Part shown: in pieces, positions 1 through 64,000 of the stretch
Position numbering within the stretch: position 1 is the stretch's first letter
Layout of the letters: each line of letters begins with the position of its first letter
Assembly: GCF_036588685.1 (NCBI RefSeq)
Contig: NC_086374.1
Coordinates: forward strand, 29,326,001 to 29,390,000
Direction of reading: 5' to 3'
Origin: Mytilus trossulus
Taxonomy: Eukaryota
Length of the DNA stretch: 64,000 nt
Notes under the pieces: model-generated
What the model was told of the DNA's origin: nothing
The model's database searches: none
What the model saw: only the letters and a program-made list of their open reading frames with translations
Translations under genes and position numbers: made by a program

Positions 1-29
1 CCCCCACCGCAAGTGGATAATATAGTGTA

Positions 30-770
30 AAAATATGCAAGTGTTCGGTAAACAGGAAGTTGTCGAGTGATGAATCTGAAAACGCATCACACGGTATAGC
101 TGACTTATATAAATCCTGAAACCAAATTTCAGAAATCATTGCATTGTAGTTCCTGAGAAAATGTGACGAAAATTTTCAACTTGGCTATCACGTGTAAAAT
201 CATACAAGTGTTCGGTAAACAGGAAGTTGTCAAGTGATCAATCTGAAAACGCATCACACGGTATAGCTGACTTAGATAAACCCTGAAACCAAATTTCAGA
301 AATCCTTGTATTGTGGTTCCTGAGAAAAATGTGACGAAAATTTTCAACTTGGCTATCATGTGTAAAATCATACAAGTGTTCGGTAAACAGGAAGTTGTCA
401 AGTGATCAATCTGAAAATGCATCACACAGTATAGCTGACTTAGATAAACCCTGAAACCAAATTTCAGAAATCCTTGTATTGTAGTTCCTGAGAAAAATGT
501 GATGAAAATTTTCAACTTGGCTATCATGTGTAAAATCATACAAGTGTTCGGTAAACAGGAAGTCGATGAATGATGAATCTGAAAACGCATCACACGGTAT
601 GGCTGACATATATAAATCTTGATACCAAATGATAGAATTGGTGGATGCGTAGTTCCTGAGAAAAATGTGACGAAAGTTTCATGGGAAGGACTGACTGACG
701 GACTGACGGACAGACAGAGGTAAAACAGTATACCCCCCCCACCCCACCCTTTTTTAAAGCGGGGGTATAA
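30..770. repeat. Interspersed repeat with ~4 internal tandem ~160-bp units, a GACG/GACA microsatellite and a terminal hairpin (Helentron/HINE-like architecture)
   Basis: Unit 'caagtgttcggtaaacaggaagttgtc...' recurs about every 160 bp. It ends with gacggactgacggacagacaga and the hairpin tatacccccc...gggggtata. ORFs at 129-847 are by-products of the repeat. Confidence 0.7.
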
Positions 771-1593
771 AAATTCCGCGAAACTTTTGCATAGTCTTTA
801 GCATCTAAACAATGTGACGTCATATGTATACTCTGGATGTCAAACATGATTACTAAAAGTATTTTTTACTTTTTGTACTCTTTAAAATGGTTTCAATATA
901 AACCAAAAGAAGAATTTGAGGCTCAAAAAGTACATTTTGTTTATTTTTTGAGAAATTACATACTCCAAAAAAAATCGGTGGTTTTCTTAGTTACGGACTG
1001 GAAGAATGTGAAATCTAACCCCTCAAAAAATTTATCAACGTCCAAAGAAAATTATCATTACAAACTAATTGCATTAGAACTCACAATATTTATACTCAAG
1101 TAAGATCAAATTTTAGTAAATGGCTGACCCAATTTAAATGGTTTCATTAACCAGTTGAAATGTGTATAAAGATAGAAAAGTTGTCTGATCTCTTTTTATT
1201 GGAACCAGCCAATGTTTCTCCAGATGGCAATTATTTGAGATTTTTCCATCCATAATGACATTTCAATAGAAGTTATCTTATATTAACATAACCAGATAAT
1301 CAAAATAACATCCCTATGATATTTAAAAAGTTTTTAGACTACTGTGGATACATTTATTTCCATGGGCATCAATTTTCGTTGATGGAAGAAAACTTGCATT
1401 TTTTCAGGATATTTGATTTGGTGGTTTTGCAAATATCTGCCTTACAAGCCTTTAGAAAATTTGTAATTGGTTGAACATTTGAATTCGTGTTTCACCTAAA
1501 CAGACAAAACTTGCGAAAAATAGTATCCAAAGAATAATACTGAATCCACAGTAATAAGAAGTAGACAGTAAAATAATGAAAATAAATGTTTAC

Positions 1594-4500
1594 CTTTGGT
1601 AGTGTTTCTAGAATCATGTCAACCATAGCAGCATCTTGGTAATCTTTCCAGGCATCAGCCTTCTTGGCCATCTGTTCAGCTTCAGCTTTAGCCTTGGCTT
1701 CAATGGAGTAGGCTTCAGCATCACCCCTCAACTACAATCAAATCATTTCTATCGTTTGATAAAATGTTAAACAAATGTAAAAAATAAAGTACAATACATG
1801 TATTTAATTGTCTTTTTATATTAGAAAAAAACAACATTTTCCACCCTTAAGTATTTCATGTTCTCATTTTTAAATTGGACATTTACATGGTTCCATCATA
1901 ATGCAGGAATAATTTAACAAATTACTTTCTACAATTAATCTATTCCTTGCTTTGTCATCTAAAATTTATTTGTGATGTTTTTTCATACCTAAAATTTAAA
2001 AACAAATGTTAAACGTTTATTTAAACAGCATCCAAGAAACTTAAAGTTGAAAGTAAGATACTATCTTTACTAAGGATTTATACCTTGATGGACTCTGCTT
2101 CAGCTTCTGCTTCCAGAACAATTCTCTTTCTGTAATATAGAACAGTTCAACATGACATAAAAAATATAGTCAATATTTTCCTATATAAACAAGACAAGAA
2201 ATAAAATTGAGAATGGAAATGGAATATGTGTCAAAGAGACAACAACCTAACCATAGAAAAAACAACAGCAGAAGGTCACCAACAGGTCTTCAATGTAGTG
2301 AGAAATTCCTGCACCCGGAGGTGTCCTTCAGCTGGCCCCTAAACAAATATATACAAGTTCAGTGATAATGAACGCCATACTTATTTCCAAATTGTACACA
2401 AGAAACTAAAATTAAAATAATACAAGACTATCAAAGGCCAGAGGCTCCTAACTTGGGAAAACAAACTAATACTTATTTCATATTGAAACTGAAATAATTT
2501 TGGCAACTGTGGTTTAGACAAAATGTTTCAGTTGTTTTTAAGACTAGTGTGAAAAACAACAAAACAACTAAAAAGTAATTTTTGTGATTTGCTTGACATA
2601 CATTTACAAATATATATCTGATAATTAGAACAAATTGATTCTCTGTATGCTTACTTTTCACACTGAATTTAAACTTTAATCAAAGTGTTTATGAGCACTG
2701 AAGGTTAAAGATTCCTTGATTTTGCAATATGAACTTAAATTTAAACATTGAATTGCAATGGAAAACATTAAGGTAATATTTTTTATTTAAATTTTCTTCC
2801 TTTTTCATCATTGTAGTCGACTGATAATGGTTTGGATTGCTTTTCATGCAAACTTAACCAAAACAAATTCTGTATGTCTTACCTGTTAGCCTCAGCAATT
2901 TTTTCCAGTCTAAATTTCTCTGCTTCAGCTGGTTTACGGATTTGAGCTTCAAGTTCACGTTCACGTCTGGTGATTTCCTGCTCTTGTAATTGAATCTGTT
3001 GTGACCTTTCAATGACCTTGATTTGCATCTGTTCTTCTTTGATGGCCTGTTTGGTTTTGGCAGCCTTTTGATAATAAATAGAAATGACAATAAGATGTTT
3101 GAAATGACACTTGTTACACTTTCTTTGGTTTTCATATCATTATCATTAATTTTCTTCATTGGACTGTATGAAGACATATTGCAGTGTTTCATAGAATAAA
3201 TTTTCAACAGAATAATGTTTTATGTTTTACAAAAATATTCATAGATTTAATTTAACAAATGAATAAAAATAACCTGTAAGTCATAAGCTAGTTCTGAAGT
3301 TGCAGCTTTTGTTTGGATTTCCAGGTCATAATGTGCCTTCTTCAACTCGAAATCTCTCTGGGCCTTTGCAATTTCTACATCATTAGCATAACGAGCAGTC
3401 ATTCTTGCCTCTTCTGCAATGGCTTCCTGTTTTAAAATGTATCATAAATTAATGATATGCAAACATTAAATTCTTTATTCAAGATTGCAATAATTATTAT
3501 CATTGTAAAAAAAATCTCATTAAAGATTATTTATCATAAACTCCGAACATCCCAACAAAAACATCAATTTGGAATACTGTAAATTTTAAGGTAAAGAATG
3601 TTATAAAGAAATATTTCATTATTGCTATCAGGCAAAACAATTAAGATATATTGGACCATACATTTTGCCATATGCACAAGTATACAGAGACATATGTTAT
3701 AATTTGGATGTATGGAGCTAAAATAAATGGGGATCTATCTCCCTCTCCTTATATTCCCAATCCAGATCCTTAAATCATTATAATAGAAACCTCGTTTCTT
3801 CACCTGCATTGTTCCTGTTGTACTGCTTTGTTGTAGTTTGATTTATTTTTAGTACTTTGACCTGTAGGGATTTTCCTTTTTGTCCTAACAAACAATTTGC
3901 TTTTTAAAAATTTGTTTTACAAGATAATAGCAGCAAGATAGTAAGTCATATCTTTCAACATATGTATATTGTTCATATTTGATGCATTTGTGTATAAAAC
4001 CAATACACCTCACAAAAACTACCTGAATCTTAAGTTAAACATTGATAAATTAACCTAGAAATTACGGTCAAGCAACTTTTTTGTTCTAATTCCCATCTTA
4101 GAATGATCATGGTGAAGTTTTATGTAGATCTACAATGTATCATCATCCAGACTGCCTTACTAATGACCTATATTTGCTTTTACATATATGTATCAAAACA
4201 TTTAATAGTATTACATAATATATCAAATCTATAGGGAAATCAATCAAAATTGGAAAATTAATTATTCATATATTTGAAGACATATTATACATGTTGGAGA
4301 TATCAACAAACCATTTGTTTCTACAAACATATCTCATATTGACATTAGAAACATAAATCAATAGAAATTAATGCATGAACAATTAGACATTCCTATGAGA
4401 ATAAAAGCCATGCTTATAGAACTAGACTGATATTGATCTGATCAGAAATTTACATGAAAACTACAACAGTATTTATATTCAGAGCAAAATAGATAACCAA

Positions 4501-7500
4501 ATAAAGCTGTTTCAATCATACAACAGAAATCATATACATTTTTTTTCAGTATGCAAATAAACAACCAGTTATGTCTTTTTATTATTTCAGTTTGAGTGTG
4601 ATTGTGAATTCAGTCAGTGCAAATATTAAATTGGACCTTAGTATATATGCTTAGCAATCATGACAAAACTATCAACAGTCAGTAGCATTAGGAAAGGAAG
4701 CAAATAAAAAACTGTCAGAATTGAATACTTTTGAAATTGTTTTGTGAAAAAATAAGTTCTCATTTAAAACTATGTTATTTATAAATCAATAATAATCAAT
4801 TAGCTAGATTTTGATATTTATTCAGTCCTTTCAATTTAACTTAATTTTTTTCATAGAACTAGTATATCATTGGTAAAGATTTATTACTAGCAAATTTTCA
4901 TTATTATATACATCCTTATTGATTTGAAAAACATTTAGCACCTTATTTAGCAGTGTTTCACATCATGAAAACAGAATATTACTAAACAGGGGAGGTCTTT
5001 ATTATCTGCCTATGTACTGGTACATAAAAACCATTAATTCTATTCATAGTTTGGCATGCAAGCAAATTTCCCCCCTTTACATGTCATAACATTTTTTTAC
5101 TTGCAATTTCTAATGGTTGTACAGTCGATTCCACTTAATTGCATACCACTTAATAGCATAATTCGGTTAATTGCATAGTATTCTCCTGCACAAAACCATT
5201 TCCCATTCGTCCGGTTATATGCATAGCTCTACAAGTGGCCTTTCGGTTTATTGCATAGAAAATTATTGCCGTCTAGATATGCTTAGTTAAAACTGACGAG
5301 ATTTTTGACCGGAAACGGCAATTTGGTAAGTATAATTTGCTTGAATGCATCCTTATTTTCGTTATCATTACATATTTACTTTTGTGTTTTTCAAATAAAG
5401 TTTTAAAACAGTTTCTTTCGTGTTTATATTATGGAATTTGGTTTAAAAATAAACCTTGATGTCTACACAGGTAAAGTTTCCCATGTTCTATTTTAAGCCT
5501 CGAGGTCATAAAAATGTCAAACAGATAATTGTTGTAAAAACACTGACCATTCTATCTCAAACTTGAAAGGGTGTTAATAATTGATTGGATTGAAACAATT
5601 GTCCATAGATTACATTTCAGGTTAATTTTAAAAACAATTACTCCTGCTAATTATCGATCATGACATAACCAATGTGAACTCTTGTAATAGGGCTTGTGGG
5701 ATCTGTATTAATGTTAAATATTGTAGGGCATTTATATATGGTTAAAGAATTTTTGACATCAATCATTTATTGTTGATCTTTTAGGAAAAGAGTTTTTACT
5801 TTTAATTATTATATTTTCTCACTTTCAACACTTGTGTCCGGCAAATAACCCGTACAGGGCCCCATTACTGCTGTGCATAACACCTCGTTAGTTTCGTATA
5901 TATACGAGGTGTTACTTCAATGTCCAACTGCATATTAAAAAGGCAATTCATTACACATCTATTGTTAAAATAATTAAAAACTGTGAAGTATTGTTTAAAA
6001 GTGTATTTTAATTAAAAGCATAGCAATGTACATTGTACATATGGGTCATAGAAACAAATCTATTTTTAGAAGTTTATTTTCGTATCCCAGGTAAAGGAAA
6101 GTCGGAACCCAAATAAACTAAAACAAAATGAGTTTATAATCTTTATTTAAAGAAACAAAATAAAATAACACATATGACACTAGATATATAATTTTTATTA
6201 GAATAAATCAACATTTAGTATGTTGTATGTGTATTACAAAAGTTCATCTTTCTTCATGTCCTGATCTGTCTATCGATGTTATATTGACTCTGTCATTTGG
6301 CATTTCGGATATAAGCATACTCCGCTTTATTGCATAATTTTGTCGGACAAATAGGCTATGCAAATACCCGGAATCTACTGTAGTTAAGTTTGACAATCAC
6401 TTAATTGATTGAATTCTATACTTGCAAGTATTTGAGAATCAAACTATTCTATCAGATATGACCCAGGCAGACATATCAAGGTTCTGCTCCATTTATTTTA
6501 TAGTTAGTTGGTTGTTAAAGCTGTATAAAAATCTTTATTAATTTCCAAATGAATTATTGATATTTACAGTTAATAAGGAAAATCTTTGTAAAAATTATAG
6601 ATGCATAGAAACATGAGTTTCAAACTCATTCCTCTTTAAATTAAAGTTTCCTACCCAAGGTCTTTCTGACAGACAATTACCATACCTACTTTTGTCTTAA
6701 GTGAAACAGGTAAATATATATAGGGAAACTTGCTTCTTGTAAAATCTTGCACAATATCCAAACCTACTCCTTTTTGCCAAAGAATGTGTTACTTATTATG
6801 GTGTATCCACATAAAGTTTCCAGATACCGAAAACAAGAAGTGACACGCACATGAGAGCTCAATATGCATATATCATCTATTTATAGCTACCACTAAAACA
6901 ATGTATATTGAAACTAAAGAGCTATTCTAGAGCAAATTTATAAAATTAAAATGATGATATGTGTGAGTGTATTAAGCAAGCATAGGACAACACAATGATG
7001 AATCACATGTATATAAGTATTAAATAAGAGAAATTGGAATTTCACATTCAAACATCAGTTAAGTTTAATTTACTTCACTAGTTTATCAGTTATTGTACAA
7101 TTTGGTGTGTAATTAGCTTTTAATAAAAAAAATACTTTACCAGATAGTCACATGACAAAGGATTTTCACATGATGAATTCAAATATAAAACAGGGACAGT
7201 ATGGAATGATACATAGTAAGGAGTTAAACAATGATTCATGGTATAAGGATCTAGGTTTTTAAAACAAATTGATTTATGCTATGGGGTAAAAGTAACAATT
7301 TGTTAATAATCATCATAGATCAGGTTTATAATTTAGTATGCCATACACATGTCTTGTCTACATATTAATCTATTTAATGGCACACAAAACAGGTGGAAGG
7401 CAAAATCAAAAACGTACTTGAGAAAAAAACTTTAAAAAACAAGTTAAAGCTGTGCTTAATCTGGCTAAGGCTATAAACATTGTTGTTTCAAACCAAATAA

Positions 7501-10500
7501 CTTTTATGAACAGTAAACTTAAAGAACATGACTGTGAACAATAATTTACTATATCAGTTCAGATGTGCTGACTACTAGGCTTGTGGTAATACCAAAGACA
7601 ATTGGAACACTAGCAGTGATAAGGCATAGGGGTTATAAATTGAATTGAGTAGGATAAATCAAGGACTGATACATGGATGGGGAATATTACAGCATATATT
7701 GATGCATGGTATTGGGAAGGTTTAAGCATGGAATAATACAAAGTAAAAGGAATAGCTACTGATACTTTGCATATGATTCTACATAAAGGCATTGGTTTGC
7801 ATTTAATTCTTATAACAAATCAGTTTCTTAAACAACTGGAATACTTAAAGCTTGAACAGGTCAAAAATGAATATGAATGAGTCCAACAGATGCACAGGGT
7901 CATGCATGGCAGAAAACCAAATTAAAAGAAATCTGGGACTGGCTTAAAACAAAATAACCATTTTACTGATACAAGGGGGAACTTATGACTCTTAGCATTT
8001 TAACAAAGTTTAGGTCGCTTGCAAAATATATTGATTCATTTTTTTAAATTTTGACTTGATATTTTAAATTATCTATTTTAAACAAAATTTATTACAGGAA
8101 GCACCGTTATTAAATGTTAGCAGCTTATCTGCTGAGGTTTGAATGTGATTTCCTAATAATTCCTCCCACTCACTGGAAGGTCAGCACACAACAAGATACC
8201 TTAATACCGGCATCTCTTCTGGCCTCTGCCTCACCAATACGGGCATCTCGCTTAACTTGAGCAGTACGAGCTAATCCAAGTGACTTCAAATATCCCTAAT
8301 GATAAAGGTTAGTGCTTGAGAGAACAGGGTTTATAATAAATAAATGTACAATGTATACCAGCAGCAAGCAGTGACTGCATTCTTTTGTCTGTCGTGTATA
8401 ATATTCCTGAAATAAACGTGATTTATCTACGATAAACTTCACCTTGATTCCAGCATCACGCTTGGCTTCAGCTTCACCAATTCTAGCAGCACTTTTTACT
8501 TCAGCAGTACGCTTCATACCCAAAGCATGTAGATAACCCTGAAATTTGTAATGCATTTACCAATCATTTCTCAAGTAAGATTTGAAAAATAAATTCTGAT
8601 ATGACATCTGTTAACCTGACTATCTGATAGAACCATTTCCTTTCTGATTCAGGTTGGTAAACAATGTCACTTCATGTGTAATACCAAAAAATTTTCTACA
8701 AGCTGTAAACATATAAAATGACAAAAATAATGTTCAAATGAGATTAGATTGAAGTAAACAGCATATGAATAGATCATTGCTTAGTATAACAACAGAAAAC
8801 ACACTGTAATGACTCACCAGTTTCACTGACTGGAATATTTTTTGTATATGACATATGAATAGCATATTTTTTACATTTTGCTCTAGACGAATTCCTTATT
8901 TTGGTACTGCTTTCAGTTTAAAAACAGAAGAATATTTCAATAAATCATGGGTATTGTAGACTTAATCACTTAGGTAATGAACTCATGAAAATTCCCATCT
9001 TTCTACTAATTTTTCTTCATTAATTTTTCTTAGATTTGACGTGGCTAAAATTTATCTAATTTAGGTAAAAATTGATTAAAGAAAGAAAAAATATACAGAA
9101 CATTTATATAATACATGTAGCATGAAAACTTTGAAACAAGTTTCTAAAAACTTTCAAAAAAGTGATTTACTAAATATATTTGCCTACCTCACTATCCCTG
9201 ATATCAGTAATGGTATAACTGACAACAAATATTCCCATGTTCACCAAGTCAGATGATGCCACTTCAAACACAGCCTTCGAAAACTTCTTACGATCCTTGT
9301 AGATTTCCTGATCAAAACATAACAATCATTATATATAGTTTTTGTCCCTTTGTGACATAAAACATCTATTGATAAAGGTTTCTAATGCTAAGCTCAATAT
9401 CAATAGAAATATATATATATATTGCTTGAAACAAGATTTAAATGTTTAATTTTTCCACCATATACATTCTGTACAAATGAACTTTTAGCATTGCATAAGA
9501 TTGTACTAAAAGTATTTTATCGGAACCATCGTTTACTGTTTATTCTTCTATTTAACGTTCCCTCAAATGTTCTTGTACTGAGTTTAGAAGACAGGATTGA
9601 GCCCTTACTAATTAGTTTTAACTGCAACGTATGTTCAAATGCCTGTTTGAAGTCAGAAAACCACACCAAAAAACAATTCAACTAAAGATGACATTAATAG
9701 ATTAACAGAAATGTTGTCTTCAACAACAAATAGACATCTACCGGGGGTACATTATGTCAATGACTGTTGGAAGATTACTTATTTAAATCTCAATTTCCAG
9801 GCTTTTTTCTGAAGAGAACATTTTATTTTTATGATGGCAAATGACACCAAAAATACCAATTTTATAACTACAAACAATGGTCCCGTTAGCCAATCCATTA
9901 TGTATAAGTAAGTCATGACAAAATGGGATGTATTATCATGCTTATAGTTTCAGTTTACTAATTTTACTCAGCCACATGGTAAAGTGCAATTTCAAAGTAA
10001 AAAACTAGTACAATGTATGTATAGTGTACATACTTCAACTGTCATGTTTCCCATGATAGCTCTCTGATGTCCTTCTAGTGTTTCCTGGGCAACATTTCTT
10101 ATCTGTGCTTCTGACTTCCCCAAAAACAGCTCACAAGCAGATGCTAACATGTCCTGGTTGGATCCTTGAATTTTTACCTATAATAAAAGTTTAATAAATA
10201 TAAATGACAATGCTAAGTAGCGTCATCAAATATATACAATACTTTATGTATTATGTTAACAACTCAAACTGAGAAGCTAAATTAGTCTTGAAACAATGAC
10301 ATATCTAGATATTTAAAATTACTTAGTGCTTGATCTAAATTTAGAAGTAAATGTTTAATTATGTTTTTAAAAATCTCAAAATTACAATAAAATTGTCACT
10401 TCATTTTTCAGAAAATATAAAAGGAATTATCATTTAATACTAAGAGAAATATCTTGAAACAAATTTGGAAATATAACTGCTATCTGAAATGTAAGTTGAA

Positions 10501-13500
10501 TGTAAAAAAAATTATATATATATATATAGAATATTATACATTGTTTTCTATTACAAGAAAAATTTAGTTTCATATAACTTCAACTGTTAATCTAATGTGA
10601 ATATATAAATAAATGTATTATTTGTGAACCTTAACTACAGAAAAGTGAAGATCTGCTCTATATTTACACATATTTAAGTCTGAAATAGGAAGTAATTTCA
10701 TATTTGTCAATTTTTAAGAAAATGGTCATCATCATTTTTTAAACCTATTTTCAAGATTCTATGTGTGGTGCTACCCTCAAATTAATTTATCAGAAGACTG
10801 TCTTGAATTTGACCAAAATAGGAGAAGAATTAGGTTTTAGAGAAAATCTCTTATACTGATGTTATACATACATGTACATCAGAAATAACGCAATTGGTGA
10901 AAATCTTTTTTAACTGAAACAATTAGACATCTTAATGTATAGTCTCACAAAACTTTCACAACATTTTTTAAGGTAAAAAATTTCAGTGCCAAAATTTATG
11001 AGTTAGTGAACCCACTACTTTACAATATTAAAATTTGACTTTTAAGGTGAACATGGTGAAGGTCTATTTCAACAACAATTTATACAAAATCTATTAAAAA
11101 AAAAGCAAGTATTATGCACATCTTGATAATGATGCATACATGTATAAGGATTTAACATAAAGGATTACAACCCTAGACAGGCAGAGAAGAATTGGAAAGA
11201 GAGGGTAAGTGCTAGACAGGATTTAAATTTCATAACATTTGTTAAGGTTCGTCATAACCTTTCTGCTTAAAATGGCAGAGAGATAACACCTCTACATTTT
11301 GTTCTAAATACAGCCAAACTTGTACAATTTAAAGTTTTTGGTATTATCTAAATATATGTAAGCTATGTATGCATTTTGTGTTTCAATGTTTCAGGAAGTT
11401 AATCACTTTTATTCTATTACAATTACACTGTGAATGCATTCATGTCAACCTTTAACCTTTAAGCTTGTCTGGCTTGGGCTACAATAAGATAAAAACTCAT
11501 CTGACTTATAATGTATTATTTAATCAAACTGTCCTTACCTGTGCTACGCCTTTGATAGATACAGCAACACCTTGCAGGGTGTACACGTTTGGAGAATCTA
11601 TGTGGAGGGTCATAAGATTAAGGTCAAGCCTGAAAGCAAATCAGTTTCCACCATTTCAACAGAACAGTCATTACATTATACGCTGTAGTGGTCTACCGAC
11701 ATGTATGCTTTCTTATTTATTAACATGAAGACATGTCATGTAGTTTTATTACATTTAACAAAGGGAAGACAACCCTCTACCACAGCTATATGTACATGTT
11801 TAGTGAAGACTGACGTTAATATTCATACTTACGTACATTGCAACAGTGGGTGATGGCAAGAAGTCTAGACTTGCTGATAATTACCTTCTTACTCTAAAAT
11901 CATGTGAACTGGTTTGCTGGGGAAAAACTCATGCAAAGGTGGGAACCACGCTCAAGATAGCGAAAAATGAAAACTAAACACAATATATCAGACTTCACTT
12001 CTTACCTGTGCAATTCCTTTCATATGAACTGCTACTCCTTGTAGTGTATACACATTAGGACTGTCTATCTGGAGAGTCATTAAATTAAGGCTGACTCTGA
12101 AATCACATAGCTCTCAAAATCAACAGAAAACCATGCAAGTTTCAAGTGACTTTTTATGATGTGTTGAAAATTTGCAGCAATATTCATTAAATATAGACAC
12201 ATAACAGACAGAAAAGAAGGTTTTTTTTTTATCAAAATTAAAAAAATATTGCTTTAGGGACTTAAGCAATATTACAAATCTTGAATGACCAAGTTTTAAT
12301 TCCATTTTCCATTCTCAATATTCATGATATCAAAATATTTTCGAAATTTTCAAAGCATCATTATCCCCAGGAAACATTCTATAATTCAACCAAAAACATG
12401 GTTCATCTGCAGGCGAAGGCCATGCACTACATTACCTGGGCAATACCAAGTACTGAAATAGCTACACCATGTTGTGTGTAGACATTTGAGCTCTCTATAT
12501 GGATAGTCATGGTATTCAGCGATAATCTAAAAACAAAGCAGTAATACAGCAAAGCAAGTAGCAACAAAACAAATCATTAAATGTCTACAAAGGATGCAAG
12601 GTTAAGCATGCAAAACTAGAAACACTGAGTAAGTATAGGAGGAAATTGTTGGCAAAGCAATAGTACATAATGCAATGTCTGCCAATATTGACTAGTTTAT
12701 AAAAATGTTAAAAAAACACACACGCTTATTTTAACAAAGACATGCTTAAGAACAAGTTACTGTATTTCTTTTGCTTTACCAACAAGAAAGCATAATGATA
12801 ATAGTATTGGTTAAAACAAGACATGCAAGAAGTGGTAAATTATTTCACTGTTTATGCACTTTGAAGATTTAAGTAAATGTATGTCAATTTGTACAGGGTA
12901 AAAGGTAAATGGACAATTTCTCAGTCTAAGAAATCAAAATTATACTGCTTGGGAAAAGCTCACTGAAGTGTTTGAATGTCCCCCGTATTGGATATATTTA
13001 TCAAACTATTCAAGCCATCAAGGTACCAAGGCAATTACTTAAAGTTGGTTCTAATCTTTAAAACTTTTTAAAAATATCTTACAGAAAATGAAAATGAAGG
13101 CTTCAAGGCAAATGCAATGTGATTTCCTATATAACTAATATTTCAAAGAATTGTACACATGAGAGTGCTAACAATGCAATTTTCCATATAATAATCAATA
13201 TTTCCAAGGACATAACTCATTTAAAAATAATTGATTGGCACTGATTTTATAACCAGTCCTAGACATATCTGATATAATGCTATGATATAAGTTTTAAAAA
13301 AATCTGACAAGAATTTTACATGAGAGAGCAATAACATTCCTATATCTCACAATCAAGATCATTCTTTGCAGCTGACACAGGGAGAAATATTTGTATTTGA
13401 CAGAAAGATTTGATAAAGAGACAATTGCAAAAATATAATATGAAGGGGAAATAACTAAAATCTGACACGACACAAGGAAAAGTAACTGAAAATCAGTAAA

Positions 13501-16500
13501 AATAAAATGACAAAAAATGAGACAAGGAAAAACAACTAAATCAAAATCCATTTATATATTATATTTGCTGCTTATGAATTCAACTGATGTTTACAAATTT
13601 CAATAACCTAAGAATAAAATCTATCAATTTAGTTATAAATATTTATGAACATATACAAAAATCACCTCATAATGCAAACTGAAATAAACTACCACTTCTG
13701 GTTCCCAGAACCAAGCATTTCTGGCTTCTGTAAGTATGTGAAAAATGCAAATGTTAACAAGCCGATGCATTGTCCAATAAAATTAGTTCTAAGATTGTCA
13801 AAGTTGGTTCGCTAATCGATTGTGTGATAAAGTATCATTAAAATCTACTACTTCTTAAATTATAAATATAATAATTTGTAATACTAATTTTCACTTGATA
13901 AGCATCTTGGTCCAAATCTTTGTTATATGTTTTAGTAGTCATGTACATGTACAATGATACAATTTTTGAAAATGCCAACAAATTTGCCAGCCTGCTCAAG
14001 ATAAATTTCAATTGAAATGCATTTTAATAGAATCATCATGACCCTCAAAACTTACTTTATTGGACTTAAAGAGGTAAATTAAAGTGGTAAGTTCCAAAAT
14101 TTTGAATATTGTAAAATGTTCTTTTCTCACCTGTGCAACACCTGTAACTGATATAGCTACACCAAATTGTGTGTACACATTTGGACTTTCAATGTGTAAA
14201 GTCATGGTGTTTAGGGAGAGTCTGAAAATCAAATGCTTCAAAAATTAACAAAATTATGCAAAACAAAATTACCATTGCAAACATAAAATAAAACTAAACT
14301 AAAACAGGATTATGCAAATCTACACATAGATGCATAATTAACCTATAATAGGGAAAACTGAACAAGCAATGCCAATACACAGGTCACCTGTTGAAATCAT
14401 ATATGTGTGTATGATGCTTGGTCTCCCCTTTCAAGTCATGATATTTCAAAATATTAGATGCTGATATAGCTTATATTCAAAAATTTGGTCACGACAAATA
14501 TACCTATCATATTCATTTGAAAATTTCAATTTATATTGTCCATAAAAGCACTTTTGTAGCTAAAATTTAGCGTAAAAAACATTCCAAATGTTTAACATGC
14601 TAAAGGAGTTATCTATTATTTTTAATTCTATCAATATTGTTATTGAATACATTATATCTTTGAAACTGTACATGAGACAACAAAAAATTATGATCATATA
14701 CAATGTAGATATAACTAACTTGATTACAGAAAAAATAAAAAATCATTTTAGAAGGGGGAAATTATTAAGTGTTTACAAAAAGGTAGTTAAAAATATTCTC
14801 TTTCATGAAAGGATTTTTTAATGATGCAAAATAACAGCAATAAAACCAAAATTTGGCGAGGCAATAAAACCAAAATATGACCAGGCAATAAAACCAAAAT
14901 ATGGCCAGGCAATAAAACCAAAATATGACCAGGCAATAAAACCAAAATATGGCCAGGCAAAAACAACAGGAGGCAGCATCCCAACAAAACTCTACATATA
15001 AAAACAAGAAGTTATACATATATATCACAATAAATAGTGACAGTCAGGTAAATTAACTTACTTGAGCCGTGCCCGTAACTGACACTGCCACCCCCTGGGC
15101 AGTGTATACGTGTGGACTCTCAATAGATAATGTCAAAGTGTTCAGATTCATTCTGGTCAGCACAAAAGAGTTAGTAATCAAGTATCATTAGCAAAGTTTA
15201 CTCATTAACTGATTTTAGAAGACATTACTTCTTAGTTACTGCCCAAGATTTTACAAAAAGCTTACGGTAAAAATAAGGAGTTGTGCAAATGACACAAGAG
15301 GACAAGGAAGTAAACAACTATAGGGGAATAGCATGATAAAATGCTTCCACCTAAATAACACCACTTTCCAAACCTCACCTACAAAAATATATTCCAGTGA
15401 TGATATCATGACATGTACAATGTATTCAACCTCTATCTATAGTAAGTGGTGTGACCAACGAAACATTTCACACCTTATTTGATGGAATTAACAAATCTGA
15501 GAGAAATTTAGAAACATTGTTGTTCCTTTTGATATGTTCTTAACATTTGCATACATGTACATACATATATATATATACATTTGTATCTCAGAATCAAAAG
15601 TACAAGATTCTTTTCATATTTGATCTGGACCGACTTTTATCCAATTTCAAATCTTTTTTCAATCCAAAATAGCTGCACAAAATCAAGTCAAGGTAAATTG
15701 TATAAAGTTAATACTAACATTTCATTGGAGCATAAAATCAGGTTCATAATTATTTAACACAAAATATATACGTGTTAAGCTAACATAACATGAATACATG
15801 TAATTCAAACATTGACCTACACTTAGTACTTGTGAGACATCATGGCCAATAACGTTCCGACACAAGATGTTATTGAACATCATACATTTACAATTTCTAT
15901 TTTTTTTAAAATCTGTATTTAATCTGAATCATGTTTGCAATATAATTATACATAGTTAAAAGCATGATGAGGAAGTCTAATGTTTGAAAACATCTCCCTG
16001 AATATGTTGAAATTATGATCAATAATCTGATTATCTTATGTGTTTTGTACTTTATTTGTATAAAATGTATTATATTTACCTCTGTAATTTCTGTATAACT
16101 GGCCATACAAAGCATCGACCACCAGGAACAAATAATGATCTACCATGACAACATCCTACAAAAGACAATAATTTCAATGCTTTATTCACTAAGCATGCTA
16201 AGTTACATTTTGTGTTGGTCAGTGGCTGCCTAACATGAAATTCTCTTTTTTCAGATACCAAAAGATATATACATGTAGTCACATAGTGTTTCTCAATTAG
16301 AAATTTTTAGTCCTGATGTAACAGCAACTTTACATTATCAAAAGTAAACAAACTTCATGAACTTACATGTTTCCTATTTCCTTTCTTATCCTTTATTCTA
16401 AGCTTTAGAAATAACCTTACTGAAAGTTTTTTGGTCATTTTCCAATAGGTACTGTTTAAGTCAGAATTTCTTCTATCATCATGATCATATAGGCCGACTT

Positions 16501-18801
16501 CATTTGGAACCCGAGTTCTGACTTAGAGTTCCATATGAATGGTAAATAATTTTGAAGACCTAGATTACTGGATGTGCAATGCCCTTACTCTAAATACGTT
16601 CAATTACAAATTTGATTGGATTGACTTCATAACAATCATCTGGGATATCAAGTCCATAACAAGAACCTGCAACAACCCAGGGCTCCTCGAGTTACTATTT
16701 GCAGAAAAGGTTTATCCAATCATAACAAGTGTTATATACATGTATAACCATGTCAATCCCATCTACTCTAGTCAGAGGTTGGGTTCCAAATGAAGTCAGC
16801 CTATAACTGCCTTCAACAACTTCAAAAATTATGTCATAGGCGGAAACGGCATGAATTGATTTTATATAAACAAATTAAAAAAATATTAGAAAAATGAAGT
16901 GTATAATAATTATGATGTACCTATCTTCCCTATATTTTTTATAGATGTAATAGGAAACACAAATATTACTTTATTTCAATATTTGGCTTAACAACAGTGA
17001 AGTTCATTTCTAAAGAAAACAATAAAAGCCTTGACTGACCTGCATTTTCTAGCAGAGCTCCAGATAAGAATTCACAAATTGGGGTTTTTACCCACCATTT
17101 TCTTATGTAATTGGGTGATAAAGATTTTCAATTGCATTATCAATTCAAATTCACCCCTCAAGTAAATATCAAATTGGGTTTTTCACCACCAGGCTCCTTA
17201 ATGTATTGGGTTTTTACATCAACACACTATTGAATATTTAGGCAATATCAACCCCGGATGTTTTTCCATCTTAAGTATGTTTCTTTCTTTGAATAATATG
17301 TGCTATAGCTGTTTTATTTTCTTAATTCACTGACGAGCAATTGTAGGTTTAATTTGTGTCCCATTTTTAACCTTCTGTCAGTTTTGTAATTTCTCACAAC
17401 TTATAATGTAAACTGTATATAACGGATATGTGCATTCCCAAGCACTCGTCTCAGATCTTTTTTTCTCTTATATACCTTTATTTAAAAATTCTGAGAGGAG
17501 TACCTGTGTGTGTATTCACTCATTAACCGTAAAACGAAAGAAAAAAAATAGTATATAAACTCTCACTATACTTGAATGTTTTTGTTTTATTCAATTTACA
17601 TAAATCTGGGTTAATTCATCCTTTATTAGAACTTTTGGTTTCCAATTACATATCATTTCATAATTGATTTGGCCTTTCACATTTTCTAACGGCAACTGAT
17701 TCAGTTTTTGACGAAGTCCCGTGTTTATTAGCAAATTATGTTCTCGTTGAGGTACGCAAACACGCCCATGCGTTCGACGGACGCTTCCTAAAAACACTGG
17801 CTGAGTGTTGTTATCATCATATCTTTCCTTCAGCTATGCAAAAGAAGCTGAAAACATGCTTCTATTCAATATTTTTATCGGACATTCACTTTCGTTTTCA
17901 TTCAATGTACAAAATGTATGTTATGATAAATCTCAAGCAATTCGAAAAAAAAATATGACAACATGACGCACGCTAATCGGATAAACGCTGAGAAGATCGA
18001 AATGATTTCAAAACCACGTGTACCTTTTGAGCAAGGGAAAATGCCAACAGGGACCCATTTCAGCTACTTGATATGCAGGAATCTATTTTTAGAACGAAAG
18101 GACATTTCCAATTATAAATATAATAAAAATATTATAGATTACGCAACAAGTGAAAACAGATAAGGGTAAATAACGCAAACGGTAGCCAACAAAAGGGTTG
18201 AGAACTCATGGTTTTGGCATATAATTGGGTTTTCCTTTGAATTAATTGGGTTATTGAACCCTGCAATGGGCAATTGCATTGGGTTTTCTATTTTTTGAAT
18301 TGCATGATCACGCAAATACGCAGCTTATCTGGAGCTCTGTTCTAGGGTCTGACTTCATAATTGCCAAAATTAATTTTGTAAATGAACATTTATGAATAGA
18401 TAAATGTAGGGGTCGAGTACAAAATTAAGTAATAATTTATCTAACACAGTAATAGTCCACTTTTGAACTGAATTTCTGTCCTTTTACCACAGTCACTTGT
18501 TTTTATCCTGTCATGGGAAGGTCGACTATCAATTTTCAAGGGAACATTTTTATTCAATCCACTCATGGTGGGTCTCTAAGCCATTGTGCATCAGTGCAGA
18601 TTATGTAATTAGTACCCACTTATAATAAATGGAAGAATTATTTATCTATAATGGGACACAGAGTTTAAAAGTAGCAACCCGTAAAGATATGTTTCGGCGT
18701 CCATTCGCGGGATATGTATGACTGTAATTATGACCTGATTATAATGCAATCTTACCCGAAACAACCATTACTTCGTTCGGTCCACATGTTTCGAACCCCA
18801 T
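1594..18801 (-). CDS. FLOT1: Flotillin-1 (SPFH/band-7 family), multi-exon, 3' end outside window. Constitutive coding exons: 18801-18756, 16155-16080, 10177-10034, 9307-9188, 3426-3274, 3064-2883, 2129-2084, 1731-1594, plus one exon-3 variant and one exon-6 variant
   Basis: Spliced translation [41 protein letters not shown]/[ex3]/[73 protein letters not shown].../[ex6]/EAIAEEARM.../[14 protein letters not shown].../[46 protein letters not shown]. All introns are GT-AG with compatible phases; 364 codons lie in the window. Confidence 0.96.
2200..2457 (+). repeat. High-copy interspersed repeat; inverted copies at ~19960-20010 and ~20529-20670
   Basis: 'ataaaattgagaatggaaatgg..tgtgtcaaagagacaacaacc..cagctggcccctaaa' matches the reverse complement of the other loci. 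Confidence 0.7.
5122..6380. mobile_element. Non-autonomous Tc1/mariner(pogo)-like element
   Basis: TA|CAGTCGATTCC ... GGAATCTACTG|TA, imperfect TIRs, subterminal 'ttgcata' repeats. Confidence 0.7.
8200..8295 (-). CDS. FLOT1: FLOT1 alternative exon 6b (96 nt): [32 protein letters not shown]
   Basis: cattag acceptor with CTAAC branch point, gtatct donor, phase 0/0, paralogous to 6a. Confidence 0.9.
8443..8538 (-). CDS. FLOT1: FLOT1 alternative exon 6a (96 nt): [32 protein letters not shown]
   Basis: tttcag acceptor, gtgaag donor, phase 0/0; lies within ORF 8296-8556. Confidence 0.9.
11539..11629 (-). CDS. FLOT1: FLOT1 alternative exon 3e (91 nt): (R)[30 protein letters not shown]
   Basis: ctttcag acceptor, gtaagg donor, open frame. 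Confidence 0.9.
12006..12096 (-). CDS. FLOT1: FLOT1 alternative exon 3d (91 nt): (R)[30 protein letters not shown]
   Basis: tttcag acceptor, gtaag donor, open frame. Confidence 0.9.
12436..12526 (-). CDS. FLOT1: FLOT1 alternative exon 3c (91 nt): (R)[30 protein letters not shown]
   Basis: ttttag acceptor, gtaatg donor, open frame. Confidence 0.9.
14131..14221 (-). CDS. FLOT1: FLOT1 alternative exon 3b (91 nt): (R)[30 protein letters not shown]
   Basis: ttttcag acceptor, gtgag donor; lies within ORF 14008-14241. Confidence 0.92.
14835..14960. repeat. 24-bp minisatellite (~5 copies) between FLOT1 exons 3a and 3b
   Basis: ggcaataaaaccaaaatatg(g/a)cca repeated. Confidence 0.9.
15062..15152 (-). 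CDS. FLOT1: FLOT1 alternative exon 3a (91 nt): (R)[30 protein letters not shown]
   Basis: cag acceptor, gtaagt donor, open frame, phase 2/0, TACTAAC branch-point-like motif upstream. Confidence 0.9.
16492..16801. mobile_element. ~310-bp MITE
   Basis: TIR ggccgacttcatttggaaccc / gggttccaaatgaagtcagcc flanked by TA(TA). Confidence 0.8.
17053..18339. mobile_element. 1.29-kb non-autonomous DNA transposon in FLOT1 intron 1
   Basis: Perfect 16-bp TIR CAGAGCTCCAGATAAG and 6-bp TSD TTCTAG (17047-17052, 18340-18345). Confidence 0.88.
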
Positions 18802-18849
18802 GTTGCAGACTTTTGCAAATCTGTAAACCCAACCCCATAAAATTTATCC

Positions 18850-18905
18850 AAGTTCCTGTTTATGCAAGCCGCACTGAATGAAAAGCTTAACTTTGATTGG
18901 CTGAT
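18850..18905 (-). promoter_or_regulatory. Probable FLOT1 proximal promoter with CCAAT box
   Basis: CAGCCAATC on the minus strand (~18895-18903), about 95 bp upstream of the ATG. Confidence 0.4.
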
Positions 18906-19128
18906 ACAGTAAAAAAAGGTTAAGGTCGTTCAATTTCGCAAGAACTTTTTATTTCACAATAACATATCACATGCCATTTGTGTATTGATAAATAACAAGT
19001 TTCCTAAAAAAAATATCTTTTATTTTACATATTATTGCATAAATAAATTATTCCGTCTTACACAGAATAATGATTGTCACAAAATTTTAAAATCAAAGTA
19101 CTAACGTACTGTTTATTCTATGGACAAC

Positions 19129-19156
19129 CAGAGACATATAATATTATATGTCTCTG
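19129..19156. mobile_element. 28-bp near-palindrome with 7-bp TSD (putative P-type excision footprint)
   Basis: GGACAAC|CAGAGACATATAATATTATATGTCTCTG|GGACAAC. Confidence 0.75.
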
Positions 19157-19281
19157 GGACAACCGAGTAACTTTAAGTAAAGTGAGGATATAGTCGGTTA
19201 AAAGCTCATTAGAGCTTTTGATGTCTCTGTTTTGTATACCTTGCCGACTCTAAATAAAGTTTATTTATTTATTTATTATAG

Positions 19282-19314
19282 CAGAGACATATAATATGTT
19301 ATTATATGTCTCTG
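19282..19314. mobile_element. 33-bp near-palindrome with 7-bp TSD (putative P-type excision footprint)
   Basis: ATTATAG|CAGAGACATATAATATGTTATTATATGTCTCTG|ATTATAG. Confidence 0.75.
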
Positions 19315-20949
19315 ATTATAGGTACTTGCGAATAGGATACCCGGCATTTGGGTGGCCCTGTGTAGGACTGCGGTCCAAATAATATGTATGCCGTTTTAAT
19401 ACGGCTTTTTGATTACAAAAAATTGGACGCCTTCACGGTCGTAGGAAGGCGTAACAGCAAATTCAAATATAGCATTTCTAGACGTCATATGAATTATATG
19501 CTTACTGGACTAGTGTAGGAGTAGCCCGACAAATGACCTTTGCGTTATAATAACAATGTATAAATAACGCAAACCTTTGCGCCATGTAGCGCAAACATTT
19601 TCGAAATAACGCAAACCTTTGCGATATAACGCAAACATTTGCATTATAACGGAAACATCTTGATTTCAATTTCAAGTTTTGTGTATATGCCAGTCTGTCA
19701 ATAATTTCGGTTGTGCATGATTTACTGGAAAAGACCCATAAATACAAGGCAAAATCATTATGATAAATATACATAGGAATAAGGGAATACTTGAAGTGCA
19801 ATTATATAGATATAGAACGATTTGACATTGTGCATTAGAAAAGTAAATATAGGTATGGTATGGGCATATTCAGTAATTGAAAGAGCAAAAATAATGTCAT
19901 ACAATTGTGAAACTTTCAAGACAAATAGACAAAATGTTCTTTCTGTTTAAATGAATTAATCGGGTTGTTGTCTCTTTGACACATTCCCCATTTCCATTCT
20001 CAATTTTATTAATAAATAAACATTTTTTCTAAATTTTGATGCAAGAAATCTCAGAATATGATAAATATTCTTTGATAGAAATTCATGGAATTTTCATTTC
20101 AATATAGTGGAGTAACTTCAAGATGCTTGTGTAGCAATTTGAATAGAGAGAACATAATTTTAATAATAAAACATCTTTATTTCATTGCAAACGATAGCTT
20201 GTTTAGATCTTACCACCTTATACAAACCTCAAACAAGAGCTTACTTTGAAAATATATATCAAGTTATATTTGGCTGTATTAGCAGGGTTGATTTTTTAAA
20301 TTCTGCGATATAACTTCAATTTACTCCATTCTCTGACTAGGGTGGAAAATTGTCTCGTTGACATTCATACCACATCTTCTAAAATCTATTATTCTACTCA
20401 GTATTCGTCAATGATATGTTCTAAATATTCACGACAATCATTTTACAAAGGGGAATACATTTTAATATATGTAGCCTTCTCCATGGCATTTATAACTGCT
20501 GCCTCCTTTGAACCTTTTAATTCATATTTTAGGGGCTAGCTGAAGGACACCTACGGGTGCGGGAATTCTCGCTACATTGAAGACCCATTGGTTGCCTTCG
20601 GCTGTTATCTGCTCTATGGTCGGGTGGTTGTCGCTTTGACATATTCACCATTTCCTTTCTCAATTTTATATAAAAAGCCAAAACCATAATAGGTATTTGA
20701 TTTCGGCTTCTCAAGTTGAGACTGACTGTTTAAGATGTTAGCCGTCAAGTTTACTGATATACTGTCGATCAGTTTGTCATCTTTTCTTATTGCAGAGATG
20801 AACTTAGTTTGTTGTCATTTTTCATACGTTAATGTATGTATGCAAGTTCTTTGGTTGTTTAAGTCTGATGTTGTCATGCATATGGTGGTACTTCTACTGC
20901 TAGGTCAAATGTCAATTTTTCAATGAAGTTCCAGTAGGTATTACGCATT

Positions 20950-21760
20950 TCTCTTTATTATGTTCTTTTTAGTTGTTATATTTTTACATTTGTTCTGGAC
21001 TCTTTTTGCTCTTTTCATGTAGTCAATTTTATTTTTCATAATTTTTAAGTTGTTATCAAACCAGGGCAGTGTTTTCCTGTTCGTTATAGTCTTTTGGTCA
21101 ATGTTTTGTCTTGCTTTATCATGTATATATAAGTAGTCTGTTAGTGAATGCTTTCTAGAGATTATTAGTGTATGAACTATGGTGAGAATCTTTAATATCT
21201 TGTGTGAGTTAATTTGTTAGCGTCTTGTTTGATATTTCCTAGTTAGCTTTTTACATACTATTTTGTTTCTCTGTTTTTTTCTTATTCGTTTCAAAGATAT
21301 TGCATGTTCTGCATAGACAGTATCGTGGTCTGCAATTCCGATAGGGGGCATATTCTCCACTTTGTTTATTTTGCTTGGTATATGTTTGTTAATTTGAGAC
21401 CAAGTGTTCTTTCTCACCTTGTGTGGTTTTTTATGACAATCTGCTCAAGGTAGTGTATGTTTATGATGTTTAGAAGTTGTTCTTGAAGGTTGAAATCTGG
21501 TTTGCTAGGAATGGTGCATGGGATATCCACGTTCATAACCATAGTTAAAGTTGCCACCACGGTTGGTTGATACGATCTAGTGAGATTTTATACTGTTCTA
21601 TTAATGTGCCATTGATGCAGAGTCTGTTGTTTTGATTTCTTCGGATAGTTGGATGGTGTACCCCCATAGCTAATATAGTAACGTTAGTGCTCGTAGGTAT
21701 GTCTTTCCTATATACAGTATAGTCTATCATTGGGAAAATTGGAACTGTCATATTCCTAAC
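20950..21760 (-). mobile_element. Degraded LINE ORF2 (AP-endonuclease region) relic
   Basis: Fragmented frames with DYTVYRKD, PPIGIADHDTVY (SDH-like motif) and LPWFDNN; frameshifted. Confidence 0.55.
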
Positions 21761-21914
21761 TTGGTAATGGCATTTTTTCATATAAATAATGGTAGATTAA
21801 AACTGGTTTTATATATATAGCTAGATCTTTCGATTGCATGACTGTCGCAATTCATCATTTTCAGGTGTCCACAGTATTTGATGGCTTTCCATTCATATTT
21901 GACCTTCTCTGAAA

Positions 21915-22200
21915 TGTCTCGAGTGCGGTAGGTCTGTTGGTGCGTCAAATCCAGGCCGGGGCAAACTAAAGACTTGAAAATCGAAATTTGCTACTTCTCC
22001 ACTAAACACGCAGCATTTAGGAGTAAGAGCCAACACTTGTTAGCTTTGCGTCAGAATATTTTGTCCGAGTGGGGTGAAATGTCTTCCTGGTGATTGTAAC
22101 CATGGGAATCACCATATAAAATATCCCGATCAGCTTTTTGATCTAGTACAAAGCAGGGTTTATACTCATATTGCATTACCATTTTCTCGTCCTGAATATG
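21915..22200 (+). mobile_element. Degenerate mollusc SINE-like repeat
   Basis: Resembles the tRNA-derived head plus '..aaagact..aaaat..tttgct.cttctcc.ctaa.cacgcagcatt.aggagtaagagc' core, as I recall it from bivalve SINEs. Confidence 0.45.
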
Positions 22201-23481
22201 CATTTGTTTTGCAACCGGATATTACATAGCGGTCCATCTATTCATCAAGTTAACAATTGTTTAAAACAACGGATAGCAAAATAGAATGGCCATTCTCCTA
22301 TATATAACCATATATAACGAAGGTCATAATGACATTCATATTTTCGAAACTGTCTATCATATAGCCTTTCTGTCTAGCTTCGAATGTTTTATCGTCTTAA
22401 AAGAAAACTAAATCTATTCCTGAACTCTTGAAATACACTGAAAAGGTTAGTTAAATGTCGCAAAGAAATACGACAAAAACTAGTTCAAAGCAACATAAAC
22501 ATCAATAGCTCAAGAGTTATCCGCAAGCAGAACAGCAACACCCCCAAACCGTTCCAGGACTGAATAAGACTTTTTAAATGTGAAAACTATTTTCAGTCCT
22601 GAAATGGTTTGGAAGGCCGATCCACAACGTGTTTCGTCTACATAAGACTCACCAGTGGCGCTCGAATCAAAATAGTTGGATGTCCAAATCGAATTGATAC
22701 AAAGTTAAGAGGTTTATATAATTGATTTTTTTTTTGTGATGGTTTGTGTGGATTCATGTCTTCATACATAGAAGTACTTACAGTGTTCATTCAAAACTCA
22801 TGAGACAGAATTTTTATAGTATATGATGTTCATAAAGCGACGATTATTTAAAACTTGTTAGTTCCCTTTTCTCTTATTTTTTTTATATCTTTTATATTAA
22901 TGATTTTAGTGCAATACATTTATTTTCAAGTGTTATCAATTTAAATCGATATATGATTTAAAACGTTTGATTGAATTCGCAAAAAAAAAACAGTACCGGC
23001 GTCATTTATTTGTATTTGATGAAGAATCGAACACTTTAGATATGATATTTGGTATGTGCCGAATAATATACCAGTCAGAATTCTCACACTGTCAAATCCG
23101 AACTTTAAGGACTAGATTCTGTATTCAAATCCGTTTGGCTTGTAAAATAAATCTAAGAGTAGAATGTTAGCATTCTGTGAATGAAAAATATTAAATTTGA
23201 ATGTCACATTAACTTTATAATGATGAGTTAAATCAACTGATTAGCAATTCAAGAGACACAAACAACCTCTAGTAGATTTAAAATTAATTATCATTATAAC
23301 GTATTTCATATAAAATTACCTATCGATTAAAATTTAAACTACACAAAAACACAAAAACTCAAGCTTAAGAGAGAAACTATAGAATTACATAAGTATACTC
23401 ATATTCTTATAACTTAAAAGTCAGTTGATTGATTTATAATGAATATTAAGTGTATATACCAAAACTTAGTCAACGAGTTCC

Positions 23482-24066
23482 TTATAAGATGGTACAGCAA
23501 CTATCTGACGTTTGTGATGAGCTGTAGTTATTACGTTGATAACTGGCTGCCGGACGGCTGTAACTCGAATGCCCATAAGTGATAGCGGGACGACTCTGTT
23601 CAGGTTCTTTTATCTTCCGTAACAAAACTGTTATTGGTTCAAGGAAGAAAGTCTGTAGCCATGAAAGTTTATAACACATGATCTTCTTAACTGCTACTCG
23701 AGCTTCGCCCACTACCACGCTTTGAACGGCTGCGACTGTAACATTAGTAGACCTTAAATTGAAAAACTCATTTTGGCTGTCACCACATGCATCAGGATTC
23801 AAAAATATGCATTTTCCTTCCATTATATCGGGTGATAGCTTCAGACAAAGTAGAACAAGAGTTTGTTCATCTACATTTGATAGGTTGTAATATTGCTGAT
23901 AATAAGTGAGTCGGGTTAAGTCATATCCTTTGTTTTCCAAATTTAGAACAACGCACATACAATTCAGATAGTACATCAGTTTAGCCCTTGGGTCGTTTGG
24001 AACAGTAACGGTTACACCAGTTGTCTCAACACCAACTCGATTGTTACGGAGAACTACCGCTGCCAT
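23482..24066 (-). CDS. Uncharacterised 194-aa single-exon protein, paralogue 1, C-terminal CCTIL (CaaX)
   Basis: Clean ORF with gcaATGG start; aligns along ~150 aa with ORFs 29317-29928 and 32654-33118. Confidence 0.88.
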   Translation of the reverse strand: MAAVVLRNNRVGVETTGVTVTVPNDPRAKLMYYLNCMCVVLNLENKGYDLTRLTYYQQYYNLSNVDEQTLVLLCLKLSPDIMEGKCIFLNPDACGDSQNEFFNLRSTNVTVAAVQSVVVGEARVAVKKIMCYKLSWLQTFFLEPITVLLRKIKEPEQSRPAITYGHSSYSRPAASYQRNNYSSSQTSDSCCTIL

Positions 24067-24159
24067 TGCACAGAAGCAGTGAAAGAGAGGTATAATTTAA
24101 AAACTTAAATATGACACAATATATTTACTCTTAGTGAAAAAAGAAAGAAATCCCGAGAC

Positions 24160-24180
24160 TTTATATGTAAATCCGGAAGT
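24160..24180 (-). promoter_or_regulatory. TATA-like (CATATAAA) plus ETS (CCGGAAGT) motifs upstream of paralogue 1
   Basis: About 95-115 bp upstream of the ATG; paralogue 3 has the same CATATAAA at ~32594. Confidence 0.45.
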
Positions 24181-25039
24181 AATGACAAGTGGTTAACCAA
24201 TGAAAAGAACTCCTGAAGAGTTTTATCTACATTCTTTAAATTTCTTAAGTACTAGTTAATAGTTATCAATATCATTTATTTTAAAATTTTAAAATTGATT
24301 ATATGTTTCTTAACGTAAGAAATAAACCCCTGCCTTACAATTGATAGCATAACAGAAGTACTGCTGGTGTGGTGTTTATAGTATGGCTGCTTCGCATAGC
24401 GCTTCATAGAAGTGGACTACTGAAATTGTACACCTTCATTAGCCGCTTAATCGATCTCGATAGCTCCACCCGACCACTTCTTTCAGTCAATGTAACCAAA
24501 GTACTTAATAATGTAGACTATTCATAAGTCAAATAGCACCATTAATATCTAGTTACAATCTACAATCAAGACAGTTAAAGATAAAAAAATTAAAGAATAA
24601 AACAATGGTGCTACTCTTATAGACTGTCATTGATGATTGGACTCAGCCAGCCTCTTATTTTTTAAGATTGAACAATTCAATTATCTATAGTGGATAAATA
24701 TCAACAGGGTAGCTTATGCCATTGTTTCTCAAATTTTAATTATACCGTGACCCTTGCATTTCAAATGATTGCGTTTGCGAGTTTCTGGTGAAGTGAATTC
24801 CAGAAAAGTGCGACCGTGAGGGAGGCAGGAAGGTCATTTTAGTGATAATTTTATATTTTCTCAGTTTGTTCTCTCTCCTTTAATGATAACCATTAATGTT
24901 CATTCCTATTTATCTGATATATTGATCATTACCTTATTTCAAACTTGATATCAAAATGTTCGAGCTTTACCATGTCTTCATTTAAAAGGAATTTGAAACT
25001 TTATTCGTATCATCATACGATAAATGTGTCAAATACAAT

Positions 25040-25170
25040 AATGATATTGACCTCTAAAACACTTCCTCTTTAAGTAATACTCATGAGTTCTCGGAAGCTT
25101 TGCTGGTAGTATACTGTTAAATCATGCATGGAAAATCCTCTTTTCACTTTGTTTTACCTATCTATCGCCT
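25040..25170 (-). promoter_or_regulatory. Conserved upstream block with GAS (TTCCGAGAA) and ETS (GAGGAAGTG) motifs
   Basis: Reverse-complement homologue of 31440-31590; ~1 kb upstream of paralogue 1. Confidence 0.55.
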
Positions 25171-28100
25171 TTATTATATCGTGTCATTGTACGGATAAGA
25201 AGTATACACTAAAGACTGATAGACGTGCAAATTAAATCTGTTTGCACTTTCACGCATATTAGAGAAACGTCGCACGCTACTGGTGTTACTTTGGTGAAAT
25301 CACAGACAAGACACATTCATCTTGTTAATTTTGAAACATAAAAATGGAAAGTATATAAAGTGTTGTATATCATTTTAAAGCTTTTAAACATATTATTGCA
25401 ATTTTGTATATGTAACAGACCATTTTCATTAATTAAAACTCAATAAAACCTTTTTTTTGCAATATGATTTCCTTGTCCCGCGTTACATTTTTAGTTTTGT
25501 GAAATTCTGAATACCATAAAAAACATATAGTTTGTTTTACCAAACGATATAAAAGTTTGTCTAGAACAAGCAATTTATAAGTGGGCGATGACTTAATGCC
25601 GATTTTTCTCTCTCAAAAAGACGGAAATATAAAAAAAAAAATTGATCAAGATAATACAAATTATGTGTCCCATGCACGGAAGGTTGACGTAATTTTTTTA
25701 AAATTGTCCCAAAAAAGGGAATTCCAGAGTAATCCCAATGTCGAAAGTAAATAATTCTTATACTAGTATTTTGTACATAGATCACACTTTCGCCTCATGA
25801 AATAATCAGGATTTTTTCAAACAAATTCTTTTTATTTGAGTTGATTAGCAATGTCCGTTATTTTGTCCCCTTCAAACCAAATTAAACGTAGGGTTACGTT
25901 TTCTGATTTTTCATGATGTTTATTTAATACAGTCATTCGCTACATAAAAAAAACATAATAATGGATAAAAGTACAAAAAATTATCTCTATTTGATATTAA
26001 ATACCCATAAATTAAATCTAATATACTAGATATCAGATAAAACTAAAATGTCCGATACAATGTCCCCACATACGATTTTGACGTTATTTAATAAAATATG
26101 CTTCTAACGTTTCGTCTTATTGTCATGATTGCGGTTTCACAGACGATTTGGAATACGGCTATTTTATTTAGTTGCTGAATAAGAAAACTTTAAAATTAAT
26201 GTTTTATGTTGAAACTCTTTCGACTCATAAAGAAGGGGCGAGGAGAGAGATTTCCTCGCGGAACTGAAGTGTTTTCCGGACTAAAATAGTCGGATCCGCT
26301 ATAATACAAATTAGTAGAAAAAACAGCTATAATAATTGTTCCCGCTAATTCCCTTGCATATATTTGTGCAAAACTGCCATGCTAGATATGCCGTAGACTA
26401 GTCCTTTCGTCTGGACATTCTGGAGTGCAAAAAATGAATGCATTTGCAGTGCATAGTTTATCCATAAAAAAGAAGAAATCGATTGCCTTTATAATTAAAG
26501 TGTATATAATTAAATGATTTCAATTCAAGTTACTTTTTTATTTTTAATTTCTTAATAAAACTAAAGCTTAACATCTTTCGTCTAAGAAAAAAAAAAATCT
26601 TTTCTTAGGGAAACAAATCCATCCTTTAGAATTTATTGTAAAAAGTCATCTGAACAACATGCATTTCAACGTTTTTATTTTGTCTTACGTCTTTTAGTGT
26701 GTAACGTTAGGTGACACCAGTATCGTGCAATGTTTGTAGTTGGATCTATCAAGTAACATCGTGATTTCTTGAGGATTTCATTATCTAAATTTAGGAAATC
26801 AGGTGATGAGCAGTAAATTTTCTATTCAGATTCCATTGAGTCAGTTATATTTTTCTGTTCAACGTGAATGGTCTTTATATAATGCATATTTACAGGTTTT
26901 TGTTTGTAACCAATGTGCTGACTGAAGTAACATAATTTTCAATAGTGACCTTTATTAATAAAGGATTTAGCACCTAGTAAACGAAATTGATAAACGTGAC
27001 AACATGCAATTGAGAAATAGTAAAATATTTTACTGGATGTAGAAGATACTTTGTAGACAGGGTTTTCTTATATGACAGACCTACATTTTGTTTTTCCAAT
27101 GACAGAGATTTTGATAGGGAAATTTGTTATCCCTTTGATGGTTTCGATTTGTAACGTGTTTTTCCCCATTGTTTATGCTTTACATTCTGATATTACGAAT
27201 TATTATATTCTATTATAAGAAAGAAAGGAAAAGACATTGTATTGAGCGTTTGCCATTCAAGGATACATCGTGGCCACAATTTAATTTGTATCTGTTTATT
27301 ATTAAATTTATATTAAGATCCATTTTGTTACATCTTGTGATCAATTTTATTTGGCAGTCTGCGGGGTTAAAGAACATCAGTTGTTCGACCTGTTAGTCAA
27401 ATGCGTTTTGTTTAAATATTCTTTTTCGCTTTGTTTTGTCTTCTGGAAAATGTTGTTTGTGCTGTTTTTAGACCCTTCTACAACGAAATTTGTTTTACAT
27501 GCACACGTATAAAAATTGCGGTTTTTATCCATCGCAATCATAGGTTTGAACGTAGTTTTCAATTTAGACTCGTATACATAAACTATATTATGTAATAGTA
27601 AATTGATAACAGTTTTGATTCGAACACCACCGATGAGTTTATGTAGACGAAATGAACGTCTGGTGTACTTAAAATTATTCGATTGATAACTTTGAGGATC
27701 TTCGCTCGACCCATAAACATCCACTAAAATATTCTAAATGGTTGTTCCATTCACTTACTCATAAAATCAGCACTTAAATTAACTCCTCCTCATCATCATC
27801 ATCACCATTATCATCATGTTAAGATGCCTATTAAAAAAAAAAACTCGGTATCTCCAAATCTTTTCAAGTGTCCATTTGGTAAAGTTTTGTAAGCAGATAC
27901 ATTCATATTTTGTTTGGACTGTGGAGATATTTTTGCATCCTTGTACAAGTATTAATACTTATAAGATTTATTTGATTCTTTGTTTTTTGTGATTTCGTGT
28001 ACATGGTGTAAGGACGAATAGAGATTGGGGCTAGTCATTAACATTTTCAACACAACAATAATTAAGACGACATTATGTTTCGCTATATTTAAAGTAACAA

Positions 28101-29316
28101 AACAAATCATCTGACCAAAGTGTTCTTAACTTTAACCAATGGGTTGAAAGAAAACTATGTGATGACTAATTCACTGAACCAAATTTACCTTGTCTCAATA
28201 TTTTTTGCACAATGAAAATGAAGGAAGTATGTGTCTGGATGCTTTCCTTTACATTCCCAAAAAAGTTATATCACAAAAATACTGAACTCAGCGGAAATTC
28301 AAAATGGAGAGTACATGTACGTATTCAAATTGCAAAATCAAAATCTCTAACACATCAAACAAATGGATTACAACTATCCAATTCCTTAATTGGTACAGAC
28401 ATTTTCTTATGTAGAAAATGGTGGATTGAACCTGGATTTATAGCAAGCCAAACCTCTACTTTGTATGACGGTCGCATAACATTCCATTATATTGACAACG
28501 ATGTGTGAACAACAAAAAAAGCCAGACATACTAGGGAAACATGTCAAACATAGAGGTACAGCATTCGGCGGGATGTATAAGTACTGTGCCAGATCATATG
28601 TAACAAACAAAAAATACAAAAAGGCATATAATGGTTTACTTTTTTAAAATATTATTTGGATGTAGAGTTGTCTCATTGGCACTCACACCACATCTTGCTA
28701 TATCTATATAGACAAATCACATTAGCAAAAACGAAAGACTAGAACACAAATATTTTACCATAGAACACTGAATAACACAAAAATGGGAAGTATGAGTACA
28801 GTAATGGTAATATTCATATAGACACATACAAGAATACAATATCACGTTATTAAGATGATAAACAACGTCAGGACCCCTAATCTATACTTCAAGACCATTG
28901 TGTATTATTTGAGAAGTTGATACGGAACATTTATCAACAAGGTCTTGGTACCTTCCGCTGAATTTTTTTTTTTTTAGAAAAAAGACAACCTTTGTGAAGC
29001 AGATGGCGAAATATTAAGTAATTGGGTTAATATATTATATATGAGAACAGTACGAGATAAAAGGACCAACGTATATACGGATGGACGAACGGTGGATAAT
29101 GCGAATGCAGCATAGAGCTTGAGTGGGGTTTTAAAAGACAAGCACAATGACAAGAGCTTAATATGTGAATTATAATTTAATGGTTATCTCAATCTTAATC
29201 TTGCTTTTACATATCTATTATATGAAATTTGTGATTTCCATATACCGGGTAGTTATTAGATATATCACATTAATATTTTTTTTCTTCTTTCAGGCATCAT
29301 TATTTCTTGATAGAGC

Positions 29317-29928
29317 TTACAAAATAACACAACAGTCCAAAGATTCCGATGTAGATGTATAATACCAGTTAACATTGTTTCTTGTTGTGTTCCTGTGTAT
29401 TTGTGGTGTAGCTGACCTTGTAGTAATTGCTGGCCTGTTCCTATACGTAATTGATTGTTGATTTCTTGTAGGAGTAATACCAAGAACGTTGCTAATCGGA
29501 TGTATATAATTTCTCCTCATCCATGACATGGAATAGACCATTATCTTCTTCACAGTTACTTCAACTGCTCCGACAAACACATTTTCTGCAGCAGCAAATG
29601 AAATCTCCGAACTGTTTAAGGTAAAAAATCGGTTTCCAACGTCCTGGCAAAGCTCTTCAGAATTGAAGATACACTTGCCGACCATCTTGTCGGGAGATAA
29701 ATAGCCACACAGTACAATAAGTATTACTTTCTCGTCTTCTGTCAACATATAGTAATTTTTGTAATCACTTAATCTTTCAATATTGAAATCCGTATCTTCC
29801 AATCCTAAAACATTACACAATACACTCAAATAATACATGAGTTTTGCTGTATCATTGTCTAAGACATCAACAATAGAACCAGTTTCTGTTATTCCTATTT
29901 CTCTACGATTTAACACTACTGTCGCCAT
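29317..29928 (-). CDS. Uncharacterised 203-aa single-exon protein, paralogue 2, C-terminal CCVIL (CaaX)
   Basis: Clean ORF with shared motifs AKLMYYL..LC.VL, LSPD.M.GKCIF, V.VKKIM.Y..SW. Confidence 0.88.
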   Translation of the reverse strand: MATVVLNRREIGITETGSIVDVLDNDTAKLMYYLSVLCNVLGLEDTDFNIERLSDYKNYYMLTEDEKVILIVLCGYLSPDKMVGKCIFNSEELCQDVGNRFFTLNSSEISFAAAENVFVGAVEVTVKKIMVYSMSWMRRNYIHPISNVLGITPTRNQQSITYRNRPAITTRSATPQIHRNTTRNNVNWYYTSTSESLDCCVIL

Positions 29929-30742
29929 ATTTTACATTAAGTGGTAAATTACATTATAGGATTTTAAATGCAGATCTATTTTTACATAAGTAAGTCCTTG
30001 GTACAATAATTCGGTACATTGTTTTAATATATGTTATAAAATAATAAAAGATTTTTTATGGATCGAACAAAAATCCTCAATGTTTTCAGTCGATTTATTG
30101 GATTCATGTAGACGCACATTCCTTGTACATGTATGGTAAAATACTTTAAATGAAGGGCCATTATTGAAATAACGTATTACACCAGTCAATTCATTGGTTT
30201 CAAAAAGCAAGCTGTATGTTTTATAGGGGTTCTCTGTTTCTATCTATAGCATTCGATCTGCATTATTATATCAAATTTTAGAAAGGGTCATCAGTGTATA
30301 TCTAAGACCCTGTTGCAAATAATAAGCGATTTACATGTATCAGTCATTCTCCTTTTTTAGTCCTATATGTTCTATTGTGGAATGACATAACCCATTCGAT
30401 AAAAGTCTTTTCAACAAAAAGCTTTTTACATTTTTCTGAATATGTTTTAGCTTAAAACAAGATTTCAGACCGACTAAAGTTTCGATCAAATCAACGCAAC
30501 TTGATAGCCCTGTTGAAAATTGAATCAGAAGTTCGAGGACACAGATTTTAGAAAGTCAAAATTTCAAGTTAGAGTAAAAATTTCGGGATTTGACAAATCA
30601 AAATTTCAAGTTGTAGTCAAAATTTCGAGATTTGAAATGTCAAAATTTCGACTTTGAAAAAAAAGTTCACTGCCAATTTGTTTTTTCTATGTCCCTAATA
30701 CGCTTCCGTAGAATACAGTCCCAAGTGCAAACAGTGTAAAAC

Positions 30743-30772
30743 CAGAGACATTAATGTGTATATATGTCTGTG
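30743..30772. mobile_element. Third, degenerate CAGAGACAT palindrome with 7-bp TSD
   Basis: GTAAAAC|CAGAGACATTAATGTGTATATATGTCTGTG|GTATAAC (one TSD mismatch). Confidence 0.6.
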
Positions 30773-31439
30773 GTATAACTTACTTTTTCATACTCTATCC
30801 CAATCTATATCTTGATCTTCATGCACGAAATACTAAGTAAGGGGATAATAACATGCATGTAAACATAACTGAGTGCTGTAACCTTTATGTTTAGAGGGGA
30901 TTTGGTCCAGTTAAAATAGGTAAAACAAATAAGTGTATCTCAATCTATCATAATTATTGAATTTTAGACCCCCTTAACATAGAATTGTCAATATTTTGAG
31001 TAAGAGCTGGTATAACTTTTTATGATTTGGATATTATTTGTCCCAATAAAGGTACACTTTACTGTAAAATCCTTTTTGAGATAGAGCAGGTGCGATTTGT
31101 TTATGTGTCATTAAAGAAATAGCTATTAATTTAGAGAAAATCATCTAGGACATTAAGAAACCCTGTATTAAATCCAAAGCACAGTGCTTTTGATTTAAAT
31201 TTTAAAGCTTGACAAGTATTTCTTTAATAACCCTTGTAAGTTACTTACTAAAGACACCAGTCTACGCATGAAGCATGAATTCTTATAGATGTTCAAAACG
31301 CTTACAAAACAAATTGCAATGGATCTATTCTTTCTTGCAAAAAGTCTAAACCAAACCGAAAATATAACACCGATTCATACACGTGTCTAGGCTGAATTTG
31401 CTTCTAATTTAAGCGATGACTTGACCATTTTAAAATTTA

Positions 31440-31590
31440 AGGGCAGAATATAGGTAAAACAGAATAAATTGAGGATTTTCAAATATATATACTAATGTTT
31501 TTAAATGTACTAAATGTTCCATCAAAAGTTCCGAGAACTCGTGAATATAGATAACTTCAACGAGGAAGTGTTTTAGGGTTCATTATTCCT
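31440..31590 (+). promoter_or_regulatory. Conserved upstream block with GAS (31529-31537) and ETS (31562-31570) motifs
   Basis: Homologous to 25040-25170; ~1.1 kb upstream of paralogue 3, between divergent paralogues 2 and 3. Confidence 0.55.
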
Positions 31591-32653
31591 GCGGCATGGT
31601 TATATACGATACTTATAAATTTTTAAATGTCATAAATTAAATCATTTTTTTATGCTTGAACAAGTTCAAATCAGTTTTGAAATTAAAATTTGGTTACTAG
31701 TACATATAATTGGTAATGCTATTAATTTTTATATCAGATAAATTAATGAACTGTCAAAGCTTTAATGTAGAAGTAAAAACAACGACACATTTCGTGATAT
31801 TTGAAAATAACTTTGATTAAGTTATAAATAATTTCGCCATATAAACGAACAGTTGCACAAATAAAGTGTAAATATTCATTATAACTTAATAGTCATTTTT
31901 GGTAAAAATCTTGAAAGATAATTTGAGACCTTTTGCAATTCAAGGTAGCAAAGAACTCTATATTTTAACCTACGGGTAACATCTCTTTGTGATATTGGTT
32001 TGTGAGACTTGGGAAGAACTGTGTTTGTGTTTTATGTTATCGTCTATGTGTGTGTGTTTTATGTTATCGTCTATGTGTGTGTGTGTTTTATGTTATCGTC
32101 TATGTGTGTGTGTGTGTTTTATGAGTTATTTGTTTGTGTTGTTGTAGTCTTTTTGTGTCATATGCTACATTTGGAATTAATAAGGGGCTATGGAAAGAGA
32201 TTATTGCAAGCTTGCTGGATAGGAATTTTCCTCGTGATTTTTTTTAAGATTGCAATATTCAATGTATTGTAATGTAATGAAACCAAATATATGTTTATGT
32301 CTTTTATTTATCAAACCGATATACTAGTAGGTGTCAAAATATTTATGTTACTAAGGAAGGTCGATACACTATTTTCTTGCTACCATACCGTTAAATTTAG
32401 TATTTCAGCGAACTCGTTATTTATGTTTATCTTTAAATGTCAATGTCCTTTATATTGAGAGGAGTGATATCTTTTGGAGAAGATTCAAGTTTATGTCCTA
32501 TTTTAATTTAATGGTTTTCGTCGAATATTAACTTCCTTCTATCTTTTCCACTGCTTACATCATGTCTTTTGATAATTTCGCCCGCCTTTATGCCATATAA
32601 AAAGCCACTCAACAGACAACATATGTTAGACCACAGACCGTTGCAGCTTCAAG

Positions 32654-33118
32654 ATGGCGCTAGGAATGAGATTCAACAATTATAATTTAGAACAAACATC
32701 AACATCTTGTACAGTACCGGACAATCCAATATCGAAACTGATGTACTACTTAGAGTCAGTGTGTACAGTTATAGATCTTAAGAACGACTCTGTTCCAGGA
32801 CTTGAAAGGCTGACGAATTATATGTTATACAGATATCTCACAGATCGTGAGCTGATTTTATTAATAAGGCTGTGCGAAGTTCTAAGTCCGATGATACTAA
32901 TTGACAAAGTATTTTTCAGGAACGCCAGATTGTGTGGTAACAGTTTAAACAGATTTTATAATCTAAGAACTATTCAGCATACAATCGCTGCTGCAAGGTC
33001 AATAGTCGTTGGAAATAGACGCGTTAGTGTGAACAAAATTATGGTTTATGAACCAGCGTGGTTTCAAAACAACTACTATGGACCATTGAGATTCATAAAA
33101 GTACTGCTCAACATGTAG
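32654..33118 (+). CDS. Uncharacterised 154-aa single-exon protein, paralogue 3, lacking the CaaX tail
   Basis: aagATGG start, TATA-like at ~32594, AATAAA at ~33164; shared motifs PDNP.SKLMYYL, LC..LSP, LCG.S.NRF. Confidence 0.85.
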   Translation: MALGMRFNNYNLEQTSTSCTVPDNPISKLMYYLESVCTVIDLKNDSVPGLERLTNYMLYRYLTDRELILLIRLCEVLSPMILIDKVFFRNARLCGNSLNRFYNLRTIQHTIAAARSIVVGNRRVSVNKIMVYEPAWFQNNYYGPLRFIKVLLNM

Positions 33119-33469
33119 GACAATAAGTATCTCTATGGTCATGTGCCAAGGGGAAATGTTGGAAATAAAAGTGGGATATTAAGCAGACTGAAAGTACATA
33201 TGGAAGAGTTTTATGAAAATACGTTGTATATTTATATCAGTCATAAACAAATATTGTACATAAACATTAAATACTCGGATTGTAATTAGATCAATAACAA
33301 AACACTTTTAAGAAGCTCGGCAGTTTTTAAACTAAATGCATCATTTAAATGTTATGTCATTTTTATTATATATTTTTGTATCTCTAATTCCGTCTTTCTC
33401 TTTTTATTTTGTCAGTATTTATTATTGAACTGTAAAAAAAAATGTCATTCTAATATTTAAAAATACATT

Positions 33470-35530
33470 TTCTGGTGTACAAACTATTGACACCTTATGT
33501 TGGTGGCATAGCATATTGGCCACAAGTTTATTGTTTTCGGTTTAGTATTAAATCTATATTCAGATCAGCTGTTTTTAAACCCTTCTACAACGAAATTTGT
33601 TTTACATGCAAACGTATACAAATTGCGGTTTTAATCCAACGCAATCATAGGTTTGAACGTAGTTTTCAATTTAGACTCGTTTATATTTTTTTGTTTGGGC
33701 TTGTATCATATTTTCCCTCCGGTTAATATGATTCGTTCATTCTATATTGACTCTTAAAATTCAAGAGTTCATCTAAAAATGAGGGTACTTTTTCTAAAAA
33801 TGAGGGTACTTTTTATATGGTCTTCCAAATACCGTTTCGATCCCTAACATCACTGAAGAGACATTTATTGTCGAAATCCGGATCTGGTGTACTAAAAAAT
33901 ATTGACACCATATGTTTGTGGCATAACATCGTGGCCACAAGTTATATTTTTTCTTTCTGTTAAGTATTAAATTTATATTAAGATCCATTTTGTTACATCT
34001 TGTGATCAATTTTATTTAGCAATCGCCAATGGCAGTCAGCAGGGTTAAAGAACATCAGTTGTTCGACCTGTTAGTCAAATGCGTTTTGTTGAAATATACT
34101 TTTTCACTTTTTTGGTCTTTTGGAAAATGTTGTTTGTGCTGTTTTTAAACCCTTCTACAACGAAATTTTTTTAACATGCACACGTATAAAAATTGCGGTT
34201 TCAATCAAAAGCTCTCATAGGTTTGAACGTAGTTTTCAATTTAGACTCGTTTATATTTTTTGTTTGGGCTTGCATCATATTTTCTCTTCGGTTTAAATGA
34301 TCCGTTCATCCTATATTGACACTTAAAATTCAAGAGTTTATCTAAAAATGAGGGTTCTTTTTCTAAAAAGAGGGTACTTTTTATATGGCCTTCCAAATAC
34401 CGTTTCGATCCCTAACATCACTGAAGAGACATTTATTGTCGAAATCCGGATCTGGTGTACTAAAAAAATATTGACACCGTATGTTTGTGGCATAACATCG
34501 TGGCCACAAGTTGAATTTGTTTTTTTCTTTCTGTTAAGTATTAAATTCATATTAAGATCCATTTTGCTACATCTTGTGATCAATATGTTTTGGCAATCGC
34601 CAATGGCAGTCAGCAGGGTTAAAGAACATCAGTTGTTCGACCTGTTAGTCAAATGCGTATGTTTAAATATACTTTGTCATTTTTTTGGTCTTTTGGAAAC
34701 TGTTGTTTGTGCTGTTTTTAAACCCTTCTACAACGAAATTTGATTTACATGCACACGTATAAAAATTGCAGTTTTAATCCAACGCAATCATAGCTTTGAA
34801 CGTAGTTTTCAATTTAAACTCGTTTATATTTTTTTGTTTGGGCTTGCATCATATTTTCCCTCCGGTTTATATGATCCGTTCATCCTATATTTCCTCTTAA
34901 AATTCAAGAGTTTATCTAAAAATGAGGGTACTTTTTCTAAAAAGAGGGTACTTTTTATATGGCCTTCCAAATACCGTTTAGAACCCTGACATCACTGAAG
35001 ACCAAAAAAGCGAAAAATTATATTTAAACAAAACGCATTTAACTAACAGGTCGAACAACTGATGTTCTTTAACCCTGCTGACTGCCATTGGCGATTGCCA
35101 AATAAAATTGATCACAAGATGTAACAAAATGGATCTTAATATAAATTTAATACTAAACAGAATTTTTTTTTTATCTTGTGGCCACGATGTTATGCCACAA
35201 ATATACGGTGTTAATATTTTTTTAGTACACCAGATGCGGATTTCGACATATATATACAACTCGTCTAAACATCAACCCAACAATGTCAGATCTGTAAATT
35301 TGCTTTCGCAAATTGTTTGTTCTTCCCTCGCCGGGATTCGAACCCATGCTACTGAGATATCATGACACCAAATCGCCTGCACTGTAATCGTTCCGCTAGA
35401 CCACTTGACCACCTGTATATATATATCTACAAGTCTAAATTGATAACTATACTTTCAAACCTTTGATTGCGTTGGATAAAAACCGCAATTTTATACGTGT
35501 GCATGTAAAACACATTTCGTTGTAGATTGG
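33470..35530. repeat. Tandem ~555-bp repeat units (~2.7 copies) followed by inverted partial copies; related fragment at ~27270-27580
   Basis: Near-identical blocks at 33794.. and 34348..; 35005-35250 is a reverse-complement copy; a SINE-like B-box gggattcgaaccc lies at ~35333. Confidence 0.85.
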
Positions 35531-35759
35531 TATATATATTTATTCTAACCTTCTATACTTTTCTAGGCATTTGATTGGTTAAAAGCGTCCGCGTGGAGAC
35601 CGTGTATATTCAATATTAGGTCAGCAGGGAGGCGAGCCCTTTCCAATACACGGTTTATAGTAATAGCGTTCCGTTCCCTTAGGCTTATAAAAAAACCGGT
35701 TCTGAGTGTCACTAGCACACTATGTAACTAATAATATTTGTAGATTTAACATTGGAAAA

Positions 35760-36330
35760 ATATGGATCGAACAAAAATCCTCAAAGTTTTCAGTCGATTT
35801 ATTGGATTCATGTAGACGCGCATCCCTTGTACATGTATGGTAAAAATACTAACATTTTAATGAAGGGCCATCATTGAAATAAAGTATTACCCCAGTCAGT
35901 TCATTGGTTTCAAAAAGCAAGCGGTATGTTTGCATTTTCATAGGGGTACAGTGTCGCTATCTAGAGCATCCGATCTGCGTCATTATCTCAAATTTTAGTA
36001 AGGATCACCAGTGTATATCTATAGCTGTAGCAAATAAAATGCGATTACATGTATCAGTCATTCTCCTTTTTAGTCCTATATCTATCTATGGTCTATTGTG
36101 GAATGACATCATCAGAGAGCCTCTGGTTATATTTGAAAATAACTTTGATAAAGTTATACATAATTTCGCCCATTAAATGAACAGTTACACAACTAAACTG
36201 TATTTCTTCATTACAATTTGCCAATTTTGTAAAAATCTGGATAGATCAATTTCGATCCTATGCAAATCAAGGTAGCCAAAAATCTCCTATGTATTACCTA
36301 CAAGTAACCCCTCTTTGTGACATTGATCTA
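35760..36330 (+). repeat. Local duplication joining copies of ~30057-30388 and ~31797-32000
   Basis: 'atggatcgaacaaaaatcctc...gtggaatgacat' followed directly by 'atatttgaaaataactttgat...ctctttgtga'. Confidence 0.8.
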
Positions 36331-39300
36331 CAAGACTTCTTCGAGAGTTATCTGCTACATTTGTAATTGATATTGGACTCTTGTCGTATTGCTTTCTATT
36401 TAAAAAAAAAGGTTGTTATCCAAACGCTGGTAATAAGCAATATGGTTCCGGAAAAAATGTAACAACCTTTTCTAAAATGATTGTTTTTATCAACTGTGTA
36501 ATCAGCCTCCACTTCCCCAAACCTACAAATAACAAATTTTTAAACATTTTTTTTCTTCAAATTTCTACTGTGACTTCAAGTGAATCACACTTGAGACAAA
36601 TCTGAAGTCAAAATCCAATTTCGTGGAAAAATAATCTTAACTTGATTTGTAATGAAGAATGGAGCCCAGTATATGAAAAGGGATATAATAAAAGTGATGT
36701 TGACCCAATATATACTAAAGAAAATGTATTCTCGTGTGAATAAGTTCACATTCTCTGTTCTGTCATTCTCTGCGATGCGAAAGTACAGAGGACCACGGAA
36801 ACTGTTCAAAGGTCGACTTCAGCTAGTAGAATTGTTCTGCCACAAAGGATCATGATCCCTTTGTACTGCTTGAATGATAAATTATGTTTCAGTGATAAAA
36901 ATGACATCAAACGATGGACACTCTATTCGTATTGGTATTTACAAAAATACGATATGTAAAATCAAACACAATCACATTGTTATGAAGCGAAATACAATGA
37001 CACCACACATTTACTAATGTTCTTCCATATGTCTTTTGGTTATTTTTCTTGTTGGGTCGCAGCAATTAATGAAAATAAGAAGATGTGACAGAATATATGC
37101 AAACTTACCTTTCGGAAGTATATTTACGTTTTCATTGTATCTACATATATTTACAAAGCAGAAATACCCCTAAATGATATAGAGTTCGACCTCTTTGTTT
37201 CCAGCTGTATTATATAATGTTTAAACTCGTAGAATTTATGACAAACATGGCGACTTTGCACTTTCAGTCTGCTAATTTAGCTTCCCTTAGTAGTGAAACT
37301 TTTGTAGGACTCCTCTCAAAGGCTACATACATTTTTCAGTTGGTTACATACGCGTGTGTTTTCAGAGACCTCGTAATGACTTCATATTTTCTCTACACCG
37401 AGTCTTCAACAACCTCCAGATATCTTAATTTAGCCAAAACGTAGAGTAAAATTATGAAAAAGAAATTCTGATTGCAGGAATTCAAGCAAAATCCCGAACC
37501 CAAACTTTTCTTGAGATTTGATAACACAAAACAAGTTTATGATAGTCTTTTTGATATGATTTATTTTATGTTTAATAAACATATGTTACTAGAAAAATCG
37601 TGGATTTAAAATATGATATACATAAGTCACTAGAAACTTCTTGAGACCTCGAAGTGACTAATAAAGTATACATAGCTTACTTCAAATAACTATTCTAAAA
37701 AAACAGTGGTATCACTAGAAAGGTCGAAGATACAGAAATAAAAAAATCCACATACGGCCTATATCGTATCAGATGATACAAATTGGTCCTGTCAGTAACC
37801 GATACCAGAAAACCACTAATAACAACAAAATTCCGGCTATTCGTTTTTCAAAAACAAAATTTATCGATATTTTAATAATCATTTGCGCTTGTCCTCCATG
37901 CAAATACTAATACATATATAAGATATGATTATCACATATCTCCGGGATCAAAGTACCTATATATCTGTGATAAAGTACCTGGTGCGAATTCTACCCAGTC
38001 ATACGCCTGTGCTTATTTACCGACTATTTCATAACCACTTTTACTTATAATGTCATTTTTATTTCGGTAAACTCAGGAAGAAAACAGATCTGCAAGAACT
38101 AGAATTCAAATTGGGAATCGACTTTTAAATTTGTGAATAGTACAATTTAGGACATTAGTAGAATATATTCGGTGTGTAACAATGATTTTGACCAAATGGA
38201 ACATCATAAACTTATCACATATATTGATACTGTTCATGCTTATATACTTAACAAGGGGTGAGTACTTATAGCGTCTAAGCTTTCTCCATTGAAATCCGAC
38301 TATAACGACATCTGTAGGTATTTTTGGTTTCTCTTATTTTTGTTAAGATTCTTATTACACCATACCTATCTTATTTTGTCGTCCTTTACATCAGAGGAGT
38401 TGTACATGTTACGCCTTACGACGCAAAAAAATACCTCTTCGGAGCACTTGCGTCCAACTAAATAGTTAGCGCGATTTGTGTTGCTAAGTCTTGCGTTGCT
38501 CTGTTAAAGTTGATAATTTTTTGTTTCGTTATTATTGTGCTATTATTTTAACTTTTTTTCTTCGGCTCATGGTTTGCATTCTGAAGTTTGTTAATTATAT
38601 AAACTAAATGTCAAACAAATTCTATAAACACCTTTCTGAATTTCGATATCATCACATGATTGATCGTGATTGATTTGAAAGAAGTTGACACTGCTTAAGT
38701 AGAGCGTATATGTCTACTGACAAGGGTCCAATAACAATTCGGGTCCAATAACAATTCCATTCTACTGGTATTTCCCACATAATCGGATAGTTTAACGGTC
38801 AAGTCTCACCATATGTTTTATGACTTGAAACTACCGAAACTACCAGTTGCTCTTGTAGAACAGATATATTTTTATTTCAAAACGGCATGCATGCCCAGAT
38901 AATATTTTTTATTAGAGAATGGTTCTCTTACATAAGACAACAATCCAACGGTACCAAAAAATCCCAGTTTCGATATGTAAATTTCGAACATAGACAAGTC
39001 CCTATTCACAAAATGTCGAGCTGTCATCAACCCAAAAAAAAACCAGAATGACAAATATATATAACATCTAACGAAACACAACCACTGGACAGGCTACCTT
39101 TACAGAACATGAACACGAGCATCAGCCGGGGTTGGAATACTTTTTAAGCTTTCAAATCTCCCATTTTAAGTTCGAAAAAATGGTTTGATAATGGGCAATG
39201 CATCACACCTTGCAAAAGGGCCTAAATGTGTTAATATTGAGCACCAAATCCTTTCCAATTTTTCACTAAAATACAGCTCAGTGGGACAAAACGGGTAAAT

Positions 39301-39519
39301 AGACGAACGTTTGATGACAGGTGCAGATACAAGGGAAACAACGTAAAAGGCCAAAAATGGAGCATATAAAAACTCTGTATAAGTAAAAGACGAAACACGT
39401 CGTGTAAAAAACCCCACATCGTATCAACAGTTTTCTTTAATACGATGTTTTTGTATATGTTAAAACAATTAGAAACGAATTAAATAAAAAAAAAAAAAAG
39501 TACATGTAAAAGTAAAGAC

Positions 39520-40270
39520 ATGAAACACGCGGCATAAAGACACAGGTACAAAGCTATGAAACGCATCGTAAAAAACAGATGCAAGTAAAACAAAGACAAC
39601 ATATAGTATAATTCAGATACAAGCAAAGCAACGAAACACATCTTATAAAACAGATGCAAGTACATCAATGAAACACATCGTATAAAACAGATACAAGTAA
39701 TGCAACGAAACACCTCGTATAAAACAGATACACGTAAAGCAATGAAACACATCGTATAAAACAGATACAAGTAAAAATACGAAACACATCGTATAAAACA
39801 GATACAAGTACATCAATGAAACACATCGTATAAAACAGATACAAGTAAATCAATGAAACACATCGTATAAAACAGATACAAGTACATCAATGAAACACAT
39901 CGTATAAAACAGATACAAGTACATCAATGAAACACATCGTACAAAACAGATACAAGTACATCAATGAAACACATCGTATAAAACAGATACAAGTACATCA
40001 ATGAAACACATCGTATAAAACAGATACAAGTAAATCAATGAAACACATCGTATAAAAACAGATACACGTAAAGCAATGAAACACATCGTATAAAAACAGA
40101 TACACGTAAAGCAATGAAACACATCGTATGAAACAGACACAAGAAAAACAATGAAACACATCGTGTAAAACAGATACAAGTTAAACCATGAAACACATCG
40201 TTTGAAAAAAAAAACAGGTACAAGTAAAACATATGAAACACATCGTATAAAACAGATAAACGAAACACAC
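39520..40270. repeat. 37-bp minisatellite
   Basis: Unit aatgaaacacatcgtataaaacagatacaagtacatc; the overlapping ORFs are artefacts. Confidence 0.93.
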
Positions 40271-41817
40271 TTTATAATATAAAAAAAGAGGATGAAACAC
40301 TGTATAAAAAGTAGGTACACTCATGGAAGTTATATATATATATATCTAAATTTTTATTTTCAATATTACTTCCATGGTACAATTAAGTACCTTTATCTTT
40401 ATGATAACTCGCATATACATGTGTTTTCCGTGTTGTTACATACTATCAGAAATATAGACTTGCTGATCCTTGCTGTATCTTGTATTTAGCGACATGGTTA
40501 AAACTTGTGGTTATCAGTGATCAGTACATGTTGATAGTACCGATTAGTCGGTTATCAAAAGTAGATACATGTAACAAATCAATTAATCCAAGTCGTTAAA
40601 AACACGATTAACATAATTAATTCTAGTACTCTCTATGCACACAATTGATACTTTTCTCAGACGTTCTGCATCTTTATATGATTTTTTTTTATCACAAAAG
40701 AAATCAACAGTGACAGTTGATCTTGGAAATAGGTATCTTACATGATACAAAACTTTGAAACAAGGATGCATTTATAGCCAAAAATCCCCCCTTACCTATA
40801 GGACAGTGGACTGGTTTCACAGCTGTTGGAAAGGGTTTAACTAATCAAATCGACACAAAAATAACTTACAAAAAACTTAAGACAAAGGTTCAAGACTTAC
40901 AGATAGAAATATTCTAAAGACGATAATCTTCAGTTGAAGATTCTCGATAATGAGATCTAAATATCCGTTTTGGTTTTCAAGATTGTTAGTTGTTGTCTCA
41001 TTGACGTATACTCAGCTAAACGTTTTTTACTTTTGGCATTGTTAATTGTTAATGATAGTTTGATCAGTCCTGTCTCGTTGAGAACGAATCTAAGGCCGAA
41101 GTAGCTAGTATCTAAAAACACGATAGATTATCAACATAAATGGTCACTTTTGGTCCCCATTTCTAGCCTACGAGTTGTTTTACATCATGCAAACATATTA
41201 GCCAATTCAACTGCTATATAATATTTCAATCATCCAGTTTCAACGATACCTAATTACCTAATACATGTTTGTTGACTACCCTGTGACAATTGTTTTCTTG
41301 TTTATTCAAAGTACAATGTACAAAAAAATAATCCATTTATATATAAGAAAATGAATCTTTATTACTTACTGACATTCTACAGCAATTTAACTAAAATAAC
41401 TTTAGTCCAGGCATAAAAGATCATAAAACACTTGTAAAAAAAAGGGGCAAAAACATCAAACTCGAATAATCTCAGTGGAAATGAGATATGGTAAATTAGC
41501 AGCACAAGTCACAAAATGATAAAGTCAAGACCCCAAATGATACGAACATTGACTCTACTTGAGTTGTGCATAATCATAATCAAATGCATATATAATGTAC
41601 GAATAACAATATTATACAATGATGACAAGTATGTCCAAATTATCTTCTTTATCAATGAGTACAAGTCAGGATTGTTACAAAGATTATAAAAATCAGTCGA
41701 TATCTTACAAATATTTGTGTCAACATCGCACCCAAAGGTCAGTGTGTGTTTCGTCTTGTTGACTTGTTGACTTAACAAGGACACCCTGTTTAATTTATTA
41801 GATAGTAATATCATATA

Positions 41818-41949
41818 NNNNNNNNNNNNNNNNNNNNNNNNNNNNNNNNNNNNNNNNNNNNNNNNNNNNNNNNNNNNNNNNNNNNNNNNNNNNNNNNNNN
41901 NNNNNNNNNNNNNNNNNNNNNNNNNNNNNNNNNNNNNNNNNNNNNNNNN
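41818..41949. other. Assembly gap (132 N)
   Basis: Run of n. Confidence 0.99.
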
Positions 41950-42457
41950 AATTTTCTTATTTGTCATCTTAAAGTTTACGTTCTTTACTCCAAATTAGAA
42001 TATAATAGGTATGTTACATAATGTATTTGTACGTATCATAAAATTTATTTTCAATACGATGTTTTTATATTTAACACATTAAAATTAATATTTTACGATA
42101 TTTTGAAATCGTTAATCTAGAATCGCTTTGTTTATTATACAAAGGTACACCATTTTTGTCATAATGGCAAACAGACAGTGTTCGGTTCGTATTCAAGACA
42201 AGTATAGAGGGTTTGTGCAAATGAGTATACACTATCGGAAGCACTAAATGTTTTATTGATTTCTTTCATTATTATTACATTATTATAGTATAGTAGTCTC
42301 AGTTTCTATAAACTACATTCTCTTCTTTAAAAGTTATGGTATCATTATATAAATTTTGAGATTACAATTGCATTTTTAAAACAGTATCATATGATTGAAT
42401 ATGATTGACTGGTATTTAACCTAAATTTGCATGAAAAAATATATTCTTGATTTACAG

Positions 42458-45400
42458 GACAAACTCAACCAAATAGCCTACGACTGGTAAATGGTAAACG
42501 ACCAACTCAAGGTAGATTAGAGATATATCATAACAACACTTGGGGATCTATCTGTGATGACCACTTTGACAACAATGCGTCTATAGTAGCATGTAAACAA
42601 CTAGGATTTTATCAGTCGTAAGAATATATTTGAATACTGCTTTGCAAGACTGCATCACCTATTTTCCCTATTTACCACTATCTATGCTATGTGTCTATAT
42701 TATATTGTACATTGAAGTCTTACTTAATTCTTGTACAGGTAATATTCTCAGGTGTAGGATTTGACAAGATTTTAAAAACAATAACAATAAAAAATGTTGC
42801 ATATCAATTTATCAAGTCTATATAGTATCTGAGACATACATGTGTCACGATCGGCTTATATTTGAAGTGACACCATCTGAATATAACCGTGACAGTTTCA
42901 TGACTGAGTCATACTGATTTTTTAAAATTTTTACTGTTTTTTTCTTCTAATTCATTTTCCTTTTTCTAATGTCTAATGTCATTTGGTATAGATAAGATCA
43001 GATAATGCCAAATTGTGCCGTTGTCTGTTTTTATGTAGACGAAAGCGCGCATGGTCTGGTGTATTTTATATTATACGCCTGGTACCTTTGATAACTGTTT
43101 AACCTTTCACAGTACAACTTTTTTTCTTAGAATGATCATTTATTATGATGATAACACAATATTGACTGCTGTACCCCTATTTTTGACATTTTTACTCTTT
43201 GAGTATGTTTGTTTTGTTCATACATCGTTGACTGGCAATGTAATGGAATTTGATGCGACTGTCATACAGGTGAGAGGTTTAACTAGCTATAAAACCAGGT
43301 TCAATCCACCATTTTCTACATTAGAAAATGCCTGTACCAAGTCAGGAATATGACAGTTGTTATCCATTCGTTTGATGTGTTTGGAATTTTGATTTTGCCT
43401 TTTGATTTTGGATTTTCCTTTTTGAATTTTCCTCGGAGTTCGGTATTTTTGTGTTTTTACTTTTTATAATATTAAATTTTTTATTGTTGGATAAGATACG
43501 GGTTATTGAAAATCTCTAAATGACCGATTTCCACTAGTCGATACCGTATTTGAAAAACTACACACTAAGTTCGTTTCTCTCCCTTTTCTTGTGATTCCTC
43601 TCCTCTTCCTTGAAGAAAGTCATGAAAATACCCGACAGATAACAGTAACATCAGGCGCGTAGCTCCCTATACGCCAACACGCAGTTGCGTGCACATCGAT
43701 TTGGCATGCAAAATAAAATTGCAAAATAAACATTTATAAATTAAATGTTTAAAGGAAACACATATGTTGTCACTTTTTTAATTGATGAAATGTCATTAAA
43801 TAACGGCATTTGGTTTCAAAATAGAAGTTCTATTGGAGATCATGACAAAATCGGACAGTATTACTTGTATCTCATTTCAAGATTTGAATTTGTTATATCA
43901 GTCTAAGACATGTAATTTCGGAGCACATTTTACAGGGTACGGTTTATCTGTTTGGAATGAGATGTACCAATCGGCATTAGATTTATCAGAACCCTTCGAT
44001 ATCGTTGAAAATATGACACGGCGATGTGTTCTACAGACTACCAGAGCCAATCACCCTGCAAACACGCCAAAACAGTATTGGAAAGTCTCGTTATAATTTG
44101 CGTTTATAGACCATATGATAATGGAACTGGAGAGTGTAGTCACGTCACGACAGAAAATCGCTTCTTTGTGCCGTATCTGCTTCTTCTTGTTGTAGGAAAT
44201 ATAACAGACTAACAAATCTCAACATTGTCTGAGACATACGAAACTGACCTGGTATGTAGTTTTGACGAATTCAATTGGGAGGTCGCTCGATGGCGAATAC
44301 GTACGTTGCATGGTTTATAACATCTCGCAAGTGCTACCGTGGAGATCTATCGGTGTACTAGTCTGTTGAAATCAAATGTACGACCAACAATGCACAACTA
44401 CTGGTTATCATCGCTAGCATTACTGCATATCCATCGGCGTTTCAGTGTAAATATTGACAAAGTAATAGAGAAGTTCGTTTCTGCCTAGACCCGAAAAGCA
44501 GATTTTGGACAATTTTGAGTAAATTCTGTATCAGAAAAATGTGTAGTTTATGTTTTCAATTAACCATGCCGATTTACTCTATTCAGAAGCTTTATTAATA
44601 GTTTTACATTCATAAATTGTTAATAAGTCCTATCTACATGTAGCTCCTCTTTCAACTGTCCTATAACCGAAAACCGAAAAAAAAACATTTTTCTGCGTAA
44701 AAGGGTCCCAAAAATTTTTCGCCTCGCTCCGCTCGGCGGTACTTGCTTGCACATTGTTTCTTTCTAGCTACGCCCCTGAACATTAACAGGGTACCCTCCT
44801 TTACATTTTTTTTATGCAGAGCAAAATAAGGTATATATATAATCATTTTGATTCAGTCTGCCTAGAAAATAAAATATGAGTGGCATCATAGTCACTACAG
44901 TTACACTCATTTTGCAATATTTACATGAGGTCAGACAAATAGCCTTTCAAGATGTCATATTTATTCAGAACTATAATCCAACAGTCCTATGTAGTTGTTA
45001 TATTTAAGAAATAATTGATGCATTGAAGCTATACTTTATTGTAGAAGGGGTCGAATTTAAGCTTTTTTGTGTACTGGCCAGCCGTGGGCCTGTGACAGAA
45101 TATAAGTTCCCCCATAATATTTGTTCCAAAGAACTTTTAGCATATAAAAAAAGTTCCATTGGGAACTTTACTTGTATAATATTTTATCCAATGCTATAAG
45201 AAAATTTCCTTCACAAAGGATAAAATATTACATAAGGAAAGTTCCCAATGGAACTTTTGTCATATGCTAAAAGTTCTTAGAATAAATATTATGGACAATG
45301 TTTTATATACTCATGATATTATAATGAAAGTTCCAGGAACATTTGTTATATTATAAAAGTTCTGGGAATATTTGTTATATTATAAAAGTTCTAGGAATAT

Positions 45401-48400
45401 TTGATATATTTTAAAAGTTCCTGGCATATTTGGAATATTGGCTATATTATAAATGTTCCAGGGATAGTTATCATGGTTATTAGATAATGAAAGTTCTTGA
45501 TATATTTATTGTGTGATCAAAGTTTTAGGAATATATACTACAATATCATAAATCATTTCTAGCTACAAATGTATAGAATTAAATTTCCAATAATAAAGTA
45601 GACATTTTCACCTGAAATTTGTGGCTTACTTCATGCTTGACTAAAGTTTGAGCATATCTTTCTGTCATTGGTACAGACTAAAGGACCATTTAGTTAAGTC
45701 ACAGTGGGACATGCAGTGATAAAATATTAAAAATATATATCCTAACCTTGCTTAGCATGAGAGCCATCGTTTAAATATGTAAACGTTTTGTTGTATTCCT
45801 CAGACTCCATCTTTGTATGTACTACATGCACAGGTAAATATCATGTGAGGTGAACATTAATTAAGATTTAATCAGGTGTAAAAAAATCAAATGACACTCT
45901 TTCTTTAAAGGAACAAATATTTTGACACCATATGATATTTTAGTTCCAGGAAAATACCTTATGAAGGTGGAACTAATATTATGTAATGTTTGTTCCCAAG
46001 AACTTTTATTATCCATAGTTTTGTTCCAGGGGGAACAAGTATTATGAGGAACAAATATATGTTCACAGGCCAGCCGGACCAGTGGACTGAATAAATCTAC
46101 TGGTCCTGCAAAAACGACATTCATTTGACAAACACTAATGTAAACGATGCAATCAGTGAGTTTTATAGACAAATCTACTGGTTCACCGGACCACCAGCTG
46201 ACAAAGTCTACTGGTCCGATGCAAATTCTACTGGTCTCTGACCACCAGACCAGTGCCAATTTCAACCCCTGTTGTAGTTTTAACATGGGTAGGCATTATA
46301 TTCATGATTATTTTTGCCTGAGCGATAGTGAGGGCTAAAATAACAAGAATATAATGCCTACCCATGTTAAAATTACAATAAAGTATAGCTTGCATCAATT
46401 ATCATGATTATTTTGATTCTGAATAGGACAATAAGGTCATTTCCATGTCCAATAAGTGTAAGTGTAAAAGCAGTTGTGTATGCTCTTCCATGAACCTTCC
46501 TTTTTTGTTGTAAAGAAGCAAATGGCTGGCGCTGTGATTTATCAGAGGGTGAAGTTTGAATGGCCAGCATGAACAGTTGTCGTATCTAGGTCAAATATGT
46601 CAATTTCGGTTTGCAACTCATTACAGTCATAATAAATGACTTAGTAACATTATGTAAACCATTAAAGAGTTTGAAAGTGTTTTAAAAGTAAGGATATAAA
46701 TTAAGTGCATGATAATTTATAAAAAAATCATTATTCTGAAGAAGTCAATATACGCATGTGCCAACAAATTTGATTTGATTTAGAGCATGGGTTTGTTTAC
46801 AAAGCAAAAGAAGCATGTCATATTCAAATGTTATAATGTGAAATAACAGAAGTGTGCTGTTTTCAACTTTTTATTGAAATGCAATTAAGATCTTATTTAA
46901 AGAAATAATTGAATAAATGGACTAGACTGTCTTTGAATTTTTTGATATTTATGATTTTCTAATTTTGATATGATTTTTTTACAGGAGTAAAATATCATTA
47001 TCAAGAACAAATGGTTATTTTGGTGCAGCTCCAACATCTTATCCTATCTGGCTTGATGATGTAACATGTGCAGGGAATGAAAACAGTTTGCTAAATTGTC
47101 AACACAAAGATTTTGGTCGAGAAAACTGTAAACATACTGAAGATGTTGGTGTAGATTGTGATGCAGGTAACAAATTGTCAATTGTAGATTGTGTTGCATG
47201 GGTTTAGATTGCAGTGGCGGATCCAGAACTTTTCCTGAGGGGGGGGGCCTGCTGACTGACCTAAGAGGGGGCCCGATCCAGTCATGCTTCAATGATTCCC
47301 TATATAATCAACCAAATTTTTCCCACGAAAGGGGGAGGCCCAGGCCCCCCAGGGCACCCTGGATCCGCCTTTGGATTGTGGACGTATAGGCACTACTGTG
47401 TCAAGGTGTATATTGTGGACGTACAGACATTACTGTGTCAAGGTGTAGATTGTGATGGAAGTAATTAGTAAACCAAATAAAAAACTAAAGACATTATATT
47501 CTGGCATTTATTCTTGATAGTTTATTGGCAACACTAGCATTATTCTTTAAACAAAGGTACATGTACATGTATGATATTAATGAAAAGAGTTTATTTAACA
47601 CATTTCTAACATTGTTATTCTTTTACAAACAAAGTATCAGGTTACTCCAAGGAAAGACTAATTGACCCATGATCTTTTGTCTTTTAAGAAATAATTGATG
47701 CAAGCTATACTTTATTGTAGTTTTAACATGGCACATGCATGAGTAGGCATTATATTCATCAATTTGTTTTTACCTGTGCGATAGTAACACGAATATGATG
47801 CCTACCCATGTTAAAACTACAATAAAGTATAGCTTGCATCAATTATTTTGATTCTGAATATGACAATTAAGGTAATTTCTATGTCTGTTAACTATAAGTG
47901 TAAAAGTGTTTGTGTAGGCCCTTCCATGAACCTCCGTTTTTTGTTTGTAAAGAAGTAAACGGCCAGAGGGAGGAGTTTGAATAGCCTGAGCATGAACAGT
48001 TGTGGTATCTAGTTCAAATATGTTCAATTTTGGAATGCAACACATTACAGTCATAATAAATGAATAAGTAACATCATGTGCACCATTTTAGAGTTTGAAA
48101 GTGTTTTAAAGTTAAGGATATAAGTGCATGATAAATTGATAATTTGATAAAATTCATTACACTGAAGAAGTCAATATACACATGTTCTTACAAATTTTAT
48201 TGGATTTAAAGTATGGGTTTGTTCACAAAGCTAAAGAAGCAATCATATTAGAATAAGAAGTATTGCCCTAACTCTAATGGCTTTTTTTTATTCACCTTTT
48301 TTTCTTTTCAGCTCTTGATGCAAATTTACAACTAAGATTACGTGATGGTACAAAAGGAAGTGAAGGTCGTGTTGAGGTTTTTTACAACAATACCTGGGGT

Positions 48401-51400
48401 ACTATATGTGATGATGAGTTTGACAACAATGCTGCTAAACTTGTTTGTGCTGCCGTTGGTTATAAATTAAAGCAAGTATTAATAATTTGGTTTTTGTCTA
48501 TGTCACAGAATCTTCAATTTACTTCTCCTAGGATTAATTGCCTATGATGAAAAATTTCAATAATTTTTTCACGTTTTCAACATTAGTTTTCCTAAGACTG
48601 TAACTGTAAAAAAGAAATCCCTATGGAAACTTTATATATGTTTGTATTTCTAATGTCATTTGCGTCCTTCATGTGCTTATAGAAGTTAAAAACATATATA
48701 TGAACAGTATATGTCTTTTTTGCTTGTTTACCAGTTTCAACCTTTTTAACCTAATTCGTTGAATCAAAAACTATAATAAATAGGTCAATGTAGGTGCAGA
48801 AAGTGCTCACTACAATAATGATCAGCAATACAAGATCTACAATAAAGTCATATGATAGAAATCTTCAATGAATTGCTTAATGAAGTTTTTTCCCTTTTTT
48901 GGGCTATTATCTTTATGATTATGATAGATAGGTAAAGATGTATTCCTGAGTTCTCAACTCATGGAAATCTATCTGGACTCATCTGTTTCAAAACTGGTGA
49001 GTCTAAATACACAGCAAGATTGAAAAATGTTGTAAATTTGAGCACATCCACATCATTTTATAGCAAAAGTTTATATAATAAACTTTATTTGGATGTTATT
49101 TCTTTGCTCTACTTTGTCCTTGAGACTGAAAATATAAGCTATATAGCAATAACTCATTCTCAGTGCTTGACTTGTAATGGCCAAAAATGAAAAGCTGCTA
49201 GACTCACATAAAAAAATTCTTAGAGAGAACTCTAATATGAATAGAATATTTAATTCCTTGTTATTGAAACATTTAGTGCACAGGTCAGTATTGTAGAACA
49301 ATTTTTATTTGGTTGCAATAACTAAAGAGATATTTTATGATTATTTTTATATTTCCAGTACTGTAGCCGTTCCAATCAGCAGTTCCTTTTTTGGGAATGC
49401 CTCTAATCTTCGTATATGGTTAGATGATGTCAAGTGTACAGGAAATGAACCTGGACTTGGAGCATGTAGTCACAAACCTTGGGGAACAAACAACTGTGAC
49501 CATGGGGAAGATGCAGGGGTATTTTGTTTACAAGGAGGTAGGTTTATAATCTAGTTTTTCCTGAGTGTATTCATTTGAGCAGAACCATTATTCAAAATGA
49601 CTTTACACAAGTGCTACATTGTTTGTTTATTATGGAATGTTATGTTGAGAAAACTATTTATTTATTTAATCTTTTTTCATAGTTAATGATATTTTAAATT
49701 CAGTTGATTATAAAATGATAAAAGTACAAATTACTTTTACTATAAACTATGAAATATTTTATACTTTAAGCTACTGCACAGCCAACAAATGTGCTGGTTA
49801 GGCTAGCTGGTGGTAGAAATAAATATGAAGGCAGGGTAGAGATATACGTATACAACAGATGGGGAACAATATGTGATGATTCATTTGATGCTAGAGAGGC
49901 CAGAGTTGTCTGTAAAATGCTTGGATTTAACAGGTACTTCATTACAGATGTGCAGTCCAGATAGTATTGTAATTATACTTTGAGGATCCCATTTGGATGA
50001 AAAATATTATCCTATGACAATATAAAAAAGAAGATGTGGTATGATTGCTAATGGGACAACTCTCCACACGAGACCAAATGACATAGAAATTAACAATAGG
50101 TCACTGTACAGCGTTCAACAATGAGCAAAGGCCATATGCGTAGTCAGCTATAAAAGGCCCCGAAATGACAATGTAAAACTATTCAAATGAGAAAACTAAC
50201 GGCCTAATTCATATACAAAAAATGAACAAAAAACAAATATGTAACACATAAACAAACGACAACCACTGAATTACAGGCTCCTGACTTTGGACAGGCACAT
50301 ACATACAGAATGTGGCGGGGTTAAACATGTAAGAGGGATCCCAACCCTCCCCTAACCTAGGACAGTGGTGTATTTACAGTACAATATGAGATAGAACTAT
50401 AAAAATCAGTTGAAAAGGCTTAACAACTGTTTTGAAACCAATCATAACAAGGATGTTTTAAGAGTTTTTACAAGGTTGTTTTACTTTGGCAGTACTAAGC
50501 TGTCACACAATGTCCATCTATAAATTGACTGAAGAAATACATAAAACAAGTTTAGTGCTAATCTTATTTAATAAGGTATTGCAGGACAGCTCCTTTTTAT
50601 GTTCATACTGAACATTGTTGCCTTAGAGTTATGAGGGGCCTTGATGATGGGCTCTCAGCACAATCACGAGTTGAGTTTTTTGTCAATCATGATTCACAGA
50701 AAATAAATTTTCATGATCACAGATCACGAAAATGCGCCTATCAAGAAGAACGAAAATAACCCATCAGGCCCCTCAGTTATCCGATATTGAGGTCAGTACT
50801 TTCATCAGCAGGAAACTTTGGTTATGTTGTAACATTAGATTCAATTTATACTTCAGCGAATCACAACTACAGATAAAGCTAGTATGAAATATGACATAGT
50901 GTATCCATGTTTGTACTATAATGTTCTGGTTTTATAGTGAGGATTTCTGCTTTACATAACAGTAATCAGGAATCGCTAGAACATCACTAGATGTAAATTA
51001 ATAGAATTTTAATGCCAGATTTTGTATTTGGTGCCATAGAAGCATTATAATTATTTATTCCACCTGATTCTTAAACCAGGTAGATATCTATTTTTTTAGG
51101 CAAAATACATATTTATATTATAAATTTTCAGAGGAGGTTCTGTTATTAAAGGAAGAACTTTTGGTGGCAGGAAAGGTCCTATTTGGTTAGATGACATGGA
51201 ATGTCAGGGTAATGAGTCAAGTCTACTAAGCTGTATACATAAACCATGGGGTGTAAATAATTGTGGACATGATGAAGATGTGGCAGTTATGTGTAATTCT
51301 AGTAAGTTTATCTTGTTTATTGGAATAACTTTTTATTTTATAGATTTTGTTTCACAAAATTTATCTCTTTTATGTTCCAGTAAAAAGATTAATAATAGAA

Positions 51401-54400
51401 GGATTTATATAATATGAAATGCATATGTATTATAGTGATCCATTTTTTACTCTCCATTTTAAATTTAAGTCCACAAAATGAATGAATATTTTGTATTTGT
51501 AAAACAAATTATTACTGTTAAGTGTACAATGCAAGTATTAATTTTAATGAAATTTCAAGAAAATGAATTACATTAATATCAAATGTTTTTGATTTTAGTA
51601 AAAAAAAATCTACAATATCTCCTTTGAGCTTCAGGTTTATGTCTTAATAATTATGATTTCTTTTCATCTTTTCGTAGGAAAATGGATTATATTTGTGCAT
51701 ATGTGTCTATTTGAACTGTTTTAATATAATATAAAGGCATGAACTTTTTAATCAAGGAAACAATATTTTTTCTGCAGATACTCCTCCCGTTATAAGTGTC
51801 AGATTAGCTGGGGGTCCAACGAGCCAGGAAGGACGTGTGGAGATACAGTATAATGGTATCTGGGGTACAGTCTGTGATGATCATTTTGATAACTCAGCTG
51901 CTGCTGTTGTATGTCGAATGTTACATTTACCATTGTAAGTAGTCGAATGTTACATTTACCATTATAAGTAGTCAAATGTTACCTTTACCATTGGAATCAG
52001 TCTAATGTTACATTTATGTACGCAGTCAAATGTTACATTTACCATTGTAAGCAGTCAAATGTTACATTTACCATTGTAAGCAGTCAAATGTGACATTTAC
52101 CATTGTAAGCAGTCAAATGTTACATTTACCATTGTAAGCAGTCAAATGTTACATTTACCATTGTCAGTGGTCAAATGTTACATTTACCATTGAGGGGGGG
52201 CGAGAGGGGGTCTCATCCCGATTTCCCGGTTTTAATTTCAGAAAATCCCGAAATCCCGGACATATTTTGTTAAAAATCCCGATCTCGATAAATTTGTTTT
52301 CAAACTTTAAAATTTACAGTTTCAATGCTTACGATTTAAACGTCTCGGGTATGATTCAAAGTGACTAGTCTTTCATGTATCATCAGTATGACCGTGACGT
52401 AAATCTGCATATAAACATTTTTGTTCTCACAAATCTTCAGTAGCCAGTCAAAAAATTGGCCAAATTCCAGTTCAATTCAATACAAGAACCTATACGACTA
52501 GCACTGTAATCGTTTTGTAACGAAGAGAAATTTGAATCTATTGAGTCACCCTTCCAAAAACCAATGTACCAAGTTACAGACATAAACAGAACTACAAATG
52601 TCATTTGAGAGATTTGTAGTCGAAATACTGTTTTACATTATAAAATTTTAAAAAAATACTTGTTAGGATAAATGAGTATGCTCAGGGCTGTATTCAACTA
52701 CACAACTGATCACCAACAAGAAGCTGATCGACCGACCTTGGGATAATCAATAAAGATGAATAACAGGTCAATTTTTATAGTAGTGATTGGCAGGTATGAC
52801 TTAATGTGGAGGTTCTTGTGGGGACACAACTAAGAAAGGTAGAAAGTTACAATAAATTTTATGTAGAAACATGATCAAGCATGTTTTAAAAATTAAAAAT
52901 GAAGATCGTCTGTGACTTTAACAATTTTGTGAATTATTTGTTGGTCAATTAGAAATTTCAAAATGTACAGTGTTATAAATAATCGGCCAGTCTTGATGAA
53001 ATCCGTAAAGTCCTCCCAGATCGAGAAACTGTCCGATTGGTGATAGTCTCCAGATCTCGGGATGTGTGATAAAACGTATTCTGTGTTTGAAAGTCTACAC
53101 CACTTTGTTCATCATCTTTATCATTGTCATCGTCGCTTTCTGAGGAGTATTGATCTGAAATATTCGCATCACCGTCTTTGAAATTGATTTGAGTACACGA
53201 AGACGTTTTACTACGAGAAAACGTATTCTGTGTTTGCATGTCTATACCACTTTGTTCATCATCTTTATCATTGTCATCGTCGCTTTCTGAGGAGTATTGA
53301 TCTGAAATATTCGCATCATCGTCTTTGAAAGTAATTGAAGTGCCTGGAGTTGTTTTATTTGATTCATACATATTTAAGGGAAGCGTGCCACACTTGTATG
53401 CGGTGGTTTCAAGTCGAACAGTTCTTTGTCTAACACATTTTCCATGTGTGTTTGCCCATGTGTGTAAGAGACTTAGCTCAATTTTTGACGCAAATTGAGT
53501 TGTTGGTCGATCAAGTGACGGAATATTTTGAAGATGCATGATTGTGTCTGGAACAGGGTAATATGATGTTTCGTTTGTATAATAATGAGCTGCCCATTGT
53601 GTAATTCTTTTGACGCTTTCTCTAAAAATAATTCCGAAATCTCTACTGTACTGAAGTTTAGTTGGCAAACTCTGTTTGACGTGGCTCAATGCGTGCAAGT
53701 TCTCTACAACAGTGGTTAAACATGATGACATGTCTGCCAGGTATAAAGGATTACTGGATAATACCTGACAGAATCTAATGAGTTGATCTTCCATCATTAC
53801 CAACGAGTCCATGGTTTGTTTTGAGATGGTTCCCTCTGAACCATTTGTGTGTTTCTCAATATTTCCAATTCTCTTGACATTTGCTACGAGTTGTAAAAAG
53901 TATTGAACTGATTGCTGTACCATCTGTAGCGATTCATTGGGGTTGTAATGATGAACACTTGCCCCTTTCTCGTGTATAGAGAATGCTGCATATATTTTTT
54001 GCAAATGAAACAGGAAACGTTCGGTTTCACTAACTGTTGTGACTAATTTTATTTCGCCATATTTTGCGTCTGTAACATAAATATTTGTTCCGAATTCAAC
54101 TGCGATTCCCATGATTTGGCCAAATGAGGAGAGTTCAGCAGATCCAGTTGAACAACCATCTAATCCAGAGCCTGCTATTACGGACATAACACCATCACGA
54201 CTGAAACATTTCAGCTTTCTTTCTCCAATATCCCCAAATACCAGTCCATTTTTATAAATTGACACTGAACTTATTTCTGAGCAAATGTTGGATTGATTTT
54301 CAAAGATGTGAATTATACTCAAACTCTCTAAATTAATCGAGATAAGTCCTCCGCTCTCAGCTGATCTGCCTTTCCAGGAAATATAAAGTAAGCCATGACT

Positions 54401-57400
54401 GTAGCACATACATAAAACTGAGTGGACACCAACTGGATAGTCAAGCTTTTTGGTTGTTTGACAAACTAACCCAACTCCATCTTTGGATATTGCCATTTCA
54501 TACAATGACTTGAAGACATCACTGCTGCATAGCATCAAATCATCACCTGCAGTCGCTAGAACAGAGGGCCTTACTATATCACTGCCATTTAGGACATCTT
54601 TTGATGGTCTAGTTAGCTTGGTGTTGTTGATGTGTTGTTGTATACGCTCACGTATTGTATTGGCGGTACCATCCAAATTTAAGCCAAATTCCCTAGCCAG
54701 AGTTGTTAAACTAACTTTTGATCGATGCGATTTAAGTTGAATACCGATATCTTTACCAATTCCAAACACCAAGACATTCAGATCACGTTGACAGACGTAG
54801 CAAATACCAGATTCCAAAACGACACTCCTACAATCTTTGAGATCATTTTTGATAATCTTAACCTGCACTGGATTATGTAATCGAGCTTTGACGAGTTTTG
54901 TTGTTTTTGTCATTGGATCGTAGTTCAGGAAAACAAAATTACCAAGCCCGTCACAGTCGACAGCAATCGGATGCGGATACATACCGGGTTTATTGTCCTC
55001 CGTTGGGCGAAATCGATCAGGAATAAGGTTATGTACCACCATCCCAACTTCTTTCAATACATTTAGCAACTCATTGCTACTGAGTTTAATAACAGAAGCA
55101 ACATCCATGCGGTCCTTATTTCTCACGCAGTCGACAGTAAGAAGTTTGCGCATTTTTTTCTTTACATCAGGATTACAGTCATTGCGAAGAGTGTGTATAA
55201 TAGACAAATTCGCCCTCTCGTTTCCGAGTAGTAGGTACCAGTTTGCAAAACTGCACTTGACAGATTTGCCAACATGAACACAATCTGGTAAAACAGACAG
55301 TTCTGAAATACTTGGACTTGCTGTTCCCTCTTTAATTTCCTGTTGTATCGACTGGAGTGCAGCTTTATTTCCGGATTCACAATCAGTTGTTATAATGAAA
55401 ACAGAACATTTCGTGCATAACTTTCCACTTTCAACACACTTTGTGCAAGCCCTGAGTGAGGGCTGAATGCTTATTTGACCGTCTTTATGACACTGTTCAC
55501 ATACCGCACCATTTTGTATGCATCTCTGACAAACAGATATGCAACAACCAAACTCTTTGATTACACCGTCTTGTGTCTGTAGACCTTTGAGGCAGTTAAA
55601 GCAAATTTGACATTTCATAATACTATTCAAAAACAGTTCCTTCATGAAGATACCGGTCTTACCGGATTTTGACAGGTAATACACCGCAATTGGCATGCTT
55701 AATTTGTTACAAATAGATATCAAATAAAACACTACTGCTTCAGTAACTATTTTAGATTTGAGCTCATCTGGACTAGGATTTGGATTGTTTTTGACGTAAG
55801 CAATATCATAATCATCCACACAGCCGACAACTTTCTTCGTGCGTTCATCAACTTCAAAAGCAGCTTTAAGAGCCGTGCCATCAATAGCCATAGAGACAGG
55901 GTATACCTTAATAGTTTTATTTTCGATGAATGGCTGTATTCCGTCAGTTTTCTGGAGAAGTAATGAAAATGTAAGCAAAAGAGAACCGATGACACCGCTG
56001 CTTGTAGTGTACCCAGCCTTCGCAGACTGTCTTGCTGATCGGTGGGGTCCTCCTAAATTCATTCGATGTTTTGTGATGTCATTTGGAGTTCCAGATCCCT
56101 GGCCATGATACATAGGACCGCGTAAAAAATTTGCTGTTTTGCGACCACCCAGATATTCTATTGAATTATGAAATTCTAAAACGTCTATATCATATGGATG
56201 TCTTGGCTCAAAAAACCTATGTACTACATCATAGTTGTGCTTGTAGAATATAGAATTTCTTGAAATAGTTCCATTACTTATAAGTTCATTTAATTCAATA
56301 CAAAGTGGGTCTGCTTGTGTGATGTTTATTGGACAAAACTGTGTTTCGGAGTCATTGTCGGAGCTTTCACAGTCATCAGATAAATTAAGATCAGAATCTA
56401 GGCTTTCTAAATCGTGAACTTGTTCACAGTCAGATGCTTGTATTGTACTGTTTGTATTTTCATCATCAACAAATGTCAAAGCATTGGACACGTCTATGTC
56501 AGGGTCTCTACTTATATCATCTGTGATCAGGTTAATCCTGAAACAGGAAAAACATCACTTAACCTCAGTTTAAACAAGCTCTTATATGTATATGGTTCAT
56601 CAAAACTATAATACTTTAGTTTAAATTCCGTACAGATGACAGTGTTTGTAAGAATACTTTGTCAGTTATTTTTTATGTTTGTTAAATTGTGTAAGGATGC
56701 AGTATTGATCGACATTTATCAATGAGTTCTACACAGACCTGTGCTAGGGATCTTCGTGGACTGTCTATGAGGTATGAGAATATGCTCATTGTTGAAGGCC
56801 TCGTGGTGACTTCGAAATGAAGCGTTGTTCCATTGCTTTGTTTATCACGTGTTAATCAGAATTTCTTGTTATGTGTACATTTCACTCCTAAACCTTTCAT
56901 TTGTTAAAGACAAACCATTATGAAGTACTAAAGACGTGATAAAATAAATAAACGGGTGTTAATTATAATTTATTAATCATAGAATAATTCAACAAAATTA
57001 CAAAGTCATGTAATTGATAAAGTCATAAATGTGAATTTAGATTTTACCCGTCAGAAGGTGTAACAATCAAATCTGTATCGATATCGGAGTCATCGGACAT
57101 TGCATTTGCTGTTGTTTCATCTTGTTTGCTTGGCCGTGTCAACCATGAGGCAATGGCACTTTTCATTTGATTGTTTTCTTTCTCACAAATACTTTTACAG
57201 TTGCTTTTCCCGGTACAGGCATCAAAGTGTTCTGAAAATTAAATATGATAGTTTAGATATTTTCTTATGTTATATGAACACAGCTTGTATAATGATTGCT
57301 AATGTTCAGTAAAATGCTATACGAACGGTTTTACTTTTTATACATGCTATATGCATAGCTTTAAAATGTACTCAAATTTAAATTATCTTTTAGTTTTCCT

Positions 57401-60400
57401 CTACCACCTTTTGAGTGAGTAGAGACATCAAAGGGGAAGCTCAAACTCAAACTTTGAACATAAACAACTCTGATCTGAAAATAATTGATGTGCTTATATA
57501 TTCCAAGAGCAATACATGTTTCAGACCTATTAAATTGAATGTTTAAGATTAGCTCATGCGTTAACTGTCCGGGTATGGCTGAATTCAAAACCTATCGATG
57601 TTATATGTAATTGCTTTAAATACATACTGAAATTCTTTTTTTTTGGTTAATTTTGTATTCATAATGATTGCAAGTCTGTCACTGACTGAATGTTAACCTT
57701 TTTAGTACTTACTTCGTCTAAAATATGAAACTTTGGACGCAATACTCCTGTCAGCCTCTACTTTGTATTTCTTTTGGCAAATCCCACATTCAACTGTTAT
57801 TTCGTTTACTGCAACACTGTTTCCGCATTCTTTGATCACTAAGATAACACAGAAAAGAAACTTCAGATTCATCAACAAATCGATGCCACATGGTGTCATA
57901 AAGTTAAGATGTCCTGTGGAACATGGACAATAGTGTTGGTCAAGAATCTGACAGTTACTTTCTATGGTTTGGTGTGTTTGAGCTTTTTAAATTCATTTTT
58001 TCCCCTTTGATTATCATGGAGTATTTATTAAGAATTTCCGTTAAAGTCATTGTTATTTTACTTTTTTCAATCTATATAGATAATAAAGGTTAATAATGTG
58101 CACACGTTTCTGAAGGTAACAAAATATACTGCCCCGTTTTTGTAATTCTGCCATGTTGTTTGTTGATGTGTTACATATTTGCTTCTCGTTCATTTATTTG
58201 TACATAATTCATTAGGCCATTAGTTTTCTCGTTTGAAATGTTTTTCAGTGATGGATCCCGTTGACTGCCTAAGAAGGGGCCACTCTGTTCATGCTTCAGT
58301 GATTTCCTATACAAGCAGACAAATTTTTCCCCAGAAAAGGGGGGAGAGCCGAGGTCCCCTGCCCCTCCTAAATCCGCCTGTTTTACATTGGTCATATCGG
58401 GGTGTTTAATAGCTGACTATGCGGTATATGGACTTTGCTCATTATTGAAGGCCGTACAGTGACATATAGTTCTTAATTTCTGTGTCATTTGGTCTCTTGT
58501 GAAAAGTCAATTGGAAATATAACCATATCTTTTTTATAATCACAATACTGTACGATGTCCTTTTGCCCTCTTTCCTGAATCATTTTTAAGACAGTTGTCT
58601 GATTGTCAATTAAACCTAACTAAACCGTTGTATTTGTCGATTTACTCACATTGTCTAAAATCTTCTAACTCTGATGTTTGTTTATCCGTCCGTTCAGTGA
58701 TAGTTTCTCCCATTTTGATTTTTTTCAGCAAACTTTTGTTGTCTTGGACCTCAGTTTTTCGCTTTCGGCATCTTTGTTCAGAAGTAGTCGTTTCATCGTT
58801 ATTTACAATAATTTGGATGATTGGCGTTTTCTTCTTAAATACCACAATCTGTGGCGTAACACTCACTGAAAAAACAAGAATTCACCATTTATTTAATAAA
58901 AAGGTCCATGACTATTTAAGGTAACAAACAGACACATCTGACACAACTTTTAAAGGAGGCCGTCCTGGTTAAAACTTTACAAATTAAACCCTCTGAGTAA
59001 TGTTGTACTTCATAAGTTGCTTTCAACTTGTGCATGTTTGCTAATATATTTTATGATATTTTATAGTACGTACATTTTAAACACGTCAAGTTGGGGTATT
59101 TAATTTCTTCAAAATTGAAGAATGCCAGAAAGCAAAAACAGTTTTTTTTTCAAACGATTTTGACTGGTTCATATGAGAGAAAAAATCTGACTTTACAAGT
59201 GCTTCTCCACATAACAACTAAAACCCTTTTAAGGGTAGAGTTAGACTATAGGTAATAGTACTTAAAATTAAGGAAGATATATATATAGGGGTACCGGAAA
59301 CACATGAGTTTTCTTTTAGGTCTTACATGATTGAACTCTTATTGGAAATATCCAAATCAAGTCCAACTAAAAGGGTCGTAAAGAGGCGTTTTGTGCGCGG
59401 ACAAACGCGAAATAAAATTACCATTTCACGATGAACGAAACATTAGAAAAAAGCTTGAACGTTGCCGTTTTTATCAATTTCACAGTGAAGCACGAACTTT
59501 TTTAACGGAAGGTTGTAAATTAAAAATGGCAACACGTTTCACGAATAAAAACCTTTACCACCATGCCAAGAAATCAAAGCCAAAAATTCCGGTAGACCCC
59601 TACCGCAGCCGCACTCATTAGTAGTTAAAGATTTCATTTTATTCAACAAAGGAGTAGGTCCGGTAAGGACCGATTTTGGCCTCTAATTTCAGTTTCATTT
59701 GACAAAAGATTTTGAACACTTCTTAAACACTTAAGTGTCTTTTTCGTTTGATTCAATTATTTTTTGTGAAAGATTTAAACTCATTTAGTCATTAAAAACG
59801 ATCCGATTCAAGCTTAAAAATGAAAAATTTAACAAATATGCGAAAAAAAGCCACTTTTCAGATGGTTTTTGTCAAAAAAAGAAAGTGGCCGCATCCGTGT
59901 TCATCCTCAATCTTTACATATGTTATGCATTATCATCAAATACAACATCCATTTCAATATTTTGGATGAACACGAATGCGGCCACTTTCGTTTTACACGG
60001 AAACCGTCTAAAATTTTACTAAAAAGCTGGAATTATGAAGATTTCAGTAATTTAGTATGACTTAATTGTGCTAGTACTCAATATATGTGCATTGTGTTTA
60101 TATACATATTTATGTAGCAGATCCATTCTACTATCCAATAAATAACTAGAGTTTACATTTTAACAATTTTGTAAAACTGCTATATTTTGAGGCCAAAAAA
60201 GGTTCTTACCGGACCTACTCCTTTATTTATGACCTTTATTTACGTGTCACGGTTTTATACCAAATGGTCAATATTAATCATCAAAATAATTTACTCTATG
60301 GGATATTTGAAGAATTTCAACGGAGGCAATTATCTTGGCATGGGCTAAAGTTTTATATTTAGTTGGGAAAGTTTTTATTTTATTTCAGGTCCCGCGCGCA

Positions 60401-63400
60401 ACTCTCGCGCCAGATTGAGAAGAAACCACGTGACGCGGGTTTACAATAGCGACAACTTCGAAAATTTCTTTCTTTTTAGGTGGGAACGTTGAAGAGGCAA
60501 CACTGACGTATAACGACGGAATGCACACAATGTATTTATTTCTTTTGTCATTGTATGAAATTGACGTTTCGATCACAGTTCACGAGCAGTGCATGCTTTT
60601 GATTTAGTTGATCTGGTGTAACTTTAAAACACGTTTATCGATTATTTTCTTACAATGTATATTTTTCAGCAGCAGCTAGAGACATAGATTTGTATTTTGA
60701 TTTAGGAACAGACATTTTAATGTAGGATTTTACTGAGATTTACGGACTTTGCAAGCAATTTTTACGACATTGAAATTTCTTTTCTCTGCCAAAATTCTTG
60801 GGAGTAAGCTGCACACCGTTGTGATAATAAGACGCAATACATGTATACCCTGGTGACTGTAAAGTTTTGGGTCGATTGGTCATGTGTTTTTCAGTTGGCA
60901 CTGGACACAAGAATGTTGTCAATATTTTTCGAGAAAACAACATTAAGGATAACAATAGAGTTGTCATTCTTCTACGTGGACAGGATAGCAAGCGCAAGAT
61001 TCAAGAGTTGTAAGTAAAGGGTAACTTCGCGAAAAGAAGGGAGGGGGGCATTTTTTTCTCTCTCATGAAAATGGTACATACGAATGGCTAAACACGCCTT
61101 TTAACAATATAAACCAATTGCTTTAAACTTTCTTTCTGTAAAGGGTCCATATTATTGTGTTACCCGGGCTAAAGTTTTATTTTTAGTTGGGAAAGTTTTT
61201 ATTTTATTTCAGGTCCCGCGCGCAACTCTTGCGCCAGATTGAGAAGACACCACGTGACGCGAGTAGCGACAACTTCGAATATTTCTTTCTTTTTAGGTGG
61301 GGACGTTGAAGAGACAACACGTATAACGACGGAATACACACAATGTATTTATTTCTTTTGTCATTGTAGATCCTTGTAGGAAATTGACGTTTCGATCACA
61401 GTTCACAAACAGTGCATGCTTTTGATTTAATTGATCCGGTGTCACTTTATAACACGTTTATCGATTATTTTTATTATTTGTATTTTGTTTAAGAACAAAC
61501 ATTTTATTGTAGGATTTTACTGAAATTTACGGACTTAGCAAGCGATTTTTACGGCATTGAAATTTCCTTTCTCTACCAAATTTCTTGGGAGTTAGCAGCA
61601 CACCGTTGTGATAATAAGACGCAATACATGTATACCCTGGTGACTGTAAAGTTTTGGGTTGATTGGACATGTATTTTTCAGTTGGCACTGGACAATAAAA
61701 AAAAATGTTGATCGTTGTTTCTTCCGTATGAAATCAGATCCTTGTCCGGAAACACATTTGACCGAAGTAACACTTTTTATTTCGCCTGATAAGAAACTGG
61801 ATGCACACGTTTAGGAAAAAAGGGGGTGGGTTAAGGTTTTGTATATACAACTTTATAAAAAGTCAAACGATATTTTCAAGTTGATCGCATGAATACTTAT
61901 TTGTAAGAAATAGGATCAAATATGTTTGCTCTTTGTTTTATATGTACTATAACAGAAAGAGTTTTATATGTACTATAACAGAAAGAGTTTTATATGTACT
62001 ATAACAGAGAGAGTTTTATATGTACTATAACGGAAAGAGTTTTATATGTACTATAACAGAAAGGGTTTTATATGTACTATAACAGAAATAGTTTTATATG
62101 TACTATAACAGAAAGAGTTTTATATGTACTATAACGGAAAGAGTTTTATATGTACTATAACAGAAAAAGATAAGTTACTACATGATTGTACCTATCAAAG
62201 TTGATCTCTCAGATTGAAGGAACGTATTTTCGTGGTCCCATTGTTGTTGTGTATTGATGGAAAAGTTTTCCACTTTTCCTTTGTCATCCTTGTATTGCCT
62301 TCCTAACTTTGTATAAACATTTCTCCCCATCCCTTTTTCACAAGCCGATTCATTGATTCCACAATAATTGACTACATATTTTTTAAATTTGTTTAACTCC
62401 GTGAAGCTTTCGCTGTCCAGCACAATGTTTGTTTTTTCTTTAAGAAAAGGCAAAGAATTTTCATCTTTGTGAAATAACAAAAGGGTTCTAATTGAAATAG
62501 TTTTAGAATCTTCTGTCATGATGACTTTCAAAAAACCATCGTCTGCTACCGGAAGTTTATATATGTAATTAAATCAAAATCGCTTAACGGTATAATTGTG
62601 GAGCTGATCCGAGCTTAGTCAACTTACTGTTACACGATCTTACATGTACTCTGATCTGGATCTACTCTGTTTCTGGATGCAATTCTGATTGACTTATAAT
62701 GAAAATGGCACTTTTATCTGTCTGATGTACAGTTTTATGTCAATCCCGTTATAATTCAACATAAAAATCCCGATTTCCCGTGGCTAAAAATGTGATATTC
62801 CCGTATCTCGATGTTTTTCTATCCCGAATTCCCGATCTTTAAACAAGGCAATCCCGAATTCCCGTTGCTAAAATCGGCCGATCCCGGCGTCCCGAAAATG
62901 GTCTCGCCCCCCCTCACCATTGTAAGCAGTCAAATGTTACATTTACCATTGTCAGTAGTCAAATGTTACATTTACATTTACATGTTACATTTACATTTAC
63001 ATTTACATGTTACATTTACATTTACATTTACATTTACATGTTACATATTTACATTTTACATTTACATGTTACATTTACCATTGTAAGCAGTAAAATGTTA
63101 CATTTACCATTGTAAGCAGTCAAATGTTACATTTACCATTGTCAGTAGTCAAATGTAACATTTACCATTGTCAGTAGTCAAATGTTACATTTACCATTGT
63201 CAGTAGTCAAATGTTACATTTACCATTGTCAGTAGTCAAATGTTTCATTTTCCATTGTAAGCAGTCAAATGTTACATTTACCATTGTCAGTAGTCAAATG
63301 TTTTAATTTAGAACAAAATTGATGACTAATTTATGTTTCACGGAGAACAGAACACTATAAAATATTTAAATGGCTTTGAATAACATTACATAATTAATTA

Positions 63401-63693
63401 TAAATGGAGAAAAGTATGTAAATCTATATTCATGCAAGTGAGTGAAATTTTCAGTTTTAGCTGTCACAGGTAAAATTTAAAAGATCAGAATTGATTAATG
63501 ATTTTTTTTGTATCTTTCAGCTCAGGAGCTGTTGGTTATTCTAAATCACCATACGGCCAGGGAACAGGACAGATCTTATTGGACGATGTACATTGTATAG
63601 GAACAGAAACTACCATGCTTAATTGTAATCATACTGCAATTGGTACCAGTAACTGTAAGCATACAGAAGATGTAGGAGTTAAATGTCAAACTA
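42458..63693 (+). CDS. Multi-SRCR (group A) scavenger receptor / DMBT1-like protein, partial. Exons 42458-42617, 46985-47166, 48312-48471, 49359-49537, 49771-49933, 51132-51301, 51778-51934, 63521-63693
   Basis: Four SRCR domains, each RL..G....GRVE.....WG.ICDD.FD...A..VC / ..IWLDDV.C.G.E..L..C.H..WG..NC.H.EDV.V.C, with alternating phase 1/2 introns in a continuous frame. Start exon not identified; gene continues beyond the window. Confidence 0.93.
43130..43465 (+). repeat. Interspersed repeat; inverted relative at ~28280-28560
   Basis: 'ggttcaatccaccattttctacat' here and its reverse complement at ~28410-28435. Confidence 0.7.
43652..44778 (+). mobile_element. Internally deleted, decayed hAT-like transposon with 5-bp TSD (hAT5-like)
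   Basis: AACAT|CAGGCGCGTAGCT ... AGCTACGCCCCTG|AACAT; relic peptides [20 protein letters not shown] and RPTM....[11 protein letters not shown]...IDKVIEKF resemble ZMYM1/PRKRIR-type hAT C-termini. Confidence 0.75.
45045..46271. mobile_element. MITE with AGGGGT.GAA/TTCAACCCCTG ends and 6-bp TSD TTGTAG, containing a nested element
   Basis: TSD at 45039-45044 and 46272-46277; the uninterrupted empty site is seen in the repeat copy at ~47690-47730. Confidence 0.8.
45091..46067. mobile_element. Nested TGT-terminated element with 4-bp TSD GGCC (Ginger-like non-autonomous)
   Basis: GGCC|TGTGACA ... TGTTCACA|GGCC; inverted subterminal 'cataatatttgttcc' / 'ggaacaagtattatg'. Confidence 0.6.
47212..47373. 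mobile_element. CAGTGGCGGATCC-type MITE with 5-bp TSD GATTG; relative at ~58247-58380
   Basis: GATTG|CAGTGGCGGATCCAG ... CTGGATCCGCCTTTG|GATTG; shared internal sequence with the second copy. Confidence 0.75.
47686..48250 (+). repeat. Repeat with long internal hairpin; second, interrupted copy at ~45005-45044 plus 46272-46850
   Basis: ttgatgcaagctatactttattgtagttttaacatgg ... ccatgttaaaactacaataaagtatagcttgcatcaa, followed by ~400 bp shared with 46400-46830. Confidence 0.8.
50025..50425 (+). repeat. Interspersed repeat; inverted fragments at ~20340-20380, ~28630-28700 and ~58400-58535
   Basis: 'agaagatgtggtatgattgc.aatg.gacaactctccac..gagaccaaatgaca' recurs in the window. Confidence 0.7.
50633..50774. 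mobile_element. 142-bp MITE with GAGGGG termini and AGTTAT TSD; same end architecture as the 10.7-kb element
   Basis: AGTTAT|GAGGGGCCTTGATG ... CATCAGGCCCCTC|AGTTAT; internal same-strand (A/T)TCAC(G/A) repeats. Confidence 0.8.
51913..52191 (+). repeat. 29-bp minisatellite derived from the SRCR exon end plus 5' splice site (left part)
   Basis: Unit gtc(g/a)aatgttacatttaccattgtaag(t/c)a; the first unit overlaps the exon end at 51934. Confidence 0.93.
52973..62519 (-). CDS. Putative P-element/THAP9-like DDE transposase, ~1472 aa. Exons 62519-62192, 58865-58650, 57838-57713, 57231-57048, 56537-52973
   Basis: All GT-AG, phases 1,1,1,2 compatible, 4419 nt with no internal stop. Motifs, numbered in the 1172-aa ORF: AID204GTALK, IITTD370CESGN, PD403CVH406VGK, RMDV, TTVVE930NLH. 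A BED-like CGIC..HFDAC is formed across exons 3/4. Confidence 0.8.
59650..60222. mobile_element. MITE (Kolobok-like AGG termini) nested in intron 1 of the transposase gene
   Basis: TIR aggagtaggtccggtaagga / tcttaccggacctactcct. Confidence 0.75.
60342..61694 (+). repeat. Diverged ~550-bp direct repeats (60342-60907 and 61166-61694)
   Basis: Both start gggctaaagttttat..tagttgggaaag and end ttttcagttggcactggaca. Confidence 0.88.
61935..62165. repeat. 26-bp minisatellite (~9 copies)
   Basis: Unit ttttatatgtactataacagaaagag. Confidence 0.93.
62549..62563 (-). promoter_or_regulatory. TATA box (TATATAAA) plus ETS motif just upstream of the transposase ATG
   Basis: Plus-strand ccggaagtttatata, 30-44 bp upstream of ATG 62519. 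Confidence 0.5.
62916..63302 (+). repeat. Right part of the 29-bp splice-donor minisatellite, with an internal TTTACA microsatellite
   Basis: Resumes in register after the transposon TSD. Confidence 0.92.
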
Positions 63694-64000
63694 GTAAGTA
63701 CTAAATTAGTACTGTAGATCTATCACTATTTGAAAATCGGCGCAGCTTGGCCTGAGAATCTACGCCTATTGAACTATTGATGTTATGCTACAATCACTTT
63801 TCCATTTAGGGGTCAGATGTTTTCTATTAAGACTTCAAAAATTTTCATGAACCTTTGTGTTGCCCAGTATTGGCGGAAAAATAGCTAGATAATTTGTATT
63901 GAATAAACTTCAATCTGTCTGCCAGTATGTTAAAGTAATTCAGAAATTATGGCAAGGTTTTTATTTATGTGAACTTAGTGAGTAGATGAGTTTTACATTA

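What the first reader, a model, noticed from the sequence alone, without database searches (positions are those of the whole stretch)
11539..15152. Five tandem, mutually exclusive-type versions of flotillin-1 exon 3
Seen: five paralogous exons of exactly 91 nt, each with intact AG/GT sites, the same phase (2/0) and no stops. Nucleotides are diverged but the peptide pattern is conserved (L.LN.MT..I.S.NVYT..GVA....G.AQ). They group as 3b/3c, 3d/3e and an outlier 3a; 3d/3e place Lys at the V-T-G position. Because 91 is not a multiple of 3, skipping or double inclusion frameshifts, which would enforce exclusivity via NMD. Known: flotillins oligomerise on membranes through the SPFH domain, and this exon encodes residues ~41-71 of it. 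Inference: a small Dscam-like cassette diversifying a raft scaffold; with the exon-6 pair this gives up to 10 isoforms. I recall a two-way exon switch in vertebrate FLOT2 (verify), but know of no five-way array in FLOT1.
Basis: partly seen in the sequence, partly recalled or inferred. Interest (0 to 1): 0.88.

Follow-up and report, generated by a model that had tools for sequence, protein, structure and literature searches.

The report
Five alternative exons in mussel flotillin-1
The bay mussel's single flotillin-1 gene carries five diverged tandem copies of one 91-base exon, used one at a time to swap two strands of the membrane-inserted domain; this is a real but ordinary kind of alternative splicing, partly present already in public gene annotation.

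Summary
On the minus strand there are exactly five 91-nt paralogous exons (15152-15062, 14221-14131, 12526-12436, 12096-12006, 11629-11539). All have AG/GT sites, the same phase and an open frame, and all encode flotillin-1 residues 42-71.

Synonymous sites between copies are saturated (pS 0.59-1.09), while replacement differences stay low (pN 0.12-0.29). All five have therefore been held as coding sequence.

- **Use of 3b:** spliced RNA contigs join exon 2 to 3b to exon 4 in three runs.
- **Use of 3e:** one run joins 3e to exon 4.
- **RefSeq isoforms, all 427 aa:** 3b or 3e in M. trossulus, 3c in M. californianus, 3e in M. galloprovincialis.
- **3a and 3d:** no productive transcript was found. 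3d appears only in frame-breaking 3b-3d and 3d-3e joints.

Skipping or any double inclusion gives a premature stop. Scans for Dscam-like docking/selector pairing did not exceed shuffled controls.

Same-length exon-3 isoforms also exist in abalone (4 variants), Lingula (3), a unionid and a land snail, so the cassette is old and widespread in Lophotrochozoa. Human FLOT2 is a published two-way case. I found no paper describing the flotillin-1 array.

Verdict: a new member of a known kind, of moderate interest.

The parts
18756..18801 (-). Exon 1 coding part (ATG at 18801; [16 protein letters not shown])
   Evidence: tblastn of RefSeq M. trossulus flotillin-1-like X1 (P0192), residues 1-16 at 100% identity
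16080..16155 (-). Constitutive exon 2 (76 nt). It ends with AG, the first two bases of the Arg41 codon
   Evidence: Sequence and splice sites. RNA joint 16080 to 14221 in three runs
15062..15152 (-). Exon 3a ([30 protein letters not shown]), first in the array and of the 'M-type'
   Evidence: Open frame and AG/GTAAGT sites. Groups with the abalone X1 exon, support 97/75. Identical peptide in M. edulis models. No spliced joint seen
14131..14221 (-). Exon 3b ([30 protein letters not shown]), the main form in three of the four runs laid
   Evidence: Joints exon 2 to 3b and 3b to exon 4 in runs X1, X4 and X5. Present in RefSeq X1/X2 of M. trossulus and X1/X3 of M. californianus
12436..12526 (-). 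Exon 3c ([30 protein letters not shown]), with Leu at the V-T-G position
   Evidence: Intact sites. Its orthologue (28/30 identical) is the exon 3 of M. californianus RefSeq isoform X2. No joint in the four runs
12006..12096 (-). Exon 3d ([30 protein letters not shown]), the most diverged copy, with Lys at V-T-G
   Evidence: Intact sites. Seen only in joints 3b to 3d (X1, contig depth 6) and 3d to 3e (X2). pN 0.16 against pS 0.70 versus 3e
11539..11629 (-). Exon 3e ([30 protein letters not shown]), with Lys at V-T-G
   Evidence: Joint 3e to exon 4 in run X2. Present in RefSeq X3 of M. trossulus, X3 of M. galloprovincialis and X4 of M. californianus
10034..10177 (-). Constitutive exon 4 (144 nt; VKIQGSNQ...MTVE), the common acceptor for all exon-3 variants
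   Evidence: tblastn at 100% identity. Joints from 3b and 3e
8443..8538 (-). Exon 6a ([32 protein letters not shown]), 96 nt, one of the second alternative pair
   Evidence: Sequence. Used in RefSeq X2 of M. trossulus and X3/X4 of M. californianus
8200..8295 (-). Exon 6b ([32 protein letters not shown]), 96 nt, the partner of 6a
   Evidence: tblastn at 100% identity to X1 residues 160-191

Best explanation
This is a genuine cluster of tandemly duplicated, mutually exclusive-type exons in the only flotillin-1 gene of the bay mussel. Exon 2 is spliced to one of five 91-nt versions of exon 3, and that version is spliced to exon 4. Each version encodes residues 42-71: the end of strand 3, strand 4, the 58-62 loop and most of strand 5 of the five-stranded SPFH1 domain. 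SPFH1 is the part of the flotillin cage that sits in the membrane leaflet and touches the neighbouring flotillin-2 SPFH1.

3b is the common form. 3e and 3c are alternative forms. 3a, an old 'M-type' exon shared with gastropods and a chiton, and 3d are kept as coding sequence and are probably used in conditions or tissues not sampled here.

Exclusivity is enforced at least by the reading frame. Skipping, or including two copies, gives an early stop codon, so such transcripts should be removed by nonsense-mediated decay. The primary choice is probably set by splicing factors, not by a docking/selector RNA structure.

Shown: the anatomy, the long-term coding constraint, the use of 3b, 3c and 3e, leaky double inclusion, and the premature stops. 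Inferred: decay of the frame-broken transcripts, productive use of 3a and 3d, and any functional difference between isoforms.

The confidence of 0.8 is for a real one-at-a-time cluster with at least three used members. That all five are used productively I put at about 0.55.
For: - **Anatomy:** five exons with identical length, phase and splice sites, and no sixth copy.
- **Coding constraint:** pS 0.59-1.09 against pN 0.12-0.29, with differences mostly at third codon positions. None of the 52 listed differences between the window and contigs of four runs falls in the 455 exonic bases; about 4 would be expected if they were spread evenly.
- **RNA joints:** exact CT..AC joints 16080/14221 and 14131/10177 in X1, X4 and X5, and 11539/10177 in X2.
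- **Annotated isoforms:** RefSeq isoforms of equal length (427 aa) differ only in exon 3 (3b, 3c or 3e) and exon 6.
- **Wider distribution:** same-position, same-length variants occur in Haliotis (4), Lingula (3), Sinanodonta (2) and Bradybaena (2).
- **Age of 3a:** 3a groups with the Haliotis M-type exon, support 97/75.
- **Frame enforcement:** a premature stop follows every skip or double inclusion. Double-inclusion joints 3b to 3d and 3d to 3e exist.
- **Structure:** the AF2 model places the exon on strands 46-57 and 63-74 of SPFH1. Published cage structures say SPFH1 is half embedded in the membrane and contacts flotillin-2 SPFH1 through its loops (PMC13000311; PMC11260169).
Against: - No transcript or database protein joins exon 2 to 3a or 3d and on to exon 4. 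Only four runs, kept as contigs, could be laid.
- 3c use rests on a RefSeq model in a sister species, not on reads seen here.
- In run X2 the contig carrying 3e to exon 4 continues upstream into 30 nt of 3d, not into exon 2. I cannot fully explain this. The 30 nt is k-1 for 31-mers, which would fit a contig ending at a graph branch if these contigs are built with the same 31-letter words as the run index (my inference). Depth arithmetic shows no deep contig over the rest of 3d.
- Nonsense-mediated decay was not tested.
- Orthologous genomic loci could not be fetched, so per-exon constraint between species is untested.
Confidence: 0.8

Rival explanations
1. Only 3b, 3c and 3e are productive alternatives. 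3a and/or 3d are either relics no longer used, or 'poison' exons whose inclusion beside another copy breaks the frame and lowers flotillin-1 output (regulated unproductive splicing).
For: - The only 3d joints seen are 3b to 3d and 3d to 3e, and both give premature stops.
- No database protein has exon 2-3a-exon 4 or exon 2-3d-exon 4.
- 3d is the most diverged copy, changing S-V-T to H-M-K, and has the long branch (0.43 against 0 for 3e) in the peptide tree.
Against: - Synonymous sites between 3d and 3e are saturated (pS 0.70) while pN is 0.16. A copy drifting freely since the duplication would not keep this, nor the exact 91 nt, the open frame and both splice sites.
- 3a groups with an exon that is used in annotated isoforms of abalone, a land snail and a chiton.
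- A poison exon needs no conserved protein sequence.
- Sampling was four contig-only runs.
Confidence: 0.25
2. Exon choice is made by a Dscam-type competing RNA structure: one docking site in intron 2 or in the last intron pairs with a selector next to each variant.
For: The layout (a tandem array between two constitutive exons, with introns of 339-1604 nt) is the kind in which such structures are known. One strong pairing flanks 3e (11646-11675 with about 11239-11283; -26.3 kcal/mol for the scanned 30-nt window, -28.1 for the extended duplex; about 0.001 per window).
Against: - The best 'pairs with all four inner introns' score (-17.8 and -18.0 kcal/mol) lies inside the range of shuffled docking introns (-16.6 to -18.5).
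- The inverted repeats found are A+T-rich and 70-90% complementary, with no hub.
- No 7-9-mer is shared by four of the five flanks, and no intron-2 or last-intron 8-9-mer has its complement in three or more of the five exon flanks on the side a selector would occupy; the single 8-mer that does (TTAACAAA, last intron against upstream flanks) is A+T-rich.
- The 3e pairing is about what is expected once in roughly 900 tests.
Confidence: 0.08
3. The array is an assembly or duplication artefact and not a feature of the gene.
For: None found.
Against: - The copies differ at 24-47% of bases.
- Contigs from independent runs and at least two organisms cover the exons and introns colinearly.
- Three Mytilus RefSeq annotations use different copies.
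Confidence: 0.01

Closest known systems
Human FLOT2 tandem duplicated exon substitution (Martinez-Gomez et al. 2022, PMC9741552, Table S2)
   Same: It is in the same protein family. The alternative exons are homologous, made by tandem exon duplication and used one at a time. The event is old (listed as at least Chordata), peptide-supported and tissue-specific (nervous).
   Different: It is a two-way switch in flotillin-2. I could not establish which exon is involved. The mussel case is a five-copy array in flotillin-1. The mussel's three flotillin-2-like loci have residues 41-116 in a single exon and no array.
RefSeq-modelled flotillin-1 isoform sets of other lophotrochozoans (Haliotis rufescens X1-X6, Lingula anatina X1-X6, Sinanodonta, Bradybaena)
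   Same: The same 30-residue segment is swapped in proteins of equal length. Haliotis also has the same exon-6 pair, with the 'MKRTAEVK' and 'MARTAQVK' types.
   Different: They show fewer variants: 4 in Haliotis, 3 in Lingula and 2 in the others. The Lys/Leu/Met replacements of the near-invariant Thr are seen here only in mytilids and in one nemertean isoform. Lingula also alternates exon 2. Oyster isoforms keep one exon 3 and vary by a micro-insertion before exon 6.
Dscam1 exon 4/6/9 clusters and other arthropod mutually exclusive exon clusters (14-3-3zeta, Mhc, MRP)
   Same: A tandem array of paralogous exons lies between constitutive exons, with one chosen per transcript.
   Different: No docking/selector pairing or shared selector motif was detected. 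The array is tiny (5 copies). Here frame-shift plus surveillance is sufficient in principle for exclusivity, because 91 is not a multiple of 3.

Membership tests
Flotillin-1 (SPFH/Band 7 family) | Band 7/SPFH domain plus the flotillin C-terminal domain | tested here: met
   RefSeq M. trossulus flotillin-1-like X1 (P0192) carries precomputed PF01145 and PF15975. It matches window exons 1, 4 and 6b at 100% and the other matched exons at 95-98%, the mismatches being where alignments run past exon ends.
Flotillin-1 (SPFH/Band 7 family) | Closer to flotillin-1 than to flotillin-2 | tested here: met
   The exon 3a peptide hits human flotillin-1 chains (9bq2_B, 9l3g_A) at E 4.5e-5, against 0.15-0.76 for flotillin-2. 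The three other flotillin-like loci in the genome are only 44-55% identical to P0192.
Mutually exclusive exon cluster from tandem exon duplication | Adjacent homologous exons of equal length and phase, each with its own splice sites | tested here: met
   Five exons of 91 nt, phase 2/0, with AG and GT at every copy.
Mutually exclusive exon cluster from tandem exon duplication | Mature transcripts carry exactly one member | tested here: inconclusive
   Met for 3b (exon 2-3b-exon 4 in one contig, three runs) and for 3e to exon 4. Met in 427-aa RefSeq isoforms for 3b, 3c and 3e. Not seen for 3a or 3d. Double-inclusion joints 3b-3d and 3d-3e also exist.
Mutually exclusive exon cluster from tandem exon duplication | All members under purifying selection as coding sequence | tested here: met
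   pS 0.59-1.09 against pN 0.12-0.29 in all ten pairs, with a third-position excess of differences.
Frame-enforced exclusivity (nonsense-mediated decay type) | Skipping or joint inclusion creates a premature stop upstream of later exon junctions | tested here: met
   Skipping gives a stop immediately after Arg41. All ten ordered double inclusions stop within the second copy or, when 3c is second, in exon 4. Decay itself is not testable with these tools.
Dscam-type docking/selector system | One docking sequence complementary to a selector beside each variant | tested here: not met
   Duplex scan scores equal those of shuffled controls. No shared flank motif or complementary k-mers. Conservation across species was not testable.

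The most novel reading that the evidence does not exclude
The exon-3 variants, with the exon-6 pair, give up to ten flotillin-1 isoforms that build functionally distinct cages. Swapping two of the five SPFH1 strands includes putting Lys, Leu or Met in place of a Thr that is nearly invariant across animal flotillin-1. This would change how deeply, or on which lipids, the cage rim sits, or which of the three flotillin-2 paralogues it pairs with. The result would be a combinatorial code for membrane microdomains, conserved and repeatedly expanded in Lophotrochozoa.
Probability: 0.15. Interest if true: 0.75.

Novelty: new member of a known kind. Interest (0 to 1): 0.45.

Why it matters
Flotillin cages were solved only in 2024-2026. 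Those structures show that SPFH1 is the membrane-embedded rim and a contact between flotillin-1 and flotillin-2. A natural cassette that swaps two of the five SPFH1 strands is a ready-made set of variants for asking what that rim does: lipid preference, insertion depth and partner choice. This cassette has been kept for hundreds of millions of years in molluscs and is paralleled in brachiopods.

It also adds a clean example, outside arthropods, of a multi-copy mutually exclusive cluster whose exclusivity can be explained by reading frame alone. In addition, it corrects the public annotation, which models only 3b and 3e for this species.

Tried and rejected
- **Orthologous loci:** There was therefore no intron conservation analysis and no between-species dN/dS.
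- **Expressed fragments:** a search for short expressed fragments carrying a 3x-exon 4 junction, using exon 4 as the query, returned only genomic single-exon reading frames.
- **Representative-library search:** the search with exon 4 gave mostly single-exon fragments. It served only to reach a full-length flotillin, P0020.
- **Docking/selector structure:** the inverted-repeat search, the sliding RNA duplex scan with shuffled controls and the k-mer sharing and complementarity tests were all negative.
- **Steric and spliceosome explanations:** steric hindrance is rejected from the sequence because the inner introns are 339-1604 nt. U2/U12 incompatibility is rejected because all donors are ordinary GT-AG.
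- **In-frame mini-exon in run X2:** I considered that the 30 nt of 3d ahead of 3e might be an in-frame mini-exon. By my reading of the 3d sequence, the internal AGs would give 23, 26, 29 or 32 nt, none of which restores the frame, so I rejected this.
- **Literature:** searches found no description of flotillin-1 alternative exon arrays.
- **Joined models:** Exons were searched by reference, and database proteins were used for full-length work. Joined exons were translated only inside a local script, to read the frames.
Full report
**What is there**

The window is from the bay mussel. An earlier scan note said so. RefSeq Mytilus trossulus flotillin-1-like isoform X1 matches window exons 1, 4 and 6b at 100% and the other matched exons at 95-98%, the mismatches lying where alignments run past exon ends.

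The gene lies on the minus strand:

| Exon | Coordinates |
|---|---|
| Exon 1 (ATG at 18801) | 18801-18756 |
| Exon 2 | 16155-16080 |
| Five versions of exon 3 | see below |
| Exon 4 | 10177-10034 |
| Exon 5 | 9307-9188 |
| Exon 6a / 6b (alternative pair) | 8538-8443 / 8295-8200 |
| Further exons | down to about 1591 |

The last exon lies just outside the window.

| Copy | Coordinates |
|---|---|
| 3a | 15152-15062 |
| 3b | 14221-14131 |
| 3c | 12526-12436 |
| 3d | 12096-12006 |
| 3e | 11629-11539 |

Each has a pyrimidine-rich acceptor and a consensus-like donor. Each first base completes the same Arg41 codon: AG+A in four copies and AG+G in 3e. There is no sixth copy nearby. The genome has one flotillin-1 gene. 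phmmer against solved structures aligns the peptide to human flotillin-1 residues 42-70.

**Are all five real coding exons?**

Copies are 53-76% identical in DNA but 60-83% identical in protein. By Nei-Gojobori counting, synonymous sites are saturated (pS 0.59-1.09) while pN is 0.12-0.29. Differences pile up at third codon positions, for example 6/3/17 for 3d-3e and 6/2/14 for 3b-3c.

A copy that had drifted since these old duplications would not keep the exact length, the frame, both splice sites and the conserved residues (N45, T48, S53, Y57, G61, G68, A70, Q71).

A weaker sign points the same way. None of the 52 listed substitutions and indels between the window and contigs of four runs falls in the 455 exonic bases, where about 4 would be expected. 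Some rows were not shown, so this is only suggestive.

**Which copies are used?**

I laid contigs of four public runs, from three studies and two coded organisms, on 10140-16120. The runs are labelled only as guessed RNA. However, exact CT..AC joints at exon borders show that spliced RNA is present.

- **X1, X4 and X5:** one contig joins exon 2 to 3b (16080/14221) and 3b to exon 4 (14131/10177).
- **X2:** 3e is joined to exon 4 (11539/10177).
- **Frame-breaking joints:** 3b to 3d occurs in X1, in a contig of depth 6 that also retains the 3d-3e intron. 3d to 3e occurs in X2.
- **3a and 3c:** no spliced joint was seen. Both are covered only by colinear unspliced contigs.

Public proteins fill part of the gap. 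All of the following are 427 aa:

| Species | Isoform | Exons used |
|---|---|---|
| M. trossulus | X1 | 3b+6b |
| M. trossulus | X2 | 3b+6a |
| M. trossulus | X3 | 3e+6b |
| M. californianus | X1 | 3b+6b |
| M. californianus | X2 | 3c+6b |
| M. californianus | X3 | 3b+6a |
| M. californianus | X4 | 3e+6a |
| M. galloprovincialis | X3 | 3e+6b |

No protein in the 5.8-billion collection joins exon 2 to 3a or 3d and on to exon 4. That collection holds only two Logan-derived full-length Mytilus proteins, so its power is low.

**An unexplained detail**

Thirty is k-1 for 31-mers, which would fit a contig ending at a graph branch if these contigs are built with the same 31-letter words as the run index (my inference). 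Consistent with that, the other branch, unspliced intron plus 29 nt of 3d, is a separate contig.

The bin depth over 3d (107) is fully accounted for by those 30 nt plus two shallow unspliced contigs. There is therefore no deep contig over the rest of 3d. I conclude that the 3d-3e joint exists but its abundance cannot be read from these data.

**How exclusivity can work**

- Skipping all copies puts a stop directly after Arg41.
- A second copy is read out of frame and stops after 2 codons (3e), 4 codons (3d) or 11 codons (3b).
- When 3c is the second copy, the stop comes 15 codons into exon 4.

Every such transcript therefore carries an early stop far upstream of later junctions, which is the standard substrate for nonsense-mediated decay. 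This last step is established knowledge and was not tested here. The observed double-inclusion joints show that exon choice is leaky, which fits policing by frame.

Other known mechanisms do not fit:

- **Steric hindrance:** the inner introns are 339-1604 nt, too long for it.
- **Spliceosome type:** all sites are ordinary GT-AG.
- **Docking/selector structure:** the best window pairing with all four inner introns scores -17.8 or -18.0 kcal/mol, while shuffled docking introns give -16.6 to -18.5. Inverted repeats are A+T-rich with no hub. No k-mer is shared by four of the five flanks, and no intron-2 or last-intron 8-9-mer has its complement in three or more of the five exon flanks on the side a selector would occupy; the only 8-mer that does (TTAACAAA, last intron against upstream flanks) is A+T-rich.
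- **Pairing around 3e:** one pairing that brackets 3e (11646-11675 with about 11239-11283) gives -26.3 kcal/mol for the scanned window. It is at about the once-in-900-tests level and remains only a lead.

**What the exon encodes**

An AlphaFold2 model of isoform X1 (mean pLDDT 73, and 79-83 over this part) has strands at 2-16, 23-32, 37-43, 46-57 and 63-74. Exon 3 therefore supplies the end of strand 3, all of strand 4, the 58-62 loop and most of strand 5. That is two of the five strands of SPFH1.

The published human cages report three relevant points. SPFH1 domains penetrate one leaflet. About half of each is embedded. Flotillin-1 and flotillin-2 SPFH1 domains touch through the less conserved loops of this five-stranded core (PMC11260169; PMC13000311).

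Variable positions lie on both strands and in the loop. The most striking is residue 67. It is Thr in at least 90% of 50 aligned animal flotillin-1 sequences, but Leu in 3c and Lys in 3d and 3e. It is Met in another mytilid-like sequence and Leu in one nemertean isoform. That the variants alter membrane seating or partner contacts is inference.

**Distribution and age**

Equal-length isoforms that differ in exactly this segment are modelled in several other species:

- Haliotis rufescens and H. cracherodii, with four versions, plus the same 6a/6b-type pair.
- Lingula anatina, with three versions, plus two versions of exon 2.
- Sinanodonta woodiana, with two versions.
- Bradybaena similaris, with two versions.

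Oyster isoforms keep one exon 3.

A tree of the 30-residue peptides is poorly resolved but supports three groupings:

- 3d with 3e, plus the mytilid-like sequence: 98/86.
- 3c of the two Mytilus species: 97/85.
- 3a with the abalone 'M-type' exon: 97/75. This lies near the chiton and land-snail M-type exons.

The 3a versus 3b split therefore probably predates the bivalve-gastropod divergence, while 3c, 3d and 3e are later mytilid additions.

**Comparison with what is known**

Human FLOT2 is listed among tandem duplicated exon substitution events, with age at least Chordata, peptide support and nervous-tissue bias (PMC9741552 Table S2). Flo1 and Flo2 do not appear in the alphabetical range of that paper's Drosophila list that I read.

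Full-text searches found no paper on flotillin-1 exon arrays in any animal.

The feature is therefore a new member of a well-known kind. It is partly captured by automatic annotation: this species' RefSeq set has 3b and 3e only.

**Limits**

- Only one read-laying run was allowed, on contigs and not on raw reads, so abundances and absences cannot be read.

Noticed in passing
window 14837-14960: A tandem repeat of a 24-nt unit (GCAATAAAACCAAAATATGGCCAG), 5.2 copies at 94% match, lies in the intron between 3a and 3b.
   Followed up: partly
window 13146-13315: A unit of about 165-185 nt from a satellite-like repeat lies in the 3b-3c intron. The genome has at least 98 matches at 68-85% identity, many in head-to-tail arrays on contigs C22, C62, C5, C9 and C10. 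It explains the 'goes back' joints and the raised depth there in all four runs.
   Followed up: partly
proteins P0271-P0273 (M. edulis, non-RefSeq models): These gene models start at the Met of exon 3a and run into 3b through 14 nt of intron (peptide HLIFR), which keeps the frame. P0273 also contains both 6a and 6b. They are probably annotation artefacts, but they show that the 3a peptide is identical in M. edulis.
   Followed up: partly
G000 C8:16288054-16292006, C14:39588535-39600338, C26:237712-261162: There are three flotillin-2-like loci (44-55% identity to flotillin-1). In each, residues 41-116 lie in one exon, so there is no exon-3 array in the partner genes. I did not check whether C14 and C26 are true paralogues or duplicate haplotypes.
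   Followed up: no
window 8200-8538: The exon 6a/6b pair (96 nt each, so not frame-enforced) spans the GYL motif that holds the Fyn-target tyrosine of human flotillin-1 (Y160). The same two types ('MKRTAEVK' and 'ARTAQVK') alternate in Haliotis, Littorina and Bradybaena isoforms.
   Followed up: partly
window 11646-11675 and 11239-11283: A possible RNA pairing brackets exon 3e, with one arm 16 nt upstream of its acceptor: -26.3 kcal/mol for the scanned window and -28.1 for the extended duplex. The chance level is about 0.001 per window, which is not significant after about 900 tests.
   Followed up: partly
proteins P0285-P0296 (oysters); P0171-P0206 (Lingula): Oyster flotillin-1 isoforms differ by insertions of about 4-16 residues between exons 5 and 6, not by exon 3. 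Lingula also alternates two versions of exon 2.
   Followed up: no
window 23485-24096 and 29320-29931, minus strand: Two intronless paralogous reading frames of 204 aa end in CC-x-IL. The scan has already noted them.
   Followed up: no

What the first reader, a model, noticed from the sequence alone, without database searches (positions are those of the whole stretch)
23482..33118. Cluster of three intronless paralogues of an unrecognised family, two with CC-x-I-L lipidation tails
Seen: a ~150-aa shared core (P.N/DP.AKLMYYL..(M/L/V)C.V..L...RL(T/S).Y..Y..L(S/T)......L..LC..LSP.....K..F.....C....N.F..L........A...V.VG...V.V.KIM.Y...W......P). Paralogues 1 and 2 continue into a basic/polar low-complexity linker containing RPAIT and end CCTIL / CCVIL; paralogue 3 stops right after the core. 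Known: CaaL directs geranylgeranylation and an adjacent Cys is often palmitoylated. Inference: membrane-anchored and soluble versions of an uncharacterised domain, sitting between flotillin-1 and an SRCR receptor. A functional link to rafts or immunity is speculative.
Basis: partly seen in the sequence, partly recalled or inferred. Interest (0 to 1): 0.72.

Follow-up and report, generated by a model that had tools for sequence, protein, structure and literature searches.

The report
Unnamed membrane-anchored protein family, unmatched fold
Three single-exon mussel genes belong to a large unnamed protein family, also present in oysters, rotifers and a sponge, whose predicted fold matched no solved structure and whose members likely attach to cell membranes through interchangeable lipid or transmembrane tails, probably as adaptors in host defence.

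Summary
Confirmed, and bigger than reported. The three intronless ORFs (194, 203, 154 aa; about 40-45% identical) are real in this Mytilus genome, and contigs from a spliced-RNA run cover two of them. They are 3 of at least 25 loci in the genome (19 with an intact core, 6 broken). They belong to an unnamed eukaryotic family of 1,150 clusters at 50% identity, with named members in bivalves, bdelloid rotifers and a sponge. No Pfam, NCBIfam, PHROG, PADLOC or PDB family fits the core. Two confident AlphaFold2 models (pTM 0.75, 0.85) give an alpha+beta domain whose best Z is 4.4 among 48,161 chains. The family-wide constant is a membrane anchor: 87 of 150 top relatives end in CaaX and 17 in a hydrophobic or transmembrane tail, and the two types alternate on the tree. 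Tail-less paralogue 3 is an old, conserved branch. No catalytic residue is invariant. Best reading: a lipid-tethered, non-enzymatic adaptor that turns over like immune genes; the partner and the role are inferred. The flotillin or raft link has no support. This scan had not noted the family before.

The parts
23482..24066 (-). Paralogue 1 (P0001), intronless CDS, 194 aa: core about 1-153, disordered linker with RPAITY, tail CCTIL (CaaL plus adjacent Cys)
   Evidence: ungapped contigs over 23344-24125 (X1) and 23407-24109 (X5); AF2 model
24160..24167 (-). TATA-like box (CATATAAA) about 35 nt upstream of where the X1 and X2 contigs begin (24125); putative P1 promoter
   Evidence: sequence; contig ends. 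Contigs cannot prove a start site
29317..29928 (-). Paralogue 2 (P0002), intronless CDS, 203 aa, linker with SITY and RPAIT, tail CCVIL
   Evidence: raw RNA-Seq reads at low depth (0.5+1.24) over 29406-29872 in X24; contigs in X19 and X7
32594..32602 (+). TATA-like box (CATATAAAA) about 55 nt upstream of the P3 ATG; putative promoter
   Evidence: sequence
32654..33118 (+). Paralogue 3 (P0003), intronless CDS, 154 aa, core only, no tail; a separate, older branch of the family
   Evidence: contigs in X4, X5, X7; AF2 model
1495..18801 (-). Flotillin-1 gene (multi-exon; ATG at 18801; 1495 is the lowest exon-bearing frame seen here); neighbour only, 4.7 kb downstream of the P1 stop
42451..51935 (+). 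Exons of a multi-SRCR scavenger-receptor gene; neighbour only

Best explanation
These are three transcribed, intronless members of a large unnamed eukaryotic family whose roughly 150-residue domain has a predicted fold unmatched in the PDB, and which likely works as a non-enzymatic adaptor held on the cytosolic face of membranes by a predicted lipid or transmembrane tail, probably in inducible defence or stress responses. Proposed steps: (1) P1 and P2 would be geranylgeranylated on the CaaL cysteine and palmitoylated on the adjacent cysteine (inferred from established CaaX rules; the tail's conservation is shown); relatives use C-a-I-S/M/Q tails, a tail-anchored helix or a BRI3-type Cys-rich segment instead (shown in sequence). 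(2) A disordered S/R/P/T-rich linker spaces the domain from the bilayer and carries a recurrent short motif R-x-[AQS]-[IL]-[TEP]-[YW], sometimes PPxY (enrichment shown; its role as a docking site for trafficking or ubiquitin machinery is inferred). (3) The domain would bind a protein or lipid-linked partner through its conserved Met/aromatic residues (M31, Y33, F101, M130, W136) and its basic beta-hairpin (inferred). (4) Tail-less copies such as P3 would act as soluble competitors or be recruited by tailed copies (inferred). (5) Tandem duplication, pseudogenes and relaxed constraint in one cluster are shown; reading them as a defence role is inferred.
For: Anchor: 87 of 150 best representatives end in CaaX (53 of 87 with X=L, 38 of 87 with an adjacent Cys) and 17 of 150 in a hydrophobic tail; the pattern is at 177 of 28,564 internal positions. 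59 of 88 CaaX tails have a second signal (Cys or 3+ K/R). 13 of 19 intact genomic copies end in CaaX; 52 CaaX and 12 TM among 78 whole-core ORFs in metagenome loci. TM and CaaX tails alternate on a tree of 246 cores. Non-enzymatic: over 141 sequences only Y33 is invariant; M31, P79, N99, F101, M130 and W136 are above 90%; no D, E, K or R exceeds 71% as a single residue; the most His-rich column has 13%; C36, C74 and C94 are 73-83% and do not co-occur pairwise. Linker motif in 23 of 119 tails against 3.3 in shuffles (max 10 of 500). Fusions: ZZ zinc finger (P0316), BRI3 (P0058), 2-4 tandem cores. Turnover: 25 loci, 6 broken; dN/dS 0.31-0.70 in six pairs of the C5 cluster against 0.09-0.10 for the tail-less C8 pairs. 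TATA-like boxes before P1, P3 and C5/C8 copies. Expression.
Against: No partner, localisation, lipidation or induction was shown. No dN/dS exceeds 1, so relaxed constraint explains the C5 values as well as an arms race. 46 of 150 representatives have neither anchor (23 short, many probably truncated predictions; 23 other). The linker motif was defined on the same data it was counted in, so its enrichment is inflated; PPxY is in only 7 of 119 (max 9 in shuffles). ART-TPR, MACPF and NHL neighbours at two likely-rotifer loci are weak, because such genes are abundant in bdelloids (recalled). The raw RNA run X24 had no reads on P1 or P3 in the 19% read.
Confidence: 0.4

Rival explanations
1. A constitutive membrane-trafficking adaptor (endolysosomal sorting or ubiquitin-ligase recruitment, in the manner of LITAF/BRI3 proteins) with no special defence role; the expansions are neutral birth-and-death.
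For: BRI3 and ZZ fusions; the similar RhoB tail CINCCKVL targets endolysosomes in distant species (PMC4160200, abstract); strong purifying selection on some copies.
Against: Housekeeping trafficking factors are usually intron-containing, low-copy and present in model organisms (general knowledge). This family is intronless in 78 ORFs at 77 loci (search biased to intronless genes), has 25 loci here, and has no Pfam or PDB member.
Confidence: 0.22
2. A lipid-binding or lipid-transfer protein, a remote analogue of the glycolipid transfer protein (GLTP) fold, that extracts or senses lipids, possibly shielding its own prenyl group.
For: GLTP-fold chains recur in both wide searches: HET-C2 3kv0 Z 3.7 (112 aligned, rmsd 3.8) and Z 3.3; 2i3f 3.7 and 3.0; FAPP2 3.3; CPTP 2.9 and 2.7. 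Conservation is mostly hydrophobic.
Against: These Z values are tied with unrelated chains and below the 7-8 typical of chance best hits; identity 8-12%. No GLTP Pfam hit for P1-P3 at E up to 10 or for 149 relatives at E up to 0.05. The models hold a beta-sheet and hairpin and no conserved His, whereas GLTP is all-alpha with a His in its sugar site (recalled).
Confidence: 0.15
3. An oligomerising membrane effector (coat, filament or pore) in which the flexible 104-115 segment and the 116-126 hairpin engage the bilayer or neighbouring subunits.
For: Natural proteins with 2, 3 and 4 tandem cores (P0011, P0035, P0009, P0014); a conserved but less confidently modelled segment 101-120 (pLDDT 75-83); basic hairpin (mean net charge +2.35).
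Against: The strands are only weakly amphipathic (moment 0.17-0.22); no pore-forming fold ranks in any search.
Confidence: 0.12
4. A membrane-tethered enzyme with an unusual active site (for example Cys36, Tyr33, Asn99).
For: Y33 100%, N99 97%, C36 81% conserved.
Against: C36 is Ser in 14%; there is no invariant His, Asp, Glu or Lys; the cysteines do not covary as metal ligands would.
Confidence: 0.08
5. A flotillin or raft partner kept beside FLOT1 for co-regulation.
For: P1 ends 4.7 kb upstream of the FLOT1 ATG on the same strand; dual lipidation is a raft-type signal (general knowledge).
Against: 22 of 25 loci lie elsewhere; no flotillin among 28 neighbour ORFs scanned in other organisms.
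Confidence: 0.03

Closest known systems
CC-aaX dual-lipidated proteins (RhoB, tail CINCCKVL; yeast Ras2 and Rho2, recalled)
   Same: C-terminal CaaL with an adjacent cysteine after a polar or basic linker; for RhoB this isoprenylation plus palmitoylation tail directs endolysosomal targeting (PMC4160200, abstract).
   Different: No GTPase domain or P-loop; the domain is unrelated; across the family the tail is replaced by a transmembrane helix or is absent.
LITAF / BRI3 (PF10164) small membrane adaptors
   Same: Small proteins with a Pro/Tyr-rich linker and a Cys-rich hydrophobic C-terminal anchor; one relative (P0058) carries a BRI3 segment in place of CaaX.
   Different: P1-P3 have no LITAF or BRI3 domain; the conserved part is a separate folded 150-aa domain.
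Glycolipid transfer protein fold (HET-C2, FAPP2, CPTP)
   Same: Similar size; 100-113 residues superimpose at rmsd 3.8-4.6.
   Different: Z 2.7-3.7 only; no sequence match; the models have a beta-sheet and hairpin and no conserved His.
GIMAP/AIG1 and GBP immune GTPases (analogy, recalled)
   Same: Lineage-specific tandem expansions with alternative C-terminal anchors (CaaX or transmembrane).
   Different: No GTPase domain; no sequence or fold match.

Membership tests
CaaX-prenylated proteins (GGTase-I type) | C-terminal Cys-aliphatic-aliphatic-Leu directly before the stop | tested here: met
   P1 C-T-I-L*, P2 C-V-I-L*; not in P3; family-wide 87 of 150
CaaX-prenylated proteins (GGTase-I type) | Second membrane signal (upstream Cys or polybasic stretch) | tested here: met
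   Adjacent Cys in P1 and P2; 59 of 88 CaaX relatives have Cys or 3+ K/R
CaaX-prenylated proteins (GGTase-I type) | Actual prenylation, palmitoylation and membrane residence | not testable with these tools
   needs click labelling or mass spectrometry
Ras/Rho small GTPases, GIMAP, GBP | P-loop GTPase domain | tested here: not met
   No Pfam family at E up to 10; no such motif among the conserved columns; no PDB sequence match
GLTP superfamily | Sequence match to the GLTP profile | tested here: not met
GLTP superfamily | Two-layer all-alpha fold | tested here: inconclusive
   Z 2.7-3.7, rmsd 3.8-4.6, tied with unrelated chains; models contain beta strands
GLTP superfamily | Conserved His of the headgroup site (recalled) | tested here: not met
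   No column above 13% His
LITAF/BRI3 | Cys-rich LITAF or BRI3 domain | tested here: not met
   Absent from P1-P3; present in 1 of 149 relatives
Gasdermin, aerolysin or other pore-forming folds | Structural match to the pore-forming domain | tested here: inconclusive
   Not listed; absence from the lists does not exclude it
Families defined in PANTHER, InterPro or AlphaFold DB clusters | Membership of an existing unnamed cluster | not testable with these tools
   These libraries are not held; the ESM Atlas gave no usable hit

The most novel reading that the evidence does not exclude
An ancient eukaryotic membrane-defence module with a new alpha+beta fold, absent from the curated families and expanded independently in bivalves and bdelloid rotifers. 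Lipid- or helix-anchored copies assemble on membranes with tail-less copies as regulators, forming an unrecognised arm of invertebrate innate immunity.
Probability: 0.25. Interest if true: 0.85.

Novelty: categorically new. Interest (0 to 1): 0.6.

Why it matters
A family of over a thousand sequence clusters, with a confidently modelled domain that matches no solved fold, is a direct target for structure determination: P3 is a natural 154-aa domain-only construct. The repeated exchange between prenyl, tail-anchored and Cys-rich anchors shows that membrane residence is the selected trait, and offers a natural series for studying anchor interchange. Mussel genomes are rich in uncharacterised, tandemly expanded and dispensable genes (PMC7653742, PMC10514466; passages read). 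If the family is infection-induced, it would add a new component to bivalve and rotifer immunity, relevant to shellfish disease. The novelty rating refers to the domain and fold; the architecture (domain, linker, CaaX) is of a familiar kind, and function is unproven.

Tried and rejected
Family libraries: Pfam none for P1-P3; among 149 relatives only BRI3 in P0058 passed a curated cut-off. PHROGs, NCBIfam and PADLOC gave only scattered hits in 1-2 of 141 members. PDB by sequence: none; best profile E 0.22. ESM Atlas: no usable hit for P0001 or P0176. Fold searches: Foldseek PDB none at E 0.001 for either model, BFVD none, VIA wide best Z 4.0 and 4.4 (ChiS DNA-binding domain 7kpo, 78-79 aligned, 5% identity), none at Z 5 or more; a missing match does not prove a new fold. 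Prokaryotic or viral origin: no tblastn match in phages; 0 of 14 and 0 of 5 pattern hits confirmed in viral and prokaryote genome contigs; one short pattern each, so low sensitivity, and HGT is neither shown nor excluded. Homodimer prediction of P1 1-166: no verdict (score 0.00, alignment not used, own fold uncertain). Fusions in P0315 (ART plus monooxygenase) and P0221 (GILT) were set aside as probable merged gene models (my judgement). Metal or disulfide site: C36, C74 and C94 do not co-occur. No listed holder was on record as RNA. Lack of cover of P2 and P3 in X1-X3 contigs says nothing on silence or absence. Literature: no paper with the core motifs or the six accessions; topic searches gave nothing on this family; the linker-motif search returned only noise. 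Earlier scan notes: none on this family.
Full report
Observation. P2 and P3 are 42% and 45% identical to P1, and synonymous sites among the three are at or near saturation, so they are old duplicates. A Mytilus edulis protein is 94% identical to P1, which places the genome in or near Mytilus. Flotillin-1 (ATG 18801, minus strand) and a multi-SRCR gene (42.4-51.9 kb) flank the cluster.

Expression and gene structure. No listed holder was on record as RNA, so I checked one. A contig of run X5 leaves the window at the end of flotillin exon 1 (18755, before GTAAG) and continues exactly at 16154, so X5 holds spliced RNA. X5 covers P1 (23407-24109, no gaps) and most of P3 (32708-33093). X1 covers P1 without gaps from 24125 to 23344, and X2 also begins at 24125, about 35 nt below a TATA-like box. 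P2 is covered by contigs of X19 and X7 and by a few raw reads of RNA-Seq run X24 (depth 0.5+1.24 in the bin inside its CDS), in which P1 and P3 had none (19% of the run read). All three are therefore probably transcribed, intronless genes; level and conditions are unknown.

The family in this genome. Two protein searches gave 25 and 26 matches, which reduce to 25 loci on contigs C2, C5, C8, C13, C17 and C38 (a lower bound; the C17 and C38 copies are near-identical to C8 and C13 copies and may be haplotypes). Nineteen hold the core in one frame, of which the C13 copy stops inside the last helix; 13 of 19 end in CaaX. Six are broken by stops or truncation. Pairwise dN/dS is 0.09-0.10 for the tail-less C8 pairs and 0.31-0.70 for six pairs in the C5 cluster; none exceeds 1. 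This is birth-and-death evolution with uneven constraint.

The family elsewhere. A profile search found 1,150 clusters (50% identity) at E up to 0.001 and 156 at 1e-30. Named members: Mytilus, Magallana gigas, Pinctada imbricata, Potamilus streckersoni, the bdelloids Adineta, Rotaria and Didymodactylos, and the sponge Sycon ciliatum. Only 5 of the 30 clusters looked up had an organism name, so the range is underestimated; loci at 16%, 21% and 70% GC suggest non-animal eukaryotes (inference). Nothing was confirmed in phages, viral contigs or prokaryote genomes (low sensitivity). In 77 metagenome loci, 78 ORFs hold the whole core in one frame (redundant, and biased to intronless genes).

The anchor is the family's constant. 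Of the 150 best representatives, 87 end in CaaX, 17 in a hydrophobic or transmembrane tail, 23 stop at the core (many look truncated) and 23 have other tails; the CaaX pattern occurs at 0.6% of internal positions. X is Leu in 53 of 87; 59 of 88 have an upstream Cys or basic stretch. On a FastTree tree of 246 cores (domains under 100 profile positions left out; midpoint root; deep nodes weak), a mostly CaaX group of 48 (support 0.90) nests among transmembrane-tailed rotifer-type proteins, and hydrophobic tails recur in several other places; repeated switching is inferred, not formally tested. P1 and P2 lie in a clade of 25 (0.94) with 13 of the 19 genomic copies; P3 lies apart, with P0029, which is 69% identical and ends at the same place. 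The tail-less state is thus conserved. By established CaaX rules CaaL predicts geranylgeranylation; for the similar RhoB tail, isoprenylation plus palmitoylation directs endolysosomal targeting (PMC4160200, abstract).

The domain. AlphaFold2 with 141-149 sequences gave concordant models (P1 pLDDT 83, pTM 0.75; P3 pLDDT 89, pTM 0.85): helices 26-40, 50-61, 64-82, a small sheet (87-89, 99-103, 128-132), a hairpin 116-126 and a long helix 134-153, with a less certain segment 101-120 and a disordered linker. Covariation pairs residues 14-15 with 100-103, so the N-terminal strand probably joins the sheet. Foldseek found nothing in the PDB or viral models. Full alignment to 48,161 chains gave best Z 4.0 and 4.4 and none at 5 or more, below the 7-8 that the tool reports as typical for unmatched models. 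GLTP-fold chains recur at Z 2.7-3.7, a weak lead. Conservation is hydrophobic and structural (Y33 invariant; M31, P79, N99, F101, M130, W136, P144 above 90%), with no invariant acid, base or His and no covarying C36/C74/C94 set, which argues against a conventional enzyme or metal site. The hairpin region is basic (mean +2.35).

Other clues. A linker motif of the RPAITY type occurs in 23 of 119 tails against 3.3 expected (pattern chosen after seeing the data); I know no ligand for it. Relatives carry a ZZ finger, a BRI3 segment or 2-4 tandem cores. I scanned 28 of 53 long neighbour ORFs from metagenome loci of 5 kb or more (duplicates and some short ones dropped): no flotillin or SRCR; ART-TPR, TPR, MACPF, NHL, laminin-G, Src-type kinase and metabolic genes. 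Position beside FLOT1 is therefore best read as incidental.

Mechanism. Shown: three transcribed paralogues, a large family, conserved and interchangeable C-terminal anchors, a conserved tail-less form, no catalytic signature, rapid gene turnover. Inferred: lipidation and membrane residence (about 0.9), a binding rather than catalytic role (about 0.6), a defence or stress context (about 0.45). Together: a membrane-tethered adaptor in inducible defence, confidence 0.4. Rivals are a constitutive trafficking adaptor (0.22), a lipid-binding or transfer protein (0.15), an oligomeric membrane effector (0.12), an enzyme (0.08) and a flotillin partner (0.03).

Novelty and literature. No curated family fits and nine searches of the held library found nothing on the family; subscription journals, PANTHER, InterPro and AlphaFold DB were not searchable, so an unnamed cluster may exist there. 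Papers seen: PMC7653742 and PMC10514466 as passages (mussel dispensable genes are linked to expanded families and to stress and immune functions, and many strongly expressed arrays are uncharacterised), PMC4160200 as abstract; all others as search listings only; no supplements opened. Names marked 'recalled' come from no call. Verdict: a real, widespread, undescribed membrane-anchored family with an apparently unrepresented fold; interest 0.6, limited by the lack of functional evidence.

Noticed in passing
window 52973-56554 (-): A 1,193-codon open frame with a TNP-like RNase H N-terminal domain (PF21787, E 7e-6). The 1,528 bases tested have a 100% identical copy on contig C1 and a 92% partial copy on C5: likely a recently mobile DNA transposon.
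   Followed up: partly
window 8173-8556 (-): Two adjacent, similar flotillin-1 exon-like frames ([25 protein letters not shown] and [25 protein letters not shown]): a tandem exon pair that may be mutually exclusive alternatives.
   Followed up: no
window 24173-24181 and 24134-24150: An ETS-like CCGGAAGT word just upstream of the P1 TATA-like box, and a GAAA-rich stretch near the putative start; consensus matches only (motifs recalled).
   Followed up: no
G000 C2:41.194-41.196 Mb; L107: A divergent sub-branch (loss of the usual N-terminal strand motif, longer N-terminus) with a two-gene pair also seen in metagenome locus L107.
   Followed up: no
P0316; L115:1-1212: Family members followed by a repeated HCxHCKG...C.C...C segment, an apparent unnamed zinc-finger-like motif, in P0316 also with a ZZ finger.
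   Followed up: no
L043:3877-4806 and L052:4288-5202: A ~300-aa gene without a Pfam match, with a hydrophobic N-terminus, lies beside the family gene in two likely-rotifer loci (66% identical).
   Followed up: no
window 33.4-35.4 kb, 27.1-27.7 kb, 28.2-28.7 kb: High-copy repeats between and after the paralogues (very high contig depth); they account for the spurious short ORFs there.
   Followed up: partly
window 62178-62573 (-): A 131-codon frame without a Pfam match, not studied further.
   Followed up: no

What the first reader, a model, noticed from the sequence alone, without database searches (positions are those of the whole stretch)
52192..62915. Intact 10.7-kb DNA transposon that fits no superfamily I know: P-like DDE transposase with a beta-propeller and SAP motif inside its catalytic core
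Seen: perfect 14-bp TIRs, a target duplication, and a 5-exon frame spliced by hand into ~1472 aa with no stops. The ORF track shows only disconnected pieces and a GTG start. Known: P-element/THAP9 transposases have D...D...DxxH...E motifs, and here AIDGTALK (D204), [10 protein letters not shown] (D370), [12 protein letters not shown] and TTVVENLH (E930) occur in that order. Unusual features: (i) a ~70-aa Cys-rich (multiple CxxC) insert between D1 and D2; (ii) a ~310-aa NHL-like propeller (..IAGSG...F..IMGIAV...IYVTD..) at ~505-818 inside the insertion domain, with an embedded SAP-like motif ([26 protein letters not shown]); (iii) a BED-like finger instead of THAP; (iv) GAG..CTC termini and a 6-bp (or 4-bp) TSD instead of the CA termini and 7-8-bp TSD of P elements. 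Inference: a distinct, possibly unclassified and recently active lineage. A DDE core with a built-in propeller is analogous, not shown homologous, to the RAG1-RAG2 pairing.
Basis: partly seen in the sequence, partly recalled or inferred. Interest (0 to 1): 0.92.

Follow-up and report, generated by a model that had tools for sequence, protein, structure and literature searches.

The report
P-related mussel transposon with built-in propeller
This is a real, intact and very recently mobile 10.7-kb cut-and-paste DNA transposon of the bay mussel whose enzyme is a distant cousin of the fruit-fly P-element transposase, but carries a six-bladed beta-propeller, a SAP DNA-binding motif and a ten-cysteine zinc module inside its catalytic domain, an architecture I found described nowhere.

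Summary
The genome is Mytilus trossulus.

- **Ends:** window 52192-62915 has perfect 14-bp inverted ends (GAGGGGGGGCGAGA) and a 6-bp target duplication (ACCATT). It interrupts a 29-bp satellite array.
- **Mobility:** a second full-length copy on another chromosome is 99.6% identical and has a different 6-bp duplication. At least 12 shorter derivatives share the ends; 11 of 14 paired copies have perfect 6-bp duplications.
- **Core:** the modelled core (pLDDT 94) is closest to the Drosophila P transposase (Foldseek E 4.5e-7; VIA Z 11.5, next best about 6). D204, D370, DxxH and E930 are conserved.
- **Inserted modules:** residues 481-820 form a six-bladed NHL propeller (Z about 25) with a SAP motif between blades 2 and 3. 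Ten invariant cysteines lie between D1 and D2.
- **Missing P features:** there is no THAP domain and no recognisable GTP-binding domain.
- **Relatives:** kin at 29-44% identity occur in corals, Priapulus and mussels. Three other lineages also end in GAGG.

I read it as a distinct P-related lineage, probably unnamed. I could not consult Repbase or Dfam. "BED-like" was not confirmed.

The parts
52186..52191 (.). left copy of the 6-bp target-site duplication (ACCATT)
   Evidence: part of the 29-bp satellite unit
52192..52205 (+). left terminal inverted repeat, 14 bp, GAGGGGGGGCGAGA
   Evidence: the same start (GAGG) in three other lineages
52206..52290 (+). left subterminal region with 5 copies of TCCCG, often as (A/T)TCCCG pairs 8 bp apart; probable transposase binding sites
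   Evidence: 15 of the window's 27 TCCCG lie in the two subterminal regions, all on the + strand
52973..56536 (-). exon 5: about 1187 codons plus the stop at 52973-52975; holds the whole catalytic region
   Evidence: ORF open from 56491 and further up to the acceptor at 56536
55241..55912 (-). N-terminal part of the split RNase H fold (ORF residues 194-417) with D204, D370 and D403-x-x-H406
55406..55609 (-). ten-cysteine module (residues 295-362) inserted between helix alpha1 and strand beta4 of the RNase H fold; probable zinc module
   Evidence: C297, 300, 317, 321, 324, 331, 334, 349, 352, 359 invariant; treated as an insertion relative to P-like proteins
54032..55051 (-). six-bladed NHL-type beta-propeller (residues 481-820) nested in the insertion domain
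   Evidence: Z 25.9 to 3hrp, 24.7 to NHLRC2, rmsd 2.7 A, 258-268 residues aligned
54599..54730 (-). SAP-like helix-extended-helix (residues 588-631) between blades 2 and 3
   Evidence: helices 592-601, 610-627; Pfam SAP in 8 of 27 relatives, best E 3.4e-7, 1e-11 in P0073; in this protein only SAP_new25 at E 0.057
53609..53731 (-). C-terminal helices of the RNase H fold (residues 921-961) with E930 in the motif VENLH
   Evidence: aligned to the P-like motif around the invariant E699 of the mussel P-like protein (E 0.0044)
57047..57231 (-). exon 4
   Evidence: joints 56536^57047 and 57231^57713
57713..57838 (-). exon 3
57215..57788 (-). C2HC zinc finger (C-x2-C-x22-H-x3-C) split by intron 3; conserved in the Priapulus and Oculina proteins; presumed DNA-binding domain
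   Evidence: no Pfam family
58650..58865 (-). exon 2; the NCBI model starts at an internal ATG at 58713
62192..62560 (-). exon 1, first ATG at 62519; upper limit approximate, taken from the length of the X1 contig
   Evidence: joint 58865^62192, 149 nt on the short side within the laid stretch; E 2e-7 to the N-terminus of the coral homologue
62740..62901 (+). right subterminal region with 10 copies of TCCCG, same strand as at the left end
62902..62915 (+). right terminal inverted repeat, 14 bp, TCTCGCCCCCCCTC
62916..62921 (.). right copy of the 6-bp target-site duplication (ACCATT)

Best explanation
An autonomous cut-and-paste (class II, DDE) transposon of Mytilus trossulus, mobile very recently. 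It belongs to a distinct lineage related to the P-element/THAP9 transposases.

SHOWN
- Defined 14-bp inverted ends, 6-bp target duplications, two near-identical full-length copies at unrelated sites, and internally deleted derivatives.
- A spliced five-exon mRNA.
- A split RNase H fold closest to P transposase, with conserved D, D, DxxH and E.
- A ten-cysteine module between D1 and D2.
- A six-bladed NHL propeller carrying a SAP motif, nested between DxxH and the catalytic E, where P transposase has its helical GTP-binding domain.

INFERRED MECHANISM
- The N-terminal region, including the C2HC finger, tethers the protein to the subterminal TCCCG repeats.
- Two or more protomers pair the GAGG ends.
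- D204, D370 and E930 hold the metal ions for end cleavage and for strand transfer into target strands staggered by 6 bp. The weak A-N4-T bias of the duplications fits a symmetric dimer.
- The SAP-propeller module takes over the DNA-contacting role of the P-type insertion domain. It may hold target or flanking DNA, or dock a chromatin or host factor, as RAG2's propeller does for RAG1.
For: MOBILITY
- Ends and duplications.
- Second copy at G000:C1:105024003-105034758, 99.6% identical over 10.7 kb (9 mismatches, 3 gaps), with duplication AATATA.
- Derivatives of 0.7-6 kb with the same ends.
- The insertion splits a satellite unit cleanly.

EXPRESSION AND GENE MODEL
- Four canonical joints in contigs of two runs.
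- The exon-1 peptide is conserved in a coral.
- The frame is intact in both copies.

CORE
- PF21787, E 7e-6, above its cut-off.
- Sub-model pLDDT 94.
- Foldseek: 6pe2/6p5a at E 4.5e-7 to 9e-7, against RAG1 at 1e-2 and Hermes at 7e-2.
- VIA: 6p5a_A at Z 11.5, rmsd 3.6 A, 226 residues aligned; next best are retroviral integrases at Z about 6, then RAG1 at 4.5 and Transib at 4.3.
- hhalign to mussel P-like proteins aligns D204, D370 and DxxH with their invariant D345, D447 and D487-H490, and skips the Cys module as an insertion.
- The region around E930 aligns at E 0.0044.
- Catalytic residues are conserved.

PROPELLER AND SAP.

COHERENCE OF THE LINEAGE
- Relatives at 29-44% identity keep the whole architecture in corals, Priapulus and mussels.
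- Three other lineages end in GAGG followed by G-rich sequence and their own subterminal repeats.
Against: - Sequence similarity to canonical P transposases is marginal. A family HMM finds no mussel P-like ORF. The profile-profile E-value is only 0.058, probability under 1%. PF21787 is found in 3 of 27 members. The profile finds no P transposase among PDB sequences. The link to P therefore rests mainly on predicted structure.
- I had no model coordinates, so I could not measure whether D204, D370 and E930 cluster.
- Two raw RNA-seq runs of the same species label gave zero depth on the exons. The runs with spliced contigs are RNA only by the tool's guess.
- One of the 14 paired copies has no duplication.
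- The metagenome relatives show no duplication, most likely because their assemblies are chimeric.
- The roles of the propeller, the SAP motif, the Cys module and the finger are inferred only.
Confidence: 0.85

Rival explanations
1. It is a member of an already named superfamily or family (Repbase/Dfam 'P', 'Kolobok', or an unclassified DNA family of bivalves or corals). The architecture is then known to curators, and only the annotation of the proteins lags behind.
For: Repbase lists 20 DDE superfamilies (PMC9587614), and bivalve and coral genomes have been mined heavily. The family is abundant: clusters of up to 379 near-identical members occur in the protein collection, with named members in corals. 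The ends are purine-purine...pyrimidine-pyrimidine, as in Kolobok. Some Kolobok lineages have a zinc finger after the first D.
Against: Six full-text searches found no paper that joins a transposase with NHL, a propeller or SAP in this way. Every named homologue is 'uncharacterized' or 'hypothetical'. KolobokP-type transposases of this genome belong to PF20700 and align worse than P-like ones (E 0.83 against 0.058). Kolobok makes TTAA or 3-5-bp duplications, here it is 6 bp. P makes 8 bp and has THAP and the GTP-binding domain.
Confidence: 0.35
2. It is not specifically P-related. It is an independent branch of the broad C/DxxH group (hAT, P, Kolobok, MuDR, Dada, Transib/RAG), and P is the best fold match only because no closer group has a solved structure.
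For: Sequence-level links to P are borderline. Kolobok, Dada and most MuDR transposases have no solved structure to compete. Dada also makes 6-7-bp duplications (PMC3706591).
Against: P stands far above hAT (Hermes), Transib, RAG1 and the IS256-type ISCth4, which do have structures. The aligned stretch runs beyond the RNase H sheet into the first helices of the P insertion domain (chain 192-429). PF21787 passes its curated cut-off. All language-model neighbours are PF21787 families, which is a lead only. Dada has no inverted ends, targets small-RNA genes and has a short D-to-E spacing.
Confidence: 0.2
3. The gene is a domesticated host gene that merely derives from a transposase, and the inverted ends are relics.
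For: The ORF is long and intact, spliced and transcribed. Other intact divergent paralogues exist at C3:66.62 Mb and C6:17.63 Mb.
Against: Two copies 99.6% identical over the whole 10.7 kb, non-coding parts included, sit at unrelated sites, each with its own 6-bp duplication. There are many deletion derivatives with the same ends. The insertion lies inside a satellite array. The paralogue at C3 also has a multi-copy end that starts at GAGG.
Confidence: 0.03

Closest known systems
P element / THAP9 transposons (Drosophila P, zebrafish Pdre, canonical mussel P-like genes such as L068:1024-3321:-)
   Same: Split RNase H fold with D, D, DxxH and E in the same order. It is the best structural match (Z 11.5; Foldseek E 4.5e-7). 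Motifs around D2 and DxxH are similar (T-D-x-x-x-N-K/R and D-x-x-H-x-x-K-x-x-x-x-x-F-x-N). A large insertion domain separates DxxH from E. Both have short inverted ends plus subterminal binding-site repeats, internally deleted derivatives and an intron-containing gene.
   Different: It has no THAP domain but a C2HC finger. The GTP-binding domain (PF21788) is not detectable, and a SAP-bearing six-bladed NHL propeller is nested there instead. A ten-cysteine module lies between D1 and D2. The duplication is 6 bp, not 8 bp. The ends are GAGG...CCTC. The subterminal repeats lie on the same strand at both ends. The protein has about 1470 aa against 750-900.
RAG1-RAG2 / RAG-like (Transib-derived) transposons
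   Same: A DDE enzyme of the C/DxxH group works together with a six-bladed beta-propeller, and zinc-binding elements lie within the catalytic region. One relative (P0162) even has a weak C-terminal PHD-like finger (E 1.4e-4, below the Pfam cut-off).
   Different: The propeller here is NHL-type and part of the same polypeptide, nested in the insertion domain. RAG2 is a separate Kelch-type protein. The core is much closer to P than to RAG1 or Transib (Z 11.5 against 4.3-4.5). RAG-like elements make 5-bp duplications. This is an analogy only; no homology is shown.
Kolobok (including KolobokP of bivalves)
   Same: C/DxxH group, purine-purine...pyrimidine-pyrimidine ends, zinc finger after the first D in some lineages, and abundance in molluscs.
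   Different: Kolobok makes TTAA or 3-5-bp duplications. Its transposase is of Pfam PF20700 type and gives the weaker profile match (E 0.83). No propeller or SAP has been reported in it.
Dada
   Same: 6-7-bp duplications, DxxH motif, long intron-containing genes in large elements, and presence in molluscs.
   Different: Dada has no inverted ends, inserts specifically into snRNA or tRNA genes and has a short D-to-D (about 68 aa) and D-to-E (about 176 aa) spacing. It has CCCC and CCHC fingers elsewhere (PMC3706591). Here insertion sites are varied AT-rich sequences.
NHL-repeat propellers (NHLRC2, SOQ1, TRIM71/Brat, teneurin)
   Same: Six-bladed fold (Z 24-26). The sequence signature of at least one blade pair is NHL-like (profile E 3e-21).
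   Different: No NHL propeller has been reported, as far as I could find, inside a transposase or carrying a SAP insertion between blades.

Membership tests
P superfamily (P element / THAP9) | P-type split RNase H catalytic core (Pfam PF21787 for the N part) with D, D, DxxH, E | tested here: met
   PF21787 at 26.8 bits against a cut-off of 24.6, but in only 3 of 27 relatives. Foldseek E 4.5e-7 and VIA Z 11.5 to 6pe2/6p5a. Residues conserved. Collinear profile alignment.
P superfamily (P element / THAP9) | N-terminal THAP (C2CH) DNA-binding domain | tested here: not met
   No PF05485 hit in exon peptides or in full-length relatives at E up to 1. The finger is C-x2-C-x22-H-x3-C.
P superfamily (P element / THAP9) | Helical GTP-binding insertion domain (PF21788) | tested here: not met
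   PF21788 is absent here and in all 27 relatives but present in the canonical mussel P-like ORFs. The first helices after DxxH still align structurally with P residues up to 429. GTP dependence is not testable here.
P superfamily (P element / THAP9) | RNase H C-terminal part (PF21789) with the catalytic E | tested here: inconclusive
   No Pfam hit. hhalign places VENLH on the P-like motif with the invariant E at E 0.0044, probability 8%. E930 is conserved in 24 of 25.
P superfamily (P element / THAP9) | 8-bp (7-8) target-site duplication | tested here: not met
   6 bp in 11 of 14 copies, plus one with a mismatch. P is 8 bp (PMC7776569).
Kolobok | TTAA (or 3-5 bp) duplication and a Kolobok-type transposase (PF20700 in Pfam terms) | tested here: not met
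   6-bp varied duplications. No PF20700 hit. hhalign to the KolobokP-type alignment gives E 0.83. Kolobok features are from PMC9587614.
Dada | Insertion into snRNA or tRNA genes, no terminal inverted repeats | tested here: not met
   Perfect 14-bp inverted ends and unrelated AT-rich targets, including a satellite. Dada features are from PMC3706591. No Dada sequence was compared directly.
hAT | hAT-type core and insertion domain, BED finger, 8-bp duplication | tested here: not met
   Hermes reaches only Foldseek E 0.07-0.3 and is absent from the best VIA rows. No BED or hAT Pfam hit. The duplication is 6 bp.
Transib / RAG1 | Transib/RAG1-type core, 5-bp duplication | tested here: not met
   RAG1 Z 4.5 and Transib Z 4.3, against 11.5 for P. 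The duplication is 6 bp.
NHL-repeat beta-propeller | Six four-stranded blades with the NHL sequence signature | tested here: met
   About 24 strands in residues 484-819. Z 25.9, 24.8 and 24.7 to 3hrp, SOQ1 and NHLRC2. Profile E 2.7e-21. Pfam NHL in 7 of 27 relatives.
SAP domain | Helix-extended loop-helix of about 35 aa matching PF02037 | tested here: inconclusive
   PF02037 in 8 of 27 relatives (best 3.4e-7; 1e-11 in P0073). In the window protein there is only SAP_new25 at E 0.057, but two helices are predicted at the aligned place.

The most novel reading that the evidence does not exclude
This is an undescribed, superfamily-level lineage of eukaryotic DDE transposons, sister to P/THAP9 and spread over cnidarians, molluscs and priapulids. 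Its marks are GAGG ends, same-strand subterminal repeats and 6-bp duplications (the duplication length was verified in one lineage only). In it the GTP-binding insertion domain of P has been replaced by a SAP-bearing NHL propeller, giving a single-chain counterpart of the RAG1-RAG2 arrangement. The mussel copy is a natural, probably still active member that could be tested at once.
Probability: 0.5. Interest if true: 0.8.

Novelty: new variant of a known kind. Interest (0 to 1): 0.7.

Why it matters
- **Insertion domains.** In DDE transposases these domains shape how DNA is held and cut. Known ones are helical: hAT, RAG1, and P, whose domain binds GTP. A complete beta-propeller with a SAP motif in that position would be a new structural solution.
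- **RAG comparison.** It would be an independent case of a DDE nuclease working with a six-bladed propeller. This bears on why RAG1 needs RAG2.
- **Testability.** Both full-length copies are intact and differ by 9 substitutions in 10.7 kb, so the natural sequence can go straight into excision and integration assays.
- **Annotation.** Dozens of coral, mussel and priapulid 'uncharacterized proteins' can now be labelled as transposases. Repeat libraries of bivalves and corals can gain a family with defined ends and a 6-bp duplication.

Tried and rejected
- **Direct sequence search against solved structures.** The single protein found nothing useful. The family profile found only NHL and weak SAP chains, and no P transposase.
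- **Whole-model fold searches.** They were filled by propellers, so I folded residues 150-500 alone.
- **Representative-library search.** The profile search was flooded by NHL proteins: 46,702 hits.
- **Family HMM against mussel P-like and KolobokP-type ORFs.** Nothing was significant.
- **hhalign with single sequences or small alignments.** Only weak values were obtained.
- **Inverted ends plus duplications in metagenome relatives.** One family showed clear 16-bp ends, but its flanks carried no duplication. These are probably chimeric assemblies of a repeat.
- **The look-up of encoding contigs was closed.** The Priapulus and Oculina loci were therefore not examined.
- **Raw RNA-seq of two runs.** There was no depth on the exons.
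- **Fuzzy regex script.** It timed out and I replaced it with blastn-short.
- **Joined protein.** Each exon was handled by reference, so there is no model of the N-terminal 300 residues.
- **Rejected readings.** Dada, Kolobok, hAT, Transib/RAG and a domesticated gene; the reasons are under Membership tests and Rival explanations.

Full report
**What the window is.** A protein search with the long minus-strand ORF (52973-56491, 1172 aa) returned a 100% identical NCBI protein of Mytilus trossulus, 'uncharacterized protein LOC134695518'. The window is G000:C2:29326001-29390000. It is AT-rich animal DNA.

**Ends, target duplication and copies.**
- The inverted-repeat search found arms at 52191-52205 and 62902-62916.
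- Reading the sequence and comparing copies shows the true repeat is 14 bp, GAGGGGGGGCGAGA. It is flanked on both sides by ACCATT.
- The element interrupts a 29-bp satellite array (51913-52192 and 62916-63302). Taking out the element and one ACCATT restores the satellite unit, so the array itself serves as an empty site.
- Searching the assembly with 300 bp of each end found a second full-length copy at C1:105024003-105034758 and at least a dozen shorter copies of 0.7-6 kb.
- Of 14 copies for which I could pair both ends, 11 have perfect 6-bp duplications: ACCATT, AATATA, AACATT, ATATCT, ACATAT, ATTAAT twice, ATTATA, ACACAA, TTCTTA and AAGAGT. One has a single mismatch, one is ambiguous because of a C-run, and one has none.
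- Most duplications start with A and end with T. That is a weak palindromic bias from a small sample.
- The two full-length copies differ by 9 substitutions and 3 indels in 10.7 kb (99.6% identity), and both keep the long frame open. This is transposition, and it is recent.

**Subterminal repeats.** TCCCG occurs 5 times in the first 90 bp and 10 times in the last 171 bp. It occurs only 4 times in the 10 kb between. Many are pairs 8 bp apart. All are on the same strand at both ends, so they are direct rather than inverted with respect to the element.

**Gene model.**
- The NCBI model (1312 aa, taken from the C1 copy) maps to four coding exons.
- Logan contigs of two runs laid on 56350-62340 show joints 56536^57047, 57231^57713 and 57838^58650 in both runs. 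One run also shows 58865^62192. All have CT..AC on the + strand, which is GT..AG on the coding strand.
- The fifth, upstream exon (62192 to about 62560, first ATG at 62519) is real coding sequence. Its peptide matches residues 44-120 of the coral (Oculina) homologue at E 2e-7.
- The other run's contig runs unspliced from 58650 to 59329, which explains the shorter NCBI start.
- The tool only guesses that these runs are RNA, but four canonical introns removed in one contig speak for mRNA.
- Two raw RNA-seq runs of the same species label had no reads on the exons, so expression in those samples is low or absent.

**Catalytic core.**
- Pfam gives PF21787 (TNP-like RNase H, N-terminal part) at E 7e-6, just above its cut-off. 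Only 3 of 27 relatives reach it.
- An AlphaFold model of the exon-5 protein with 27 relatives has pLDDT above 90 for residues 160-930. A model of residues 150-500 with 60 relatives has pLDDT 94.
- Foldseek against the PDB puts the Drosophila P-element transposase first (6pe2_A at E 4.5e-7, 6p5a_A at 9e-7, TM about 0.49). RAG1 follows at 1e-2 and Hermes at 7e-2, with ISCth4 and Transib behind.
- An aligner that does not depend on Foldseek gives 6p5a_A at Z 11.5, rmsd 3.6 A and 226 residues aligned (chain 192-429). The next rows are retroviral integrase cores at Z about 6, with RAG1 at 4.5 and Transib at 4.3.
- In the integrase rows the offset places the first catalytic Asp of integrase on D204. 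This is my inference from the ranges, not a residue alignment.
- In the family alignment D204, D370, D403-x-x-H406 and E930 are kept in all or all but one of the sequences that cover them.
- I had no coordinates, so the clustering of the triad was not measured.

**How close to P, and is it Kolobok instead?**
- I took canonical P-like genes from the same genome: PF21787 + PF21788 + PF21789, for example L068:1024-3321:-.
- I also took a KolobokP-type transposase that lies beside a His-Me nuclease gene in tandem arrays. Its relatives carry PF20700.
- A family HMM finds neither group.
- Profile against profile, the P-like alignment gives E 0.058 over 154 columns. It aligns D204, D370 and DxxH with the invariant D345, D447 and D487-H490 and skips the Cys-rich stretch as an insertion.
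- The Kolobok alignment gives E 0.83 over D2 and DxxH only.
- The stretch after the propeller, up to VENLH, aligns with the P-like stretch that ends in its invariant E (E 0.0044).
- Language-model neighbours are all PF21787 families, which is a lead only.
- Taken together, the family is related to P more than to anything else I could test, but far outside canonical P.

**Inserted modules.**
- *Cys module.* Ten invariant cysteines at 297-359 lie between helix alpha1 and strand beta4. This is probably a zinc module.
- *Propeller.* Residues 481-820 form a six-bladed NHL propeller. VIA gives Z 25.9 to 3hrp, 24.8 to SOQ1 and 24.7 to NHLRC2, with rmsd 2.7-3.0 A and about 260 residues aligned. Foldseek gives a target TM of about 0.8 to the designed six-bladed Pizza proteins. 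The profile gives E 2.7e-21 to NHL domains.
- *SAP motif.* Two helices at 592-627 sit between blades 2 and 3. Pfam SAP is found there in 8 of 27 relatives and at 1e-11 in P0073. In the mussel protein itself the match is only suggestive.
- *Missing domains.* The P-type GTP-binding domain is not detectable in any member. THAP and BED are absent as well.
- *Finger.* It reads C-x2-C-x22-H-x3-C, is split by intron 3, and is conserved in Priapulus and Oculina.

**The lineage beyond this element.**
- Relatives with 29-44% identity over the whole 850-aa core occur in M. galloprovincialis, Priapulus caudatus and the corals Oculina, Desmophyllum, Montipora, Porites and Acropora. They also occur in many unnamed assemblies. 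All named ones are 'uncharacterized'.
- The mussel genome has two more intact lineages (C3:66.62 Mb at 37% identity, C6:17.63 Mb at 35%), a third on C7, and decayed copies.
- Downstream of the C3 and C7 genes the DNA ends in GAGGGGCCTGATGGGGGGGTC... and GAGGGGGGGGCAAGGGGGGGTC..., each followed by its own subterminal repeat.
- The C3 end is present in at least 40 places, many starting exactly at that G.
- A 7.9-kb metagenome family (29% identity) has 16-bp inverted ends, GAGGCCCTGTTAGGGG, and a subterminal GCGACA motif. That motif is again on the same strand at both ends.
- GAGG ends therefore mark the group. The 6-bp duplication could be verified only for the window's own family.

**Known or new.**
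- P elements have THAP, a GTP-binding insertion domain described as the only one of its kind, 31- or 13-bp ends and 8-bp duplications (PMC7776569).
- Kolobok makes TTAA or 3-5-bp duplications (PMC9587614).
- Dada lacks inverted ends and targets small-RNA genes (PMC3706591).
- Six full-text searches found no paper describing a transposase with an NHL propeller or SAP in this way.
- I could not query Repbase or Dfam, so an existing curated family cannot be excluded.
- I class it as a new variant of a known kind: a cut-and-paste DDE transposon related to P. It has an even chance of being an unnamed superfamily-level lineage.

**Limits.**
- Only one read-laying run was available.

Noticed in passing
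window 51913-52192 and 62916-63302: A 29-bp satellite (unit GTCAAATGTTACATTTACCATTGTAAGCA, about 24 copies in all) is the target of the insertion. Beyond 62966 it degenerates into TTACAT-type short repeats.
   Followed up: partly
window 59645-60227: A MITE-like nested insertion lies in intron 1, with 42-nt inverted arms (88% complementary) 499 nt apart. This stretch and 58350-58549 have word depths in the hundreds to thousands in transcript-type contigs, and reads in raw RNA-seq. They are therefore high-copy repeats unrelated to the transposase. Both are shared by the C1 copy.
   Followed up: partly
window 61935-62166: A 26-bp tandem array (8.9 copies, 95% matches) begins 26 nt inside intron 1, counted from the donor of exon 1. 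Two 300-bp segments, about 60342-60648 and 61166-61471, are 89% identical direct repeats.
   Followed up: no
window 53071-53341: A 147-bp tandem duplication in the coding 3' part gives two copies of an acidic Ser/Asp-rich C-terminal peptide. The X1 transcript contig appears to break there.
   Followed up: no
P0162 (relative from the representative library), residues 1178-1219: A PHD-like finger sits at the C-terminus of one family member (E 1.4e-4, 22.2 bits against a cut-off of 24). It is weak but curious, given that RAG2 is a propeller plus PHD.
   Followed up: no
G000:C8:72.90-73.12 Mb, C1:96.35-96.42 Mb, C4:92.10-92.13 Mb and others (L073-L082): Long tandem arrays with a 3.6-4.1-kb period, each unit holding a His-Me finger nuclease gene (PF05551) next to a 461-aa PF20700-type transposase ORF. 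They fit the KolobokP multimers described in bivalves (PMC9587614).
   Followed up: partly
G000:C13:24.91-25.80 Mb: A cluster of decayed, stop-ridden copies of a related transposase (41-57% identity) is spread over about 0.9 Mb. It is probably a segmentally duplicated old insertion.
   Followed up: no
runs X1-X20: Runs filed under five coded organism labels hold 30-69% of the sampled 31-mers of 52973-58900. Near-identical copies of the element therefore exist in several labelled species or populations. This could be shared ancestry within the Mytilus complex, introgression or horizontal transfer.
   Followed up: no
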